DNA of 64,000 bases from an uncultured virus (IMG/VR IMGVR_UViG_3300031413_000601) (taxonomy: Duplodnaviria; Heunggongvirae; Uroviricota; Caudoviricetes): the IMG/VR virus record IMGVR_UViG_3300031413_000601; one strand, given 5' to 3'. Numbering within the stretch: the stretch's first letter is position 1; the number at the start of each line of letters is the position of its first letter. The notes below the pieces were generated by a model, which was not told the origin of the DNA, ran no database searches, and worked only from the letters and a program-made list of their open reading frames with translations. Both the position numbers and the translations under genes were made by a program. This document shows, piece after piece, positions 1 through 64,000 of this stretch.

Positions 1-681
1 CTACCGCTGAGGCTTCGGCGCCAGCGAGCGAATGAACGCCACCTGTTCCGGAGTCTTGATGTCGAACTCGATGATCCAAGCCTGGCGTAGAAGCCGCGCC
101 GGCTGGTCGGCATACGCTTCGTAGTGCTGGAAACCGGAAAGCTGGAATGTGCTCTCGCCGACCCAATCAAGTTCGCAGTCATGCAGCACGGCCCCAGATC
201 TGTAGGGGTTGTCGAAAATCGCATAAGGCACATGGCGATTCAAATGCTCGGTCAACGCTTCGCCGACAGCTAGCTTTCCCTCGCTGACATAGGACGGCCG
301 GTCCATCACCTGGCGACGCGGCAGCGCCAACCCGCGATCGTAAATGGCGCGCATCCGGAATCCGACCGTATCAAGCGGCTCGGCGAGTTTGCACATCCAC
401 GACTGCGCCGCCTGGATGACGCCGCGCTCGCTCTGGGTTGCATCGACGCCCTGGAGCACGAACTCGAAGCCTTTCAGCCAGACCAGCTTGATGCTGGCCA
501 GCTCCGAGACGATCGCTTTTGATCCGAGCGCATAAAGACGCGCGACCTTCGATGGCCGGCGCTTACCCTGATCGGTGACGTCGACCACCATCAGCTCGAA
601 GGGTGCTGGCGTCGAACCGACCCGTATGGGCTCCGGAAGAAACTCACCGACCGTCCGCCTCCTTAAAACCCAAACTCTCAA
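1..681 (-). CDS. SOS-linked hypothetical protein made of two tandem copies of a ~100 aa domain
   Basis: 226 aa ORF (TTG start) just downstream of a LexA box; halves end in AQSWMC and RQAWII, with similar L-x-W...F-x-L-x-G patterns. Confidence 0.7.
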   Translation of the reverse strand: MRVWVLRRRTVGEFLPEPIRVGSTPAPFELMVVDVTDQGKRRPSKVARLYALGSKAIVSELASIKLVWLKGFEFVLQGVDATQSERGVIQAAQSWMCKLAEPLDTVGFRMRAIYDRGLALPRRQVMDRPSYVSEGKLAVGEALTEHLNRHVPYAIFDNPYRSGAVLHDCELDWVGESTFQLSGFQHYEAYADQPARLLRQAWIIEFDIKTPEQVAFIRSLAPKPQR

Positions 682-696
682 TTAAGCCTCGCAAGG

Positions 697-716
697 TACT
701 GTATGCGCGTACAGTA
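697..716. promoter_or_regulatory. LexA (SOS) box
   Basis: TACTGTATGCGCGTACAGTA matches CTGT-N8-ACAG and lies between divergent genes. Confidence 0.9.
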
Positions 717-748
717 TAGCAAAGTTGAAAACAGGTTCGAATCTTCCC

Positions 749-982
749 ATGTGTGGACGACTCGATCAGCATGACATCAACAAGACCCCCGGCGACTTCG
801 CCTGGGCTCAAAACCTATTGAACCGCAGCGAGGCGCCTGACAGGTGGGACGTCCCACTAAGCACCTACCGACCGGTGCTGAACATGGAAGAAGGTAAACT
901 CGTAGCTGACGACGTTTTCTGGAGCTACCACCCTGCTTGGGCTGCGGCCGCCAGCCGGCACCGTCGCCCAGCTAGAACCTAG
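749..982 (+). pseudogene. Truncated SRAP (YedK/HMCES-family) abasic-site protein
   Basis: Starts MCGR (the SRAP catalytic N-terminus) but stops after 77 aa at the edge of a low-GC insert; full SRAP proteins are about 220 aa. Confidence 0.75.
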
Positions 983-987
983 CTGCG

Positions 988-1782
988 TCACCAACAGATA
1001 CTCTGATTTTCAAATCGCTCCGTAGTAGCAAGGGTTTCGAATTTATATTTTTTATTACCTATCCCTTTAATTTCGACGTTCGTTATCTCAACAATTTCCA
1101 CCTTCAGTGGGTTAAAATTTGCATCTATAAAATCTCCTTTTACGGCCCAATTGAATACCGTCTCGTCGTGCACTGAAGCATAGGCAATTCCCGCGTTGGG
1201 GGCTGCTAAAGGCGACTCCCACTGATAAAAGAACTCAGCGACTTCTGAGGTTATCCAATAATTATGTGGGAAATCGCACCTGAATTTTTCTCTAAATTTC
1301 TCATGCAAAAAATTCTTTAACACTAACTCGGAAGCGGACAATCTAGGCCCTCCAACTTCTCCAGGACAATCCACAAAGCCGCAGGTAAGCAACCTAAAAG
1401 CTACAGTCGATACCCACGTACTCATGGCCAGCACCGTCCCCACCTTAATTTCTGGGATTTCCGGAAACAATGCATCGTAACCTAATGGAGTTACGGGCTG
1501 GCCGTAGAACACGGCGCGCTCTGGAGTGTTCGCTCTGTTCAGCTTCGGTTTAGGGTTATAACTGATCCTCGATAGAGAATTTGGCAAGACTTCCCCCTTC
1601 TCCATCGGTACTGCACGCACTATTCGCGTCCCTGCAAAACCTTCTAAACTTAATCCAGTGGAGTTAAAGAGTATGCTTACAAGCTTGTCACCAACAACCT
1701 TTCTCCGGGGATCTCCCAGCATGTAAGCTTCCACGTCAGCGATTACCGATATGACTTGCTCCGGGGTGAGATGTCGCGCCAT
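988..1782 (-). CDS. RES-domain-like protein (low-GC moron)
   Basis: NRANTPERAVFYG, E in LFPE, and GIAYASV...NWAV resemble RES motifs; AT-rich codon use; ATG at 1782 preferred over the longer ORF. Confidence 0.6.
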   Translation of the reverse strand: MARHLTPEQVISVIADVEAYMLGDPRRKVVGDKLVSILFNSTGLSLEGFAGTRIVRAVPMEKGEVLPNSLSRISYNPKPKLNRANTPERAVFYGQPVTPLGYDALFPEIPEIKVGTVLAMSTWVSTVAFRLLTCGFVDCPGEVGGPRLSASELVLKNFLHEKFREKFRCDFPHNYWITSEVAEFFYQWESPLAAPNAGIAYASVHDETVFNWAVKGDFIDANFNPLKVEIVEITNVEIKGIGNKKYKFETLATTERFENQSICW

Positions 1783-1855
1783 ATGACCACTTCCAAGAAT
1801 TGTAAAAAGGAATAGTAAAGGATTCACGAATATTTTAAAGAAATATCTTTTGGTG

Positions 1856-2137
1856 CTACGAGCATCCCACCAATAAAACCACAAGATCTGCTTCGTATCG
1901 TCGGCTACGCGTCCAATCCCGCGCCAGGGCCAGGACCTTCGTGCCGTCCGGCGCATCCAGCGGCAACTTGTCGAACTCATACACCGGCGCTGGCGGCACG
2001 TCCTTCACGCACGGCGTGCGCACCGGAAGGTAGACCGTCTGCGCTGCAGGCGGCGCGGTACCGCAGCCAGCCAGCAGCGCGATGGCAACCAGTGGAATAA
2101 TTTTTGGAATAAGTTGTCGTGCCTTTTGTGGTCTCAT
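1856..2137 (-). CDS. o-spanin (Rz1-like lipoprotein)
   Basis: Lipobox LLAG-C, Pro-rich mature part, overlaps the stop of the upstream spanin. Confidence 0.8.
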   Translation of the reverse strand: MRPQKARQLIPKIIPLVAIALLAGCGTAPPAAQTVYLPVRTPCVKDVPPAPVYEFDKLPLDAPDGTKVLALARDWTRSRRYEADLVVLLVGCS

Positions 2138-2529
2138 CGAACACTCTCCAGCAACTGGTTCACGAACGGCATGGCCTCGTCGCAGGTAGTGGCGCGCGCG
2201 CCGGCCAGCCGGGCTTGGGCGGCATCCAGCCGACGGCCATTTGCCGCGGCGAGTTCCTGAGCGGCGCGCCGGCGCTTGTCGGCGGCCACCGTCGCGTCGT
2301 GCATCGACTTGATCGCACTATTCTGGATCCCGATCGAGGCGCGCAGCGCGGCGCTGGCGCCCTGCTCCGCCGTCAAGCGGGCTAGCGCCTCGTCGCGCGC
2401 TGCCGCTGCCAGCCACCAGCCCGTGCCGGCGCAAGCAGTCACCACCAGCAGCAGGACGGCCAGCACCACGGTCGCCACCTTGCAGATGCCGCCGACGATG
2501 GCGCCGCCGGCAAACTTCAGTGCATCCAT
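2134..2529 (-). CDS. i-spanin (Rz-like)
   Basis: N-terminal TM helix then Ala-rich coiled coil with C-terminal Cys; position in lysis cassette. Confidence 0.8.
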   Translation of the reverse strand: MDALKFAGGAIVGGICKVATVVLAVLLLVVTACAGTGWWLAAAARDEALARLTAEQGASAALRASIGIQNSAIKSMHDATVAADKRRRAAQELAAANGRRLDAAQARLAGARATTCDEAMPFVNQLLESVR

Positions 2530-2531
2530 GA

Positions 2532-2897
2532 TCAACTCCAATCGGGTATAGGAACGGTCTGGCCAGCCAGCGCGTGCGTGCAATCGTCGAGGAATTGGAT
2601 CTGGCCATCGGTCACGAACGAATGGCACACGCCGCACTTGAACGGCGACTTGCGGCCGGTGCGGGCCTCGTAGTTGCACCAGCACTCCTTCTTATCGCCA
2701 TCCATGTGGTGCCCGTTGCTGGCGAGGACTGAGGGCGTGAACGTCGGCCGCGCCGGGTCACCGTTGTAGCCCCAGATAGGCCGCTGGTGGCCGTCGGCGG
2801 CCGGTCCGACCGGCAGCACGTGGACCTCGCCGCATCCAGGGCAATCAAACGCCACCTGGTTGTCGCTCATCGGCGCGGCCTTGATGCCGGCACTCAC
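2532..2897 (-). CDS. DUF6527-like Cys/His-rich protein
   Basis: FDCPGCGEVH, WGYNGD..RPTFTPSVL, CHSFVTDGQIQFLDDCTH; GTG start overlaps endolysin stop. Confidence 0.75.
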   Translation of the reverse strand: MSAGIKAAPMSDNQVAFDCPGCGEVHVLPVGPAADGHQRPIWGYNGDPARPTFTPSVLASNGHHMDGDKKECWCNYEARTGRKSPFKCGVCHSFVTDGQIQFLDDCTHALAGQTVPIPDWS

Positions 2898-3376
2898 GAC
2901 ACACCCGTCAGGCACAGGCTGCGCTCAGCGGCCCGGCGCTTGGTCAGGCCGGGCAGCGCCACCATGGCGCCCAGCACGCGCGCCTTGTCCCAGCGCGGCA
3001 GCTGATTGCATGCGGCGACCAGGTCGCCGGCGTAGAGCATGCGCGCCGCTGTTGAGCTGGCGCGGCTGCAAACCAGGGTCGGCCCCAGGTTGAACACGGC
3101 GTCGGCGAAGGCAGCCAGCACGGGCACCGGCAGGCCTGGGACGCAGCGCTCTACGGTGGCCACCGCCTTCTGCATATCGGCGGTCAGCAGCGCGCGGCAC
3201 TCATCCATCGAGTACAGGCGCTTCGCCACCACGTCGGCGCCGGTGTGGCCGTAGCACACGGTCAGGATCCCGGGCGGGTCGTAATACGCGAACTGCCGGA
3301 TGCCCTCGGCAGGAATTGCGATGACGGTGGCCAGCGCGGCAGCGGCAGCCGCGCGCTGTTTAGGGCTTGCTGGCAT
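2894..3376 (-). CDS. Endolysin, GH24 lysozyme, probably SAR type
   Basis: EG...YYD.....T catalytic triad, TVCYGHTG, FNLG, GLTKRR; Ala-rich N-terminal hydrophobic segment. Confidence 0.92.
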   Translation of the reverse strand: MPASPKQRAAAAAALATVIAIPAEGIRQFAYYDPPGILTVCYGHTGADVVAKRLYSMDECRALLTADMQKAVATVERCVPGLPVPVLAAFADAVFNLGPTLVCSRASSTAARMLYAGDLVAACNQLPRWDKARVLGAMVALPGLTKRRAAERSLCLTGVS

Positions 3377-3599
3377 TCGTGCCTCCGGACAGTTCAGTTT
3401 GCGCGATCAGGCGCGAGATGCCGGCGGCCAGCGACACCGCTGAGGCGATGCCGGCGAACACACCGTTCGGGATGCCGGCCGGCTGAACGAACTGCACGCC
3501 CACCTCCAAGCCGCCGAGGATGGCGGCGAGGATGCTGAACTTCATGGACCAGGCTTTGCCGAGCACGGCCTGCCAGTCTTCGATCAATTCGAATTTCAT
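3360..3599 (-). CDS. Holin-like membrane protein
   Basis: 79 aa, two TM segments, immediately upstream of the endolysin. Confidence 0.7.
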   Translation of the reverse strand: MKFELIEDWQAVLGKAWSMKFSILAAILGGLEVGVQFVQPAGIPNGVFAGIASAVSLAAGISRLIAQTELSGGTNASKP

Positions 3600-3600
3600 A

Positions 3601-3975
3601 TCAGCCTTTCATTTTAAAAATCCCATACAGCGCGCCGACGGCGCCTGCAATCGCGATAACCCATCGCGCGGGGCGTTCGAGCCAGCCCAGCACTCGCACG
3701 CCGCCGCGCATGCTGTTCATGTATTCCGCGATGTCTTTCAGCGATGGGATGTCCAGCTGCGCCAGCTGGCCCAGCTGCTGCTTGATGGCCTCGATGCCCT
3801 CCGCCGCCTCCCGGCTGAATGAAGTGTTCGCGGCCAGGTTGCCCTTCATGGCATGCACATCGGCGGCCAGCTTGCCGACAGCATCCTCGACGCGCCCGAT
3901 GCGCTCCTCCATTTGCACCATTCGGCGCTGGTTGTCGCCATGACGGGCGCTCTCTACTGCTTCATCTGCTGGCAT
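3601..3975 (-). CDS. Coiled-coil protein with C-terminal TM (lysis cassette, holin/antiholin-like)
   Basis: RBS GAAAGGGAAG; coiled coil then WVIAIAGAVGALYGIF. Confidence 0.6.
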   Translation of the reverse strand: MPADEAVESARHGDNQRRMVQMEERIGRVEDAVGKLAADVHAMKGNLAANTSFSREAAEGIEAIKQQLGQLAQLDIPSLKDIAEYMNSMRGGVRVLGWLERPARWVIAIAGAVGALYGIFKMKG

Positions 3976-3996
3976 ATCTTCCCTTTCGTGGGGCGT

Positions 3997-4019
3997 AAAA
4001 AAACCCGCCGGAGCGGGTT
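3997..4019 (-). terminator. Intrinsic terminator after tail fibre
   Basis: AACCCGC-TCCG-GCGGGTT then T run on minus strand. Confidence 0.75.
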
Positions 4020-4038
4020 GTGGTACAGCGAGTGGTGC

Positions 4039-5157
4039 TTACGAGACCTTGACGATGATCCGGGCACGGCCGTCGTCCTCAATGGCGATCACGCGGCCGA
4101 TGGCGCGCATGTACTGAGTAAGAGTCATGTCGGCCTCGTCGATGCCCAGGCCGGTGATGCCGTCGCCAGCCCGGACTGGAACGATGAACTGGCCGGGCGT
4201 GGCGCCTTGCAGGTTCACCGGCACCTGGCCGGCAAACGCAATACGGTCGACCGTCTGCCGGGCGGCCTCCAGCGCGGCGTCGAATGTCTGCTGCGCCACC
4301 TGCGCGGCGGCCAGCGCGTCCGACCACTGCTCATCGGTGACATCATCCTCACGCGTTGGCGCGACCGGGCGCAGCCCGAGATGCGCGGCCCACGTGTCAC
4401 CGCCAACCATGCAGGGATTGGAGGATTTGACGGCGAACGAGATTGCAGGATCCCACTGATCGGTGAGCCGGCCGTCAGCGTCAATGCCGACGATCTGGCC
4501 AGGCGCGATGGTGCCGCAGAGCAGCCCTTTAATCAGGTACTCAGCATAGTCGGCGCCACCTGCGTTGAGCGTTCCGGCGGCATTCAGGCTGCGGCCGTTA
4601 CCGGTATTCACCGCCAGGTTCAAGGCCGTGCCGTTCGAGCTGCCATAGGCTCCGGAGCAGACCGCGAAATACGCGCTATTGGCTGCCCGCAACTTCACCA
4701 CACCCTGTTGCTCGGTATTTTCGACCCCAGCATAAATAACACCTGGGGCAGTAAAGCTGGTCCCCACACGAACAGTCCCATCCCCTTGAATTGCGAGCAG
4801 GGTGGGGGTGAATTGTGCAGAATCAGTGTCATAGGCCTTAAGCTCAAGGCGGTAACCTTCCTTTCGAGCAGACCCATTTCCTTGACTGGTTAAAAAACTC
4901 CAACATCCTGCCCAGTTGGAGGGGGTCTGCGTTACGCCCAGGCGAAACGGTTCGGACGTCGTTCCGGCAGCAGCGTTTGAAGTAGCTGGAGGGGCGGTGA
5001 GGCAACTCGCAGAAATACCGGTGCCCAGGAACAGGGTGTCGGACATACGCCCGCCAGTCAGCGGGACCGCGTTGTACGGGCCGGCGCTGAAGGCATCCCA
5101 CATTTGGTTCAGCACCTCGACAAAATTTGTCATGCCCGCTTTGAATTTGTTTGCCAT
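4039..5157 (-). CDS. Tail fibre/spike with C-terminal intramolecular chaperone (Peptidase_G2-like)
   Basis: GADYAEY cleavage-site motif, VKSSNPCMVGGD, RIAFAGQVPVN; last gene of tail module. Confidence 0.75.
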   Translation of the reverse strand: MANKFKAGMTNFVEVLNQMWDAFSAGPYNAVPLTGGRMSDTLFLGTGISASCLTAPPATSNAAAGTTSEPFRLGVTQTPSNWAGCWSFLTSQGNGSARKEGYRLELKAYDTDSAQFTPTLLAIQGDGTVRVGTSFTAPGVIYAGVENTEQQGVVKLRAANSAYFAVCSGAYGSSNGTALNLAVNTGNGRSLNAAGTLNAGGADYAEYLIKGLLCGTIAPGQIVGIDADGRLTDQWDPAISFAVKSSNPCMVGGDTWAAHLGLRPVAPTREDDVTDEQWSDALAAAQVAQQTFDAALEAARQTVDRIAFAGQVPVNLQGATPGQFIVPVRAGDGITGLGIDEADMTLTQYMRAIGRVIAIEDDGRARIIVKVS

Positions 5158-5161
5158 TTTC

Positions 5162-6016
5162 TCAATATCCTTCGATTTGGAGTGGAGCGGAATAAATGCT
5201 GAAACTCGTTGCGCTGATGGCGTCGATATTTGCGACGCGGCCGTAGACCAGATGCTGCTGCTCCAGCACCGGGTCGGCGTGTTCGGGAAACAGGCTGCAC
5301 AGCAGCTGCCGCACCGTGCCGCATTCGTCCACGATGCGGGCTAGGCGCGCGCGGTCGGGCGGCGTCAGGAATTCCAGGTTGATGTTGAGCAGCCGGTGCC
5401 GTGTACCGACGTTCGTTTTGGCGGCGCCGGCAGCAGTTCGATATCCCTCGCTGGTGTCCACCTGCGTCAGGCCGGCGCCGTAGCTCGCGTTGTATTCCGG
5501 CGCCCAATACATGCCGGCGACCAGGCGCGACACTTCGAGGTAGCCGTCAGGGTTGTCGACCGACGAAAGGTCGATGACCAGCTGACGAACGCTGACCGGC
5601 TCAAACCAGGCCACGCCATCCGAGCCGCCGCCGCGCGCCCAGGTGTTCACACCGCCCCATTTGTAGCCGTTCCAGCCCAGCGGCAGGTAGCCGAACGGAG
5701 AAGCGCCCAGCGGCGCCTCCGGGCATGGAAGCATCAGGCCAGTGTCGAGCACCGGCACCGCGTCGCCCAACCGCTCATAACCTCGCACGCGCATGCGCGC
5801 CGAGCTGTTCATGTTCGTGCGGATCGGCGCCACACAGCCGATCAGTTCGGCTGTGGGCCACGTGGCCGTGATCGTCACTCCGGTACCGGTGGCGCGCAGC
5901 ACCTCCGACCGCTCGTCACGCTGCAGGTTGGCCGGGCCCAGCGTGCCGGCCTGGCTCGACGCCGTCAGCACCGCCCGGTCGATAGCATTGTCGTGGAGGA
6001 TTCGTAGGTTGTTCAA
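5162..6016 (-). CDS. Tail tip-associated protein
   Basis: 284 aa ORF coupled in tail operon; YLEVSRLVAG-YW-P-YNASYG pattern. Confidence 0.65.
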   Translation of the reverse strand: MNNLRILHDNAIDRAVLTASSQAGTLGPANLQRDERSEVLRATGTGVTITATWPTAELIGCVAPIRTNMNSSARMRVRGYERLGDAVPVLDTGLMLPCPEAPLGASPFGYLPLGWNGYKWGGVNTWARGGGSDGVAWFEPVSVRQLVIDLSSVDNPDGYLEVSRLVAGMYWAPEYNASYGAGLTQVDTSEGYRTAAGAAKTNVGTRHRLLNINLEFLTPPDRARLARIVDECGTVRQLLCSLFPEHADPVLEQQHLVYGRVANIDAISATSFSIYSAPLQIEGY

Positions 6017-6762
6017 GGTAAGAGCGCCCCCTCAAGGATGAAATATGCGCACCGGTTATAGGTATCACCGTTACTGCCGTCCCGCGCCTCGGTGGCGTTG
6101 TATTGATAGCGCTGACTGACGATGGTGCCGCTGGAGAGCGTCGTGGCTGACGTGCGCGTCCACGCCCCGAGCAGTTGCGTGAACAGGAAGGTGTTGTTGG
6201 TGCTTGGCGCGAGGCCATGAGAACTGAAGTCGTCTGCCGGCGCGCCCATCACTACCGGCCGCGTAACAGACACGATTTCCTGCGGCAACCCAGTATTAAC
6301 CCCGCTGCCACGTGGAAAAAGTGGATACGGCTGCGACAGGTCGTAAGTCACCTGCATTGTCGCCGGGTTCCGAAGCAGCACGCCGCGAGTGCCGTATTTC
6401 GTGGCAGCGGCAAACGCCCAGACATCAAGCTGGTACTGCACGGTGTCCATATCATTTGCGTCAGGTGTGCTGCCGCAGTAACACGTCGCTTCCCAAACCC
6501 CAGTTGACACCTGAACGACGCTGATGACACCCACGCGCCGACCGATCGGCAAGTCCAATGCGACTACGATCGGTGTCGGTGAATTAATGCGATACCGGGC
6601 ATAGCCACCCACTCGACCCGGTATATCCAAGGTGGCGACGCCGGTTGGCTGTACTACCGCACCCTGTAACGCCATCTTGCCAATGCAAACCAGGCCGATA
6701 GCATCCGTGCTGAGCGTGAGCTCCCGAGCGCCATTGCGCAGACGCATGCCGCGTGCGCTCAT
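6013..6762 (-). CDS. Tail-associated hypothetical protein
   Basis: ATG at 6762 forms an ATGA overlap with the upstream stop; beta-rich. Confidence 0.65.
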   Translation of the reverse strand: MSARGMRLRNGARELTLSTDAIGLVCIGKMALQGAVVQPTGVATLDIPGRVGGYARYRINSPTPIVVALDLPIGRRVGVISVVQVSTGVWEATCYCGSTPDANDMDTVQYQLDVWAFAAATKYGTRGVLLRNPATMQVTYDLSQPYPLFPRGSGVNTGLPQEIVSVTRPVVMGAPADDFSSHGLAPSTNNTFLFTQLLGAWTRTSATTLSSGTIVSQRYQYNATEARDGSNGDTYNRCAYFILEGALLP

Positions 6763-7028
6763 TTGGCGAACAGCGCAACCTGCGCCCCCGCTGCTGCCGA
6801 CGGGAAAGCAAACCGCAAGCGACCTGGTGGATTGCTGATTACTGCGAGTGGCGCGCCGCGACCGGTGCCTGCTGACAGCGCAGCGCCCGTAGCGCCGGCG
6901 AAATCCGGGAAGTCGAAATTTCCGCCGCTGGCAGGTACGGTGACAATGCCCAGACATACCCCGCCAGTAGCTAGCGATGAGTCGAACACCACCACGTTGT
7001 TCTGTCGCACGCGGCAACCTGTCGTCAT
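6759..7028 (-). CDS. Small tail-associated protein
   Basis: 89 aa, ATGA overlaps on both sides. Confidence 0.65.
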   Translation of the reverse strand: MTTGCRVRQNNVVVFDSSLATGGVCLGIVTVPASGGNFDFPDFAGATGAALSAGTGRGAPLAVISNPPGRLRFAFPSAAAGAQVALFAK

Positions 7029-8614
7029 GTGATGTACTCCCCAATTTCGATATAGGGCAACGCGTTCAAGCCATCATAGAAATACAGACCGTTGCCGTTC
7101 AGGTCGTAGCCGGCCGCATTGACGTTGCCGATACGAGAAGGGCTCTGGATCAGCGCGAAGGATCCGACCACGCCCGATAGCTCCCCGCCAAACTTCGCCT
7201 TGCCACCGATGCTCGTGAACTGCGGTGTACGGATGTCTCCGTTCGCATCGAACTGCGCGTATTTCGCGGCATTGAAATTGCCAAACAGAAGACCCTCCGC
7301 GCTTAAATGGAAGCCATCTCCACCATTGGTCGGCCAGTTGTAGCCGTGGCCGTACGGATAGCCACTGCCGCCGTGAATCACAGCACCCTCGATATCGCCG
7401 GACGTCATGCGGGAGAACTTCCCGGTGATCGCGGCCAAGTCGTCCACCGCCAGCGCGCGCGCGGCGATGGTGCCATCGACCAGCAGATTGCCGTTGATGA
7501 ACGTACCCGCCTCCAACCAGGATCCGTTCACATAAAATTTCGTCACCGCGTGCGTGGCGTCGTACAGCGTCACCATGTCGCGGTTGATCGGCTCGCCGTA
7601 GCCGGCGGCTCCGATCTCGTACACTGCCGACGCATCCGACCAGGTGGAATAGCCGGGCGCGGTGATGGTGATCGTGCCGCGCTGCCCAGCGGCGCCGTCG
7701 GCAGCCAGGCGCGCAGCCGCCGACCACTCGTTGGCCGGAATTTCATCGGTCGCGGACTTCGAGGCCGCCGTGGCGCCGGACGTGAACAGGTACGCGCCGC
7801 CGCTGGTGGGTACCTGCGTCTGCCAGCCGTTGTTCAGGCCGGCCAGCGCGCCGGTGGCGAACGTAAAGGTAGTAGTCGCCGTGGGCAACGCCGGCGCCAC
7901 GTTGGTGGTGCCGCGCTGATAGATACGCACTGAGGCCACATTCAGGCCATCAGCGCCCTCGTCGCCTTGTTCACCCTTCGCGCCATCTTTCACCAGCTGT
8001 ACGGCACTCGACCATTCTGCTGCGGCGATCGCATCGGTTGGGTTGCGCGAGTTTGCCGAGGCCACACGCACGTAAAGCGGCGCGGTACCGGCCGGAATGT
8101 TCTTCGACCAGCCATTGGCGAGATCGTTGCCGGCAGGCGTGGTGATTGCGCCGCTGGCAAACGTGTAAATGACGTCGCCGGGGCTGTCCGTCGGCGCGGT
8201 GGCTGCGCGCTTGTACGTGAATGCCTGGGCAGTGTTCAGGCCAGCCAGCCCGGGATTGCCGTTCTGGCCGTCGCGGACCGTGCTGATCACGTACTGGTTG
8301 ACGTGGTCAACGCCGAACTCGCGAATTTTCGCCTGCACCACGACCGTATCCGACGTGACGCTGTCGAAGTTAACGGTCGCCACGTTGCCGTTGACCACCA
8401 GTGTGGCGCCAGTAGCACTGAACTTGATGGCGCCAACTAGGTTAATTGGTTTGGCCGTGATCGCGATGGATGGCTCCATGGGCGCGCCGGTGGCGTCCAA
8501 ATGAAACAGCGGCGGTACCGCCGACATCATGATGTTTTTGCCGTCGGCCACGGTGCTGAACCGCTCGGCAGTAGCCTGCAGTAACACGTCGCGTTCGCCT
8601 ACAATTGCTGTCAT
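7025..8614 (-). CDS. Tail fibre/host-specificity-type protein with two internal repeats
   Basis: Two ~95 aa repeats (GLN.A...Y.R...TF..GA...NGW...P...EWS.A..L..DG) joined by Gly-X-Y linkers; INGNLLVDGTIAA motif as in J-like C-termini. Confidence 0.7.
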   Translation of the reverse strand: MTAIVGERDVLLQATAERFSTVADGKNIMMSAVPPLFHLDATGAPMEPSIAITAKPINLVGAIKFSATGATLVVNGNVATVNFDSVTSDTVVVQAKIREFGVDHVNQYVISTVRDGQNGNPGLAGLNTAQAFTYKRAATAPTDSPGDVIYTFASGAITTPAGNDLANGWSKNIPAGTAPLYVRVASANSRNPTDAIAAAEWSSAVQLVKDGAKGEQGDEGADGLNVASVRIYQRGTTNVAPALPTATTTFTFATGALAGLNNGWQTQVPTSGGAYLFTSGATAASKSATDEIPANEWSAAARLAADGAAGQRGTITITAPGYSTWSDASAVYEIGAAGYGEPINRDMVTLYDATHAVTKFYVNGSWLEAGTFINGNLLVDGTIAARALAVDDLAAITGKFSRMTSGDIEGAVIHGGSGYPYGHGYNWPTNGGDGFHLSAEGLLFGNFNAAKYAQFDANGDIRTPQFTSIGGKAKFGGELSGVVGSFALIQSPSRIGNVNAAGYDLNGNGLYFYDGLNALPYIEIGEYIT

Positions 8615-10080
8615 ACCAATACTCCTACGGTAGCGCGGCCGGTGATCCAGTTCCGCTGCATCATCACCACCACGCCAGGCGCGCCGGCGGCCAGGCCCCA
8701 GCGCTCGTCGCGCAGCACAACGGGCGCGCCCAGTTCCAGCACCATTAGTTCCGGTTCGCCGTCGAACTCATACACAGTACGCGGCACGCTACGCAGCGCC
8801 AGGCGGCGCTCGGCTTCGGCGCGCGCGTCGGCGCGCGTTTTCAGGCACGTTTCGATCTGGACCGGATCGTCAGTCTCGCGGTAACGCGCTTGAACCGCCT
8901 CGTCCACGACCGTCTCGGTCAACCACTCGGTGGCGTACAGGTCGGCGTGCGCCGGCGGGATGCTGGTGGTCAACGCTGCCTGGACGGTCCAGTTCCGGTC
9001 GAACGCGATTTTTACCGCGGCTACCACCGGCAGGCGCTCGGCTGGACGCATCGAATTCGCCAGCATCTGGTTCGCTCCGATCTTTACCGGCACGCCGGGC
9101 GCGGGCAACGCGATTTGCACAAGGCGCAGGTGCCCGGTGGCGGACATGATTGCCTGCGCGCCCACGCTGGAAGCCAATTGCTGGATTGCCACCGCCTGGT
9201 TGGTCCGGTCGGCCACGTACAGCCCTACCGGCTGCGGGTGCGCGGCGTCGAACGTGGCCAAGTTGGCGACGTCGAGGTCGGCCTCGGTAAATCGGCCGGC
9301 GGCCTTGCCGTACGCCGTGGCGATGCGCCGCACAAGCGGTGCAATGCGAGGCGCATAGCCGCCGCCGGCATCGCCCTGCACGCTGGCCGTGATCGTCGTT
9401 GAAAACGGGTTCGTGGTCAGATTGAACCGGCCGGCTTGGTTGTTCAGCGCGACCGCGATGGGCTTTCCGTTGGAGCGCACCTCGAACGAGGATTCGACCG
9501 CTCCGAGGAAACCATATTCCAGCGTTACCGGGTCCGTGAGCAACGGCGCCACGTTGTGGCACTCGCCGAACGGGACCGGCAGGACCGCGTCCTTGTTTGT
9601 CGACGTGCCGCCCAATTTGACTTCGCTGATCGGCGTGTTCAGTCGCTGCAATTTGTCGCGTAGCACCAGGTTCACTGTGTCGCGACTCGCACTGCCCATG
9701 TCATCGACGATGCCGTCGAACACCAGTCGGAAATCCGCGCGCGGCCACGACGGATCGCCGCACCAGGCGCGAATGCGGCGATTGCGCCACACGTCGCCCA
9801 GCCAGCCATCGAGCGCACCATCGCCGTTATCCAGCTCAATGTCGCCGCTGGACAGCGAGGCCTCCCCGGTCAGGCTGACCTGCTCCGTAAACGCCAGTCC
9901 ACCCTTGGCCAGCGGCAGATACACCGTGTTGGCTGGCGTGTCGGCCGGGCCGGTGACATACTCGCGCGAGGCGATATACCGCGTCACCTCGGCGCCATCC
10001 ACGTTCACTTCCGCCTCGATCAGCACCATGCGCACTGCGGCTGGGTTTTTCAGCCAGGCCATGAATTGCTCATCGGTCAT
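8611..10080 (-). CDS. Tail tip/hub protein
   Basis: 489 aa directly after tape measure; LPVPFGECHNVAP motif. Confidence 0.7.
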   Translation of the reverse strand: MTDEQFMAWLKNPAAVRMVLIEAEVNVDGAEVTRYIASREYVTGPADTPANTVYLPLAKGGLAFTEQVSLTGEASLSSGDIELDNGDGALDGWLGDVWRNRRIRAWCGDPSWPRADFRLVFDGIVDDMGSASRDTVNLVLRDKLQRLNTPISEVKLGGTSTNKDAVLPVPFGECHNVAPLLTDPVTLEYGFLGAVESSFEVRSNGKPIAVALNNQAGRFNLTTNPFSTTITASVQGDAGGGYAPRIAPLVRRIATAYGKAAGRFTEADLDVANLATFDAAHPQPVGLYVADRTNQAVAIQQLASSVGAQAIMSATGHLRLVQIALPAPGVPVKIGANQMLANSMRPAERLPVVAAVKIAFDRNWTVQAALTTSIPPAHADLYATEWLTETVVDEAVQARYRETDDPVQIETCLKTRADARAEAERRLALRSVPRTVYEFDGEPELMVLELGAPVVLRDERWGLAAGAPGVVVMMQRNWITGRATVGVLV

Positions 10081-13000
10081 GCATATTCTCCTTTCACAGT
10101 AGACGACCAGGCCGAAGCCGTGGCCGATTTTTGGACGCCATCGACTACCTTGTCGGCTGCCTTGGCGTTGGCCTGTTCATTCGACTGGATCAGCGCACCG
10201 GTCTGCTTCGCCTGATCGGCGCGCAGCCCAGCCACTTCAGCCCGCAGCGCCTTCACCTCGGCCGCCAGCGCATCCGAGCCTGCATTCGACGCGGCCGAGT
10301 ACCGGCTGTAGTCGATCGCTGGCGCCGCGCTGGCCACCATCGCCGTCGCGGCCGGCACCTCGGTGAACTTCACACCCAGCCCATCGGACACGCTCATCGC
10401 CGCTGGCAGGTTGGCAATGGCCTGCGCCACCGTCAGCAGGCTGTCGTTGATGGTGATGAGGCCCTTGACCTGCGCTTCGAGAGCGTCATAGCTGGCCTGC
10501 TGCAGGTCGACCTGCACCGTCGCCCATTTGAGCGCCTCCTCGTTTGCCGCAACCACGCGCGCGTAATCTGCGGCGTATTTGGCATCCGATGCATTGACCA
10601 CCTGGGAGGCGGTCAGGAACGCCTGCTCGGCCGCGGACAGCCCGGACTGTGCCGTCGTGTCGCCGGCGTTGGCAGCCGCCAGCGTCTTCTCGAACTGCGC
10701 CCGCGCCTCCGCGTATTTCTGCTCTGGCGTGAGGTTGGACTGGTTGCCCAGTGCGAGATTGGCATTCAGGCCATTTAGTGTGGTCACCCATGCTTTCGAT
10801 TTTTCGATAGCGGTTTTGGCTGCAGTGGCTTCCTTGTCGTACGCGGTTGCCAGCGCATCCTTGGCCGATACCACAGCCTTGGCCGCCTGCACCTGGTCGA
10901 ACAGCGCCTTATTCACGTCGGCGATGCCGGCCCGCTGGATGGCCAGCAGTTCCGCGTCGCTTTTCGTGAGTTCGTTGAGCTGCTGTTGCAGGTCGCGATG
11001 CTCACTGGCGATCTCGCTGGCAGTTTTTGCGACTGCTGCGAATTCGCCCGTGGCAGCCGCCAATTCGGCGGCGTAGTCGGCGGCCTGCTTAAATGGTTCC
11101 GCAATGGCAATCAGCTGGCCGTACAGCGCCTGGCCGGCCGCCGTGTTCAGGTCCTGCGCCAGCACCAGCGCCTTGAACTGCTCGCTGGTGGTGACGTTCG
11201 AATACCCGAGCGCGGTCATTGCAGAGCTGACCGATTTAGTGATCGGCGCCATGCGCTCGGCTTCGCTGAGATAGTTCTCGGCAAAGTAGGCCGTCCCCGA
11301 CGTCAGTTTTTCCAGCCCACCGGCTGCCGCAATCAGATCCTGGCTGAGTTTGACCGCACCGAGGCCGGTCGAATTGAACGATTTACCAAGCACCGCCAGC
11401 ACGTCATTGACTTGCATCTGTTCATTGGCAACCCGCACCAGCGTTTCCAGATACCCCTCACCCACCTGCTGGAACTGCGCGATGCCTGCTACACTCCAGC
11501 GGGCCATATCGTCGCCCAGTTTTGAGAACGCTGTCTCAAGAGCCTTCTGCTGCTCCTCTCCCGTCAGGTCTTTCAGGCTGATCTTTCCGAGATCGACAAC
11601 GAAAGAATTGAGCTGTTCGTTAAATGCCGCGCCGTCCAGGCCCAGCACGCCGGCTGCGCCACGAATGGTGTCACCCATACCGGTGATAATCATCGTGAAC
11701 TGGTCATTCATCTCATCGGACAAGTTCGCGTAATTGGTGTCGCTCTTGTTGCTGTACGTGACGCCGAACGCCTTTTTCTTTTTCTGCACATCCGCGTAGG
11801 CTTGCGCAGTGAAACCGAGATCATCGATCTGGCCCAGCGACATTGCTTTACCGGTAATGCCCTGATCGGTGATCGACGTGGTGGAACCAAACAATTTGCC
11901 CAACTGTTTGCCCAGCACCGTGCCCAAGACAGCCCCGATGGCAATCCCCAAGGGACCGCCCACAGCCAGCAGCGAGGTGCTCATGAAACTGCCCATGCCT
12001 ACGTAGGCGCCCAGTGCAGCACCGCCCAGGCCACCGGCAGCCATGCCTGCGGCGGTGCCAAGGGAGCCGCCGGGGATGGTCGTTCCGGTTTGGACCCCGG
12101 CAGCTGCGCCACCGCCAGCGGCGACAACGCCGCTGCGCGCCAGCAGACCTGCCAGATTGCCAATCCCCGCCACCATCTGTTTCAGCGACAGGTCCATCGA
12201 GATGGTGTGCGCCAGGCCCAGCCCGGAATTTTTCTCCATGATGGCCAGGCTGTGTGCGATCGATTCGGATTTAGCATTGCTGTCGCCCAGCACCGTGCCG
12301 GTACCATTGGCGGCCTGTCGCTGCTGGGATACACTCGCGCCACCACCGACGCCCCCAAACATCTTGGCGCCAACAGCTACAACGGCCGCGAGAGTTGCTG
12401 CGCCGGCCGCCAAGTTCAGCGGGAACGGTAGCGACGCCATCGCTTTCACCACGGCCGTGATACCCCAGGCACTGGCCTCGGTCGCTGCCAGGCCGGTAGA
12501 CGCTGCCGTGGTCGCGGCCTCGCCGGTAAGCTTGGTCGCGTTCAGGGCAACGTTTGCAGCCACCTCCCCTTCCTTGAAGAAGACTTTCTTGACCATCGAC
12601 TCCAAAGCCATGGCCATCTCGTATGCACGGAATGCGCGCTCCGTGGTCTCCATCACCTTGTAACCCTTCGAGTTCTCTTTGAAGAAGCCCTTCGACGCGG
12701 CCGCCATGTCGCCGTAGGATTTGATTTGCGCCTGGGCCGAGGCCTTCGAAGCAGCGATCTCAGCCTTGGCGATCTTGTCAGCGCTGCTCTTTGGATCCGC
12801 CTTCACGGCCGCCAACTGCGCGGCCACGGCCTGCTGCTGCACGGCGTAGTCGGTCAGCGCCGTGGTCAGGCCCCCGATAGCGGTGCCCACGGTACCGAAC
12901 GATGCGGCCATGCCTTGAGCAGCCGACTTCGCTGCGTTGTCCACGGCAACCAGGATGTCTAGCAGTTCCTTGGCTTTCGCCACGCTGGTGCTCGTGTCCA

Positions 13001-15671
13001 GCGCCTCGCCGACCTTCTGCACGCCGGCCAGACGCGTGTACGCTGCGATCTTGGCGTCGATTGCGGCCACAGCCTTATCGCTCCCCTCGAATAGAGAAAC
13101 AGTTGCCCTCTCGGCTTCCAGTTGCGCAATGGTCGCTGCGGTGACCGCCGACGGCAGTTTGTTGAATGCGGCGATCTGCATCTCGGTCGCGGCGATCTGG
13201 TCATTGATAGCGACCAGCTCCTTGGCGTTCGCCGCTTCAGCATCGCGAGCCGGCTTGTCGCGGTCGTACTCGTACGCGATGCGCAGTTGCTCTGCGGTGG
13301 CCAGCGATGAGCGAAGTGCCTCGTTGCGCTGGGTGCCAAGTTGCTTGATTTTGGCGCCGTTGGCAACACGCTCGGCCACGTCCTTGCCGTTGTAGGCGGA
13401 CAGCGCGGTGATCTCGGCGTCAAATACCTTCACCGAATCCTCGCCGGCTTTGATCGCGGCGTCGCGCCGGGCAGTGTACACCTGATAGTCGGAGGCAAGC
13501 CCTTGCCGCTGCAGTTCAGTAACCGAAGTCACGCCTTCCGCTCGCATGTTCTTCTCGCGCTCGATGCCCGACTTAATGGCTTCGAGGCGTGCATCTATCT
13601 GCGCCTTGCTATTGGCCGCCAGATCTTTACCCGCGTCCGATGCCTTCCAAGTTTCGGTAGCAAGCTTTGAAACCAGTTCGATGTATTCTTTTTCCGGGAT
13701 TGCGTTGGCCTCCCGGGCGGCCTGCAGTGCCTTGAGATCGGTAAGGTACTGTTTATTCACGCCGGTCAAACGCTCGCGCACAGCTTCCAGCGCCTGGGCC
13801 GCCGGGCCAAAAGCAGCCGCCTGATCATCTGTCGCGTTGCGCTTTTGGAGCTTCTCTGTTTCCTCACCGATTTTTTTGATAACGTTCAGACGATCGATCA
13901 GTACGTCGGTTTCGCTCTTTCCTTTACCTGGCGCATAATCGCCGGTGCGATTATTGATATCATTCAACAGGGCAGACGCCGCTTTCAGTTGATCGAGAAC
14001 AGGCAGATCTTTTTCCGCCTTGTCTTTCGGGGTGCCAAGCTTCTGCAACTGGATAAGCTTTTCGTTTCTGTCGATCTGTTGGTCCAGCCCCTTTATAATG
14101 CGGTCGTGCGCTTCGTCGAACGACTCGCCCGCCTTCTCTGCTGATTCCTTGGCCTTGTTCCCCCAAAGCACCCACGCAGTTACACCAAGTCCGAGCAACG
14201 CTGTAACAATCCCAATGGGACCGCCAAGGAAGCGAAGCGCCGTCGTCAACACACCGACCGATACGGCCGTACGCCCAGTAGCGCCGGCCAGACCAGCCTG
14301 CGCAGCAGCTTGAGCGGTAGTCGCGGCCGTATTAGCTGCGCTTGCAGCCGTTTGCGCAGCAGTTGCAGCGGTGATTTGGGCGGACACACGAGCTTGCGCC
14401 ACACCGAGGGCGGCAAGTTCGGCCATCGCCGCGGCACGGGCGGCCTCCGCAACAACCAATTCAGCGGTCGACAAACTCAAGATGCGCAGCGCGTAGCTTT
14501 GGGCGCCGGCAGCCGATGCAGCCGCGATGGCGGCCTCAGCGGACGCAATCGCGGAGCGAGCTTGCGTCAGGTGCGCGACTGCGCTCTCGCGAATAGCGAT
14601 GATCTCCGCACGCTGGGCTACCAGCCCCGCCAACACGGCTTCAGTTTCCACGAGCTTCGCCGCAGTGGACGCAGCGGTCGCAGCGGTGCTGGCGACCATG
14701 GCTTCGGCGCGCGCCACCAGCGCAGCCTTTTCGGCTACGACTAAAGCGGCCAGTTCGGCATTCGCGGCAAGGTAGGCGTTCACGGCAGCCGCGCCGGCGA
14801 TGAAGTAGCCGGCGATTTTTACCGCAAACAAGCCGCTCATTGCGGCCATCACCACGTCCAGATTCTCAGCCAGAAGCGACAGGCTGCTGGTGAGTAGACG
14901 AACCATGCCGTTGGCCTCAGCTTTTACTGCGGTGAGTTCCATAACCTTGTTTTTCAGCACGGTGAACGAGCCGGAAATGGTCTGAACCTGCTTCGCCTCT
15001 TCCTTCAAGTCTTGGAGGGCTTGTGGGAGTACGGTCGCCATGATCTTCGACGTGATAGCGCCCTCTTCCGCCATCTTTTTGAGGGCGCCCACCGGCAACC
15101 CCATGCCGTCGGCAAGCGCTTTCATCAGGCGGGGCGCTGCCTCATTCACTGCGTTGAATTCCTCACCGCGCAGCGTGCCAGAGGCGAAGGCCTGCGACAA
15201 TTGCAGCATGGCCGATGCCGACTCGGACGCGGTGGCGCCGGACACCTTCAAGGCCAGATTGACCACTTCAGTGATCGATGCGACCTGCTTTTGCCCCACG
15301 CCCAGCTCGCGCGTGCCGTTCGCGATTCGTGCGTATAGCACCCCCGTCGAGGCGAGATCCTGCTGGGAGGTGTTGGCAATGCGGCGTACGTCATCCAACG
15401 CGGCCGCATACTCGCGCGTGGACGTGGTGGCCAGGCGCAATTGCGCCGTGAATTTGGTGTACTCGTCGGCCATGCGGATGATCGCGCCGATGCCGGCGCC
15501 AATACCGATTAGCGCCAACGTTTCGGTGAGCTTACGGGTAGCCGTTTCCAGGCTACTGACTTGGCGCTCGGCTCGGCCGCCGGAATCCCGCATGCGGTCC
15601 ATATCCCGAGCGGCGTTGCGCGCCTCCAGCGAATTGATGCGAATTGCGAGGGTAGCGACGTCAACGGTCAT
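10077..15671 (-). CDS. Tape measure protein
   Basis: 1864 aa, Ala-rich; N-terminal tape measure domain QLSQAFASGTLRGEEFNAVNE; TM-like segments. Confidence 0.95.
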   Translation of the reverse strand: MTVDVATLAIRINSLEARNAARDMDRMRDSGGRAERQVSSLETATRKLTETLALIGIGAGIGAIIRMADEYTKFTAQLRLATTSTREYAAALDDVRRIANTSQQDLASTGVLYARIANGTRELGVGQKQVASITEVVNLALKVSGATASESASAMLQLSQAFASGTLRGEEFNAVNEAAPRLMKALADGMGLPVGALKKMAEEGAITSKIMATVLPQALQDLKEEAKQVQTISGSFTVLKNKVMELTAVKAEANGMVRLLTSSLSLLAENLDVVMAAMSGLFAVKIAGYFIAGAAAVNAYLAANAELAALVVAEKAALVARAEAMVASTAATAASTAAKLVETEAVLAGLVAQRAEIIAIRESAVAHLTQARSAIASAEAAIAAASAAGAQSYALRILSLSTAELVVAEAARAAAMAELAALGVAQARVSAQITAATAAQTAASAANTAATTAQAAAQAGLAGATGRTAVSVGVLTTALRFLGGPIGIVTALLGLGVTAWVLWGNKAKESAEKAGESFDEAHDRIIKGLDQQIDRNEKLIQLQKLGTPKDKAEKDLPVLDQLKAASALLNDINNRTGDYAPGKGKSETDVLIDRLNVIKKIGEETEKLQKRNATDDQAAAFGPAAQALEAVRERLTGVNKQYLTDLKALQAAREANAIPEKEYIELVSKLATETWKASDAGKDLAANSKAQIDARLEAIKSGIEREKNMRAEGVTSVTELQRQGLASDYQVYTARRDAAIKAGEDSVKVFDAEITALSAYNGKDVAERVANGAKIKQLGTQRNEALRSSLATAEQLRIAYEYDRDKPARDAEAANAKELVAINDQIAATEMQIAAFNKLPSAVTAATIAQLEAERATVSLFEGSDKAVAAIDAKIAAYTRLAGVQKVGEALDTSTSVAKAKELLDILVAVDNAAKSAAQGMAASFGTVGTAIGGLTTALTDYAVQQQAVAAQLAAVKADPKSSADKIAKAEIAASKASAQAQIKSYGDMAAASKGFFKENSKGYKVMETTERAFRAYEMAMALESMVKKVFFKEGEVAANVALNATKLTGEAATTAASTGLAATEASAWGITAVVKAMASLPFPLNLAAGAATLAAVVAVGAKMFGGVGGGASVSQQRQAANGTGTVLGDSNAKSESIAHSLAIMEKNSGLGLAHTISMDLSLKQMVAGIGNLAGLLARSGVVAAGGGAAAGVQTGTTIPGGSLGTAAGMAAGGLGGAALGAYVGMGSFMSTSLLAVGGPLGIAIGAVLGTVLGKQLGKLFGSTTSITDQGITGKAMSLGQIDDLGFTAQAYADVQKKKKAFGVTYSNKSDTNYANLSDEMNDQFTMIITGMGDTIRGAAGVLGLDGAAFNEQLNSFVVDLGKISLKDLTGEEQQKALETAFSKLGDDMARWSVAGIAQFQQVGEGYLETLVRVANEQMQVNDVLAVLGKSFNSTGLGAVKLSQDLIAAAGGLEKLTSGTAYFAENYLSEAERMAPITKSVSSAMTALGYSNVTTSEQFKALVLAQDLNTAAGQALYGQLIAIAEPFKQAADYAAELAAATGEFAAVAKTASEIASEHRDLQQQLNELTKSDAELLAIQRAGIADVNKALFDQVQAAKAVVSAKDALATAYDKEATAAKTAIEKSKAWVTTLNGLNANLALGNQSNLTPEQKYAEARAQFEKTLAAANAGDTTAQSGLSAAEQAFLTASQVVNASDAKYAADYARVVAANEEALKWATVQVDLQQASYDALEAQVKGLITINDSLLTVAQAIANLPAAMSVSDGLGVKFTEVPAATAMVASAAPAIDYSRYSAASNAGSDALAAEVKALRAEVAGLRADQAKQTGALIQSNEQANAKAADKVVDGVQKSATASAWSSTVKGEYA

Positions 15672-15738
15672 GGAAGGCCCAATAGAAATGCCACCTTGCG
15701 GGCGGCTGGTGATTCGGTGTGGGCGGCACGCGGCCGCC

Positions 15739-16086
15739 CTACTCGCTGGTCAGGAACACCTGGTCCAGCGCGTCGATGCACTCGCCCTCGAACGGCGAGA
15801 GGCGAATGCCGTGGCGCCGCTCCCAGGCCATTATTTGCTCGTCGGAGACGGGATTGGCCGCCATGGCGCCGCACGTTCGCTTGGCGCTGAGTTGGCAGAA
15901 GTACTCCCACACGTGCGTGAGCTCGTGCGGGATCGGCGGGGTGTCGAGCTGAGGCGGCGGGATGCCGGTTTGCTCCAGCACCTTCTCCAGGTGCCAGCGC
16001 AAGGTTTTGCCGTCTTTCTGCTTGGCGGCCAGCTTGAGCGACGCCTTGGCGTGCTCAAGCAGTTGCCGCTTTAGATCGCCAAAAAA
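15739..16086 (-). CDS. Tail assembly chaperone GT extension reached by -1 frameshift
   Basis: The -1 frame from TTTTTTG is open and continues FGDLKRQLLEHAK...LRWHLEKV...HVWEYFCQLS...IDALD. Confidence 0.85.
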   Translation of the reverse strand, partial: FFGDLKRQLLEHAKASLKLAAKQKDGKTLRWHLEKVLEQTGIPPPQLDTPPIPHELTHVWEYFCQLSAKRTCGAMAANPVSDEQIMAWERRHGIRLSPFEGECIDALDQVFLTSE

Positions 16087-16532
16087 TTGGCATCAGCTTC
16101 CAGCGCGGCAAGGATCTTTTCCTGCCAGGTGGGTTGCGCGTCGAAGCACAGGTTCAGGAAGCCTTCGGTCAGCTCGACCGGTTGGCCGTTGGACACGAAG
16201 CCCGGCGCGCCAACGACCACGGCGATGGCGATCTTGCGATTGCGCCCTTCGCCCAGGTCGTACAGCGTGCCGGCGCCTTTTTCGGTCTTCGCGTCGATCT
16301 GCTCTTTCTTGGTCTGGCTGCGCTTGATGGCGGTAACCGACGTGGCGCGGATCACGTCGCGATACTGGGTCGAGTTCTTGCCGACGATATCGAAGCCGGC
16401 CAGCATGTTGCCGTCGTCGTCGTGGGCGACTTCCACGGTATGAACCTTGGCGATCTTCTCTGGGCTGGCCAGCAGCGCGATGTCGAAGCCGGCGGATGCG
16501 ATTTTTACTGCGTTGTTGGTGATGGCGTTCAT
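16071..16532 (-). CDS. Tail assembly chaperone G
   Basis: 153 aa between tube and tape measure, ends ANFLAI over a slippery site. Confidence 0.88.
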   Translation of the reverse strand: MNAITNNAVKIASAGFDIALLASPEKIAKVHTVEVAHDDDGNMLAGFDIVGKNSTQYRDVIRATSVTAIKRSQTKKEQIDAKTEKGAGTLYDLGEGRNRKIAIAVVVGAPGFVSNGQPVELTEGFLNLCFDAQPTWQEKILAALEADANFLAI

Positions 16533-16633
16533 GGGTAGTACCTTTCGTCGGATGAATAGGTGCCGGTGCCGGCCGCTGCGCCGACGAAGGCGACAGCGTC
16601 CGGTCCGTGCTGGGGTGGCTTGCGCCGAAACAG

Positions 16634-16656
16634 AAAGCCCGGCACATGGCCGGGTT
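16634..16656 (-). terminator. Intrinsic terminator after tail tube gene
   Basis: AACCCGGC-CATGT-GCCGGGCTTT followed by T-rich tract. Confidence 0.6.
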
Positions 16657-16663
16657 GTATGGG

Positions 16664-17842
16664 TTACACCAGGGTGGTGTCTTGCAACAGAATCGTGGAC
16701 TTACCGGCGCCGGTGCCAGCGGCATTCGGGCCGGCCGTGTAGTCGTATTGACGGATGATTTCCTTGTCGCCCGATTCGCCGCCGCCGAACACCTTCACGT
16801 ACGGCATGGCGATGACGAAGGCGCCGCCGATGCCGTCATCGAGGCGGTTGATCAGCGAAATGGACTGCTCCTGGTCGAAATAGTCGTCCATTTCGCCGTT
16901 CTCGTAGTACACACTGATCTGGCCGCTGACGTCGATCATGTCCATGAAGACGTCCGGGGTCACGTTGGCGCCGACCACCTTGCCCACCGACGCATTTCCG
17001 TTGATGTCGAGGCTGAAGTTGGTGCAGACCTTGGTGGCCTTGCCGTTGATAATGGCCAAACCGGATGGCGTGACCAGCATGTCGCCACCGCCGGGCGCAG
17101 CAGGATTGGTGAAGTAAGCAGTGCCGGCCTTCTGGCGGTCCTGGCCCATGTAGGCGATTTCGGCAGAGACCTTGTCGTCGGCTGCCAGGCCAATGTTCAC
17201 GGAGGCCACGCGCTGCCCGGTGAAGCGGTACGACTCGCCCACGGCGCTGTACCACTTCTCGATGGTGTAGCTGTCGTTGGTGTGGCCCGTTTCGGGGATG
17301 TAGGTGATCTTGCCCGGCACGGTCAGGCCGATGGCGGCGGCGTTGGCGGCGGCCACGACCGACTCGGCCACGGTGATCTCGGTGGCGGTCAGCGCGATGA
17401 TGGTGTACAGCTTGCCGTTGTTCACCGCGGCGCCGGCGGTGAAGCCCGAGAACTTCACCAGCATACCCAGCGCCAGGCCGTCGGTGATCCACGAACCGGC
17501 GGAGCGCACGAAGTGCGGCGCGGCGGCGGCGGCCGTGACGGTCAGGCCGGCCAATGGCGCCACGGCCGTCCAGTCACGACGGATCACCGAGGCCAGTTCG
17601 GAATCGATCAGTCCCAGCGCCAGCTCTACGCCGATGTTGCCGTCGACGGTACGGCCGCCGTGCCGCGCCATCGGGCGCTGCGCGTTGGTCTGAATCGCGG
17701 CCGATTGGATTTTGTTCTTTTTCAGCGCAATGCTGTCGCTGACCTTGCGGAACTCGCGCGCGCCGGAGGCGCCCGGCAGCGCGCCGAACACAGCCTCTTT
17801 CTTGCGGATGACCTTGGTCAGTACTTGAGTTTGAATTGCCAT
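16664..17842 (-). CDS. Major tail tube protein
   Basis: 392 aa; SYTIEKWY, YRFTGQRVAS, DVSGQISVYYEN; position upstream of chaperones. Confidence 0.88.
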   Translation of the reverse strand: MAIQTQVLTKVIRKKEAVFGALPGASGAREFRKVSDSIALKKNKIQSAAIQTNAQRPMARHGGRTVDGNIGVELALGLIDSELASVIRRDWTAVAPLAGLTVTAAAAAPHFVRSAGSWITDGLALGMLVKFSGFTAGAAVNNGKLYTIIALTATEITVAESVVAAANAAAIGLTVPGKITYIPETGHTNDSYTIEKWYSAVGESYRFTGQRVASVNIGLAADDKVSAEIAYMGQDRQKAGTAYFTNPAAPGGGDMLVTPSGLAIINGKATKVCTNFSLDINGNASVGKVVGANVTPDVFMDMIDVSGQISVYYENGEMDDYFDQEQSISLINRLDDGIGGAFVIAMPYVKVFGGGESGDKEIIRQYDYTAGPNAAGTGAGKSTILLQDTTLV

Positions 17843-17863
17843 GGGGTTGCCTTTCTTCGGACG

Positions 17864-17886
17864 AAAAAAAAGCGCCCGAAGGCGCT
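17864..17886 (-). terminator. Intrinsic terminator
   Basis: AGCGCC-TTCG-GGCGCT then T8 on minus strand. Confidence 0.75.
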
Positions 17887-17911
17887 GGTGGATGGTGTTG
17901 AGTGCGGTTGT

Positions 17912-18334
17912 TTAGCTGAAGTCGTCAGCCGAGTACTTGATGGTGATGGGCGTCATCCAGAATCCGTTGCCGTCGGACCGCGAGGCGGCAATCGATGGCG
18001 TTTGCATTATCCGGACATTAAGCCCCAGCCTGGTAATGACCGTCGGGCACTTGAACAGCACCTCGATGGCCTTGGCCAGGTCGTCGGCGTCGCCGGTGCC
18101 TTCGTTTTCGGGCAGGAACACGCCCACCTGGTACATGCCGTGGTAGCGCCGGTGCTGCGCGCCCTGGCTGGGGTCGAGTGTAACGGCAGGCATCAGGTCG
18201 GCGCGCAGGTGGCGCTCACCGGTCGCGGGCACCTTGCTGCGGTTCTCAAGGAAGACCGGAAGCGGCGGCACTTGTGCGCTGGCCCAGGCCTTGAGGTGGC
18301 CTTCGAGCGCCGACCGGATAATCTTGTTGCTCAT
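17912..18334 (-). CDS. Tail terminator-like protein (DUF4128-like)
   Basis: IRSALEGHL...ENR...YHGMYQVGVFLP.NEG; position before tube gene. Confidence 0.75.
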   Translation of the reverse strand: MSNKIIRSALEGHLKAWASAQVPPLPVFLENRSKVPATGERHLRADLMPAVTLDPSQGAQHRRYHGMYQVGVFLPENEGTGDADDLAKAIEVLFKCPTVITRLGLNVRIMQTPSIAASRSDGNGFWMTPITIKYSADDFS

Positions 18335-18729
18335 TGCAGCCCTCGCACGTAGTTTTCCAGCGCCGCCGGCAGGTTGGCCAGAGTGACGCGCACCATGCCG
18401 CTGGGCGCCTGCTGGCTGTAGCCGTATTCGAGCTTGCCCGCGTACGGCAGATTGTTCACCACCCACACCTCGCCGCCGGCCTTCACGCCGACGGTCTGTC
18501 CTGCGATGCGAGCGATTGCCGCTGCGCGGGACGTATCGAGCGTGGGCAGCACGCCCTGCGGCAGTACCTTGCCAAACTGCCAGTTCCCACGGAACCGGCC
18601 GGTGTCCACCGGGCTGCCCATCACCACTCCCTGCGCCACCAGCACGATGGCCATGCGGTGGGCTTTGTCGATGTTTCCGCCGGTGTGGCGGATGAAGTTG
18701 GTCAGGTCAGCGCTGAACGATCCGGCCAT
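18331..18729 (-). CDS. HK97 gp10-like tail completion protein
   Basis: SPVDTGRFRGNW, NNLPYAGKLEYGYSQQAPSGMVR. Confidence 0.88.
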   Translation of the reverse strand: MAGSFSADLTNFIRHTGGNIDKAHRMAIVLVAQGVVMGSPVDTGRFRGNWQFGKVLPQGVLPTLDTSRAAAIARIAGQTVGVKAGGEVWVVNNLPYAGKLEYGYSQQAPSGMVRVTLANLPAALENYVRGLQ

Positions 18730-19103
18730 CAGTTGCCTCGCAGTTGCAGGGTGTAGAGAATCACGACGTCGGTCGGCTCGAGCTTGGCGACGTTGTGAAT
18801 CGCGAACTTGGCGCCGTTGATCAGCACCAGGTCGCCGGCGGTCGGTTCCGGGAGCGGCTGGCCGTTCAGCTGCAGCGGCGAAAGCAGCATCTCCTGGTCA
18901 CCGGACTGGATCAGCTTGCCGTCGATGCGCTCGGCCACGTAGCCAAACTTGACGCCAACGGCCGTGTAGTCGTTGACCACCTGCTCGGGTTTGCCCTTGT
19001 CCGGATCATCGTCGCCGAGCACGATGCGGCGCAGCGTGACCGTGGCGCCCTTTTTGCGCAGCTTGACGTCGGTCTCGCGGGCTTTCTTGGCGTAGTCAGT
19101 CAT
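18729..19103 (-). CDS. Head closure/stopper-like neck protein
   Basis: 124 aa, IDGKLIQSGD...LYTLQLR; neck position. Confidence 0.7.
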   Translation of the reverse strand: MTDYAKKARETDVKLRKKGATVTLRRIVLGDDDPDKGKPEQVVNDYTAVGVKFGYVAERIDGKLIQSGDQEMLLSPLQLNGQPLPEPTAGDLVLINGAKFAIHNVAKLEPTDVVILYTLQLRGN

Positions 19104-19474
19104 GTGGGCGCCTGGAGGTAATCGTGCGGCGGCGTTTTCGCGAAGCGCACCGCCTTGATGGTGGGCTTGCCGTCGATAAGCGCGCGCAGCACACGGTGCC
19201 AGCCGTCCATGATGAAGCCCTCTTCGCAGAGGATGATTGGGTAGCTGGTATCCACATCCAGCGCGCGGCGCATGTGGAAGGCCATGCCATAGGCCGAACC
19301 GGTCGGCGTCCAGACATCAACGCCAGCATAGATCGCCGCCAGCGGCAAGTCGAATGGCTCGATTTCCTTGGCGCGCGCCACCAAGTTGGTGACAGTCCAA
19401 ACCTTGCCGCCGGAGGTGTAGATATTCTCGTGCACGGCGCAGCCTTCAATTTGAACAACAGGGTATTTGCTCAT
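19100..19474 (-). CDS. ParB/Srx-like domain protein
   Basis: YPIIL...IMDGWHRVLRAL matches the ParB N-terminal DG.HR motif; ATGA overlaps both sides. Confidence 0.75.
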   Translation of the reverse strand: MSKYPVVQIEGCAVHENIYTSGGKVWTVTNLVARAKEIEPFDLPLAAIYAGVDVWTPTGSAYGMAFHMRRALDVDTSYPIILCEEGFIMDGWHRVLRALIDGKPTIKAVRFAKTPPHDYLQAPT

Positions 19475-19986
19475 CCCCGCACCAATTTGATTATGCCGCC
19501 GCCACCGGCCGCGCCGAAGAAAGGCGCCAGCGCGGCATCGACGGCCACGAAGCGCTCGCGCGCCTCGGTCGTGTTCTGAAAATATTCCGTTTCGAGCGGC
19601 CCGGTCTTGTCGCGCTTCACGACATTCGAGCCGGTGTCGAGGTCGGGCATCAGCTGCTCGCCGCGCCCGGCACGCGCCGCCAGGTCGATACAGGCGCTGA
19701 CCACCTCTGGCGGCACGACATCGCTGCGCACCGGCCAGCCGTCCACGCACACGTCGTAGCGCGGCCAGTCCAGCGCCTGCGTCTGGTACACGCGCTGGCC
19801 AGCCCACCGCAGGCGGTAGTTCGTGCGCATGAAGCGTGTCGCATTGCGGAGCGCGATTTCCTTATCGGCCTCGTCCAGCGGCGTCCAGTCAGTGACGCCC
19901 AGGTCGGCCAGATGGCGATCAGCCTCGGCCACACTTGCGTAGCTGTCAGCATCCGGCAGCCCGCCCCCCGTTTCTACAGTTAGCAT
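19471..19986 (-). CDS. Head-tail adaptor (often annotated DnaT-like)
   Basis: ADSYASVAEAD, QALDWPR, KTGPLETEY. Confidence 0.8.
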   Translation of the reverse strand: MLTVETGGGLPDADSYASVAEADRHLADLGVTDWTPLDEADKEIALRNATRFMRTNYRLRWAGQRVYQTQALDWPRYDVCVDGWPVRSDVVPPEVVSACIDLAARAGRGEQLMPDLDTGSNVVKRDKTGPLETEYFQNTTEARERFVAVDAALAPFFGAAGGGGIIKLVRG

Positions 19987-20001
19987 TTTTTGCCCAGTCG
20001 A

Positions 20002-21225
20002 TTAGGTTGCCGTTACGGTACCGGTCAGCATGCGCGTACCAAGACCGGATTCGGTGCTGGTATAAATGGCCAGGAATTTTCCGCTTGCGAACATACCGAT
20101 GATGGACATATAAACCCCCTCGCCGGCGCTGAGCTGGTTGCTGGCATCAGTCCACAGCTGCTGCCAGTCGGTACCGTTGGGGCCGATCCAGATCGTCGGC
20201 GTCGCGCTGGATGCCCCCAGGCTGTTGGTGTTCGCGTCGAGGTTTGCAGACGTAAAGCATGGCTCGCCCACCTTTACTTGGGTGATGCCATTCCCGATCG
20301 TACGCACGTCGCCGGTACCCACTGGTACGGTCCAATGCATCGCGTTGAACTGCCGGTAGCCGGTACGTCCGTACACCATGATGGCGTATGGTCGCGCGTC
20401 TGGCGAGAAAATCAAGCTGCCGTCATCGGCGCAGCGGATGCCCGTGTACTGCATCGAATCGCCGGCTGCGAACGGGTATTGCGGTGGCGACGGGAGGAAA
20501 CCGACACTCATATCCTCCAGGTTCACATACGCCACCTGAAGGTTGCCAGTGCCGGCGATAGCTGGGCCGTTGCCAGTATTGTCGCCATAGCTGAGATAGA
20601 CACGATTATCCAATGCCGAAGCGCAGCAACCGTGCCAATGCACGCCGATAGGGTTCGTGTAACCCAAATTTAGCAGGTTCATCAGGTCTGCCCAGGTCTC
20701 GCCGTGGTCAAAACTGATGTAGCTCTGAATAGCACGTTGCGAGTTGTCGCCTGTCGATTGCGTCTGCTGACCGTATTGGTTGGTCACGATCACGCCACTC
20801 GGGGTGGTGCAGCCGTTGTTGAACGACCATTGCGACGCGATGCCAGCATTTGCGGCGGACACCGTTTTTTTCAGCGCAAAGGTTGCCGTCACCTTGTTTG
20901 CCGACCAGCCCGTCGATTTGTAAATCAGCAGCGTTCCCGAAGACCCTGGGCTGGCACTATCACTACACAGCAGCAACAGTTCGCCGTCATAAGTCTCGAT
21001 GATGCCCTGCGTTTTTTGCGGCGGTTTGTTGTTGAGGAACGTCCACGTAGCGGTCTCGTCCAGCGAGAAGCACAGCGCGTTATCGCTGGCACGCCGGCCA
21101 TACGCCAGATTTCCCGAACGGCTAATCATCTGCGGGATGATCGCAGGAACGGCGGCCAAAACAGGATTCGACAACGTGTAGCGCGGCTGGTCGAGTGGCG
21201 TCAACGCCTGATTGGTGATGGTCAT
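20002..21225 (-). CDS. BNR/Asp-box beta-propeller (sialidase-fold-like) protein
   Basis: Asp boxes SLDETATW and SFDHGETW, plus GPNGTDW; HWHG motif; 407 aa. Confidence 0.6.
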   Translation of the reverse strand: MTITNQALTPLDQPRYTLSNPVLAAVPAIIPQMISRSGNLAYGRRASDNALCFSLDETATWTFLNNKPPQKTQGIIETYDGELLLLCSDSASPGSSGTLLIYKSTGWSANKVTATFALKKTVSAANAGIASQWSFNNGCTTPSGVIVTNQYGQQTQSTGDNSQRAIQSYISFDHGETWADLMNLLNLGYTNPIGVHWHGCCASALDNRVYLSYGDNTGNGPAIAGTGNLQVAYVNLEDMSVGFLPSPPQYPFAAGDSMQYTGIRCADDGSLIFSPDARPYAIMVYGRTGYRQFNAMHWTVPVGTGDVRTIGNGITQVKVGEPCFTSANLDANTNSLGASSATPTIWIGPNGTDWQQLWTDASNQLSAGEGVYMSIIGMFASGKFLAIYTSTESGLGTRMLTGTVTAT

Positions 21226-22340
21226 TATTTGGTCGCCTTAGTTTGGACGGTGAAACCGGACAGCGGGCGGCCGGCCCACGTGCCGGGAACGGTGGTATTG
21301 GCCAGTGCGCCCGCGAGCGGATACGTGAACGTGTTCGCGCCGGTGACGGTAATGTTCGGGAACGAGCCGTTGTATCCGGCCGGCGTCGCATCCTGAATAC
21401 GCAAGCTATCGCCGGTGGATCGCCCGTGCGCAGCCGCGGTAGTGACCGTGGCCGTTGTGCCGTCGCTGGTGATGCTCGTGATTGCAAATGCCTTGCCGCG
21501 AATGTACGGCTTGCCAGGGTCAGTAACCAGCACCTGGGTCATCGCAGGGATATCCACCCACGTGCCAGCCGGCTGGCTGTAGTTATTGTTTGCTAGTCCA
21601 CTCATAATGAATTGAGCAACCATAGTGGTTTCGTTGCGGAATAGGATGCTTTCCCGTGCCGCGTCCTGCATTCCCACCTGCGTAGCGAATGCTGACGATC
21701 CCCAAACTGCGTCATACAGCGACCGCATGGTGGTGGGGAAAGGTTGAGCGGTCGGCGTAACCGCGTCAGCCTGCACCGACGCCGGTCCAGCGCCCTGCGC
21801 GTTGCGCGTGGTGACGGTACCGGTGTATGGGGTGCCCGCTGGCAGGCCGCTGATTACCTGCGGATTCGTCGTCAGCTGCGTCACATTGCCATTGATGTCG
21901 GTCCAAGCATTGCCGGTGGTGGCGGTGCTGCCGGCGGCGCCAGGGGTCCACGCCAAACTCACCGCGCCGGCCATGGCCGTCAGCACAGGCTTAGCTGGCT
22001 GGCCCGGTACAGTCGGGGAAGGCGTCGGGGTTGGGGTCGGCGTAGGCGTTGGCGTTGAAGTGCTAGAAATCGTCAGCACCGCCTCCTTGACGGTGGCGGC
22101 AATTGATCCGGCCGAGCAGGTCAGGTGAATCTTTTGGGTGTTTTCGTATGGGCCGATGGCGGCCAGTGCGCCCTCGCCGAGGGTCCACGACCGCAGCGAA
22201 TTCGTGCCACCGAGTGCCTGATCCAGGAGGTAGGCCACGCCGGAGGTGCCTGGCGCGCCAGTCAGAACCAGCGCTTTCCCCTCGGGAAGCAAGATGGTCT
22301 TGGCGGACTCGCCTACTTTGATCGTGGTGGTATTGGACAT
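21225..22340 (-). CDS. Modular protein with PT linker, FN3 domain and C-terminal beta domain (possible head appendage)
   Basis: (TP)n linker, VPGQP..P...VSLAWTP...GLPAGTPYT.TVT.RNAQGAGPAS FN3 pattern, TVTTAAAHG..TGD..I...YNG.F...T..NTFTY. Confidence 0.7.
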   Translation of the reverse strand: MSNTTTIKVGESAKTILLPEGKALVLTGAPGTSGVAYLLDQALGGTNSLRSWTLGEGALAAIGPYENTQKIHLTCSAGSIAATVKEAVLTISSTSTPTPTPTPTPTPSPTVPGQPAKPVLTAMAGAVSLAWTPGAAGSTATTGNAWTDINGNVTQLTTNPQVISGLPAGTPYTGTVTTRNAQGAGPASVQADAVTPTAQPFPTTMRSLYDAVWGSSAFATQVGMQDAARESILFRNETTMVAQFIMSGLANNNYSQPAGTWVDIPAMTQVLVTDPGKPYIRGKAFAITSITSDGTTATVTTAAAHGRSTGDSLRIQDATPAGYNGSFPNITVTGANTFTYPLAGALANTTVPGTWAGRPLSGFTVQTKATK

Positions 22341-22407
22341 TGGCTATCTCAGTGGCGAAATTAGAAAAGCCCGTGCGCAGCGGGCTGGTGGCGGTGGTGA
22401 TGGCGCG

Positions 22408-22779
22408 TTATTTCTTCGCGGATTCCGATGCGGCCTTTTCAGCTGCTTTTGCGGCGGCCTTGTCGGCGGCAACCTTGTCCGCTGCGGCCTTGTCGGCAGC
22501 GACACGCTCGTCAGCCAGGCGCTGAGCTTCGGCTTCGTTGGCGCGGGCTTGGTCGGCCAGACGGTCGCGCTCGGCGTCCATTTCGCGTTCGCGCGCCAGC
22601 AGGCGTTCGTGAGCGGCTTGCAGCTCGGCCACGGTGGGCGCGCGCTCGGTTACGCCCATGCCCTGGTCGGTGCCGTCGTCGTACAGCTCGTGCACGTCGG
22701 GGTTGAAATCGGCCTTGTCGATGACGACGAAAGCGCCCTGGGTTGCCGGATGGGTGGGTTTGACTTTGATGGTTGGCAT
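22408..22779 (-). CDS. Capsid-associated small protein with ADKAA repeats
   Basis: FVVIDKADFNPDVHELY N-terminus; directly after capsid gene. Confidence 0.7.
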   Translation of the reverse strand: MPTIKVKPTHPATQGAFVVIDKADFNPDVHELYDDGTDQGMGVTERAPTVAELQAAHERLLAREREMDAERDRLADQARANEAEAQRLADERVAADKAAADKVAADKAAAKAAEKAASESAKK

Positions 22780-22833
22780 TGCATTCTCGCAGGTTGCCCG
22801 GCGCCGTACTGGCCGCCGGGTGGTGTTTGGGGT

Positions 22834-24189
22834 TTAGCCGCCGATCAGAAGACCGATGTGACGTGGCGCGATGGCTTTCACGCCCCAGGCCAAGTTGACT
22901 TCCCAGCGGACCGAGCGCTTGCCGCGATACAGGCAGAACTCGTAGGTGATGCCCGAGTACGGATCGGTGATCAGCACCACATCATCCGCCGAGTCGCCAC
23001 CTTCAGGCATAGCTGGTGCACGGGCGGCCAGCTGGATTGCCGAGCGGTGGAAGAACATGTTGCGGGTGGTCGCGGCAATCAACGTCAGCGCGGTTGCTGC
23101 GGCTGGAATGGCCTTTTGCAGACCTGGCTCGGCGATGGTGATCGTGCCGCCGTTGGAGACGTCGGCGTCACCGCTGACGATGACGTATTTTTCCGTATCG
23201 CCAGCTACGCCCAGAATGTCGCCCGCGATCACGTTGCCGGTACCGGCCGACGCGATGGTGATGACCGTGGCGCCGACTGGATAGCCAGCGTTGTTGGTGG
23301 TCGCGGAGGTCGCGGTGCCAGCGGATACGGCCTTCTTGATCTGGCCGGAATTGTGCAGGTCGAAGCCTTCGACCTGGCCCAGCGCCCCACGGCGCAGCAG
23401 GTCATCACTGCCAGCTTCATTCACCTTGAAGAGGCCCGATTGTTTGCCGCGAATGTTGGCGACCGCCGACGAGCCCAGCACCATGTGCAGATCCGACTGC
23501 GGCGCGCCGTTGTCATCGAGGATCTTGCGGGCTTGCGCGAAGTCGCTCAGATCGGCAGCAGTGCCGAACGGGGTCAAGTTGGCGGTGCCGTAGGCGCGCG
23601 ATGCGTAGATGTGCAGCGCGGCCAGATCGGTTTCAACTTCGTTGGTCAGGGTGCGGAACGCCTGGACGATGCTGTCACGGTTGATCGTGCCCAGCGTGCC
23701 GGCGCTTTGCAGGCCCTTCGTTTCTTCGCCAGTGATGCCAAACGGCACCGAGCGAGCTTTTTGAATCGTCATCTGGACGTTGCCGATCGAGCGGCTTGGC
23801 GCCATGTCGGCGTAAGCTGCGGCGACCAGATCCTCAGCTGGCATTGCGCCTACTACTGGCGACATTACGACCTGCCCCACTGCCGCCCGCTCAGCACTCG
23901 AATCGCGGGAGACGGCTGGGATGAAGCCGACCAGCTCGCGGGACACAGTATCCATCGCTTCGTAGATGGTAGGAATCAGGCCATTCAGGGTCAGGATGCC
24001 CAGTTGCATGCCGGAGGCCGACATGTGGTTTTGCAGGTGTGCGCGCGCGATCTCGGCGAATGCCTTGCCATACAGCTCGATCTTCTGCGCGGCCGGGCCG
24101 CCGACGCCAGTCACTTCAGCGAACAGTTTTGCCACAGGGGCCAGGGTCAGGGCGACGAGAGCCGCCACGACGAAGAGAATCATCTTCAT
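22834..24189 (-). CDS. Major capsid protein, P22 coat family
   Basis: LIPTIYEAMDTVSRELVGFIPAV, ARKILDDNGAP, EVNLAWGVKAI. Confidence 0.92.
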   Translation of the reverse strand: MKMILFVVAALVALTLAPVAKLFAEVTGVGGPAAQKIELYGKAFAEIARAHLQNHMSASGMQLGILTLNGLIPTIYEAMDTVSRELVGFIPAVSRDSSAERAAVGQVVMSPVVGAMPAEDLVAAAYADMAPSRSIGNVQMTIQKARSVPFGITGEETKGLQSAGTLGTINRDSIVQAFRTLTNEVETDLAALHIYASRAYGTANLTPFGTAADLSDFAQARKILDDNGAPQSDLHMVLGSSAVANIRGKQSGLFKVNEAGSDDLLRRGALGQVEGFDLHNSGQIKKAVSAGTATSATTNNAGYPVGATVITIASAGTGNVIAGDILGVAGDTEKYVIVSGDADVSNGGTITIAEPGLQKAIPAAATALTLIAATTRNMFFHRSAIQLAARAPAMPEGGDSADDVVLITDPYSGITYEFCLYRGKRSVRWEVNLAWGVKAIAPRHIGLLIGG

Positions 24190-24351
24190 GGAATTGCCTT
24201 TCGGTAGGTGTTTTGGGAGGGTTCACAGCAAACAGGCCATCCAGCCCAAAGCACCGACTTGCCCATCCAGGCGCCGGCAAAGTGTTGCGGTATTGCGGAT
24301 ACAAAAAAGGCCCGCGAAAAGCGAGCCTTTGGTGGTACGGTTTTGCGGAAA

Positions 24352-25146
24352 TTACTCGCTGATCGTGGCGCCACCCTTCATAGCTGCGGCACGGGCGGCG
24401 CCGTCCATGGCGTCGAACTGGGCACGGGTGATGGACTTCGCGCCGCTGCCACCACCACCGCCACCGGCAGCGCCGCCACCCGAGGCGCCGGAGCCTTTAA
24501 GGATCATGTCCTTGTTGGCATAGCTGTTGACCATCACCTGGATGGCTTCGTCGAAGTCGGCGTGATTGCCGTGGTTGGTGGCGGAAAAGATTGGCTGGCC
24601 GTTTTGATCCATCGGCACGAGCTTGCCCGCCTCGACCTTGAACCGATCGCCGAATACCTTCTGGGCAATGTCAGCGGGGATGGCCAGCTTGTCGGCGATG
24701 AATTTGGAGCCGCTGAACGAACCGCCAATGATGTGGGTGTTCAGTTCCGTGGTGCGCTGGGCCAGCTGGTCGCTAAGTCGCTTTTCTTTTTCCTGCGCGG
24801 CTCGGGTGGCGTTGGCCACGGCTTCCTGCGCGGACTTAGCTGCGGCGTCCTTGATTTCTTGGACCTTGGCGGCCGTGGTCAGGTCACCGGATTTAATATT
24901 GCCCATGGTTTGCAGTGCCTCGGCTGCAGCGGTTGCGTCGGTGATCCCAGCATCTTTGAATGGCTTCAGCGCAAGTTCGGCGGCTTCCTTGGCTTCGCGG
25001 TGGCTTTTAGCCTCGCCATTGAGGCGAGAGATCGTGGCCACGGTTGCGGCAGCGTCGTGAGGCACTTCGCGCCCGTCGTCGAGCACGTAGACCGGCTTAC
25101 CGTCTTGCAGCACCGCGTTACCCTTGTCGTCCAGTTTCAGTTTCAT
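24352..25146 (-). CDS. Capsid scaffolding protein (DUF6651-like)
   Basis: MKLKLD..GNAVLQDGKPVYV.DDGRE, ISRLNGEAKSHRE, Gly-rich linker and C-terminal helix. Confidence 0.85.
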   Translation of the reverse strand: MKLKLDDKGNAVLQDGKPVYVLDDGREVPHDAAATVATISRLNGEAKSHREAKEAAELALKPFKDAGITDATAAAEALQTMGNIKSGDLTTAAKVQEIKDAAAKSAQEAVANATRAAQEKEKRLSDQLAQRTTELNTHIIGGSFSGSKFIADKLAIPADIAQKVFGDRFKVEAGKLVPMDQNGQPIFSATNHGNHADFDEAIQVMVNSYANKDMILKGSGASGGGAAGGGGGGSGAKSITRAQFDAMDGAARAAAMKGGATISE

Positions 25147-25270
25147 GATGATGACTTTCCCGAGCATCCGCCCGTGTTAAATGGTCGATCCCGACCGTGG
25201 CGCCGCTTCGCGTCCGCTTGCAGCATAAAAAAAAGCCGCCAGGTTGCCCGGGCGGCTTTCGTGAAAATCT

Positions 25271-25534
25271 TCAGGCATCCCAGTTGGGCCACCATTTGTT
25301 TAGTTCATTGTGTACTGCTGTTTCAAGAATATCTCTATGTACCTGCCCAGAAGGGCCAAGTTTGACTTGGATCGATGTTTTGAAATCATCGCCCTCACGG
25401 CACACGCTATCGCATTCGATATAGGTGTTTTTCTCTTCGTCCTCAGTAAAATAGGCGAAGAAATCAAAGCCGCCACCATTGATCCAATAGCCTTGACGTT
25501 TCTCGTCATAATAAAAATCTAACTCAATTGCCAT
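25271..25534 (-). CDS. Small acidic hypothetical protein (low-GC moron)
   Basis: 87 aa, GGAG upstream, AT-rich, followed by terminator near 25228-25259. Confidence 0.65.
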   Translation of the reverse strand: MAIELDFYYDEKRQGYWINGGGFDFFAYFTEDEEKNTYIECDSVCREGDDFKTSIQVKLGPSGQVHRDILETAVHNELNKWWPNWDA

Positions 25535-25574
25535 TCCATCTCCAAGTAGTTGCCTCGGAGTATTTTAGCAATTA

Positions 25575-25799
25575 TCAGGCGACAACAATCCTTTCGCCCT
25601 TCAACATGCAGCCGAAGCACACAAACTGACGAGTTCCGCCCTTCAGAGTGCGCGCCTGAAGCATGGCGCCGATCACCGTCTCGATGAACTCGCGGCCTTG
25701 GCAGCGCGGGCACTGCAGCATGTCAGCCGGCTTGCTGGCGCGCGAGGTGCGCGTTTTCGGCTTGTCCGGAGGGGGAGCATCAGGAACGAGGTGCAGCAT
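25575..25799 (-). CDS. Small zinc-ribbon protein
   Basis: CPRC and CFGC pairs; TGATG overlap with upstream ORF. Confidence 0.7.
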   Translation of the reverse strand: MLHLVPDAPPPDKPKTRTSRASKPADMLQCPRCQGREFIETVIGAMLQARTLKGGTRQFVCFGCMLKGERIVVA

Positions 25800-25969
25800 C
25801 AGTCGGCCACGCGAGAATCATCAGGCTCGAGCACGTCGCTCAGATCGCCATCGTAGAAGCACCTCCCGTCGTCCGGGCGCACGTCAGCGCGGGCGCACCA
25901 TACAGGATGCCCCTTGCGCTCGACGATCACGTCGCCAATGTGCTTCTCCGGCCACTTTTGCGGTTCCAT
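25799..25969 (-). CDS. 56 aa hypothetical protein directly after MuF
   Basis: Translated by hand: MEPQKWPEKHIGDVIVERKGHPVWCARADVRPDDGRCFYDGDLSDVLEPDDSRVAD; ATG abuts the MuF stop. Confidence 0.55.
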   Translation of the reverse strand: MEPQKWPEKHIGDVIVERKGHPVWCARADVRPDDGRCFYDGDLSDVLEPDDSRVAD

Positions 25970-27571
25970 CTACGAATTCTCCCGGGTGTACTTCATGCCA
26001 AGCTGCTTTGCCACGCGCTCCCACAAAACATGGGAGGTTTCGGCGGCTTTGAACTTCGCTTGCAGCTCGCCGCCGGTGACGCGATTGTGGACGTCCAGCT
26101 TGGCGTGCTCCAACTCTGCATTATATGCCGTTTGGATATCGCTAGGGTCGGGCCAGGCTTTGCCGGGCATCATACTGAAGCGTTGCAACGGCGTAACCGC
26201 GCGCAGTTCAGCGAGATCCAGGTCGGCGGCGTGTGCCACATCGGCCAGCGAGAATGACGTGCCGCCCGGGTGGTTGTGAGTGAATACCGCGCCGGTGACG
26301 CCATCGAAATCCGATCCTTTGAAGCTTACCTTATCCGGCTGGCCTTGGCGCTGCACCAGCACCCTGCCATCGGGTGCGAGGAAGGCGCCAGTCTCGAGTT
26401 TATCGTGCCGGATCCGTTCTTCGATTGCCACGGCCTGCTGGCGCGCCGGCGTCGAGGTGTCCGGCAGCGTACGTGGCCAGGTCGAATCGTAGACAGTGAA
26501 GTCGCCAGGCGGCTGCCGGAAGGCGGCGCCATCGCGCTCCCGTAACTCCTTGAGTGAGGCCATGCGGCCACGGTCGTTTGCAAAGTCCTTCACGTCGAAC
26601 TTGCCGGCACGGTACAGGTCGCCGCGCGCCGGGCCGATGACCTGGTCCTGCACCTCGTTGCTCTGCCGCTTGAACCAGTCCGCATAGGTCAAGTTCGCGT
26701 CGACCGGCCCGCCGGCAGCCGAGCGCGAACCGTACAGCGTCTTCTGGCCCTTGAGCAGCGCGATCGACGACGAGCGGCAGCACCAGTGGATCCGGCCCGG
26801 GCCGGCGCGCCAAGGGATGTTGTGTCCCACTGGCTTGTGATCGACCTTCGTGTACAGCAGATGGTCGCGGGCTCGGCATTCGGGGCTGGTACGGCCGTCC
26901 AGGGTGCTGACCCACATCTCGTCGCCGAGGATGTCGTCGTTCTCTTCCGTGAACCGAGTGCGCGTGATCTGCGCGGTGTGGCTCAGGGCCGTGCGCACCA
27001 CCGCGTCAACCTCGCGGCGGCTGGTGTCCAGTAGGCCGTCTGCGTAGTTCAGAGACTTCGTGCCGCGAATCTCGCGCACGATGTCGCCTGTAGTCTTGCC
27101 CTGGGTGTAGCCCACGGCGATCGTATCCTTGACGCGCTGGAGGCGGCTGGCGGAAAGGTTCGAAGCCCACTCTTTCAGCAGCCTACCCTGCATTGGCTGC
27201 GCCATGGCTGCCGCGTAGACCTGCTCAGGTACCACGCTGGCGATGCTGAACGTGGCTGGCACAACGTGGCGATAAAGGTCGTACTGGAATTGCCCCTCGT
27301 ACTCAACGTACGCCTGGAGCTCTTCCTGCATGCCGCCGTAAAGCGCGGCATAGGCTTGGGCGTTCACCTCGCGCACGCTGGCCAGCAGTTTGTCCAGGCG
27401 CTGGACCTTGAACGAGTCCGCGTCCATATCATCCAGCGCCGCATTCAGGGCGCCGATCAGGTCGGCATCGGACAAATTAAGGATCCGGATCATCTTCGCC
27501 AGCACGTAGTTGCCGTACTGGGTCATGTTCACTTGGTGGCGGACTGTGTGGTCGAGCAGCGGATCGATCAT
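25970..27571 (-). CDS. MuF/gp7-like minor head protein with C-terminal JAB/MPN-like domain
   Basis: VSTLDGRTSPECRARD and HWCCRS MuF motifs; extension with E...THNHPGGTSFSLAD. Confidence 0.85.
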   Translation of the reverse strand: MIDPLLDHTVRHQVNMTQYGNYVLAKMIRILNLSDADLIGALNAALDDMDADSFKVQRLDKLLASVREVNAQAYAALYGGMQEELQAYVEYEGQFQYDLYRHVVPATFSIASVVPEQVYAAAMAQPMQGRLLKEWASNLSASRLQRVKDTIAVGYTQGKTTGDIVREIRGTKSLNYADGLLDTSRREVDAVVRTALSHTAQITRTRFTEENDDILGDEMWVSTLDGRTSPECRARDHLLYTKVDHKPVGHNIPWRAGPGRIHWCCRSSSIALLKGQKTLYGSRSAAGGPVDANLTYADWFKRQSNEVQDQVIGPARGDLYRAGKFDVKDFANDRGRMASLKELRERDGAAFRQPPGDFTVYDSTWPRTLPDTSTPARQQAVAIEERIRHDKLETGAFLAPDGRVLVQRQGQPDKVSFKGSDFDGVTGAVFTHNHPGGTSFSLADVAHAADLDLAELRAVTPLQRFSMMPGKAWPDPSDIQTAYNAELEHAKLDVHNRVTGGELQAKFKAAETSHVLWERVAKQLGMKYTRENS

Positions 27572-28998
27572 GGTGCCTCGGGGTCAGCTTTCGGCTTTGG
27601 TTTCGGCACCGGCGGCGCGTCGTCCATCGTGCCCAGGGCCGGGCCCTGCGCGTCGATGCGCCCTTGCTCTTCCGCCCAAACAGCGTCGGGGCGAATGATG
27701 CCGCGCCGCTGCAACTCCCCGTAAAGCGATTCGTTGGACAGCTTGCCGGCCTGATTGACCTTGAGCAGCAGCTCGGCGCTGGCCTCGGCCAAGGTGGCGG
27801 CACCGAAGTCCTTAAACACGGTGATATGGCCGCCTTCGGCCCCACCCACCCATTCGGCCATGAACTGCAGCGCCTGGTCGCCCGAGTCCTCGATGTTCTC
27901 CGCGACCTTTTGCAGCGCGCAGGCGCCCTGCTCGTTGTCGGCCAGCGTTTGGGTCTCGGTTACGTTGCCAGGCTTGATGACCAGCAGCTCAGCGCCGGCC
28001 TGGCGCATGCGATCCTCCAGATCGAGAATCGACAGGCGACCGGCATCGATTGCGGCGCCGGTGTGCTCAACAAATTTGAGGTCCGCGTCGGCACGATCAG
28101 TCTTAATCATGGATCCGGCGCCAACCGCGATGGTGTCGGTTGATTCAAGCCCCTTGCCGAACAGGATCGGCACGCGCGCGACGTGCAGGATGTTCTGCTG
28201 GTCGCTCTTGCTCTGCCAGTGCTCGACGTTGGCATAGGCCAGCTCGAGCAGCGCCGGCCGGGCGCGCATGAAGCCCAGGCGGTTGCCGTAGACCGGCACG
28301 AAGGGGATGCCCTTGATGGTGGTTACGCCGCTTTCGTGCGGCGCCCAGTCGTCTTGCTTATTGCCGCCTTCAACCTTGCGCCAGGTGGCCCAGGCGCCGC
28401 GCGTCAGCACGCGCACCTGCTCGACCTCTTTCGTGGCGAAATCGCCGTCATCCTCGGTGGCGGTTTCCAGCAGCCGCAGCTGCTTGAGGCCATCCTTATC
28501 GGTCAGCCAGCCCAGGATGTTCTTGGGATGGATCTGTACGAAGTACGGCCGTACGGCAGCGGCCTGTTCCTCGGCCTTGGTCACGTACAGCGCCTTGCCG
28601 TCCTTGTCTTGGGTCGGTGGGTAGTCCACCAGAATGCCAGAGAAACCGTAGCCGAGCGCTTCTTGGCCGACCTCAGCGAGGAAGGCATGCAGGTTGCGGC
28701 CCTGGCGGTCGACGTCTTCGAGCCACGGCTGCAGCTTCGCCGGCACGTCCTTGCCCAGCGTTACAGGCTTGCTAAACGGCTTGGCGCCCAGCACCTCGAT
28801 CGTGCGCTGGTAGGCTGGAAACAGCGTTGCTACCTTCAGGCGCGTCTCGTACGATTCTTTATCTTCCGCTGGCCAGCGCGGCATGTATTCGACCGCAAGC
28901 CGCATGGCCTTGGTGCCGCCCAGCAGCGCGTCGATCAAGGCGCAATGCTCGTTCAGCGCGTCGGCCTCGGGCGAGCGTTTGCGTACTGGGTGGGTCAT
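27568..28998 (-). CDS. Portal protein (DUF4055-like)
   Basis: 476 aa after TerL; YETRLKVAT, LAYANVEHWQSKSD. Confidence 0.88.
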   Translation of the reverse strand: MTHPVRKRSPEADALNEHCALIDALLGGTKAMRLAVEYMPRWPAEDKESYETRLKVATLFPAYQRTIEVLGAKPFSKPVTLGKDVPAKLQPWLEDVDRQGRNLHAFLAEVGQEALGYGFSGILVDYPPTQDKDGKALYVTKAEEQAAAVRPYFVQIHPKNILGWLTDKDGLKQLRLLETATEDDGDFATKEVEQVRVLTRGAWATWRKVEGGNKQDDWAPHESGVTTIKGIPFVPVYGNRLGFMRARPALLELAYANVEHWQSKSDQQNILHVARVPILFGKGLESTDTIAVGAGSMIKTDRADADLKFVEHTGAAIDAGRLSILDLEDRMRQAGAELLVIKPGNVTETQTLADNEQGACALQKVAENIEDSGDQALQFMAEWVGGAEGGHITVFKDFGAATLAEASAELLLKVNQAGKLSNESLYGELQRRGIIRPDAVWAEEQGRIDAQGPALGTMDDAPPVPKPKPKADPEAP

Positions 28999-29012
28999 GG
29001 GAATCCTTGCTG

Positions 29013-30299
29013 TTACACGCGCAGCGGCGACACGGCAGTCTCGCGCTTCACGATTGGGTACCGCTTCACGATGAAGTAGCCGTTGGCGTCGTTCGGGTGG
29101 TCGTGGCCCGATTTCTTGTCGGGCTGGCCGTCAGCGCCCCACACCTGCTGCTCCAGCGCCTCGGTGGTGGTCGGGCACAGGTCAGTGTTGATCTTCCACT
29201 GGCGCTCGCCGGCGGCGTTCAGGATCATCGCGTTGTAGGCGTTGACCCGGTCCTTCACGGCCGGGTTGGTGTGGTTCACCTCCAGCTGGAAGCCAGCGGC
29301 GCGCAGAATCGACAGATCCGACTCGCTGGCGTTCTTGCTGCTGGTGTTCTGGCCGGAGGCATCCGGGTAAATCTTGACCTGGTGGCCCTTGTTGGCGAAG
29401 TCCTCTTTCAGGATCCTGGCCATGGCCGGCGTGTCGCGCACCTTTACGCGCTCGGCCAGCGTGAGCGGCATGCCCTCGCGAACCACGTTGATGCAGGCGG
29501 TCATGTTCTGCACGTTGAAGTCGAGGCCCACCTGTAATGGCTCGCCGGGCAGGATGATCGCCGTGCTGCGGTTCTTGATGCGGTCGAAATCGGGATAGAC
29601 CGAGCCGCTGGTCAAGTTGGTGAACTTGCCGCGCAGGTAGGCGTCGATCAGCGCCGGCGGGTAGCTGGCCAGCAGCGACGGAATGTAGTCGGCCGGCAGG
29701 TTGAGCTCGTTGTCGAACGTGCTGGCCTGAATCAGGCCGTACAGTGCCGCCAGCGCGGGCTTGTCCCGCACCGCCTTCACGAACTGCGCGTAGACGAACT
29801 TGAAGCCCTCCGGCGTGGTCGTAACGTCGATGCCGTTCAACAGGCCCGGCACGTTGTAGCGCATCCGCGCGATGATCTTGCGCCAGGCTGTCTCGGCCTT
29901 CTTCATCGGCATCACGTCGAGCTCGTCGATCAGCGCGTGGCCGATCTTGAAGCCCACGATGGTCTCAGGCTTCTCCATCGAACGGCAAATGACCGTGCCG
30001 CGATACAGCCGGCCCTCGTACACCTCGACCTCGTGGTCGCCCTGCTTGACCTTGATCTTCAGGCCCATCGCATAGGCCACCTCCTCCATCGTAGGATAGA
30101 AGATGTCGCGAATCTGCGGATAGGTCGGTGCGAAATAGCCCTGACTGATGCCCGGCCACTGCCAGAAGTGCATGCAGATGCCCACGCAGCCCACGAACGT
30201 CTTGCCCGAGCCGAAGCCGGCCACGTACGCTTTGTACTTATGCGGCAGGTTGAGAAAGTTCGCCTGGGGGATGTTCAGTTCGAGTGCTGGTGTCGTCAT
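29013..30299 (-). CDS. terL: Terminase large subunit
   Basis: Walker A AGFGSGKT, Walker B LIDELD, TTTPEG, nuclease GLDFN and DHPNDA. Confidence 0.95.
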   Translation of the reverse strand: MTTPALELNIPQANFLNLPHKYKAYVAGFGSGKTFVGCVGICMHFWQWPGISQGYFAPTYPQIRDIFYPTMEEVAYAMGLKIKVKQGDHEVEVYEGRLYRGTVICRSMEKPETIVGFKIGHALIDELDVMPMKKAETAWRKIIARMRYNVPGLLNGIDVTTTPEGFKFVYAQFVKAVRDKPALAALYGLIQASTFDNELNLPADYIPSLLASYPPALIDAYLRGKFTNLTSGSVYPDFDRIKNRSTAIILPGEPLQVGLDFNVQNMTACINVVREGMPLTLAERVKVRDTPAMARILKEDFANKGHQVKIYPDASGQNTSSKNASESDLSILRAAGFQLEVNHTNPAVKDRVNAYNAMILNAAGERQWKINTDLCPTTTEALEQQVWGADGQPDKKSGHDHPNDANGYFIVKRYPIVKRETAVSPLRV

Positions 30300-30828
30300 G
30301 CCGCGCGGCGTCCTTAACGCCGATCACGATCTGCACCGGTGCCGGTTTGTCGTCTTCGGGCTTGATGTCCTTGGTGGCCTTGATCAGGTCCAGTCCGATC
30401 TCGGCGGCGCCATTGGCCAGGCGGGTAAGCGCACCGATGTCGCTCAAGGCAACGCGGCTCGCATCGTCCATCGGCTTGGCGTCATCGATCTCGTTCACCT
30501 TGGCGTGGGCAATGCCCGACAACCGGTGCGCGGTCGCAGCGCCATATCGTGCGGCCCCGGCCAGGTGCATCGAGATTTCCTTGAGTTCGTCGGCCAAGGT
30601 GCGCGCCTGAATTTGCGCACTAATCGGAAGTGCGCGGAAGGCTGTCTCTGCTGCAACCAATTGATTTGCAACATCTTTTACCTGCTTCGTCTGCGCACCA
30701 CAGCGTTTGCGTATGGCTGCTTCGGAGATATCGAATTCGCGGGCGAGGGCTCTGCCCTTCTCCCCTGCAAGGAGGCGTCGCTCGATCTCCGACCACTGCT
30801 TTTCTGTCAGGGATGATTTGCGCCCCAT
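30238..30828 (-). CDS. terS: Terminase small subunit
   Basis: N-terminal HTH (RALAREFDISEAAIRKR), directly upstream of terL. Confidence 0.75.
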   Translation of the reverse strand: MGRKSSLTEKQWSEIERRLLAGEKGRALAREFDISEAAIRKRCGAQTKQVKDVANQLVAAETAFRALPISAQIQARTLADELKEISMHLAGAARYGAATAHRLSGIAHAKVNEIDDAKPMDDASRVALSDIGALTRLANGAAEIGLDLIKATKDIKPEDDKPAPVQIVIGVKDAARHDDTSTRTEHPPGELSQPAA

Positions 30829-30854
30829 GGCTACCTCTGTTTCTGTTCCCTACC

Positions 30855-31100
30855 TTATTGAGCGTCCACCGCCAGCATCACCGGCGGCATGGTCGAGCCG
30901 ATCACCCACAGCGCGATCAAGCCGCCGCCAGCCAGGATGGCCAGTTCGTTGTCGCTGGGCTTCCAGTAGCTCACCACGGCGGGGATGCCGTCGCACTCGG
31001 TGCGGGTGATTGAGAGCGCGTCGCATGGTAGCTGCGCCTGGTCCCAGCTCTTCGGCGCGCCCAGGACGGCGTTGTTCGTGTGGTGTTGATGTTTGTTCAT
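30855..31100 (-). CDS. Phage hypothetical protein
   Basis: LGAPKSWD..CDAL...SYWKPS..EL..L..GG.I.L.V.G..MPPV pattern. Confidence 0.7.
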   Translation of the reverse strand: MNKHQHHTNNAVLGAPKSWDQAQLPCDALSITRTECDGIPAVVSYWKPSDNELAILAGGGLIALWVIGSTMPPVMLAVDAQ

Positions 31101-31453
31101 GGTCTTCTTCGTTGTCGCCGCCCGCTCCAAGCTGGGACCGCAGAATGCGTTAGCGCGCACGCAGCGGCCGGACCCACCTGGCCATGTTTCGTCGGCGATC
31201 TGCACCCGCTTTTGCAAGCCCTGCCGCTGGAGTGCGATGGCAGGTACGCGGCGTGTACTATTTATACGGCCAGGTATTCCGCACGGATTCCATGCGCGGC
31301 GCGGTTGGAACCGGTGTAGGGCGGTCGACGCTGCAGAGCATCAGCATGATGGCGAGCAGAGACATAAGCGCGACTACCTCGAATAAAAAAGGCCGCCAGC
31401 GCAGTGATGCGGCCGGCGGCGAAGGTCCAACGGGAGACTCAAGGCTAATTTAT

Positions 31454-31651
31454 TTAGCGAGCTACTTCGGCATAAATCTTGCCGAATGGCATATGTTGCA
31501 ATGTAAACTTGCTATCATCCGACTGCTGCCTGTGTTGAACAGGCAGAAGCTCACCCGAGCCATTGGTATCGAAGACCCGTAGGATCTTCCCGTTTGCCTG
31601 ATACTCCTGCGAGTCGGCCTTTACCAGTGCTACTGGGGTGATGATATTCAT
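31454..31651 (-). CDS. Small hypothetical protein
   Basis: 65 aa with AAGGA RBS; terminator-like hairpin downstream. Confidence 0.4.
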   Translation of the reverse strand: MNIITPVALVKADSQEYQANGKILRVFDTNGSGELLPVQHRQQSDDSKFTLQHMPFGKIYAEVAR

Positions 31652-31673
31652 GTTTTCCTTTTGGAAGAAAAGA

Positions 31674-31886
31674 ATGACAAAAACAGCTATTCAGACGATT
31701 CACGAAGCCTTGGACACACTTGAGTTCTTTCAGACTGCATACGCGTCCAGCGACCAATATCAGGAAAGACAAAGGGAAGTGGTAGCAATCCTGCGGGGAC
31801 GCTCTCAGCACAATCCTTACTCATATGATTCCAAGCTCATGGCAGGCATCGCGAAGGCGATAGAGGACGCCAGCAAGCCGGGCTAA
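31674..31886 (+). CDS. Small hypothetical protein
   Basis: 70 aa ORF; only 22 bp from the divergent ORF, so one of the two may be spurious. Confidence 0.35.
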   Translation: MTKTAIQTIHEALDTLEFFQTAYASSDQYQERQREVVAILRGRSQHNPYSYDSKLMAGIAKAIEDASKPG

Positions 31887-31906
31887 CTCGAGCAAACTGC
31901 GGCGAA

Positions 31907-32071
31907 TCAATCTCGTTCGTCGTGGTCCGGCTGGCGCGCGGGAGGCAGCATATGCCAGCCCAGCAGGCGCCGGATCTCTTCCGGCGTTGGCGGCGGATCC
32001 AGTGGCGCGTGCGTGCGACGCTCGAAGTACTCGCGAACGAGTTCCTTCGGCGGACGGGTGGTGTCGGGCAT
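31907..32071 (-). CDS. Small Pro-rich hypothetical protein
   Basis: GAGGTGG RBS; PPKELVREY..RR....PPPTPEEIRRLLGW. Confidence 0.65.
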   Translation of the reverse strand: MPDTTRPPKELVREYFERRTHAPLDPPPTPEEIRRLLGWHMLPPARQPDHDERD

Positions 32072-32142
32072 AGCCACCTCACTTGGAAACAAAAAGGCCC
32101 GCACTTGGCGGGCCGCACTTCAAGCAGCTAAGGTCGTTGTTC

Positions 32143-32643
32143 TTATACACGGCGTCGGCTCGCCACTGCGCCAATGAGCGCAAGGCCGACCAGCAGCATG
32201 CCGTATGCTTCAGGCTCTGGTACGACACCTGGAACGTTGCTAAAGGCGACATCGATCTGCCCCGCATACCAAGGGGTGTTATCCGAGGCGGTTACGAATT
32301 GGAAGAAATTGCCGTTAGCACCCGTGAAGAACTGAAACGAATCGGTGCCAGGCTCAAAATCCGCCACGCTTCGCAGCCAAATCATCGAGAGCGTCGCATA
32401 CAAATAAACGTCTGACATCTGGTAGATGTGGCCGTCGACTACGAGCTCAACCTTTAGCAGCGCGGGGCTGGAAAAGTCCGCTGGATTTTCAAGGTATTCA
32501 AACGCACCGTGTATGGTGCTCGGGACGGGTGCGGTGGACGGTCCGTAAAATTCTGAGGCAGTGAATTCGATGCGCTGCGCCGCTTGTGCGGAAGCGGCGA
32601 GTAATATCAGGGCGGAAATGGCAGCAACAAGACGTTTGAACAT
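32143..32643 (-). CDS. PEP-CTERM sorting-domain secreted protein
   Basis: Signal peptide ending AQA, C-terminal VPEPEAYGMLLVGLALIGAVASRRRV; terminator near 32090-32114. Confidence 0.92.
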   Translation of the reverse strand: MFKRLVAAISALILLAASAQAAQRIEFTASEFYGPSTAPVPSTIHGAFEYLENPADFSSPALLKVELVVDGHIYQMSDVYLYATLSMIWLRSVADFEPGTDSFQFFTGANGNFFQFVTASDNTPWYAGQIDVAFSNVPGVVPEPEAYGMLLVGLALIGAVASRRRV

Positions 32644-32747
32644 GATGGCACTCCAAGTGGGAAGAACTTAGACGATACCATGCTAATATGCCAATAATTG
32701 TGATTTGAGCACCAAATCTTCAAGTGTCTTAAATTCAAAACACAAGC

Positions 32748-32775
32748 AAAATAAAAGCCACCGCATGGGTGGCTA
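32748..32775 (-). terminator. Intrinsic terminator (tR'-like)
   Basis: AGCCACC-CATGC-GGTGGCT-TTTATTTT on minus strand. Confidence 0.75.
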
Positions 32776-32912
32776 GAGGATATTCTCCCGCGCTATCTGC
32801 GCGGTGAGCGAAACATACACACGAGCGAACGCACATCGGCTGGTCTACTCGCGAATCCCTGCTATCGGTGCCGCTAAAGCGATCATTACGAGTGCGTGGA
32901 GTGTGTACCCAA

Positions 32913-32942
32913 ACGTTAACATAAAAGTTTAATAGCCCGCAA
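32913..32942 (-). promoter_or_regulatory. Putative late promoter (pR'-like)
   Basis: TTGCGG, 18 nt spacer, TAACGT with extended TG; points to the late operon about 150 nt before a terminator. Confidence 0.45.
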
Positions 32943-33194
32943 TAGCGTTTGTGCAGATTCCGCAATTTGATCTGTCGCAAGATTACACTATTTCAATTCG
33001 CTATCCTTGGCGTATGATAAATCCCATAATTCTCTGCTGGGCCGCCCGAAGCTTGGCACTCAGTCATGGCGTGCAATTTAGCGCCGCGCTACTTTCGGAC
33101 AACGATGTGCCAATCGAGCTTGCACTGAGATTCCTGACACGTCCGCTGAAAGAGTTATCCTGTCGCTGCTATCCATTGATTCCACCGGAGAAAA

Positions 33195-34751
33195 ATGATG
33201 AGCGGTTTGCTGGAAACTACTATCCTGTCGCCGGTTCGTCGAGCTGCGGCCTATGTGCGAATGTCAACCGAGAGGCAGACCTACTCCACGGCAAACCAGA
33301 TGCAGCGCATCCAAGAGTATGCAGCGGAGCAGCAGATAACGATCGTAGCGGTTTATGAAGACGCGGGCAAAAGCGGGCTCACCATGCGGGGGCGACCCGG
33401 CCTGCAACAGCTGCTTGCAGACGTGCAGACGAAAGACGATTTCACCTGCATCCTCGTGTACGACGTCAGCCGCTGGGGCCGCTTCCAAGACGTCGATGAG
33501 AGCGCCCATTACGAGTACATCTGCCGGCTGAATGGAGTGCAGGTCACCTACTGCACCGAGGCCTTCCAGAATGATGATTCGCCCTATACCTCGATCATCA
33601 AAGCGATGAAGCGAATAGCAGCGGCGGATTACAGCCGCGAGCTGTCTTCCAAAGTATTCCTTGCCCAGTGCCGCATCATCAAGATGGGATACAAACTGGG
33701 TGGCATGGCTGGATACGGCCTGCGCCGAGCGCTACTCGATTCGAATGGCGATTTCATTCGCATAATGGAAAAAGGCGAATGGAAGGCGGTCCAGACGCAC
33801 CGCGTCGTCCTGGTGCCTGGCCCCAAGCACGAAATCGAGGTTGTTAATCTAATATTCCATTGGTACGCCGTAGACAAAGTTGGAGATCGACGTATCGCCA
33901 TCGTGCTCAACGAGCAGAACGTCGCTTCAGAATCTGGCAGGCCGTGGACAGGCGCACTCATCCGAGGAATGATCCGCAACGAGAAATACATCGGCAACCT
34001 TATATTCAACAAGGGATCCTACAAGCTGCGAAAGACCGCCGTCAGGAATCCCCCGGCGTTGTGGGTCCGCTGCGATGCAGCTTTCCCGCCAATTGTGCCT
34101 TTGCAGCTCTTCCATGCCGCACGCATAGAGCGGAGTGATCGAAATTATCGATACACCACCGAGGAGCTCATGCAGACCTTGCAGCGAATTTACAAAGCCC
34201 ACGGAGGGGTAACCAGCGCCTTGATTGACCGAGATCCAGACGGACCTGCGTGCCAGCTCTTCTGCCGTCGCTTTGGGTCCATATACGCCGCGTATGAACT
34301 GGCAGGGATTCCAGGGCCATTCAATGCCGAGGCCATCGTTACTCGCAGCCGCACGCTCTCGATAAAGGCCGAGTTCCTCGACAGTGTGAAAGGTGCCATT
34401 ATTGCGGCAGGCGGCACCTGGCAAGCAACCAACATGCCGCATACCCTTCGAATAAATGACGCGGTCACCGCATCGATTCGCGTGGTGCGCTGCGCCCTCG
34501 ACAAAAAGTGGGGTTATCACAGGTGGCGAATCAATAAGCGACTCGCGACCGGGTATGATTTTCTAATTGCTGCCGTATTGGATCGACACAATGAAGAAAT
34601 CGAGGCATACCTACTGGTCCCGGCACGCGAATTTGAAAACCGAGATATCTCTTTTACCGAATTGACCCGCGCCAGCCTAGGGAAAACCATCAGGGCTAAA
34701 TTGACCGATTTTTTCCCACCACCAGTCGAACTATCTGAGCAGAGCGGCTGA
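33195..34751 (+). CDS. Large serine recombinase (resolvase plus recombinase domains)
   Basis: AAAYVRMSTERQ catalytic Ser, DAGKSG, RPGLQ, DVSRWGR, GYGL.R, NEKYIG. Confidence 0.92.
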   Translation: MMSGLLETTILSPVRRAAAYVRMSTERQTYSTANQMQRIQEYAAEQQITIVAVYEDAGKSGLTMRGRPGLQQLLADVQTKDDFTCILVYDVSRWGRFQDVDESAHYEYICRLNGVQVTYCTEAFQNDDSPYTSIIKAMKRIAAADYSRELSSKVFLAQCRIIKMGYKLGGMAGYGLRRALLDSNGDFIRIMEKGEWKAVQTHRVVLVPGPKHEIEVVNLIFHWYAVDKVGDRRIAIVLNEQNVASESGRPWTGALIRGMIRNEKYIGNLIFNKGSYKLRKTAVRNPPALWVRCDAAFPPIVPLQLFHAARIERSDRNYRYTTEELMQTLQRIYKAHGGVTSALIDRDPDGPACQLFCRRFGSIYAAYELAGIPGPFNAEAIVTRSRTLSIKAEFLDSVKGAIIAAGGTWQATNMPHTLRINDAVTASIRVVRCALDKKWGYHRWRINKRLATGYDFLIAAVLDRHNEEIEAYLLVPAREFENRDISFTELTRASLGKTIRAKLTDFFPPPVELSEQSG

Positions 34752-35261
34752 ACGAGCGTTGTGCGCCTGAAGCAAGCCTTCCAGTTCGCTGACCATATCC
34801 AGGGCCTTCTCACGTTCGAATCCACCGCCTCCGATCTCACCACGGCCACTGCCTTTGCACGGCTGGCAGATCATGCGGTGGGTGGTGCCGGTGCCATGGC
34901 AAGCGTCGCATTTTCCATCGAGCCAGTAGGCCAGCGAGCGCTCGGCAACACGGCGATAGAGGGTCATGGCGGCGCGGACGTCCCACTCAGTGCCCTCCTT
35001 CACCCACCTGCGCTCCCGCCCCTTCTCGGTGACGCGGTTGATCCAAATGCGCAGCAGCTGCGCCAGGTTCTGCGCGCCGGACTCGAAGGTCTTGCTGATC
35101 GAGCCGTCGGCGTATTTCACGCGGGTCAGCAGCGCGCCGAAGCCGGCGCCGGTCAGGTCGGCCAGCGCTGCAGCGGCCAGCGGCTCGGCCGCGTGGTGCT
35201 GCGCGTCGTCCTGCAACGTCGCGGCATTCAAACCCCATACGAACTGATCGGCAAAACCCAT
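34731..35261 (-). CDS. Antiterminator Q-like zinc-finger protein
   Basis: CDACHGTG and CQPCKGSG, last gene of the early rightward-type operon. Confidence 0.7.
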   Translation of the reverse strand: MGFADQFVWGLNAATLQDDAQHHAAEPLAAAALADLTGAGFGALLTRVKYADGSISKTFESGAQNLAQLLRIWINRVTEKGRERRWVKEGTEWDVRAAMTLYRRVAERSLAYWLDGKCDACHGTGTTHRMICQPCKGSGRGEIGGGGFEREKALDMVSELEGLLQAHNARSAALLR

Positions 35262-35374
35262 GTGACACTCTCCCGGTTGACGCTGGGACGTTAACACACG
35301 GAAATCGCGGATGCAATGCACCAACGACCACTTTGTTGCAAAATCCAATCAAGGCTTTCCTGCTGGCCGCAGTT

Positions 35375-35785
35375 TCAATCTCGCAACTGCCGGACCGCCT
35401 TGTCGTACGCCGCAGCGAGCACACCGACTTCCAGCTTCGGCAGCGCACGGACGTAGTGCGCGATCGACAGCCGAATCGCTGCATACTCGCCGGTGGTCAG
35501 GTCGAGCAGCGCTGTCGGCCGCGCACAGGCTTGGCGCAGCGCCGACCACGCCACCACCGACGTGTCGTACAGCCGCTTATTGCCGATCTGCGACCAAACC
35601 GCCGCGCTGGTCAGCAGTTGCTCCGTGAGCGTGTTGGCCAGCGCCGCCGGCGCCAGGCCGCGCTTGGCCGCGTCAAGTGCGATCAGCACGACCAGCGCGG
35701 TGGCGTCGGCGTCCTCCTGGCCCACCACCTGCTTGGCGGCCAGGAGGTCGAGCGGGTTGGCGAGGAACGTTTGGCGCGCGCCCAT
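35375..35785 (-). CDS. Hypothetical protein
   Basis: 136 aa coupled to the upstream gene. Confidence 0.65.
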   Translation of the reverse strand: MGARQTFLANPLDLLAAKQVVGQEDADATALVVLIALDAAKRGLAPAALANTLTEQLLTSAAVWSQIGNKRLYDTSVVAWSALRQACARPTALLDLTTGEYAAIRLSIAHYVRALPKLEVGVLAAAYDKAVRQLRD

Positions 35786-36408
35786 CAGGCAGCCCCCAGC
35801 ATCGGCACGGCCGCGCGCTGCATGGTGAGCAACGGCGCGTCGCTTCCACCGGCCAGCACGCGCTGCGCAGCGGCCTGGTCGCCCACCAGCACCGGCGCCT
35901 GCAGCGCGTAGCCCTGCTTGCCGTTTTGCGCATTGGCCATGCCGATCAGCACCGGCGGATACGGCGGCGTCTCGCCACGCATCCGGTATCCCCGGTACCG
36001 GTTTTCGAATTCTTTGGCGATGAACGGCCAGTCGCTTTCGGACTTGCCCACGAGCTGAAGCCAGCCGCCCATGTCGTGCAGCACGCGGTGGATCAGCGCA
36101 TCATCGAACACCACGTCGGCGTAGGAGCCGACCTGCCGCACGGCGCGGTCGACCTTCGACCAGGCCACCGCCGCCTGGTCGGATGTGCGGCCCTCGAGCA
36201 TCTTCGCCACGTCGGCCACCTTCGGCATCCACTGCCCAGTGTCTGGGTTCTTCGCATGCGCCCACAGTGCCTTCTCGACCGCCTCCAAGTCGTACTCGCG
36301 GAGGCCTTCCCAGTACACCACCAGCACGCCCTTGGACAGCTCTTTGCCGTAGTAGTCGGCTACGCCGATCAAGGTCGTGAAGAATCGCTTCTTTTCGTTT
36401 TCAATCAT
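35785..36408 (-). CDS. Replication accessory/helicase-loader-like protein (DUF6475-like)
   Basis: YWEGL..YDL..V, WMPKVAD, VVFDDALIH.V..DMGGW; follows initiator. Confidence 0.75.
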   Translation of the reverse strand: MIENEKKRFFTTLIGVADYYGKELSKGVLVVYWEGLREYDLEAVEKALWAHAKNPDTGQWMPKVADVAKMLEGRTSDQAAVAWSKVDRAVRQVGSYADVVFDDALIHRVLHDMGGWLQLVGKSESDWPFIAKEFENRYRGYRMRGETPPYPPVLIGMANAQNGKQGYALQAPVLVGDQAAAQRVLAGGSDAPLLTMQRAAVPMLGAA

Positions 36409-37345
36409 GGCCCTGCTCCCTCAGAAGTTCTTCGACTGCGCGCGCTGTGGCCTGGCCAGCCTTCCCCAACTGCTGCGCGGCCGCTGCCACCGGCGCGTTC
36501 GCCCGGCGTTTGATCGACAGCTGATCCCACTTCTCGCGCAACTTTCCCGGCGACAGAATGTTTGCGTGCCAGAAGCCGTCGTCCTGCGCCCAGTTGAACA
36601 GCTCGCAGATCTCGCGATGAGTGCGGCCGTCGCGCTCACGCATGAGGCGCACCTCATCTGCCCAAGTTTCGAAATTCGGCTGCTTGTGGCCAGGGCTGCC
36701 CGCCAAGATGCGACCGTAGAGCCAGCGCGCGCACGTCTCATCTTCGGGCGTACTGCGGCGCTGCTTGCGACGCTCCTTGCCCTCGTCGCCATCCTCGCCG
36801 GCAGGGATCAGCGCCACGGCGGCGCTTTTCGCCGACGTGTTGTTTCCTTTTCCTGTTCCTGCTCCTGTTCCTGCTCCTGTTTCGGGACTCAGTACCGAAG
36901 GGTTTCGAAAGGGTTCGCTTTCCGCCTCAAATTTGTCCAAAATCGCGACAGGAAAAACGGGCGAGAATTCGCGCAAAGCCGCAGCCAGAGCGGCTTTCGC
37001 CATCGATGGCGCCGACAAGGAGTCAAACAACTTACCTGCCGCTTTGCCAACATTCGGGTTCTCGAACTGGTTCCACTTCAAGTAGCGCAGGATGACCACC
37101 CAATTTGACCTCTCGCAACGGTAGATATAACCCTTCGAGACAAGTCCGCTAAACCCTTTCGATACCCTTTCTGCGCTCCATTTAAGGTCATCCGAAGCGT
37201 ATGCTTCAGGTAGCCGGAAGCACCCCACCATGTTCCCGTGCGGGCAGGTCAAGAGATAGAGCGCCAGGGTGCGTTCGTCCTCCGTCATCGCCGTCACGTC
37301 TTCGCTGGTCCAGAATGCGGTGTACACCTTACCGTACTCACGCAT
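36401..37345 (-). CDS. Replication initiator (lambda O-like)
   Basis: N-terminal winged helix LALYLLTCPHGN; C-terminal WADEVRLMRERDGR...FWHANILSPGKLREKWDQL. Confidence 0.85.
   Translation of the reverse strand: MREYGKVYTAFWTSEDVTAMTEDERTLALYLLTCPHGNMVGCFRLPEAYASDDLKWSAERVSKGFSGLVSKGYIYRCERSNWVVILRYLKWNQFENPNVGKAAGKLFDSLSAPSMAKAALAAALREFSPVFPVAILDKFEAESEPFRNPSVLSPETGAGTGAGTGKGNNTSAKSAAVALIPAGEDGDEGKERRKQRRSTPEDETCARWLYGRILAGSPGHKQPNFETWADEVRLMRERDGRTHREICELFNWAQDDGFWHANILSPGKLREKWDQLSIKRRANAPVAAAAQQLGKAGQATARAVEELLREQGHD
36851..37171. repeat. Iteron-like repeats within the initiator (putative origin)
   Basis: GAAGGGTTTCGAAAGGGTT (36897-36915) inverted to AACCCTTTCGATACCCTTT (37152-37170), AACCCTTCGA at 37129, and (CCTGTTCCTGCT)2 at 36852. 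Confidence 0.55.
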
Positions 37346-37517
37346 CGCGCACCCCCGCAACGTACTGCGTGCGACCGGTCAGCGAATCGCGCACGGTGGA
37401 CACGGCAACGCCGAACTGGCGCGCAAGCGATTCGTAGCCGGCGCCGCGCACGCCCGGCTTGTGGGCCTCGCGTATCGCGCGCACTTGGTCATCGGTCATT
37501 GCTCGACGGCGCGTCAT
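37338..37517 (-). CDS. Small HTH protein (59 aa)
   Basis: Hand translation MTRRRAMTDDQVRAIRE...YESLARQFGVAVSTVRD; overlaps neighbours. Confidence 0.65.
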   Translation of the reverse strand: MTRRRAMTDDQVRAIREAHKPGVRGAGYESLARQFGVAVSTVRDSLTGRTQYVAGVRDA

Positions 37518-40144
37518 AATCCATTCTCCCCATCCATGGCTTCCATATCGAACAGCGTGGGCACGCTGAGTTGCTTCTCCATCGCCTGGCAGTAATGCAC
37601 CTGGTCGGCGAAGTAGGCAGGGTTGAGCTCGGAGCCACCGCCCAGGCGCCCCAGCTTCATCGCGCGCACCGGTACCGTGCCCAGGCCACAGAACGGGTCA
37701 TAGACCTTCTCGCCGGGGTTTGTGTATCGCACCACCAGCCGGTCCACGATATCGATCTGGAACGGGCACACGTGGTTCTCGACAGCGCGCGCGGACTGCT
37801 CGCCGTTCAAGGTGCGCATGCGAACGATGTCGTGCCAGACCATCGGATCGGCGCTGCCCGGCGCCAGGCTCATGTACGTGGCCGGCAACGTCTTGCTCGC
37901 CAGCATGGCCTCCGCCACGGCGACGTGGTACTCGTAGCTGTAGACGTTTTCCAACGACATGGCGGTGAACGTTTTGGCCAGCTTGGCCGGGCCGAAGGCG
38001 GCCAGCTCTTCCGCACTCAGCAGGCGGTCACCGCTCGAGCGCCAGAACGCATGCGCATCGACCTGCCAGCGCGCCACGCTGTACCCGGTACCAGGAATTG
38101 GCGCCAGCTTTCGGTCGAACGGCACGGCCGCCCCCTGCTCGTCCAGGCACTGCGGCTTGACCTTCGTGACCGGCGCGTCGGCATAGCCGCGCGAGCGGTC
38201 CGACTGCGGCTTGTGGAACAGCAGTATGTATTCCGGCGAGCCGACGCCCATCTTTGTGCCGTCCTTGCACACCTCGGAATAGCCCAGGCGGTAGGTCTGG
38301 TTGTTCTCGCGCACCACGTCGGTCACGACCGTGATCATGCCCATGTAGTCGAAGCCATGCTTGATGCCGTGGAACAGCGCCTCGGCGTGGAACGGGCTGA
38401 CGGTCGGCACGCCGGCGCCGGTCACGTTGCCGAAGTTGATCCGGTCCTTCACATGACAGGCGTAGATGCGGCCTGGCTGCAGGATACGCAGCAGCTGCGG
38501 CGTGAGAAAATCCATCTGCCGCCAGAAGTGGTCGTTGTCCTGGGTGTGGCCGAAATCGTTGTAGCTGGGCGTGTACTCGTAATGGTTGGCGAATGGGATG
38601 CTGGTGATGATCATGCCCACCGAGTTATCCGGCTGCTCCATCGCCTCCAGCACGCAGTCATTGTTCGCCACGGCAAAGCGCTCGCCGGCGACCGCGCGGC
38701 GCACGACGCCGATGGTGCGCGCCAGCGAGTCCTGCATGGAAAGTCCATCCAGCCCATACGTGCGGATGATGTCGCCCATCTTGGCCTGCATTTCCTCGTG
38801 CTGGCGCCACTTCATCTGCAGGTCGGCCAACACCTTGCGCTCGACCTCGGTGTGCACGATGTCGATGATGACCGGGTGCGCCTGCTGGAAGCGCTGTACG
38901 CGGTGGATGGCCTGGATGAAGTCGTTGAACTTGAAGCCGATGCCTGCGAAAATCTCGCGGTGGCAGTGCTGCTGGAAATTGCAGCCGCTGCCAGCGATGA
39001 TCGGCTTGGTAGACAGGATCTGCATCTTGCCGTCGCTGAAGTCGGCAATGCGTTGCTCGCGTTCGTCGATCTGCTGCGTGCCCCACACGCTCACGGCAGC
39101 CGGGATTGCCGCCTGAATGGCGTGGCGCTCGTCCTCCAGGTCGTGCCACACGAGGAAGTGATCAGCGGGATCCGCCGCGATGATCTCGGCCACCTTCGCG
39201 ACGCGCGCGGCCATGCTGTCGCGCTTCTCGCCGGCTGCCGCCGACAGGCCCATAGCGACATTCGGGATCAGCAGGCCTTGGCCGTTCTTCTCGGCGCCGG
39301 CCGTCGCGTAGTTGCTCGGCACTTCGTGGTACCGAACCTCGATCGGCGGCAGATCATAGCCCTCGTCCGAGTGGCCCAGGTCGCTCGGCTTCTGGATGAA
39401 CACCGCCCAGCTGGCCACCCACAACCAGAATTCATGCTCCTTGTGCTCGTACAAGGTCAGGTTGCCGGCCTTCTCGCTGTCGCGCTGGAAGAAACGGGTT
39501 AGCGCCTGGCCGGTGTCCATCACGCCGAGGTAGCCGGCGTAGTGGATCAGTTCCTTGAAGCGGTTGGGGCTCGGCGTGGCGGTGTAGACGAACTTGAATT
39601 CGACCGGCGCGAACATCGGCAGGAACTCCTGGTAAGTCTTGCTGCCATAGCTGCGCAGCACGCTCGCCTCGTCCAGGCCGGATGCCTGCCACTTCGTCAC
39701 GTCCACCTTGGCTTCGCGCACTGATTCGTAATTCGTCATGTAGATCGTCGCCGGATCGTCGATCTCAGCATCCGAGCGGATGAAGCGCAAGTCGATGGCC
39801 TCGTCGCCACTGAAGCGTTTCGCCACCTCGCGCGAGAACTCTTGGCGCACGCCCAGCGGTGCGACGATGCCACGGATGCCGCCCGGCCGGTGAATGCCGA
39901 TCTGGCGCATCACCTCCAGATTGGTGCTGGTCTTGTGCAGGCCGAACGACGCGAACACGGCGCGCTGGCCGCCGGCGAGTGCCCATCGCACGATCTGGCG
40001 GGTGTGCGGCTTGAGGCCCGGGTGGATCTGGTCCAGAGGCACGTCGAAGCCCTTCGACGGCGCCAGGCGGATTTTGTCGCGCAGGAACTGGCTATATTCG
40101 GCCTGGATCAGGTGCTTTTGTTCTTCGCTGTTGAATGCGCTCAT
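37514..40144 (-). CDS. SF2/SNF2-like helicase fused to N4/N6-type DNA methyltransferase
   Basis: FGLHKT, LDEAS, TATPSPN, QAIHRVQRFQQ; then TSIPF and YDPFCGLGT (beta-class motif order). Confidence 0.88.
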   Translation of the reverse strand: MSAFNSEEQKHLIQAEYSQFLRDKIRLAPSKGFDVPLDQIHPGLKPHTRQIVRWALAGGQRAVFASFGLHKTSTNLEVMRQIGIHRPGGIRGIVAPLGVRQEFSREVAKRFSGDEAIDLRFIRSDAEIDDPATIYMTNYESVREAKVDVTKWQASGLDEASVLRSYGSKTYQEFLPMFAPVEFKFVYTATPSPNRFKELIHYAGYLGVMDTGQALTRFFQRDSEKAGNLTLYEHKEHEFWLWVASWAVFIQKPSDLGHSDEGYDLPPIEVRYHEVPSNYATAGAEKNGQGLLIPNVAMGLSAAAGEKRDSMAARVAKVAEIIAADPADHFLVWHDLEDERHAIQAAIPAAVSVWGTQQIDEREQRIADFSDGKMQILSTKPIIAGSGCNFQQHCHREIFAGIGFKFNDFIQAIHRVQRFQQAHPVIIDIVHTEVERKVLADLQMKWRQHEEMQAKMGDIIRTYGLDGLSMQDSLARTIGVVRRAVAGERFAVANNDCVLEAMEQPDNSVGMIITSIPFANHYEYTPSYNDFGHTQDNDHFWRQMDFLTPQLLRILQPGRIYACHVKDRINFGNVTGAGVPTVSPFHAEALFHGIKHGFDYMGMITVVTDVVRENNQTYRLGYSEVCKDGTKMGVGSPEYILLFHKPQSDRSRGYADAPVTKVKPQCLDEQGAAVPFDRKLAPIPGTGYSVARWQVDAHAFWRSSGDRLLSAEELAAFGPAKLAKTFTAMSLENVYSYEYHVAVAEAMLASKTLPATYMSLAPGSADPMVWHDIVRMRTLNGEQSARAVENHVCPFQIDIVDRLVVRYTNPGEKVYDPFCGLGTVPVRAMKLGRLGGGSELNPAYFADQVHYCQAMEKQLSVPTLFDMEAMDGENGL

Positions 40145-40168
40145 GTCATTTCCGTAAAGTTGGTACTG

Positions 40169-40516
40169 CTAAAATTTTTCGATTTTCCAGCCGCCGCCGG
40201 CCGATTTCGGCACAACCTGGACGGCGACGAATTGGAGCGGGTACATGCCGGCGGCGATTTTGATCTTGGCGCGCGCGTCGTCCTGCCAGAAGCCCTTTAC
40301 CTCGTGCGCTTCGAGCGCGCCGCTGGCCAGCATCACCGCGAAGTCGGGCGTGTAAAACGTGTTGTCCGCAAGGCGGAATTTCAGCCCTTCGAACTTGAAC
40401 CACGCCACCTCGCCGGCGGCGCGCCGCAGATCCAGAGTGGCGGCGTACGCGGCCTCGGTCTTATTCATAGCGCCGACCTTCAGGCGGCCGAGCGCCTGCA
40501 ATCCTCGCTTCATCAT
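40169..40516 (-). CDS. DUF1064-like PD-(D/E)xK nuclease
   Basis: MNKTEAAY, YTPDF, HEVKGFW. Confidence 0.8.
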   Translation of the reverse strand: MMKRGLQALGRLKVGAMNKTEAAYAATLDLRRAAGEVAWFKFEGLKFRLADNTFYTPDFAVMLASGALEAHEVKGFWQDDARAKIKIAAGMYPLQFVAVQVVPKSAGGGWKIEKF

Positions 40517-40962
40517 TCGATCAGACCTTCCATTCGTAAAAATGTGTGTGTGAGGCCAATGCCGGCGCGGAACGCCTCGTCGACCTGATCTTTCGACAGC
40601 CACGCCGGGCGCGGCCGGCGACCATCAAGCACGTCGTGACACGCGCTGCAACCGAACGCAGCGGCCGTATCAGGCGCCTTGATGCCCATGCCCTTGCCGT
40701 CCGCCAGCGAATTGCTGTGGCACAGGACGGACGTGGCCGGGTCGCGGTTGCAGATGCCGGGAAGTTGGATAGTGCAGTCTTGGTTGCGCGCGGCCCTGCG
40801 GATCGGCGTCATCTTCGGCCGCGTCGACTTCATCGGCTTGTGCTTCTTCTCGCGGTCGAAGGATTGGACGCGCAGCAGGCCCGTGGTGTTGGCCGGCTTA
40901 CGCGCGAATGCAACACGCTTCATCGGCGCGCTGCTGGGCTTCATGAGGGAACGGCGCATCAT
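40513..40962 (-). CDS. DUF1364/YbcO-like nuclease-domain protein
   Basis: ARNQDCTIQLPGIC, VLCH, GMGIKAPD, CSACHD. Confidence 0.82.
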   Translation of the reverse strand: MMRRSLMKPSSAPMKRVAFARKPANTTGLLRVQSFDREKKHKPMKSTRPKMTPIRRAARNQDCTIQLPGICNRDPATSVLCHSNSLADGKGMGIKAPDTAAAFGCSACHDVLDGRRPRPAWLSKDQVDEAFRAGIGLTHTFLRMEGLIE

Positions 40963-40994
40963 GCTACGATCAGCTTTTCGAGGAAAGGTTGGCC

Positions 40995-41495
40995 ATGACG
41001 ATTTACATTGGCGGAGGAAAAAGGTTTGGGTTTGATCATCCTTCCGAGTTTTACGATAAATTGGAGTGGGAGTTTGAACAGGTCATGAAAGCCGGCTTCG
41101 TTCCCGGTCGAGAAATCTCGTTTCACTTCATGAACTTCGTCATTACGGCTTGGCATTTGGCTGATTGGACTTATCCCCACTTGCCGAAGGAATTCGCGGC
41201 TCAGTTTTTGAAGAAATCTGATTTCGCCCGATGGACGAAGAAGCAGTGCCGCGCACTTGCGGCCTGTCACATGATCGCAAACACGAGCAAGCATTTCGGA
41301 ATAGACAAAGACGACGAGCCGCGTATCGAACTCGTGGCAATGCCCGGTTGGGACGAAGTTCATAATGAAACGCCCATGCGCCACATGATGGCGATCGTCA
41401 TCGACGGAAAAATTCTTGCACTGGATGACTTCGCTAGGCAAGTTGTTACTTTTTGGCAGTTGTTCCTTCAATCTAAAGGTCTCTTGAACGAATAG
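40995..41495 (+). CDS. Antisense moron, possibly HEPN-like
   Basis: Lower GC, opposite strand, NFVITAWHLADW and IANTSKH. Confidence 0.65.
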   Translation: MTIYIGGGKRFGFDHPSEFYDKLEWEFEQVMKAGFVPGREISFHFMNFVITAWHLADWTYPHLPKEFAAQFLKKSDFARWTKKQCRALAACHMIANTSKHFGIDKDDEPRIELVAMPGWDEVHNETPMRHMMAIVIDGKILALDDFARQVVTFWQLFLQSKGLLNE

Positions 41496-41512
41496 CGGAA
41501 AGTGATTTACTT

Positions 41513-42742
41513 TCATTTGTCGCCTTCCGAGAATAAACGTGGTTGCACAGCGCCGTTCGCGTAAACGGTATCCATGATCGTGGTGGCAATCGGCTCATCG
41601 CCATCCCAGCCGTCGGGCCAGGTCTCCAAGGCGATCAGCTCGCGAATGCGCGCCTCTTCCTCGTCGTTGATCAGGTCCACCACCGGCCGGCGCAGCGCGT
41701 GCGCGGCGGCGTTTATCTCGGCCTGGACGCCCAGGATCGTCTCCAGGCCCATAAGGCGCGCCTCGAATGTGAGCGGCCCCATGCGCTGCGGGTTGGCAGC
41801 CTGTTTCCCTGACTTGAGGATTTCCAACCCGGCTTTGCGCAGCCGGTGCTCAGGCTTACGCAGTTCGCGCCACAGCGGCTTGATGCGCTTGAGTGGCGCC
41901 AGATATGCCCATTGCGGGTTCAGCAGGATGTTGTCGAGCGCCATGTCGGTATCGACCAGCGGGCAGCCCGTGCAGCCGGTGCGCGCGTTGATTTCCTCCG
42001 CCTCGTCGCCGCCGTAGGCCTCGGCGATAGCGGCCGTGCTCCAGTCGCCGAATTCATCCTGCGGCGCCCAGTGGCGCAGCCACTCCCATACGTGGCAGAC
42101 GCGCCAGTGCAGCAGCGGCGCCAGCGTGGCCAGGCGGCCGCGCAGTCCCTTGGCGTTCGGCAGCACCTGCTGATACCAACCCTGCCCGCATTCGGCGCCG
42201 TCCTTGCTACAACTCATCTCGATGCGCTGGTCGCGGATCGCGCTCTCACCCTGGCGCACGCCAGTGATCATCAGCACCTGGCCGTCGAGCTGTGCCAGGC
42301 GCTGCTCCAACGCGTGCTGCATCGGATCGATCTTGATCTGGCGCGTGCACCAGCGCAGCGTGTTGTTGTTCGGCGGCGGCACTCCGCGCCCGAGGATGTA
42401 GACCATGAACCGCTTGTCCATCGGCGCCGTGACCACTTCGACCTGGATGCCGCGCTCGCGTAGCTCGTCCATGATCTGCTGCGCCGAGATGGCCAGTGGC
42501 GGCAGTTCCTGGCGCGTGTCCGCATAGAACACGGTGAGCGTCTTCGGGCGCGGCACCCGGCCGGTGTCGAGTAGCCAGGTGATCAGCGTCAACGTCGCGC
42601 TGCTGTCCTTGCCGCCCGACCAGGCAATGCCCCAATGTTCGTGCGTGGCGCCGTAGGCAAGCAGCGACTGGATGGTGAGTTCGATGGAATCGGTCATTTG
42701 CAGACGGACGGCGCTTGCGGCGAAGATATCGGTCTGGTTCAT
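41513..42742 (-). CDS. DndC-like PAPS-reductase-family PP-loop protein
   Basis: SGGKDS, DT..E.P, ILGRGVPPP...RWCT..IKIDP, GVRQGES..R, RTGCTGC, GP.T.EAR, DLI..EE...IR. Confidence 0.85.
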   Translation of the reverse strand: MNQTDIFAASAVRLQMTDSIELTIQSLLAYGATHEHWGIAWSGGKDSSATLTLITWLLDTGRVPRPKTLTVFYADTRQELPPLAISAQQIMDELRERGIQVEVVTAPMDKRFMVYILGRGVPPPNNNTLRWCTRQIKIDPMQHALEQRLAQLDGQVLMITGVRQGESAIRDQRIEMSCSKDGAECGQGWYQQVLPNAKGLRGRLATLAPLLHWRVCHVWEWLRHWAPQDEFGDWSTAAIAEAYGGDEAEEINARTGCTGCPLVDTDMALDNILLNPQWAYLAPLKRIKPLWRELRKPEHRLRKAGLEILKSGKQAANPQRMGPLTFEARLMGLETILGVQAEINAAAHALRRPVVDLINDEEEARIRELIALETWPDGWDGDEPIATTIMDTVYANGAVQPRLFSEGDK

Positions 42743-42774
42743 GATACGCTCGCCAATTTTAGGAAAGCATCACC

Positions 42775-42984
42775 ATGGAACGAAGCCGAATTGTGGAAAT
42801 TATTGATATTCGTGGCCGTGATGTAACCATCACGCTGGTTGAGAGCGATGACGGCACATGGTCGACGGGAGTTGCGGTCGACGGGAGCACCGTTACAACC
42901 ATGCCGCAAGAAGTCACGAGTAAGGAAAAGGCGCGCGACTACGCAATCGGCGTGGCCAGCGAAATTATCGGAGTGCAGACGTAG
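42775..42984 (+). CDS. Small acidic antisense moron
   Basis: 69 aa, AGGA upstream. Confidence 0.55.
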   Translation: MERSRIVEIIDIRGRDVTITLVESDDGTWSTGVAVDGSTVTTMPQEVTSKEKARDYAIGVASEIIGVQT

Positions 42985-43007
42985 GCGCAATCTTCCCGAC
43001 GGGATAT

Positions 43008-43439
43008 TCATATTTTCGCTCCCAGCGCCCGGCTCATAGCAGCGTAGTTCAAACCGGCCAACTTGCAACCGTCTTGGGTGGCGTGAAAGTAGCGCAGGTC
43101 AAGCAGCGCGGCGCCGGCGCGCACGAAGCCAGCGGCGACCAGGCGCTCGAGCGCGGCCAAATCGCGGCGGTTGGCCAGGTACTGGTTGCGGAAGCCCCAG
43201 CGCGACTGCGGGTGGTGCGACGGGGCGCCCAGCATGTGGTGCAGGATGTCGAGGTCGTCATCCTGCAGGGTTGCGACGCGGGCGGCAAACAGGCAGGCAA
43301 CGCAGTGTTGGTGCTGCACCAGTTGCTTGGCCGGCGCGGCCTTGCCGCAAGCGCAGCGCTGGGCCTTGAGCACTGGCGCGGGCTTTTCGTTGGCGATGGC
43401 GCGGTGGCGGCGCTCTTCGCGGGAGAGGTCGTATATCAT
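43008..43439 (-). CDS. Hypothetical protein
   Basis: CACG...CVAC then ILHHMLG...GFRNQY; AAGGA RBS. Confidence 0.65.
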   Translation of the reverse strand: MIYDLSREERRHRAIANEKPAPVLKAQRCACGKAAPAKQLVQHQHCVACLFAARVATLQDDDLDILHHMLGAPSHHPQSRWGFRNQYLANRRDLAALERLVAAGFVRAGAALLDLRYFHATQDGCKLAGLNYAAMSRALGAKI

Positions 43440-43474
43440 GATACGATTCCTTTTTCATAATTTTTGAGGTTCAA

Positions 43475-43888
43475 ATGAAAGCTGCAACCGTGGTGGAGCC
43501 CTACCGAGAATTTGAGATCGAGATCACAACAACTCCTATGCAGGACAACACGTGGACCGCTCACGTAATAGTCAGATATCAAGGAAGACAAGTCGGAATG
43601 ACGCAGCTGGATGGGAATTTCGCGACCCAAAAAGATGCTGCAAAGCTGGCTCTCCTCTCGGGCCGTAATTTTGCAGAGACTTGGCGTGCAAAAAAATCTG
43701 CGGAGCAAAGCGCGGCTGGCACGATAGTGCTTGTCGGCTCTTTCTTCTACGAATTCCCTTCGGCTGAGGAAGCCAAAGCAGCGCTCCAGTGGCTGTTCGA
43801 CAGCGATGCCACGGCGGAAGAATTCGACATTAAATTTGCGGGATTTCGGTATATGGCCATCAGTGTTGGCAACCGATTCACGATCTAG
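43475..43888 (+). CDS. Antisense moron, hypothetical
   Basis: 137 aa, GAGG RBS, lower GC. Confidence 0.65.
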   Translation: MKAATVVEPYREFEIEITTTPMQDNTWTAHVIVRYQGRQVGMTQLDGNFATQKDAAKLALLSGRNFAETWRAKKSAEQSAAGTIVLVGSFFYEFPSAEEAKAALQWLFDSDATAEEFDIKFAGFRYMAISVGNRFTI

Positions 43889-43899
43889 TGCAAAGATAA

Positions 43900-44307
43900 T
43901 CACGCAGCCACCCAACCCACTTCACACTCATGCGTAAAGTTCGCCTGAATTAGTGCCCGCGCCATCGGCGGGCGGCTCTTCGTGGCCTTCTCCGTCTTTG
44001 AGCGCAAAGCGTTTGCGCACGGCGTAGAGCATGATTTCGCTCGGGCGCGCTTTGTCGGCGCCGGCGTGAATGTCTTTCCGCAATGCTGGCAGGCCAACTG
44101 CAGCGGATGTTTCTGCTTATGCTCAGCCATATGATCCTTGGCCGTCATTACCACCAAGTTGCTGATGTCGTTGTTCCGGATATTTTCATCACGGTGATGC
44201 ACCTGTTCACCCGGCAAAAGCGCGCGGCCAAGGTGCTGCTCCATGATGTGCCGATGCTTCAACTTGGTTTTCCCGTCGACCTCCACGGTGAGGTATCGAT
44301 AAGTCAT
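43900..44307 (-). CDS. HNH homing-endonuclease-like protein with zinc finger
   Basis: HRHIMEQHLGR.L...EQVHHRDEN..NN...NL, then CQHCGKTF...CSTPC. Confidence 0.88.
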   Translation of the reverse strand: MTYRYLTVEVDGKTKLKHRHIMEQHLGRALLPGEQVHHRDENIRNNDISNLVVMTAKDHMAEHKQKHPLQLACQHCGKTFTPAPTKRARAKSCSTPCANALRSKTEKATKSRPPMARALIQANFTHECEVGWVAA

Positions 44308-46487
44308 GCTGCGGCCCCTTGAATAAGCTTTTCGTGTGAAAAATTGGCGAAGATGAGTGCTCGGGCCATCGGAGGGCAGACAGAATTTCCGACCATGCGT
44401 ACCTGGGCTGACTTCGTGAGCGCCACGCGCGGCAGGTCCAGCGGGTTGCCGTCCACCTGGCGGCCGTCTTTGAATAACAGCGCCGGATCTGGGATTTCGC
44501 GGATCACGTAGTCTGCCGGGAAGCCCTGGGCGCGATACAACTCCGCCGGATCCAGCATGCGCAGGCCGATGTCCACGATCTGGTAGTCCACGCCCTGGAT
44601 TGTGACCAGGCCGAACCGGTCGCGGCTGGTCACGGTAGCCAGCGGAGAATCTGGCGACTGATCCTGATCGGTTCCGTAGTACGCGAGCAGGAAGGCGCGC
44701 ACCTCGGCGTGGTGCTGGCCGCCGGCGCTGATTGTGTGAAGCGGCTCTTCGACGCTGGCCGTGCTGCTGGTGCCGCGCAACTTCACCAGGCTGCTGGTAA
44801 CGATGCCGGCAGTGGCGCCGCTCGCGGTGATCGTATTAATCGGATGCTCGACGTCGCGGATGCCGTGGCTGAAACGTTTGCCGCCTTCCTTGCCTTCGCC
44901 GTGGCCCATATGACTCAGGTTCGCCGTCACTACCGCATGGCGATTCTCCGTAGTGATGGTTTTTACTGGCTCATCGGGCAAGTGGCCGCGAGCGTCGGTC
45001 GGGCGCTTATCGCTGTAGTAAGGCTGCAAGTGCGCCGCCACCAGGCTGTGGTGGTCGCAGCTGGTGATGGTGCCGATTGGGTCGTCTAGATCGGAGCCGA
45101 CGACGCCGGTGTAATGCTTCGCAAGGAAAGCGGTTGCCAGGGCCTGATTGCCGGCGGCCGTGATCGTAGGCACTGGCGCCGTGGCCTCTGCCCCAGGATG
45201 GCCCGTGGTGTTGGTCATCACGAACGGCGCCAGTTCCACGGTGGAAACCGAAAAGTGGCCGCCCTTCACCTGGGCACAGACTGTGCGCAGCGGCTCGTCC
45301 ACGGCCATCACGCGCTGGTTGGCGGCGTTGGCGTGTTCGTTCAAGAATGCGCTGACCAGCGCAGCCTTGCCGCCGCCAGCGGTGATCGTGCCCAACGGCT
45401 TCTCGATGTCGAGCGCGCGCGGCGCCTGGCCCTCACGCTCACCGTAGCCGACCTGCACCATCGAGGCCACGGCCAGCGCCTTCTCGCCGCGCTGCGCGCC
45501 GGTGATGGTGCGGAACGGCTCGTGAACGGATTCATTGCGGTCGCTGCCCTGGTGCGTCACCGGAACAATGGTCGGCACGACCACGGCGCGGTGGTTCTCT
45601 GTGGTCAGCGTGCCGAACGGCTGCGCAGCTGGCACCGGCTTGCCGGAATAGATCGGGCCACCCTGCCCCACAATGAACGGCGCGGGCGCGTCCACCACGT
45701 AGCGCATGATGCCCTTGGCGATGCGCCGCAGCGTGGCCGGCGCCAGCGGGCGCTTGCGCTCGAAGATCGATGGGCAAGCAATATCCCAGTCGATGCATTC
45801 GGCGGCCGTGCGGTGCGGCAGCAACTTCCCGGCCAGGACGCCGGGCGAGGTCGGCGCGCCGTGCGTCGGCGCCGGCCAGCGGATAGGAAGGCCATCGCGA
45901 CGAGCGACCAGGAAGAAGCGCTTGCGAATGGTTGGGGTGTCGTAGTCGCTGGCGCGCAGCTCGCGGTGGTCGACCATGTAGCCATGGGCGCGCAGCTGGC
46001 GCAGGAAGCTCTCGAACGTTTTGCCTTTCTTCGCCGGGTCCGGACGGAAATTACCGTCAGCGTCTACAAGCAGTGGGCCCCAGGTCTTAAATTCTTCGAC
46101 GTTCTCGAGCATGATCACGCGCGGCTTGCACTTCGCAGCCCAGCGCAGTGTTACCCATGCCAAACCGCGAATATTCTTCGCCACCGGTGTGCCGCCCTTG
46201 GCTTTGCTGAAATGCTTGCAGTCAGGCGACAGCCAGACCAAGCCCACGGGCTGGTTGTTCGTCACCTTGATAGGGTCGACGTCCCACACGCTCTCGCACA
46301 GGTGCTTCGTGTGCGGGTGGTTCATGGCGTGCATCGCCAGCGCTTCGGGGTCGTGGTTGATAGCGATATCGACCGGACGGCCGAACGCTTCTTCCAGGCC
46401 GGTGCTGGTGCCGCCGCCACCGGCGAAGTTGTCGATTATCAGCTCGTGGCCCAGATCTAGGGACATGGTGAAATCATCGCGCCTCAT
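44304..46487 (-). CDS. C5 cytosine DNA methyltransferase with expanded repeat region
   Basis: DNFAGGGG, SPDC, ENV, R.RFF, ELYRAQGFP, GNSV. Confidence 0.93.
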   Translation of the reverse strand: MRRDDFTMSLDLGHELIIDNFAGGGGTSTGLEEAFGRPVDIAINHDPEALAMHAMNHPHTKHLCESVWDVDPIKVTNNQPVGLVWLSPDCKHFSKAKGGTPVAKNIRGLAWVTLRWAAKCKPRVIMLENVEEFKTWGPLLVDADGNFRPDPAKKGKTFESFLRQLRAHGYMVDHRELRASDYDTPTIRKRFFLVARRDGLPIRWPAPTHGAPTSPGVLAGKLLPHRTAAECIDWDIACPSIFERKRPLAPATLRRIAKGIMRYVVDAPAPFIVGQGGPIYSGKPVPAAQPFGTLTTENHRAVVVPTIVPVTHQGSDRNESVHEPFRTITGAQRGEKALAVASMVQVGYGEREGQAPRALDIEKPLGTITAGGGKAALVSAFLNEHANAANQRVMAVDEPLRTVCAQVKGGHFSVSTVELAPFVMTNTTGHPGAEATAPVPTITAAGNQALATAFLAKHYTGVVGSDLDDPIGTITSCDHHSLVAAHLQPYYSDKRPTDARGHLPDEPVKTITTENRHAVVTANLSHMGHGEGKEGGKRFSHGIRDVEHPINTITASGATAGIVTSSLVKLRGTSSTASVEEPLHTISAGGQHHAEVRAFLLAYYGTDQDQSPDSPLATVTSRDRFGLVTIQGVDYQIVDIGLRMLDPAELYRAQGFPADYVIREIPDPALLFKDGRQVDGNPLDLPRVALTKSAQVRMVGNSVCPPMARALIFANFSHEKLIQGAAA

Positions 46488-46669
46488 GTGAGCCTCGGCT
46501 TCTGTGGATTGGCGAAGTGGGCACAAGGTGGCGATTCTCTTGTGTATTCGAGCGGACCAAAGCACTGCAAGCGTTCCAATTCAGCTGAAGTGAACATGCG
46601 GGTGGGCAGAACTTCTTCGACCAGTTCCCAGATAGGCGCCACGGGTTTGGTGATCAGGTCGCGCTTCAT
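46484..46669 (-). CDS. Hypothetical protein
   Basis: 61 aa with ATGA overlaps. Confidence 0.5.
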   Translation of the reverse strand: MKRDLITKPVAPIWELVEEVLPTRMFTSAELERLQCFGPLEYTRESPPCAHFANPQKPRLT

Positions 46670-47007
46670 GGTCGGGCTCCAGCAGCGCGGCGCACGATGC
46701 GCACCGGTGCGTGATACGGCGTGCCGCGGTAGGCTGGGCCAGCCACCTGCCCCACGTATGGCGCGGGGGCGGGTCTGGTGAGCGCGGCGCGTGCGGCGTC
46801 GGTCAGCGAGTAGATATTGCCGACCAGGCGGACGTTACCGCCGATCATGAAGTCGAAAATGTGGCGCAGCGGCGTTTCGATGCCGCCCTTGTGGATGTCG
46901 AAATTGGCGCGTTCGCAGACCTGGTAGAAGGTACCTGGGCGGTCGAGCAGCGCGAGAAGGAGCTTGTGGGAGCGGGTACCGGTTGCGGGGAAGGTAGTGC
47001 GCGTCAT
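46666..47007 (-). CDS. Hypothetical protein
   Basis: 113 aa with ATGA overlaps. Confidence 0.6.
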   Translation of the reverse strand: MTRTTFPATGTRSHKLLLALLDRPGTFYQVCERANFDIHKGGIETPLRHIFDFMIGGNVRLVGNIYSLTDAARAALTRPAPAPYVGQVAGPAYRGTPYHAPVRIVRRAAGARP

Positions 47008-47213
47008 GGTTGGCCCGCCTTTCCGTCGAGGTTATCGGCGGCGCCACGCAGTTCGTTGCGCGCTGCGTACTCGGCGCGCTGGGCGTCGCGGTCGCGTTTA
47101 TCGGCCAGGTGGGCGCGGTCTTTCTGGCGCCAGTTCTGAATTTTTCGCAAGGCTGTAGCCTCCGGCGTGCCGGATTTAGCCGGCGCCGGTTCATGTTGTG
47201 TTATATTTCGCAT
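47004..47213 (-). CDS. Hypothetical protein
   Basis: 69 aa coupled to downstream gene. Confidence 0.5.
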   Translation of the reverse strand: MRNITQHEPAPAKSGTPEATALRKIQNWRQKDRAHLADKRDRDAQRAEYAARNELRGAADNLDGKAGQP

Positions 47214-47394
47214 TGAATTTCTCTTGTGATGAGGGTTCTGAAAGCCGCGCGCCAACGCGGCTTTTTCTATTTCTGCTCCGCCTTTGCAACGTCGCGCATG
47301 ATTTGCTCGAACTGCTCGCGCGGCATGACGTGGCCGGGTTCTGGCGGCAACGCGTCGGCGCCCTGCCCTGCGGTGTCTTGCTGAGAAAGGGCCG

Positions 47395-47649
47395 TCACTT
47401 CGATTCCACCTTGCTCAGCGCTGCGCGCATCACCGCGACTGGGAAGTTGAACTGCTCGTGCGCCTTCAAGATCATGCTGTCGCCGAACGGCAGGCGGCCA
47501 TGGCGAATCTTGCTGATGACGGGTGGCGCGACCCCGAATGCACGCGCCAGCGCGGCATCATTCTTCAACTTCAGTTCCTCGGTCAGGTAGTCGAGAAGCT
47601 GGCTTGCTCCCGGCTGTGCCTGGGCTGCTATTGACATACGGTTCTCCAT
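47395..47649 (-). CDS. XRE-like HTH protein
   Basis: LLDYL...LKLKNDAALARAFGVAPPVISKIRHGRLP. Confidence 0.8.
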   Translation of the reverse strand: MENRMSIAAQAQPGASQLLDYLTEELKLKNDAALARAFGVAPPVISKIRHGRLPFGDSMILKAHEQFNFPVAVMRAALSKVESK

Positions 47650-47690
47650 CGTTTGTATCGCCGCGCGAGGCGGGGCGCGGCTTCCCGTGT

Positions 47691-48395
47691 TCAGTGGTGC
47701 GCCTGCATGGCCAACTGGTACTTGGCGAATTCGCCCGCCACCCAGCTGACACCTTTCGGCGTGAAGCGCATGCTGTTGAAGGCGTGTTCGTTCTTGGTGG
47801 AGACACCGGCCTTTACTTCGAATCGGCCGGCGTTCATGTGCTCGGCGTGCGGTGCCAACTCGCGCCCGAGGCGGTAGGCGATCTTCTTCTCCAGCAGAAA
47901 CTGCCGGAATGCGTTCTCCTTCGCCTTGAGCACCTTGCACACCTGGCGGAAGCCCAGGAGGCCCGAGGCGTCGACGTAACGATCAACAAACTCAACGGCC
48001 GGCGCGGCGGCGGCCAGCGCGGCCTGCTGCTGCTCGATCAGCTCCGCCTGCTCGGCGGCCAGGCGCAGCGCGCCCGAAAGGGTGTGCGGCACCACAGGTG
48101 CGGGAAGCGCAGCGGCGGCCTCGAGTTCCTGCCAGCGATCGACCAGGCGCGCCGTAAATAGCGGCGACAACTGCGCAACGATCACGAAGCTGTCCCGCTT
48201 CCCAACACGATAATGTCGGATAGTGCGCGGGCCGGCGCCGGGATTCGACACTTCCTCAACCTGAGGAAGTTCGATGGCGCCACTTTCGTGCAAACCGTTG
48301 ATGGTGCGCAGGACGTTGTCATGGCGCTTATCGGTCAAGTCCGCGATCTCGCGGCTGGTCATCGTTTGCGGTGCTGCTGGGTCGATCAATTTCAC
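47691..48395 (-). CDS. Antirepressor (Rha-like N-terminus, KilA-C/ANT C-terminus)
   Basis: MTSREIADLTDKRHDNVLR, LVDRWQELE, ALRLAA, P.VEFVDRY, FTPKG. Confidence 0.9.
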   Translation of the reverse strand: MKLIDPAAPQTMTSREIADLTDKRHDNVLRTINGLHESGAIELPQVEEVSNPGAGPRTIRHYRVGKRDSFVIVAQLSPLFTARLVDRWQELEAAAALPAPVVPHTLSGALRLAAEQAELIEQQQAALAAAAPAVEFVDRYVDASGLLGFRQVCKVLKAKENAFRQFLLEKKIAYRLGRELAPHAEHMNAGRFEVKAGVSTKNEHAFNSMRFTPKGVSWVAGEFAKYQLAMQAHH

Positions 48396-48442
48396 GGTGG
48401 CTCCTTTGCGTTGGTGCTATACCCGGCCGGTGTCGAAGCTAT

Positions 48443-48715
48443 TCACATGCGCATGTGATGACGCGGCGCGCTGTAGTTGGCGCGGCCCGGCAGCAACATG
48501 GCCATGTTCTGGCCAGCCTTGGGCCATTCCGCTTGCGAGCGACGCTGCTTATCATTGCGAAAACGCGCTGACCAATCGTTCGCCAGCTCGCGAAGGGTCC
48601 GGCTCTGGGATTCGCCAACTTCTGCGCATGCGGCGCTGAATTCGCGATACTCGTCCTCGTTCAGCAAGACTTTCGCGACGAGGACGCGGGGTTTCGGCAT
48701 CTTGGTTCGGTTCAT
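48443..48715 (-). CDS. Small DNA-binding protein (ribbon-helix-helix-like; CII position)
   Basis: KVLLNEDEY..F..AC...GESQSRTLRELA. Confidence 0.55.
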   Translation of the reverse strand: MNRTKMPKPRVLVAKVLLNEDEYREFSAACAEVGESQSRTLRELANDWSARFRNDKQRRSQAEWPKAGQNMAMLLPGRANYSAPRHHMRM

Positions 48716-48789
48716 GGTTTTTCCTTTAAAAGTGATTCAGGCTTTCAGGTGATGCGGATGATGCTGGTGGTACAAATTCGGATTGGTGG

Positions 48790-49161
48790 TCAGCCAGGAA
48801 GGCCGGACGAGGCGGCGCCGGTAGCAGGCGTGATGAACTCGGCGGCGTGGTCACCCTGCTTCGCCAGCACTTCGAGCAGCGTGTTTTGCTTGCGCAGCTC
48901 GGCCAGGATCAGGTCTTGGGTTTCGTCGGACATCAGTTCGGAACTCACGAACTCGCCCTCTTGCGCAAGCAGCGCGTCGTTGATCGCGGCTTCGGCGCCG
49001 CGCGCGGCGTCGCTCAGCCGGTCAATCTTCGCTATCGCGGCATCCAGCGGTGCGCTGTCGATCTCGAAGTTGAGTTCCATCGTGATGACGCTCGGCGCGA
49101 GCTTGGCCGGCGCCGGAACGTAGCCGAGCAGCTTAGCGATGCGGTTGAGTGCGGCCTTCAT
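48790..49161 (-). CDS. Hypothetical protein
   Basis: ATGA overlap with cro stop. Confidence 0.55.
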   Translation of the reverse strand: MKAALNRIAKLLGYVPAPAKLAPSVITMELNFEIDSAPLDAAIAKIDRLSDAARGAEAAINDALLAQEGEFVSSELMSDETQDLILAELRKQNTLLEVLAKQGDHAAEFITPATGAASSGLPG

Positions 49162-49394
49162 GCGGCGTCTCCAGTGCGATTGAGCTGAGTCAAGGGGGCC
49201 GCCGTCAGCGGCGCGCACGCTGTGCGATGCAACTCCGTGATCGCCAAGAGTGTGCTGCCCTTGCAGTCGTCCTGGCCATTGAGGATGCGGTTGACCGTGG
49301 GCTGCGAGGTGCCGAGTTCTTCCGCAATCTTCACTTCGCTCCAGCCGGTGGCGCTTTTGATCTCCGTGAGGAGTGTCGAAATTTTCTTGTCCAT
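49158..49394 (-). CDS. cro: Cro-like repressor
   Basis: HTH SEVKIAEELGTSQPTVNRILNG, divergent from cI. Confidence 0.88.
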   Translation of the reverse strand: MDKKISTLLTEIKSATGWSEVKIAEELGTSQPTVNRILNGQDDCKGSTLLAITELHRTACAPLTAAPLTQLNRTGDAA

Positions 49395-49400
49395 GCTCGC

Positions 49401-49477
49401 ACTCTATACGCGAATGGATAAGCAGTCAATACCTGAATGAATAGAAAGTTGTACTCGCTTATACGTGTACGTATAGT
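49401..49477. promoter_or_regulatory. OR region: three operators with divergent PR and PRM-like promoters
   Basis: 16-mers at 49405, 49428 and 49460; minus strand TTGACT-17-TAGAGT; plus strand TATAGT at 49472. Confidence 0.78.
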
Positions 49478-49484
49478 CCCGACC

Positions 49485-50195
49485 ATGACAATCGCATCCC
49501 GCCTCGACGAAGCAATGCATGAAGCTGGGTTTCCATCCCAGAGCGCGCTCGCGCGCGCATCCGGCATCCCGCAACCCACCATCAATCGAATACTGAAAGC
49601 AGTTGGAGTGAAAGGACCGGAGTCCTCGACAGTTGCCGCCCTTGCTGCAGCATGCAATGTCTCATTCAACTGGCTGAACGAGGGCATCGGCCCCAAGGCG
49701 CGCGGCAACGACGGCACCGCTACGGCGACAAACTTCCCTCACCAAAAAGTTGCTATCGCCGAGCCAGGAGATCCCAACAGCTACTTCATCAAGAAGGTTA
49801 AGTTGCAGCTGCGAGCGGGTGTGACTGGGTTTCAAACCGTCCCTGACATCTATGACGGTGACACCGTGAGCCTGGCGAAGAATTGGGCGGATCGAAAAGG
49901 GTATAACCCCAAGGCCTTGATCGCACTCACCGTGGCTGGCGAAAGCATGGAGCCAAACCTGTATGCGGGCGATGTTGTGATCGTCAACACTGCCGACATG
50001 GAGAAGAAGGACGGCGCCGTTTATGCATTTAACTACGACGGCGAAGCCGTCATTAAACGGTTAGTCAAGGAGCGCGGGGAATGGTGGCTGTTCTCGGACA
50101 ACTCTGACCAGGCAAGGCATCGTCCCAAGGGGTGCGCTAGTGTGGACTGCGGAATTATCGGCCGAGTTGTGAAGCGCGAGACTGATCACATTTAA
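49485..50195 (+). CDS. cI: CI-like repressor with S24 autopeptidase domain
   Basis: HTH SQSALARASGIPQPTINRIL, AG cleavage site (LRAG), GESMEP Ser and IKRL Lys. Confidence 0.93.
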   Translation: MTIASRLDEAMHEAGFPSQSALARASGIPQPTINRILKAVGVKGPESSTVAALAAACNVSFNWLNEGIGPKARGNDGTATATNFPHQKVAIAEPGDPNSYFIKKVKLQLRAGVTGFQTVPDIYDGDTVSLAKNWADRKGYNPKALIALTVAGESMEPNLYAGDVVIVNTADMEKKDGAVYAFNYDGEAVIKRLVKERGEWWLFSDNSDQARHRPKGCASVDCGIIGRVVKRETDHI

Positions 50196-50270
50196 CGAAG
50201 CGGTGACAATTCGATGGTTTTCCAGAAGCCAATTCTTTTTATAATAGCTGTTTGTCATTGTTAGGTAGCG

Positions 50271-50693
50271 ATGAAGATTTTAGGCATCTTGATCTTGGCT
50301 GCGGGCCTTGCCCTGGGACTTTATTCGATCACGATGGACGTCTCAGTGAGCGTAGCTGCCAGGGACTATGGGTATGGCATTCAGACGCCGGCAATGGAGG
50401 TGGCCAACCTCGACAAAATGTCGCAGCGCCAGAACCTCATGATCTTCTCCGGAATCCTTTCAGTGGTGGGAGCAATCCTCTTGGGCTTCGCCTCTATGCA
50501 GCCCAAAAGCTCGATGGCACCACCGCCTGCAGAGGCAACTCCTTCAGCCATCGATGAACACCGAGAATTTATGGATAAACTCCTCGCATCGCCCAATACG
50601 CCCGGCAGCTTCTCGATATGCCCCAAATGCAGGCATATGGGTGGCGGCGATGATGTGGCGTGCACTCGGTGCGGCGCGGTGTTGCCCGCATAG
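50271..50693 (+). CDS. Membrane protein with C-terminal zinc ribbon (immunity-region moron)
   Basis: Two TM segments; CPKC...CTRCG. Confidence 0.75.
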   Translation: MKILGILILAAGLALGLYSITMDVSVSVAARDYGYGIQTPAMEVANLDKMSQRQNLMIFSGILSVVGAILLGFASMQPKSSMAPPPAEATPSAIDEHREFMDKLLASPNTPGSFSICPKCRHMGGGDDVACTRCGAVLPA

Positions 50694-50768
50694 CAAATAG
50701 CGCGCGAGCCATCTGATGCGCGACACGCAATTCGGCCGTAGTTTACATTTAACATCCATAGGACCACC

Positions 50769-51530
50769 ATGGGATCGGTGAAGGAAAGAAAGCCCGCCGC
50801 CCGAGGGCCCGGAGCAAAGCCAACAATCAAAACACTTCTGAGCCAGCGCGAGCTTGAGAATGCCGGCGCGAATTTCGAAGCTTTCATAAAGGCCACTCGT
50901 CAGCAGAATGAACTCGCCACGGGACTATACGCTCGATTGAGCGCCCTTGGCCTGGAAGGCCTGACGACAAGGGAGGAGTTTAGAGATGCGGTGCGGGGAA
51001 CGAACTTAACCACGGAAGACGGGGCAAAACGATTTGTTGAACTTTTGGCTTTGGCTAAGGAGTTTGCGTCACTCACACCTCCGATTGAAGAAGTACCGGG
51101 CGCGAGACTCGAACCCGAAAGTTCTGTGGTTGACAGTTCACCAACAAAAGAAGAAGATCACCCTATGAGCGCTCCAACCCGCGAGGAAATCGACACCAAA
51201 CTAGAACTCATCGAAACTCGGATGGACGGGCGAGTTGCAGCCATCGAAAGCTCAGTACGAGCTGCGATCGCCGAATCGCAGGAGACCAGGCGCGACATCA
51301 AGGGTTTGAGGTGGACTATCATCTTCACCGCTGTCGCGACCGTGGTCGGGCTGTGGGGAGTAAATGCCGCAATCTTTTCGAATATGGTGGCATCGTTCGA
51401 ATCGGGCAAGAGTACGGCGACAGCGCAGGCCGAGGTGAAGAAGCAGACCGAGGAGACGGCAGCACTGATTAAACGCATGCAGGAAGATCTGGATGCCCGG
51501 AAAACAGCAGTTCCGCCGGCTGGAAAATAG
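50769..51530 (+). CDS. Membrane protein with a tape-measure-like segment, coiled coil and TM helix
   Basis: AGGA RBS; residues 53-99 align with the tape measure; REEIDTKLE...WTIIFTAVATVVGLWGV. Confidence 0.75.
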   Translation: MGSVKERKPAARGPGAKPTIKTLLSQRELENAGANFEAFIKATRQQNELATGLYARLSALGLEGLTTREEFRDAVRGTNLTTEDGAKRFVELLALAKEFASLTPPIEEVPGARLEPESSVVDSSPTKEEDHPMSAPTREEIDTKLELIETRMDGRVAAIESSVRAAIAESQETRRDIKGLRWTIIFTAVATVVGLWGVNAAIFSNMVASFESGKSTATAQAEVKKQTEETAALIKRMQEDLDARKTAVPPAGK

Positions 51531-51543
51531 CCCCCCCACCATC

Positions 51544-51566
51544 AGCCCGCAACTGCGGGCTTTTTT
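51544..51566 (+). terminator. Intrinsic terminator ending the cI transcript
   Basis: AGCCCGC-AACT-GCGGGC-TTTTTT. Confidence 0.85.
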
Positions 51567-51644
51567 GTGCCCCCCTCCCCACTGCAAGTCATTAAATCCC
51601 GTCCGCACAACTAACACCCAATGCTTGAAAATTTTTTCCCATAC

Positions 51645-51686
51645 TATCCATTCGCGTATTGACTTATCTATTCGTTCGCGTATAGT
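51645..51686 (+). promoter_or_regulatory. PL-like promoter with two operators
   Basis: TTGACT-16-TATAGT overlapped by 16-mers at 51645 and 51669 that match the OR operators. Confidence 0.8.
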
Positions 51687-51799
51687 TCAATCCATCGACA
51701 CACCAACAGCGATGGAGAAGGAATGTCACCAGCCGAACTTGCAGCACTTGCAGAAGCCCAGCACCGCGGTGATGCCGCATACGCCGCCCAGGTGCGGAA

Positions 51800-52141
51800 A
51801 TGATCGCCCTGATCGTGGGCGTACCTGGCGCCGGTAGCAGCTTCAACTTCACCGACCTGGCAGCCGAGACCGTGACCGCCGTGAAGCGCGGCGCGCGCCT
51901 GGCACTGGTCCAGCCAGCACCTGCTGCAGCAGACGGGCGCCAGACAGTGGCCCAGTTCTGCGCCGATCGCGGCGTGAAACGCACCCTCGCCGAAATGAGC
52001 GGCATCGGCCGCAGGGCTGCAGCGCTGAGCCGCGCTGACGGCCTGCTGATTGGCCGCGTTTTTGAGTGCTACGGGGAGGTGAACACCTACGAGCCGGCCG
52101 TGCTGGCCATCGCCTTCGCCGCCGCCGAGGCCGCGCAATGA
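51800..52141 (+). CDS. Hypothetical protein
   Basis: 113 aa, coupled to an upstream 26 aa ORF (51723-51803). Confidence 0.6.
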   Translation: MIALIVGVPGAGSSFNFTDLAAETVTAVKRGARLALVQPAPAAADGRQTVAQFCADRGVKRTLAEMSGIGRRAAALSRADGLLIGRVFECYGEVNTYEPAVLAIAFAAAEAAQ

Positions 52142-52509
52142 ATGCCCCGATCAACATCGCTCTACTGCAGGCCGCCGCCAGCGTCGCTCCGATCAGGCCG
52201 CGCGCCGAGCAACCGTCGGTAGCGCCCGGCAGCCGCGTGCTGGTCGTCGGCCACGAACACGACGGCGTGCTGCTGGACCTGCACGGCACGCTCGACGTAG
52301 CCGGCTATGACGTGACGGACGTGACGCTGACCGGTGAAACGGTGGCGCTGACCGTCCTCTTCTCCCGCGACCAGCTGCTGCAGTTCAACGACTGGTGCGA
52401 CCACAACTTGCCCAGCGCCCACGAGCTGCGCCTGGTATCGATCGACGAAGCGCGCATCGAGCGCCGCGAATGGGAACGCAACTTCAACGTGGAGCGCCCA
52501 CCGATGTGA
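52138..52509 (+). CDS. Hypothetical protein
   Basis: ATGA overlap with upstream gene. Confidence 0.6.
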   Translation: MNAPINIALLQAAASVAPIRPRAEQPSVAPGSRVLVVGHEHDGVLLDLHGTLDVAGYDVTDVTLTGETVALTVLFSRDQLLQFNDWCDHNLPSAHELRLVSIDEARIERREWERNFNVERPPM

Positions 52510-52560
52510 TCTCTCGCCGGATGTTGCAGGTAATTCACCCAACAAATTTAGGAGTCTATC

Positions 52561-52899
52561 GTGAAGAAAATCATTGTAGTAACCGCGCTGTTGACCGCCC
52601 TCGCCGCTCACGCAGCACCAGTCGAAAAGCAGTGCGCCGCGCTGGCCAAGGTCGCTGATGTTGTCGTGCTGTTGAAGGCCCAGGGTGCACCGGAAGCACA
52701 GGTACAGAAAGAGCTTAACGGCGAGAAGCCGGACCGCCGCCTGGGTCAAGCCATCCGCGACGTGTACGCCGGCGCCAGCTCTGCGCAGGTCAAGGCCGAA
52801 TGCCTGGCCGATGCCGCGCCGGGCCCGCTGCGCCCTGGTCGCACTCCCACTGACTCGAACGGCGCGCAATCGATCAGCGACGTGCTGATCACGCACTAA
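52561..52899 (+). CDS. Secreted hypothetical protein
   Basis: AGGAG RBS, signal peptide ending AHA, two Cys. Confidence 0.7.
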   Translation: MKKIIVVTALLTALAAHAAPVEKQCAALAKVADVVVLLKAQGAPEAQVQKELNGEKPDRRLGQAIRDVYAGASSAQVKAECLADAAPGPLRPGRTPTDSNGAQSISDVLITH

Positions 52900-53049
52900 T
52901 CCGAATGCGGTCGCCGGGCGCTGCTACCACCCGGCTAGTCATGGCCAAGCGAAGAAACCGGCCCAGTGGGATCTGAAATGCTCGCGTCGCACTCGCCCCG
53001 TGCCGCCGGCCGGCGTATCCGGCCACAACCAACCATAGAAAGGCATCAC

Positions 53050-53232
53050 ATGGCAGCAGCTACCCCGACCTCTTTCAAACCTGGCCAGAAGGTCACCGTC
53101 CGCGCCCGCAGCAAGGTCGTGACCGGCAAGTTCCTCGCAGAGCGCCCGGGCGCGAAGGGCGTGTACCTCGACATCGACCTGGGCGAAGGCAAGACCGGAA
53201 GTTACCGCCCTTCGCAGGTGCAGGCGGCGTGA
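53050..53232 (+). CDS. Small SH3-like beta protein
   Basis: FKPGQKVTV...G.F; GAAAGG RBS. Confidence 0.65.
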   Translation: MAAATPTSFKPGQKVTVRARSKVVTGKFLAERPGAKGVYLDIDLGEGKTGSYRPSQVQAA

Positions 53233-53290
53233 CACAACGGCGGCGTGCAGGCCGCCGGCACTACCCGTCCCGCGCCGGGCAAGCGCGGGA

Positions 53291-53409
53291 ACCACAAGTG
53301 ATCCGGTTGCAATAAGGGTGGACGGTCCGTCTGCAGACGCGCCGGCAATCCGCACCAACCTGCTGGTGTCGCCCGAATACGTGGGCCACGCAGCCGGATC
53401 ACTTGTGGT
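53291..53409 (+). ncRNA. Candidate multi-branched structured RNA
   Basis: 20-bp closing stem (one G-U) enclosing three hairpins in an intergenic gap. Confidence 0.55.
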
Positions 53410-53527
53410 GTAGCGCCGAAATGGGAGAAAGACGGCCCTTGAATCCCATCTAAAAACAATAGCAGCAGTAGCTGGGCCTGACCGGGGCAGAACCGGTACC
53501 AACAACGAAACGAACAGGGAGAGCGCG

Positions 53528-53776
53528 ATGCGTGAGGTGAAGATTTTCAAGTGGGAACAGCAGGTCATCGACGGCGTGCGCAAGAACGTGAAGGTGCTGG
53601 ATCAAGTGGCGTTGTTCCACCAATTCGGTCAAGAGGCCGACGATGAGGGGCACTCCAACCCGGTAGCCATCGTGGAGTGCGCTGACGGCCGTGTTGAAAC
53701 TGTGGTCGCCTGGATGATCCAGTTCGTTGACGCGCCGGGTGCTACGACCGCCGAGCCACGGGTGCGTTACGTATGA
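53528..53776 (+). CDS. Hypothetical protein
   Basis: FHQFGQE......PVAIVE..DG.V pattern; GGAG RBS. Confidence 0.7.
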   Translation: MREVKIFKWEQQVIDGVRKNVKVLDQVALFHQFGQEADDEGHSNPVAIVECADGRVETVVAWMIQFVDAPGATTAEPRVRYV

Positions 53777-53997
53777 ACAACGCCCGCCACATCACCGCAG
53801 GCCGTGCCTCGCGCCTCGCCGTGTCGAGCGCCCTGGCCTTCGACTACCAGGACAGTGGCTTTGAGGATGCGCTCACCGTCGGCAACCTCGACGCGGCTGA
53901 GCACGTGCCCGCCGGCTGCTGCTACGGCGCGCCCGCCACCGCCAGCCGCAACGCCATCCGCCTGCAACTGACCGACCGTGAAGGAGCCGCATCTTGA
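53773..53997 (+). CDS. Hypothetical protein
   Basis: ATGA overlap. Confidence 0.5.
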   Translation: MNNARHITAGRASRLAVSSALAFDYQDSGFEDALTVGNLDAAEHVPAGCCYGAPATASRNAIRLQLTDREGAAS

Positions 53998-54237
53998 AGA
54001 CTCGCTACATCCGCGCCGCGCTGGTCGGCGCCACCGCCGGCTTTGTCTTGGGTAGTGCCGTCGCCGGCGCGCTCTGGTTCGGCGCCCTGCAATCGGCGGT
54101 GTCGCCATGATCTACCAGCTCACCATCAAGCACGCGGACGGCAGCACCGAGCGCCGCACGGCCATCGGCAAGCTGGCCGCCATTGTTGACGCGCTGTACG
54201 ACGCTGGCGCGCTGGGCGTAACCGCCATGGTGCGCAC

Positions 54238-54507
54238 GTGAGCGCCCTGGAGCCGGGCCTGGTCGCCCAATTGCTGGCGCACGAGGCGGCGCCGGCCGAG
54301 AAGGCGCTGCGCAAAATCGTCTCGCTGTTCACCGACAACGCATTCATGAGCGGCCACGAGCTGCGCGTGATGGAAATCGCGATGGAGGGCCTGGGCGCGT
54401 CGGCGAGTGAGCGGCGCTTGGCAGTCGAGGCGGCGATCCAGTTGCGGCGCAACAGGGTCATGGGCCGCTACACCGAACAAGGAAGGGTCGGTCATGAAGC
54501 TGCGTGA
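54238..54507 (+). CDS. Hypothetical protein
   Basis: 89 aa in a coupled run of small ORFs. Confidence 0.55.
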   Translation: MSALEPGLVAQLLAHEAAPAEKALRKIVSLFTDNAFMSGHELRVMEIAMEGLGASASERRLAVEAAIQLRRNRVMGRYTEQGRVGHEAA

Positions 54508-54628
54508 AATCCTGACCGTCGGCGCCCTGCTCACCCTGGTGGCGGCCACCTACGGCTACATGCAGCAAGCCGATGCCCGCGCTGCGCAGCACGAGCAAGA
54601 AATCTGGACCGGCAAGGTCGATAAGTAG
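54494..54628 (+). CDS. Small membrane peptide
   Basis: 44 aa with N-terminal TM segment. Confidence 0.5.
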   Translation: MKLREILTVGALLTLVAATYGYMQQADARAAQHEQEIWTGKVDK

Positions 54629-54695
54629 CCGGCGCCGCAGCACCACGAATTTTTCCGCCACCGGCGGCAACAACGAAGTCCACCTGGAGAGAAGT

Positions 54696-55814
54696 ATGAA
54701 CGCAGTTACGAAAGAAAGCCAAGCCGCTATGCAGTTGGCTCCCGCACCCGCTGACCTGCCAATGGTCGCCACCAGTAGCGCCTCGCTGATACTTGACAGC
54801 GCGAGCATGGACAGCATTATGCGCCTCGCGGACATCATGGCGAAGGGCCGCTCTACGATCCCAGAGCACCTGCGCGGCAACGCCGCCGACTGCGCCGCAG
54901 TGGTTATGCAGGCCGTCCAGTGGCGAATGAACCCATTTGCCGTCGCTCAAAAGACCCATCTCGTCAACGGGGTGCTGGGCTACGAGGCGCAACTGGTCAA
55001 CGCCGTGATCCAGTCGAGTGGCGTCGCTGAGGATCGCTTCAACTACGAATGGTACGGTCCATGGGAACGGATCATCGGCAAGACCAAAGTCATTACCGTG
55101 CCAGCCAAGGCCGACAAAAAAGAATACCAGTTCCGCGTACCGGATTACGGCATGGAAGCTGAGGCTGGTCTGGGCGTGCGCGTGTCGTGCACGTTGAAGG
55201 GTGAATCGGAGCCTCGCGTTCTTGATCTGCTGCTGGTACAAGCCAGTGTTCGCAATTCGCCACTTTGGGCGACCGACCCGAAACAGCAACTGGCGTACCT
55301 CGCCGTGAAGCGATGGACTCGGCTGCACGCGCCTGATGTGATCTTGGGCGTCTACACCCCGGATGAACTGGAAGAGGTGAACCGCGAGATCCGCGATATC
55401 ACCCCAGCGGCTGAGCAAGCCACGGGCGCCGTGCCTGCACCCGAAGCACCGCCGGAACTGATTCAGGAAGCGAAAGCTGCCGCGTCCAAAGGTGTTGCCG
55501 CTTACCAGAAATTCTGGAGCGACACCGGTGCACCAAACCGCAAAGCATTGGCGCCGTATCACGACGGCTGGAAGACTGCTGCCATCGCCGCCGACCAGGG
55601 CCGCACCGTCGACGCCGAGACGACCGCCGGCGCCACGAGGCCGCTGTCTGCGGACATGCAAGCACTGCTGGCCGACCTCACCGCCGACGCCGATGCCGGC
55701 GCCGATTTCTTCAACGAAGTATGGGGACGTTTGTCGCCGGCCACGCAAGACTGCCTGGTCAATGAATATCCCAAGTTGAAGGCCCGCGCCGAGGCTGCTG
55801 GAGCGGGCAAATGA
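54696..55814 (+). CDS. recT: RecT-family single-strand annealing protein
   Basis: MNPFAVAQKTHLVNGVLGYEAQLVNA, SPLWATDPKQQLAY, GVYTPDE. Confidence 0.92.
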   Translation: MNAVTKESQAAMQLAPAPADLPMVATSSASLILDSASMDSIMRLADIMAKGRSTIPEHLRGNAADCAAVVMQAVQWRMNPFAVAQKTHLVNGVLGYEAQLVNAVIQSSGVAEDRFNYEWYGPWERIIGKTKVITVPAKADKKEYQFRVPDYGMEAEAGLGVRVSCTLKGESEPRVLDLLLVQASVRNSPLWATDPKQQLAYLAVKRWTRLHAPDVILGVYTPDELEEVNREIRDITPAAEQATGAVPAPEAPPELIQEAKAAASKGVAAYQKFWSDTGAPNRKALAPYHDGWKTAAIAADQGRTVDAETTAGATRPLSADMQALLADLTADADAGADFFNEVWGRLSPATQDCLVNEYPKLKARAEAAGAGK

Positions 55815-56581
55815 TCGTCTTGAACTGCGCTCAAGGAAGCCCGGAATGGCACCAAGCCCGTGCGGGCGTGATCACCGCCAGCATGTTCGTGGTTGCCCGG
55901 TCGCGGACCGGCGGCTTGGACGAAAAGCAGCAGGCGTACGTCTCTGCGATCCGCTCCGGCATGAGCGAAGGCGCTGCCCGCGATCTGGCCGGCTACCGCG
56001 CGGCGCCGAAGGCTGAATCCATTCAGCGCGCCATCGAAGGTCTGCCGGTTGGTGACTTCTCGGAAGCGGCCAAGGCCTACGCCTTCCGCCTGGCCATCGA
56101 GCGCATCAGCGGCATGCCACTGGACGAGAGCTTTGAGACCTACGCCATGCGACGTGGCCACGAATTGGAGCCAGCGGCGCGGCGCGAACACGAGATTGCC
56201 AGCGGCCACATGGTTCAGCGCGCAGGCTTCGTTCTCTCCGGTGACCACCTGTTCGGCGCCAGCGCCGACGGCCTGATCGGCAAGGACGGCGGCAGCGAAT
56301 ACAAGTGCCTGATCTCGCCGGAGCGTCTGCAGCGCATTTACATCGACGGCGACGCCAGCGAGTTCATGGACCAGGTGCAGGGCTGCATGTGGCTCACGGC
56401 CCGGAAGTGGTGGGACTTCTGTGTGTACTGCCCCGCGATGGAAATCATCGACAAGCACCTGTGGATGCGCACCTACCAGCGCGACGACGAGTACATCGAT
56501 CAGATGGTTGAGGAGCTTGCCGAGTTTGAAAAATTGGTCACCCACTACGAAACAACTTTACGGATGAAGGAAGCAGCATGA
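55811..56581 (+). CDS. YqaJ/lambda-exonuclease-family protein
   Basis: QGSPEWHQARAGVITAS, RGHELEP.AR, ASADGL, EYKC, QVQG. Confidence 0.92.
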   Translation: MIVLNCAQGSPEWHQARAGVITASMFVVARSRTGGLDEKQQAYVSAIRSGMSEGAARDLAGYRAAPKAESIQRAIEGLPVGDFSEAAKAYAFRLAIERISGMPLDESFETYAMRRGHELEPAARREHEIASGHMVQRAGFVLSGDHLFGASADGLIGKDGGSEYKCLISPERLQRIYIDGDASEFMDQVQGCMWLTARKWWDFCVYCPAMEIIDKHLWMRTYQRDDEYIDQMVEELAEFEKLVTHYETTLRMKEAA

Positions 56582-58032
56582 ACAACCACCCAGCAGAAAA
56601 CGAAGCAGTCGGCGCCGTCGCAATCCAGGCTGACACGGGCGCGCCGGCCACCAGTCAACTGATCACCCTCGATCCAGCCAAGTATGTCGCGGAGGTGTTC
56701 AAGCCCTTCAACGACAAACTGGAAGCATTGAAGGTCGAAGCCGACGCGATTACCCCTGACGCCAGCACGACGGCCGGAATGGACGTTTGCATCAAGTATC
56801 GCGCCGCTTTCCGTGACGACGTGCGTATCGCCGGCGAGAAGGCCCGCGCCGACCGCAAGGCACCCATCCTCCAGATCGGCAAGCTGCTCGACACAAAGTA
56901 CCGCGACCTTCTCGAGGCGGTGGCTCCGTATGAGGCAAAGTTCCATAACGCGATCGAGGCGGAGAAGAAGCGCAAGGAAGAATTGAAGGCGGCCGAGGCA
57001 GCGCGCGCCGAGCAGATCCGCCTCCGCGTCGTCGCTATCCGCGAATTGCCGCTCCAGGCCGTCGGCCAGTCGGCCGAAGTGATTGTGAAGATGTTAGCGG
57101 CGCTGGAAGCCGACGAGCCCGACGATACATTCGGCGCCATGCTCGATGCGGCCAAGACCGCGCGCACCGAGGTGCTGGCCAAGCTCGCCGCGCTGCACGT
57201 CACCGCAACTCAAACGGAGGCAGAGGCCGCCCGCATCGCCGCCGAGCGCGCCGAACTGGCGCAGCTGCGCGAGGCCGCCGCTGAACGCCAGCGCCAGGCG
57301 CAAGCCGAAGCCGAGCGCGTCGCTGCTGCACAGAAGGCCGAGGCCGACCGCCTGGCCGCGCTGGCCGCCGAACAGGAAGCCGCTGCACTGCGTGAGCGTG
57401 AAGCTGCCGCTGCGCGCCTGAAGGCCGAGGCCGACGCTCAGGCAGAGGCGAATCGCGTAGCTCAAGCCGAAATCGATCGCCAGCGCACGGAACTCGACGC
57501 TGCCAGGGCTGCGGCCGACGCCGAGCGCCAAGCGGCCGCCGACCAGGCTGAGCGCGACCGCGTAGCCGCCGCGACCAAGGCGCAGATGGAGCAGCAGGCT
57601 GCCGCCGTCGCCGCCCAGCGCACAGCCCGAGCCGAAGCCGACCGCGTCGCCCAGCAGGAGCACCACACCCGCGGAAGCGCCCTCGCCGCCGCCCACCAGA
57701 GCCTGGCGCAGGAGAAGGCCGCCGCGCTGGCCGACCAGGGCCAGCTCACAGACCTGGCGAACGCGCAGACCGGCACCGCCGTCGCCGATGACCTGTTCTC
57801 GACCGGCAGCGCCGCGAGCGCCAGCGACGCAACCACTGCGCCGGCACTGCGCCTGGGCCAGATCGGCGAGCGCCTCGGTATTTCCCTCACGGCCGACTTC
57901 CTGAGCTCGCTGGGCTTCGCGCCGGTGGCCACCGACCGCGCCGCCAAGCTGTATCACGAAGCAGATTTCCCGCGCATGTGCGCTGCGCTGAGCCGCCACA
58001 TCGCCACCGTCCAAGCCAAGTATTCCGTTTAA
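56578..58032 (+). CDS. Long Ala/Glu/Arg-rich coiled-coil protein
   Basis: 484 aa; C-terminal LRLGQI.ERLG..LTADFL..LGF. Confidence 0.8.
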   Translation: MNNHPAENEAVGAVAIQADTGAPATSQLITLDPAKYVAEVFKPFNDKLEALKVEADAITPDASTTAGMDVCIKYRAAFRDDVRIAGEKARADRKAPILQIGKLLDTKYRDLLEAVAPYEAKFHNAIEAEKKRKEELKAAEAARAEQIRLRVVAIRELPLQAVGQSAEVIVKMLAALEADEPDDTFGAMLDAAKTARTEVLAKLAALHVTATQTEAEAARIAAERAELAQLREAAAERQRQAQAEAERVAAAQKAEADRLAALAAEQEAAALREREAAAARLKAEADAQAEANRVAQAEIDRQRTELDAARAAADAERQAAADQAERDRVAAATKAQMEQQAAAVAAQRTARAEADRVAQQEHHTRGSALAAAHQSLAQEKAAALADQGQLTDLANAQTGTAVADDLFSTGSAASASDATTAPALRLGQIGERLGISLTADFLSSLGFAPVATDRAAKLYHEADFPRMCAALSRHIATVQAKYSV

Positions 58033-58056
58033 CCCGTTCACCACCAGGAGCCAACC

Positions 58057-58356
58057 ATGAACGCAAACAGCATCCCGCTCACCCCGGTCAAGTCCAGCAA
58101 GCTGCACGCCATCGGCCACGACGCCGCCAGCCAGACCCTGGCCATCCAGTTCTTCGCCAAGGGCGCGCCCGGCAACGTGTACCACTACGCCAACTTCACG
58201 GCGCAGGAATTCACCGCCTTCGCCGGCGCCGAGTCCGTGGGCAAGCACTTCATCGCGCACATCCAGCCGCATAAGGACAAGCACCCGTACCAGAACATGG
58301 GTGTGCCGGCGGCGCCGGTCGCGGCCGAGACGGCGGCGCCAGGAGTTGCAGCGTGA
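58057..58356 (+). CDS. KTSC domain protein
   Basis: VKSS.LHAIGHD...TL.IQF....VYHY......F..A.SVGKHF..HI. Confidence 0.9.
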   Translation: MNANSIPLTPVKSSKLHAIGHDAASQTLAIQFFAKGAPGNVYHYANFTAQEFTAFAGAESVGKHFIAHIQPHKDKHPYQNMGVPAAPVAAETAAPGVAA

Positions 58357-58589
58357 GCCGCCGGCCACCATCGGCCGCGCAGTTACAGGCGGCCTGCGAC
58401 AAGTTCAACGCAGCGCACGAGGTCGGCGCCGCCGTCACCGTGCTGCTGGACAATGGCGAGGTCCGCGAGACCATCACCACCAGTGAAGCTCAAGTGCTCA
58501 GCGGCCACAGCGCCGTGATCTGGCTCGAAGGCATCAGTGGCTGCGACCTGCTGGAGCGCGTGGCACCACTCGAGGCGACCGCAGCATGA
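58353..58589 (+). CDS. Hypothetical protein
   Basis: T.T.SEAQVLSGHSAVIWLEG.SGC. Confidence 0.7.
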   Translation: MSRRPPSAAQLQAACDKFNAAHEVGAAVTVLLDNGEVRETITTSEAQVLSGHSAVIWLEGISGCDLLERVAPLEATAA

Positions 58590-58617
58590 ACGCGCGCCGC
58601 GCAGCGGGAGCACCGCC

Positions 58618-59031
58618 TTGACTCGCCAGACGTTTTTCCTTGTCCACGCCGAGGCCCGGCGCCGCGCCGCTGCTTTCGCTGGTTCGGCCCCGGATGGCTG
58701 GATGGTCGTCTTCTCCGAGCCGCGCAAGAAGCGCGCCCAAGAAGAAAAGTATCACGCGATGATCGGCGAAATCGCGAAACAGATCGATCACATCGGCCGC
58801 AAGTGGGACGCGGACGACATGAAGCGCCTGCTGGTGGACGAATTTGCCGAAGAGATGCGCCTGGCCTGCACGCCGCTGCATCACGACGGCCGCGTCACCG
58901 TGAGTTTCGACGGGCGCCGCACCGTACAGCTCGGCATCCAGACCGCCGAGTTCTACGTGAAGGAAGCGGCGCAGTTTATTGAATTTTTGTATGCCTTCGG
59001 CACCGCGCGCGGCGTCGTATTTTCAGAATAG
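58618..59031 (+). CDS. ninB: NinB-family recombination protein
   Basis: [20 protein letters not shown]...W..DDMK...LG..T..F......[14 protein letters not shown]; start uncertain. Confidence 0.8.
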
Positions 59032-59038
59032 GATCACC

Positions 59039-60502
59039 ATGTTCAAAAACCTTCAGATCTACCGCCTCCCGCGCAATTGGCCCATGACCGCCGAGACGCT
59101 GGCCGCCGCGCTGGAGCCGCACGCATTCACGCCGGCCAGCAGCAATGAGCTGGTCCGCCAGGGCTGGGACGCACCTCGCAAGGACGGCGGCCTCGTGCAT
59201 GCCGTGAACAAGCAAATGCTGATCCGCCTGCGCGGCGAGAAGAAGCTGCTGCCAGCCACCGTAATCAACCAGGTGACGAAGGCGCGTTCCGCCGAAATGG
59301 AAGAAGCGCAAGGCTTCGCGCCGGGAAAGAAGGCGATGAAAGAATTGAAGGAACGCGTAGCGGACGAGCTGCTGCCGCGCGCTTTCAGCATCGAGTCGAA
59401 CATCTGGACTTGGATCGATCCGGTGAACGGATGGCTGGTGGTGGACGCGGCCAGCCCGTCGAAGGCCGACGAGGTGATCAAGTTGCTGCTCAAGGCCGTG
59501 GACAAGCTGCCGCTGGAAAGCCTGCGCGTGCAGCGCTCGCCGGTGGGCGTGATGACCGAATGGCTGCAAACCGACGAGGCGCCGGCCGGCTTCACCGTGG
59601 ACATGGACGCCACGCTGCGCGCCACCGGCGAGAGCAAAGCCCAGGTGGCTTACAAACGCCACACACTGGAGCCGGGCGAGGTCCGCCGCCACATCGAGGC
59701 GGGCAAGCAGTGCACGCGCCTGGCCATGACCTGGGACAGCAAGATCAGCTTCGTGCTGGACGAGACGCTGGCCATCAAATCGATCAAGCCGCTCGACGTG
59801 CTGACTGAAGAAACGCGCGGCACCAGCCGCAACGATGACGAGCGCTTCGACGGCGACTTCATGCTGATGACCGGCGAGCTGGCGAAGATGCTGGCGGACG
59901 TGGTCGATGCGCTGGGCGGCGAGGCAACGGTGGATTCGCCCGGCGTGGAGAAGCGCGCAGCGCCGGGCGTGCAGCCGAAGATCGAGCGCGCCGTGCGCCT
60001 GAGCGCTGATCTGTACAAGGTCCGCAGTCACTATCGTGACGGGCTGGCCGAGCTTTATCAGGAAACCATTGAGCCGGCCATCGCGAGCCTGCACGAGAAG
60101 ATGTCGGTCACCGGCGAGTGCGCGATTACATGCGCCATTGCCCTGGCCAAGGCCCTGCCGGCGGGATCGCAAGCCGGGCAGCTTTACCTGGTGGCGGCGG
60201 TCGAAATCCTGGAGCCAAGCCTGCGGCCAGCAGCCGGAGACGAGCCTGTGCGCGAGCAGCGCGTGGTGAAGAGCCTGGGCGCCGACATACCCGCTGGCGA
60301 CGGCAGCGCCACCGATCCGCTGTACGACCAGGCCGTGGCGGTGGTGCGCACCAACCAGCGGGCGTCGATTTCGCTGGTGCAGCGACACCTGCGCGTAGGC
60401 TACAACCGCGCGGCGCGGTTGCTTGAGGCGATGGAGGGTTCGGTAGTCGGGCCAATGGTCGGCGACCACCGCGAAGTGCTGGCGCAGGGAGCGGCAGCAT
60501 GA
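59039..60502 (+). CDS. rdgC: RdgC fused to C-terminal FtsK gamma domain
   Basis: [33 protein letters not shown]; then DPLYDQAV......[26 protein letters not shown]. Confidence 0.92.
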
Positions 60503-60873
60503 GCGCGTGGATCCGATACACCCTTACCTTTGACGACACCTGCAGCGATGTCGTGGTCGATGTGCGCGCGCCAGAAAGCGACGAGACAGTCGCCCTGTGC
60601 ACGATGATCAATGAGTTCTGGGGCGGTGCCGACGACCGGCTTGCTGAGGCTGACGACGATGTCGTGATCGCGGTGCTCAACATGCTGTGCCGGCGCGCGC
60701 TGGCAGAGGAAATCTCCAGTGGCATCGGCGCCGTGTACGAGTTCGCTGTACGCGGCGTTGAAGGCTGGCCGTTGCTGAACGGATCGAGCGGCATCCGGCT
60801 GGTGAGCGTGGAGCGCATCGACTTCGAAAACGAGGTCAGCATCCGGAAAGAATTGATCGAGGTGAAAGAGTGA
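60499..60873 (+). CDS. DUF2528-like hypothetical protein
   Basis: [23 protein letters not shown]. Confidence 0.65.
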
Positions 60874-61832
60874 GCGAGAACACGAAAATCGAATGGGCAG
60901 ACCACACGTTTAATCCGTGGGAAGGTTGCACCAAGGTCGGCCCAGGCTGCGACCACTGCTACGCCGAGACGCGCAACGCGCGCTTCGCTGGGGGCACGGC
61001 CGTCAACTGGGGGCCGGGCGCGCCGCGCCGACGCACCAGCGCTGCCAACTGGCGCAAGCCGCTGGCGTGGAACGCTGCTGCAGCTGACTTCATGGCGGCG
61101 CACGGCCGGCGCCAGCGCGTGTTCTGCGCCAGCCTGGCCGACGTCTTCGACAACGCTGTAGATCCGCAGTGGCGCTTCGATCTGATGCGCCTGATCGAGC
61201 AAACCCCGGCGCTGGATTGGCTGCTGCTGACCAAGCGTATCGGCAATGCGGCTGCGATGCTGGATCAGGCGTTGCTGGCGATCAACCACGGCCGTTGGAA
61301 TTGGCGCGATAACACCTTTCCTAACGTTTGGCTTGGCGCCACGGTCGTCGACCAGGTCGAGGCCGACCGCGACATACCGAAATTGCTGGCCGTGCCTGCC
61401 GCGCACCGGTTCCTGAGCATCGAGCCGCTGCTGGGCGAACTCGATCTCAGCCTGTTCCTGCACGACGCGCACCTGCCTGTCGGCCAATCCGTTGATTGGG
61501 TGATCGCGGGCGGCGAGTCCGGCCCGGGCGCGCGCCCGATGCATCCGGACTGGGTGCGTGACTTGCGCGACCAGTGCGCGGCCGCCGCCGTGCCGTTCCT
61601 GTTCAAGCAATGGGGCGAGTGGACACCTGGCGAATGCGCCGAGAACACGCTGGACATGCGGACGGTAGAAGTCGCCGATCTCTCGCTAAATGGCGAATGG
61701 CAGTATCAAACCATCGCTGGGAATAGCGAGTTCCATCGCGATGACGAGCCATCCGTGTACCGCGCCGGCAAGCGCGCCGCCGGCCGCATGCTCGACGGCG
61801 TGCAGCACGATGGCTTCCCGAGCATGCCATGA
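60870..61832 (+). CDS. Phage Gp37/Gp68 (DUF5131) radical-SAM-like protein
   Basis: IEWADHTFNPWEGCTKVGPGCDHCYA, LLTKR, FLSIEPLLG, WVIAGGESG, FKQWG. Confidence 0.92.
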   Translation: MSENTKIEWADHTFNPWEGCTKVGPGCDHCYAETRNARFAGGTAVNWGPGAPRRRTSAANWRKPLAWNAAAADFMAAHGRRQRVFCASLADVFDNAVDPQWRFDLMRLIEQTPALDWLLLTKRIGNAAAMLDQALLAINHGRWNWRDNTFPNVWLGATVVDQVEADRDIPKLLAVPAAHRFLSIEPLLGELDLSLFLHDAHLPVGQSVDWVIAGGESGPGARPMHPDWVRDLRDQCAAAAVPFLFKQWGEWTPGECAENTLDMRTVEVADLSLNGEWQYQTIAGNSEFHRDDEPSVYRAGKRAAGRMLDGVQHDGFPSMP

Positions 61833-62263
61833 ACCCGCGCATTTACAAGAAGCAGGCGAAGCGCGCGGTGGAGCTGCTGCGCAGCCATGGCGACAGCACC
61901 GAATACGTCGCGAGTGAAGAACCTGGTGTGATCGACATCCCGATGAAGTATCCGCGCATTAAGTGGCTGCGCCGCGCCAACCCTGCGCGTTACAACCTGT
62001 GGCAGCGGATTGGCAGCATTCCAGAGCATCACTACCTCAGTTTTGACGAATGGGATGGGCATGATGCGCGTACCGGCTGGATTCAGCATTACGACCATGC
62101 GCGCCTTCCACCCGACTACTGGGATGGCCCTGAGTGGGGCGACGGTGGCGGTAAGCCGTGGCCACGTATGTCCACGGCACAACGCATGAGCATGTGGCGC
62201 CTCAACCAGATCGCGCCGGGCTGGCGATGGCGCGGCGGCCGCGTGATGAAGGTGAAGTCGTGA
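61829..62263 (+). CDS. Trp-rich hypothetical protein
   Basis: 144 aa, ATGA overlap. Confidence 0.65.
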   Translation: MNPRIYKKQAKRAVELLRSHGDSTEYVASEEPGVIDIPMKYPRIKWLRRANPARYNLWQRIGSIPEHHYLSFDEWDGHDARTGWIQHYDHARLPPDYWDGPEWGDGGGKPWPRMSTAQRMSMWRLNQIAPGWRWRGGRVMKVKS

Positions 62264-62354
62264 CGCCCCGCACCTTCCGACGCGTGGCCTGCATCGGCGC
62301 ACTCAAGCTGTACGGGTTGTGCCTGGCCGCCCTGCTCTGCGACTGGATGTCGAA

Positions 62355-62588
62355 GTGAGCGCGCGCGACCCGCTGACGGCGGCCACCGAGCAGGACCAGG
62401 CCGACCAGCACGACCTGCGCATCCACCGCGCAATGCAGCGTGCGCTGCCGGTGATCCACAACGGATTGAAAAAGTTCATCGCCGGCTTCTGCCACCACAG
62501 CGGCGATGCGGAAATGGTGGTCTACCTCAAGGGCAGTCCGACACCGGTGCGGCCATGTGACATTACGATATTGGAGCAACCCCAATGA
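62355..62588 (+). CDS. Hypothetical protein
   Basis: GTG start; coupled to downstream gene. Confidence 0.5.
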   Translation: MSARDPLTAATEQDQADQHDLRIHRAMQRALPVIHNGLKKFIAGFCHHSGDAEMVVYLKGSPTPVRPCDITILEQPQ

Positions 62589-63307
62589 TTGACCTCGATA
62601 AACTTGAAGCGCTGGCGCGCGCGGCGACGCCGGGCCCATGGCATTTTCTTTTTGTTGAAAGCGACGACAGCGCCTATCCGTCCGACGGATGCCACGTCTA
62701 CGCCGACAACAAGAAGCCGCTGATTACCGACGATGATGCACCGTGCGAAAGCGATTCGATCTACATCGCCGCCGCCAACCCGGCCGCTGTGCTCGAGCTG
62801 ATCGCCCTCGCGCGCCAGGCTACCGGCGTCGGCATAGCCGCCATCCCGCTGGTGAGCGGCGAGCAGCTGGCGCGGACATTCCCGGTTGCGGAGGAATCTA
62901 ATTACCCCGAATTCGATGGATTTACTCCGCATTCGGTGCAGCAGCATACGCCACTTGCGATCCACGGCCAAGCTGGCGACATCTTCGACCTGATTCGCGA
63001 GTGGGCGCACCTGCCGGAGAACAAGCGCGGGAACGTGGCGCGCCGCATTATTAAACACCTGAATCGGACGTACGCGGCTGGCGTTCGCGATACTCGCACT
63101 CAGCTGGCCGTTGCGGGCGACGCCAAATTCACGCCATTGGCTCTGGAGCAGGCCGCCCAGGCGTGCGACCAACAGGCCGATGGCACCAACGGCCCGTACC
63201 GCACGGCGTGCTTGCAATGCGCCAACGCGGTGCGCGAGCTGCGCGACGCCGCCATTAACGCTGATGACCGGCAGGCGGTCGCAACCGACCAGGGGACCCA
63301 CCCGTGA
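62585..63307 (+). CDS. Ead/Ea22-like protein
   Basis: LEALARAATPGPW...YIAAANPAAVLELI. Confidence 0.85.
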   Translation: MIDLDKLEALARAATPGPWHFLFVESDDSAYPSDGCHVYADNKKPLITDDDAPCESDSIYIAAANPAAVLELIALARQATGVGIAAIPLVSGEQLARTFPVAEESNYPEFDGFTPHSVQQHTPLAIHGQAGDIFDLIREWAHLPENKRGNVARRIIKHLNRTYAAGVRDTRTQLAVAGDAKFTPLALEQAAQACDQQADGTNGPYRTACLQCANAVRELRDAAINADDRQAVATDQGTHP

Positions 63308-63642
63308 AATTCGACGAAAGCGAACTGGCCCGCATTGCCGAACTGGTGGCAAGCAAAAACAAGAACCCGCTGGGCGAGTTGAACCGGCAACAGATTTGCA
63401 CCGCGCTTGGCGTGAGCGAATCAACAATCCGGCGGCTCGAACAGCAGGGAATGCCGTACACGCCAGTGGGAGCGCGCTCCAAACGCTACGACCTGGCAGA
63501 ATGCAAAAATTGGTTAAAGGAAAACAATACATGTCCATCTGGGACGACAAAAACGGCCGCAAACACGTCGGGATCATGGTCGCCGGGAAAAGAGTTCACC
63601 GAATCTTGCCGGAAGGTGCAACTACGAGTGATGCCAAGCTAG
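63304..63642 (+). CDS. Excisionase-like HTH protein
   Basis: LNRQQICTALGVSESTIRRL..GMPY......RYDL; overlaps the integrase start. Confidence 0.75.
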   Translation: MKFDESELARIAELVASKNKNPLGELNRQQICTALGVSESTIRRLEQQGMPYTPVGARSKRYDLAECKNWLKENNTCPSGTTKTAANTSGSWSPGKEFTESCRKVQLRVMPS

Positions 63643-64000
63643 TCGAGGCTGAGCTTCGCGCGGCGGTGGCGCGGGCACCGAAGGAAAAGAAGGTCGCCAT
63701 CCCCGGCGATCCGCCGATGCTGCAAATCCTCGAGATCTACATGCAGCACTCCGAGACGTTGCGCAGCGCAAGCACTTCTAAACACCACGCGATGCGCCTG
63801 ATACCGTGGGCTAAAAAGTACCGCGCTAGCCAGGCGCAGGAGTTTGCTGACCACGTGATTCGTGATATGAGGAAGCTTATCGACGACCCCAAAACAGGAG
63901 GTCAGAAGCCGGCGTATGCGGCGGCAACGATCAACCGATCGCTTGCCTGCGCTAAGAAGGGGCTGACTCTCGCGTGGAAGCGGCGCCTGACGCAAGAAAA
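63531..64000 (+). CDS. Tyrosine integrase, N-terminal part (truncated by window)
   Basis: Open frame MSIWDDKNGRKHVGIMVAGKRVHR...AAATINRSLACAKK to the edge; catalytic residues not in window. Confidence 0.7.
   Translation, partial: MSIWDDKNGRKHVGIMVAGKRVHRILPEGATTSDAKLVEAELRAAVARAPKEKKVAIPGDPPMLQILEIYMQHSETLRSASTSKHHAMRLIPWAKKYRASQAQEFADHVIRDMRKLIDDPKTGGQKPAYAAATINRSLACAKKGLTLAWKRRLTQE

Follow-up and report, generated by a model that had tools for sequence, protein, structure and literature searches.

We report here that the immunity region of a lambdoid siphovirus prophage contains a gene for a predicted membrane protein whose N-terminal part is, by sequence comparison, a true homologue of an approximately 85-residue module of tail tape measure proteins (TMPs). 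The gene (ORF 50769..51530, plus strand, 253 amino acids [aa]) was found in a 64,000-nucleotide (nt) stretch of DNA from an uncultured virus (IMG/VR record IMGVR_UViG_3300031413_000601), called the window below; the homology covers ORF residues ~33 to 118. A TMP-homologous part predicted to be cytoplasmic and encoded beside the repressor suggests mimicry-based blocking of rival phages. We put at roughly 40% the probability that the product is a membrane-tethered TMP look-alike, expressed by the lysogen for superinfection exclusion or defence, a reading that draws on gene position and on analogy with known prophage systems.

Immunity region and predicted membrane topology

The gene order is OR, cI, a zinc-ribbon gene, ORF 50769..51530, a terminator, and OL/PL. 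The rightward early operon begins with a gene (49158..49394, minus strand) for a cro-like HTH regulator (phrog_6831, transcriptional regulator; E, 2.2e-7), which is preceded by a promoter-like site (49429 to 49401, minus strand). An operator-like repeat of 18 nt at OR (49403..49420) overlaps the PR-like promoter and is 94% complementary to 51645-51662 and 88% complementary to 51669-51685, so that operator repeats of 17 to 18 nt are common to all three sites. The cI-type repressor gene (49437..50195, plus strand) encodes an HTH and an S24 LexA-like peptidase (Pfam HTH_3, E, 8.7e-7; Peptidase_S24, E, 8.8e-20) and matches phrog_4, transcriptional repressor (E, 2.5e-46). Between cI and ORF 50769..51530 lies a gene (50271..50693, plus strand) for a 140-aa protein with two transmembrane (TM) helices (hydropathy peaks at residues 1 to 26 and 54 to 77) and a C-terminal CxxC...CxxC zinc ribbon, which matches phrog_8032 (unknown function; E, 1e-8) and, weakly, Pfam Zn_Ribbon_1 (E, 0.046). 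The cI operon ends in an intrinsic-terminator-like hairpin and T-run (51544..51571, plus strand) with a 7-bp stem containing 6 GC pairs, followed by TTTTTTGTGCC; the hairpin proper, 51544-51561, is located 3′ of the stop codon of ORF 50769..51530. The OL/PL-like region (51645..51686, plus strand) consists of two operator repeats around TTGACT-16-TATAGT, a 10/12 promoter match, and leftward early genes lie beyond it (RecT-like at 54573, exonuclease at 55811). Because shared operators flank cI, the zinc-ribbon gene, and the ORF on both sides, the ORF is placed within the immunity region. The first-pass annotation had located it downstream of cI and before the terminator, which holds, with the amendment that one extra gene, 50271..50693, intervenes after cI.

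The ORF is an open frame with an AGGA 5 nt ahead of its first ATG, and this AGGA is kept in the relative L003. Its product is divided into a TMP-like N-terminal domain (N-domain), a disordered linker, a coiled coil, a TM helix, and a periplasmic helix. The TMP-homologous module (residues ~33 to 118; 50865..51122, plus strand) was predicted as three helices (residues 26 to 59, 68 to 76, and 83 to 102; pLDDT, 81 to 87). The anchor module (residues 133 to 253; 51165..51530, plus strand) contains the coiled coil, the TM helix (residues 183 to 204; 51315..51380, plus strand; Kyte-Doolittle peak, 1.97), a SNMVASFESGK motif, and a C-terminal helix. The linker, coiled coil, and TM helix initially read from the sequence were borne out by the AF2 model (disorder at residues 106 to 132, a long helix at 138 to 210) and the hydropathy peak at residues 183 to 204, and the same helix and peak predict a membrane-anchored product, as had been proposed. 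Lysine and arginine flanking the TM helix number 63 on the N side versus 24 on the C side (24 family members). Given this bias and an N-terminal part of 180 residues with no signal peptide, the protein should have an N-in topology, with the TMP-like module cytoplasmic and not periplasmic. The product contains no cysteine and no N-terminal hydrophobic segment and therefore has no Ltp-type lipobox.

Comparisons of the whole product with known families and folds yielded no named relative. Foldseek searches of the PDB with the full-length model returned zero matches at an E value of ≤0.001, and every row from VIA-align wide was generic coiled coil (best Z, 6.2), in most cases aligned to residues 129 to 250. 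A Pfam-A scan at an E value of ≤1 gave only subthreshold chance rows (Selenoprotein_S and Apolipoprotein) and no match to T4 Imm, P22 SieB, lambda RexB, YebO/gp15, or XhlA, all of which have Pfam models. PADLOC and NCBIfam each assigned 0 families.

Homology with tape measure proteins

The TMP gene of the phage (10077..15671, minus strand) encodes 1,864 aa, with Pfam TMP_3 at the N terminus (E, 5e-55), matches to 17 TMP PHROGs, and hydrophobic segments at residues 1080 to 1109 and 1229 to 1254. The gapless alignment of 47 ORF residues to this TMP, from which the first-pass annotation started, was reproduced: 15/47 residues are identical, and the reverse complement of 11091-11231 encodes TMP residues 1481 to 1527. 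BLASTP of the two whole proteins recovered the same pairing without gaps (15/43 identical, 26/43 positive; E, 6e-5 for this single comparison). The homologous stretch is longer than first noted, pairing ORF residues ~33 to 118 with TMP residues 1465 to 1553 (11013..11279, minus strand; HMM domain, 25.7 bits, i-E, 5.4e-8). In PHROGs, ORF residues 34 to 109 match the TMP family phrog_25966 (E, 4.1e-6) and also phrog_7740 (E, 0.012), a family to which the equivalent stretch of the resident TMP likewise gives a match. An N-domain HMM built from 17 family members matched 120/120 Oxalobacteraceae TMPs at one homologous place (21.9 to 40.9 bits; HMM positions ~33 to 118); the same 120 TMPs with their sequences reversed scored ≤3.9 bits. 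The profile search that had been proposed as a check bore out the homology, with top matches that are nearly all long TMPs: a 12-sequence N-domain profile gave 699 matches at an E value of ≤0.001 among 1,835,955,588 proteins, 23 of them at ≤1e-10. Among the matches listed, 134 of the best 150 are 715 to 3,311 aa long, and 26 of the 27 long matches that were checked match TMP PHROGs.

The module is helical, lies ~65 to 85% of the way along long siphovirus TMPs, and in some of them is a tandem repeat; as many as 10 stretches of a single protein were matched. In an AF2 model of TMP residues 1301 to 1600, it is the best-defined part (pLDDT, 83 to 90), and its helix/loop spacing is the same as that of the N-domain. 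The Pfam TMP domains (TMP_2, TMP_3, and PhageMin_Tail) are absent from the 253-aa product, and the ORF sits 35 kb from the tail operon. The absence of a TMP Pfam domain, together with the position in the immunity region, indicates that the product is not itself a TMP and merely carries one TMP module.

The segment had been described as a copy of the phage's own TMP, which the identities contradict: the N-domain is 35% identical to the module of the resident TMP versus 46 to 54% (over ~50 residues) to the modules of other TMPs. The idea that the N-domain tracks the TMP of its own phage was rejected, as identities were 35% and 28% to the own TMP and 39% and 42% to the other phage's TMP. That the N-domain does not covary with the resident TMP counts against the exclusion reading. 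Two phages with the fused form were inspected (the window and G002), and both have long TMPs (1,864 and 1,697 aa) that contain the module, while the TMPs of three phages whose proteins are anchor-only are short (630, 651, and 602 aa) and lack it. This co-occurrence compares only 2 with 3 phages, and genomic contexts were covered for 2/16 N-domain relatives.

The presence of the module in the phage's own TMP would also suit a protein that serves the prophage's own cycle, either by holding or timing its own TMP, or the assembly of tails, at the membrane once the prophage is induced or by modulating lysis in an XhlA-like or holin-associated manner. A coiled coil with a TM helix resembles lysis-associated proteins, and there are weak matches to phrog_2658, "hol-like" (E, 0.028), and, in 3/30 relatives, to phrog_1193, "hemolysin." We nevertheless consider such a role improbable, since the gene belongs to the cI operon, flanked by OR and OL and outside the late and lysis operons, a complete lysis cassette is present elsewhere (holin, 3360-3599; endolysin, 2894-3376), and the N-domain is nearer to the TMPs of other phages than to its own.

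Structure prediction of the two segments and of a complex had been suggested in the first-pass annotation. The two segments share their helix/loop spacing, as described above, and the complex of TMP residues 1330 to 1560 with N-domain residues 20 to 108 scored 0.56 (best of 3 controls, 0.00), for a verdict of "weak support." The runs agreed on ≥96% of contacts, with a partner pLDDT of ≥78. The mark for this score was passed by 116/157 solved complexes and 2/215 mismatched pairs, and passing scores of ≤0.60 came from just 18/157 solved complexes and from both of the passing mismatches; in the range that includes 0.56, a pass is wrong more often than it is right, except where the pairing was already likely before the prediction.

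Anchor family, selection, and the internal start

The product has 73 relatives at an E value of ≤0.001. The N-domain is kept in frame in 16 of them, down to 44% overall identity, and the other 57 have the anchor half only, 13 of these beginning exactly at the equivalent of Met133. The N-domain is joined to at least two different anchor types and is itself 58 to 77% identical, so that what has been kept is a tethered module and not one particular anchor. Its mean column identity (78%) is higher than that of the attached anchors.

The anchor half belongs to a widespread, unnamed family of coiled-coil/TM proteins of cI operons, which overlaps phrog_5820 and phrog_6701 (function unknown). It has the family's REEIDAKLExIExRMDGRVAxIE motif, single TM helix, and subsequent SNMVASFESGK. 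The family alignment has invariant columns E17, D21, M74, F78, S80, and G81, and its most conserved part is the TM helix with the periplasmic motif. At 9/12 IMG/VR loci scanned, and likewise in Pseudomonas phage D14O, a family gene is found downstream of a gene for an S24 cI-like repressor and in the same orientation; in Pseudomonas phage D14P, the family gene occupies a moron slot of the tail operon. Comparison of the zinc-ribbon neighbour in the window with the neighbours at other anchor-family loci by phmmer detected no similarity. A profile search of genome contigs found no relative, a metagenome profile scan found one locus, with a copy interrupted by an IS, and the anchor half matched only "hypothetical protein" clusters in a protein atlas. 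The N-terminal extensions of other family members all differ, and the TMP module was found in 0/30 of those scanned, which implies that the anchor family works without the module and has a variable N-terminal extension. A broader proposal, that all of these extensions mimic virion proteins, was rejected, as 0/30 gave a significant match to the module and the weak TMP-PHROG rows lie in the coiled coil.

Between the window and L003, dN/dS is 0.197 for the N-domain and 0.164 for the module, and 41/77 differences in the N-half are at third codon positions. Purifying selection at this level (dN/dS, ~0.2) indicates that the N-domain is translated. The coding sequence also holds a conserved junction (51129..51167, plus strand) that reads TTGACA, 17 nt, GAAGAT, 6 nt, and ATG (Met133) and may act as an internal promoter or start. 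The junction region differs between the window and L003 at 6/42 nt versus 18/36 nt in the linker just upstream, and M133 is present in all of 18 aligned sequences, with D122 and D130 almost as constant. The internal ATG at 51165 may well be used alongside the long form, giving a second, anchor-only product. Translation solely from this ATG, which the first-pass annotation had named as fatal to its reading, would mean that the upstream 132 codons are left over from recombination with a TMP gene and are either untranslated or decaying. The invariant Met133 with its conserved upstream elements, the stand-alone relatives that begin there, and the low GC3 of the N-half (0.50 versus 0.64) agree with a short product only. 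This is very improbable, however, when set against the N-half dN/dS of 0.16 to 0.20 with changes mostly at third positions, the frame open and conserved in 16 relatives, the conserved AGGA ahead of the first ATG, and the confidently modelled module.

A somewhat less probable alternative to the exclusion reading is that the anchor family alone is functional, in exclusion, abortive infection, or membrane stress. The N-terminal extension would then be an interchangeable cytoplasmic appendage, and the TMP module, the version present in this lineage, would act as a spacer or in oligomerisation and not be directed at TMPs. The predominance of anchor-only relatives, the differing extensions, and the strong conservation of the TM helix and periplasmic motif fit such a role, as does the tandem repetition in TMPs, by which the module may be a generic structural unit and not a specific functional site. 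Against it stand the N-domain's conservation above that of its anchors, its retention across at least two anchor types, its dN/dS, and its occurrence only where the TMP has the module, in a small sample (2/2 versus 0/3).

Proposed function and comparison with known systems

We infer the exclusion function from position and analogy. The protein would be expressed in the lysogen from the cI operon, as a single-pass inner-membrane protein in the place that rexA/rexB take in lambda. It would be a two-part fusion, with a cI-operon anchor (coiled coil, TM helix, and periplasmic motif) holding a three-helix, TMP-derived module as a look-alike on the cytoplasmic face of the inner membrane. From this position, the look-alike could bind its homologous counterpart in the TMP of an incoming siphovirus, or the normal partner of that counterpart, and so jam channel formation or DNA entry, or the later assembly of new TMP into tails. 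That the module was captured as a structural decoy under repressor-operon control, co-folding with the matching region of a rival's incoming or newly made TMP to block genome entry or tail assembly, is a tentative suggestion, and the decoy might be regulated by an anchor-only product made from the invariant internal start. A cytoplasmic location rules out contact with periplasmic TMP, which speaks against exclusion, and with the module also present in the TMP of the prophage itself, one would have to account for self-interference upon induction.

Some prophages are known to encode exclusion proteins that work at the stage of DNA entry, and the TMP has been recognised as their target or as the determinant of their specificity. 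A full-text search of the published literature, cursorily screened, found no TMP-derived exclusion protein. If the tethered look-alike is real, it would represent an easily tested like-binds-like, dominant-negative mechanism in which a TMP homologue does the recognising, would allow sequence-based prediction of which phages a prophage excludes, and would point to a function for a conserved, uncharacterised part of TMPs, a module that occurs in at least 699 protein clusters. The anchor family, as defined here, comprises widespread, unnamed cI-operon membrane proteins, often near zinc-ribbon proteins, and is a candidate immunity-region defence module.

Lambda RexA/RexB and P22 SieB are encoded beside, or co-transcribed with, the repressor between the operator regions, are membrane associated, and protect the lysogen. 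The internal promoter of rexB and the internal start of sieB parallel the possible second product of ORF 50769..51530. These are abortive-infection systems that are not known to involve virion-protein mimicry, and the ORF product has no sequence relation to them (no Pfam or PADLOC match).

Ltp is a surface-exposed lipoprotein, and the TMP is its target. In the available text, Ltp-type lipoproteins of Streptococcus thermophilus phages are described as prophage-encoded proteins for superinfection exclusion at DNA entry (PMC3952083). The ORF product, in contrast, has no signal peptide or cysteine, and a cytoplasmic location is expected for its module. Also considered were the Tai tail-assembly-interference systems (PMC11364771), which are not a match, as the accessible part of that source contains no TMP mimicry or membrane anchor.

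HK97 gp15 is, according to the portion of its report available, made from the repressed prophage, resides in the inner membrane, and blocks siphovirus genome entry with a specificity set by a region of the incoming tail (PMC3594210). A prophage-expressed inner-membrane protein is likewise what we propose here. Gp15 differs in being a small YebO-like protein from a tail-operon moron with no likeness to TMP, whereas the ORF product has no Pfam match, a cI-operon position, and a TMP-derived domain.

SNIPE (PD-lambda-1) is reported in a preprint to be membrane anchored, with a cytoplasmic domain that crosslinks to the incoming TMP and with escape mutations in the TMP (10.1101/2025.11.03.685801). 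It offers a topology precedent, in that a cytoplasmic domain is kept by a single-pass tether where the genome enters the cell; the TM helix of the ORF product is near the C terminus and not N-terminal as in SNIPE. In SNIPE, as the same text has it, DUF4041 recognises the TMP and a GIY-YIG nuclease kills (10.1101/2025.11.03.685801). The ORF product, in contrast, has no DUF4041, GIY-YIG, or other enzymatic domain by Pfam, and its putative recognition part is itself a TMP homologue.

Tape measure module in the ORF protein

The open frame at 50769..51530 (plus strand; the ORF) encodes 253 residues: a tape measure-like N-domain, a linker, and a coiled-coil/transmembrane (TM) anchor. The tape measure gene (10077..15671, minus strand) encodes an 1864-aa tape measure protein (TMP) that carries Pfam TMP_3 at its N-terminus (E 5e-55) and hits 17 TMP PHROGs. 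Translation of 11091-11231 on the minus strand gives TMP residues 1481-1527, exactly the peptide quoted in the first-pass annotation, and a recount of its gapless ORF-TMP pairing also yields 15/47 identities. The same pairing is the top BLASTP segment between the whole ORF protein and the whole TMP (15/43 identical; E 6e-5 for a single comparison). In PHROGs, the TMP family phrog_25966 (E 4.1e-6) matches ORF residues 34-109; a weaker match there, phrog_7740 (E 0.012), is shared with the corresponding part of the phage's own TMP.

The first 142 columns of alignment A1 minus P0061 (17 family members) served to build an N-domain HMM, which was compared with 120 listed relatives of TMP residues 1400-1600. 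All 120 matched at one homologous place over HMM positions of about 33-118, with domain scores of 21.9-40.9 bits; the same sequences reversed scored at most 3.9 bits. The resident TMP scored 25.7 bits at residues 1465-1553. A larger search, using a 12-sequence profile of N-domain residues 1-108 (A2) against 1,835,955,588 representative proteins, gave 699 matches at E≤0.001, 23 at E≤1e-10, and 2 at E≤1e-30. Of the 150 listed matches, 134 have lengths of 715-3311 aa and are usually matched at 65-85% of protein length, and 5 are members of the family or their broken copies (P0016, P0006, P0196, P0198, and P0233). The 11 other short matches comprise 7 that were read as sequences and resemble TMP fragments without a membrane anchor (P0241, P0243, P0256, P0280, P0290, P0316, and P0335), 3 seen in an alignment (P0215, P0223, and P0334), and P0299. 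The first-pass annotation had proposed a profile search to ask whether the N-domain's matches are tape measures; nearly all are: 26 of the 27 long matches scanned with PHROGs fit TMP families, the exception being the repetitive P0197. BLASTP, PHROGs, the HMM with its reversed control, and the large profile search all agree that the similarity exceeds chance.

Pfam TMP_2 or TMP_3 scored above the cut-off in 7 of 35 proteins scanned, DUF4214 in 6, and Peptidase_S74 in 1. Up to 10 stretches of a single TMP were matched by the A2 profile. From the profile, PHROGs, and Pfam results, the module is a unit of long siphovirus TMPs that is conserved, repeated in some of them, and as yet unnamed, and ORF residues of about 33-118 are a member of the family. 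Some TMPs carry the module in tandem, and the module accompanies DUF4214 in some long proteins and the Peptidase_S74 chaperone domain in one; the proteins concerned are P0197, P0274, P0201, P0205, and P0243. Separately, a C-terminal TMP block of ~940 residues (about 925-1864; window 10077-12900) is conserved among Janthinobacterium/Duganella TMPs of 1047-2581 aa whose N-terminal domain types differ (Pfam TMP_2 or TMP_3); these TMPs are mosaics.

Origin and translation of the N-domain

The N-domain, aligned from residue 1, is present in 16 of 73 relatives, and the other 57 share the C-terminal half alone, 13 of them starting exactly at the equivalent of Met133. Among carriers the N-domain is 58-77% identical to that of the window and is fused to coiled-coil/TM anchors of at least two types. 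In the window-type anchor, strong conservation surrounds the TM helix and takes in the motif SNMVASFESGK immediately after it. Neither half is named by Pfam, PADLOC, NCBIfam, or the protein atlas; the PHROGs that overlap the anchor, phrog_5820 and phrog_6701, are function-unknown families. A basic N-terminal peptide (residues 1-17; window 50769-50819; consensus MASVKDKRPAARGPGAK) is near-invariant in the family, predicted to be disordered, and outside the TMP homology. In the metagenome locus L017, the N-domain gene (197-388) is interrupted after ~50 codons by a gene (438-1757) for a 439-aa transposase-like protein.

The phage record G002 (CheckV 100% complete), from the locus L003 that holds the other full-length relative with genomic context, encodes a TMP of 1697 aa that carries the module (E 5.4e-17). 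In the records with anchor-only cI-operon proteins (G003, G004, and G006), the TMPs are 630, 651, and 602 aa long and lack the module, and no TMP was found in G005 (70% complete). Carriage of the N-domain thus tracks a module-bearing resident TMP in 2/2 versus 0/3 cases, which is suggestive in so small a sample. The N-domains of the window and G002 are 69% identical, and their TMP modules 38%. Each N-domain is closer to the other phage's TMP (39% and 42% for window and G002) than to its own (35% and 28%); the N-domain does not follow the resident TMP. Of 265 TMP-like sequences compared, 196 match the N-domain at E≤1e-3, and some reach 46-54% identity over ~50 residues. The first-pass annotation had taken the module for a copy of the phage's own TMP segment; since other TMPs are closer than its own, it is no recent self-copy but branched off from the TMP modules long ago.

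Between the window and L003, dN/dS is 0.197 over codons 1-108, 0.164 over the module, and 0.08 over the anchor, and an AGGA ahead of the first ATG is conserved. Both observations indicate that the N-domain is selected as protein sequence, and they oppose translation only from the internal ATG at 51165, which had been raised as an alternative. Met133 is invariant in 18/18 aligned sequences and D122 and D130 nearly so; the rest of the linker is variable. The junction DNA (window 51129-51167) reads TTGACA, 17 nt, GAAGAT, 6 nt, ATG (Met133), and differs from L003 at 6/42 positions versus 18/36 in the linker directly upstream. In these two DNA sequences there is a hint of an added anchor-only product, for which the junction could be an internal promoter for a leaderless message or an internal start.

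Immunity region and related loci

The window, a lambdoid siphovirus prophage of 62% G+C, has its lysis genes at 2.5-3.6 kb; the tail genes, head genes, and terminase extend to 30.3 kb, all on the minus strand. Replication genes occupy 35.8-40.1 kb, and 47.7-48.4 kb holds an Ant-like gene. A cro-like gene (49158-49394, minus strand) is followed on the plus strand by cI (HTH plus S24), a two-TM zinc-ribbon gene (50271-50693), the ORF, a terminator, and then the leftward early operon (RecT-like, exonuclease). An operator-like repeat of 17-18 nt lies over a PR-like promoter (49403-49420) and occurs twice more (51645-51662 and 51669-51685) around a TTGACT-16-TATAGT promoter, which places the ORF, as read from the sequence, between OR and OL. 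In lambda, rexA and rexB occupy this interval. Between the terminase and replication modules, but on the opposite strand from them, is a large serine-recombinase-like gene (33195-34751, plus strand; phrog_95 integrase, E 5e-51), and an excisionase-like gene (63304-63642) lies close to the window end. Early-operon genes at 41513-46565 (minus strand) encode a PAPS-reductase-like protein (phrog_12882, E 4e-236), two HNH endonucleases, and a 753-aa DNA methyltransferase and may form a DNA-modification block.

Relatives occur at 14 IMG/VR loci, of which 12 were scanned (L012 and L014, near-duplicates of L011 and L013, were left out). An S24 cI-like repressor lies within ~2 kb upstream on the same strand in nine (L003, L004, L006, L007, L009, L010, L011, L013, and L016). 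The upstream repressor-like gene of L005 has the HTH only, no repressor was recognised upstream in L008, and the weak match in L015 adjoins a TMP gene. In Pseudomonas phage D14O the relative follows cI. In vB_PaeS-D14P (L002 3683-4375) an anchor-family gene is flanked by tail-tip genes I and J, as a moron of the tail operon would be; its protein carries a different 105-residue N-terminal extension.

L003, the sole other full-length relative with genomic context, has the order cI, small gene, zinc-ribbon-plus-TM gene (9506-9880), ORF homologue, and PEP-CTERM protein. The last (10815-11774; 319 aa, with a PEP-CTERM-like sorting signal at its end) precedes the early-left genes and is another moron in the same slot. 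Small CxxC...CxxC proteins are also encoded upstream of the anchor-family gene in the cI operons of L001 (3636-3920 and 4843-5496), L007 (9456-9920), L009 (9577-9864), and L011 (9658-9972), and some such neighbours carry TM helices. The zinc-ribbon and anchor-family genes could form a two-gene cassette; by phmmer, the window zinc-ribbon protein has no similarity to those at the other loci.

Predicted topology and candidate role

The AF2 model of the ORF protein (alignment A1; mean pLDDT 62) has a well-defined N-domain (pLDDT 81-87; helices 26-59, 68-76, and 83-102) and a disordered Pro/Ser/Glu linker (106-132); a single long helix spans 138-210, and the final helix is 216-246. In the model of TMP 1301-1600 (A6; mean pLDDT 62) the module is the best-defined part (pLDDT 83-90) and repeats the N-domain's spacing, a 9-residue helix between loops of 8 and 6 residues. 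Fold searches recovered nothing specific. The sole hydrophobic segment of the ORF protein is residues 183-204. Across 24 family members, K/R total 63 in the 15 residues before the TM helix and 24 in the 15 after; this excess, the 180 hydrophilic residues ahead of the helix, and the lack of a signal peptide make N-in the sensible reading. The TMP-like module would then be cytoplasmic, and ~48 residues including the conserved motif periplasmic. The TMP's last hydrophobic, glycine-rich segment (1229-1254) precedes the module by ~210 residues.

When TMP 1330-1560 and N-domain 20-108 were modelled together, the predicted complex scored 0.56 (best of three controls, 0.00; verdict, "weak support"), within the range of ≤0.60 that holds only 18 of 157 solved complexes and both mismatches that passed. 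The mark itself was reached by 116/157 solved complexes and 2/215 mismatched pairs. Contact agreement was at least 96% and partner pLDDT at least 78.

Position in the immunity region argues for expression of the ORF in the lysogen. The anchor family's repeated appearance in repressor operons, and its presence in the tail-moron slot, argue for a host-protecting role (exclusion or defence), by analogy with other immunity-region genes and with HK97 gp15 (PMC3594210). According to the SNIPE preprint (10.1101/2025.11.03.685801), a membrane-tethered cytoplasmic domain can meet incoming TMP, and escape maps to TMP. Position, anchor recurrence, this precedent, and the complex score favour a protein made in the lysogen and tethered at the inner membrane, whose TMP look-alike, on the inner face, would pair with the homologous TMP region or compete for that region's partner; we put this at roughly 40%. 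The main rival reading, somewhat less probable, assigns the work to the anchor and makes the TMP module one of many interchangeable appendages, as none of 30 other anchor-family members carries it. The membrane-tethered TMP mimic of the first-pass annotation thus keeps its homology, its anchor, and its place in the cI operon and loses its origin as an own-TMP copy; its exclusion role is retained as a candidate by analogy. A full-text literature search found no TMP-derived exclusion protein. Membrane exclusion proteins by which prophages act against TMP-dependent entry are already known, and it is among these that the ORF is filed, by analogy, as a candidate.
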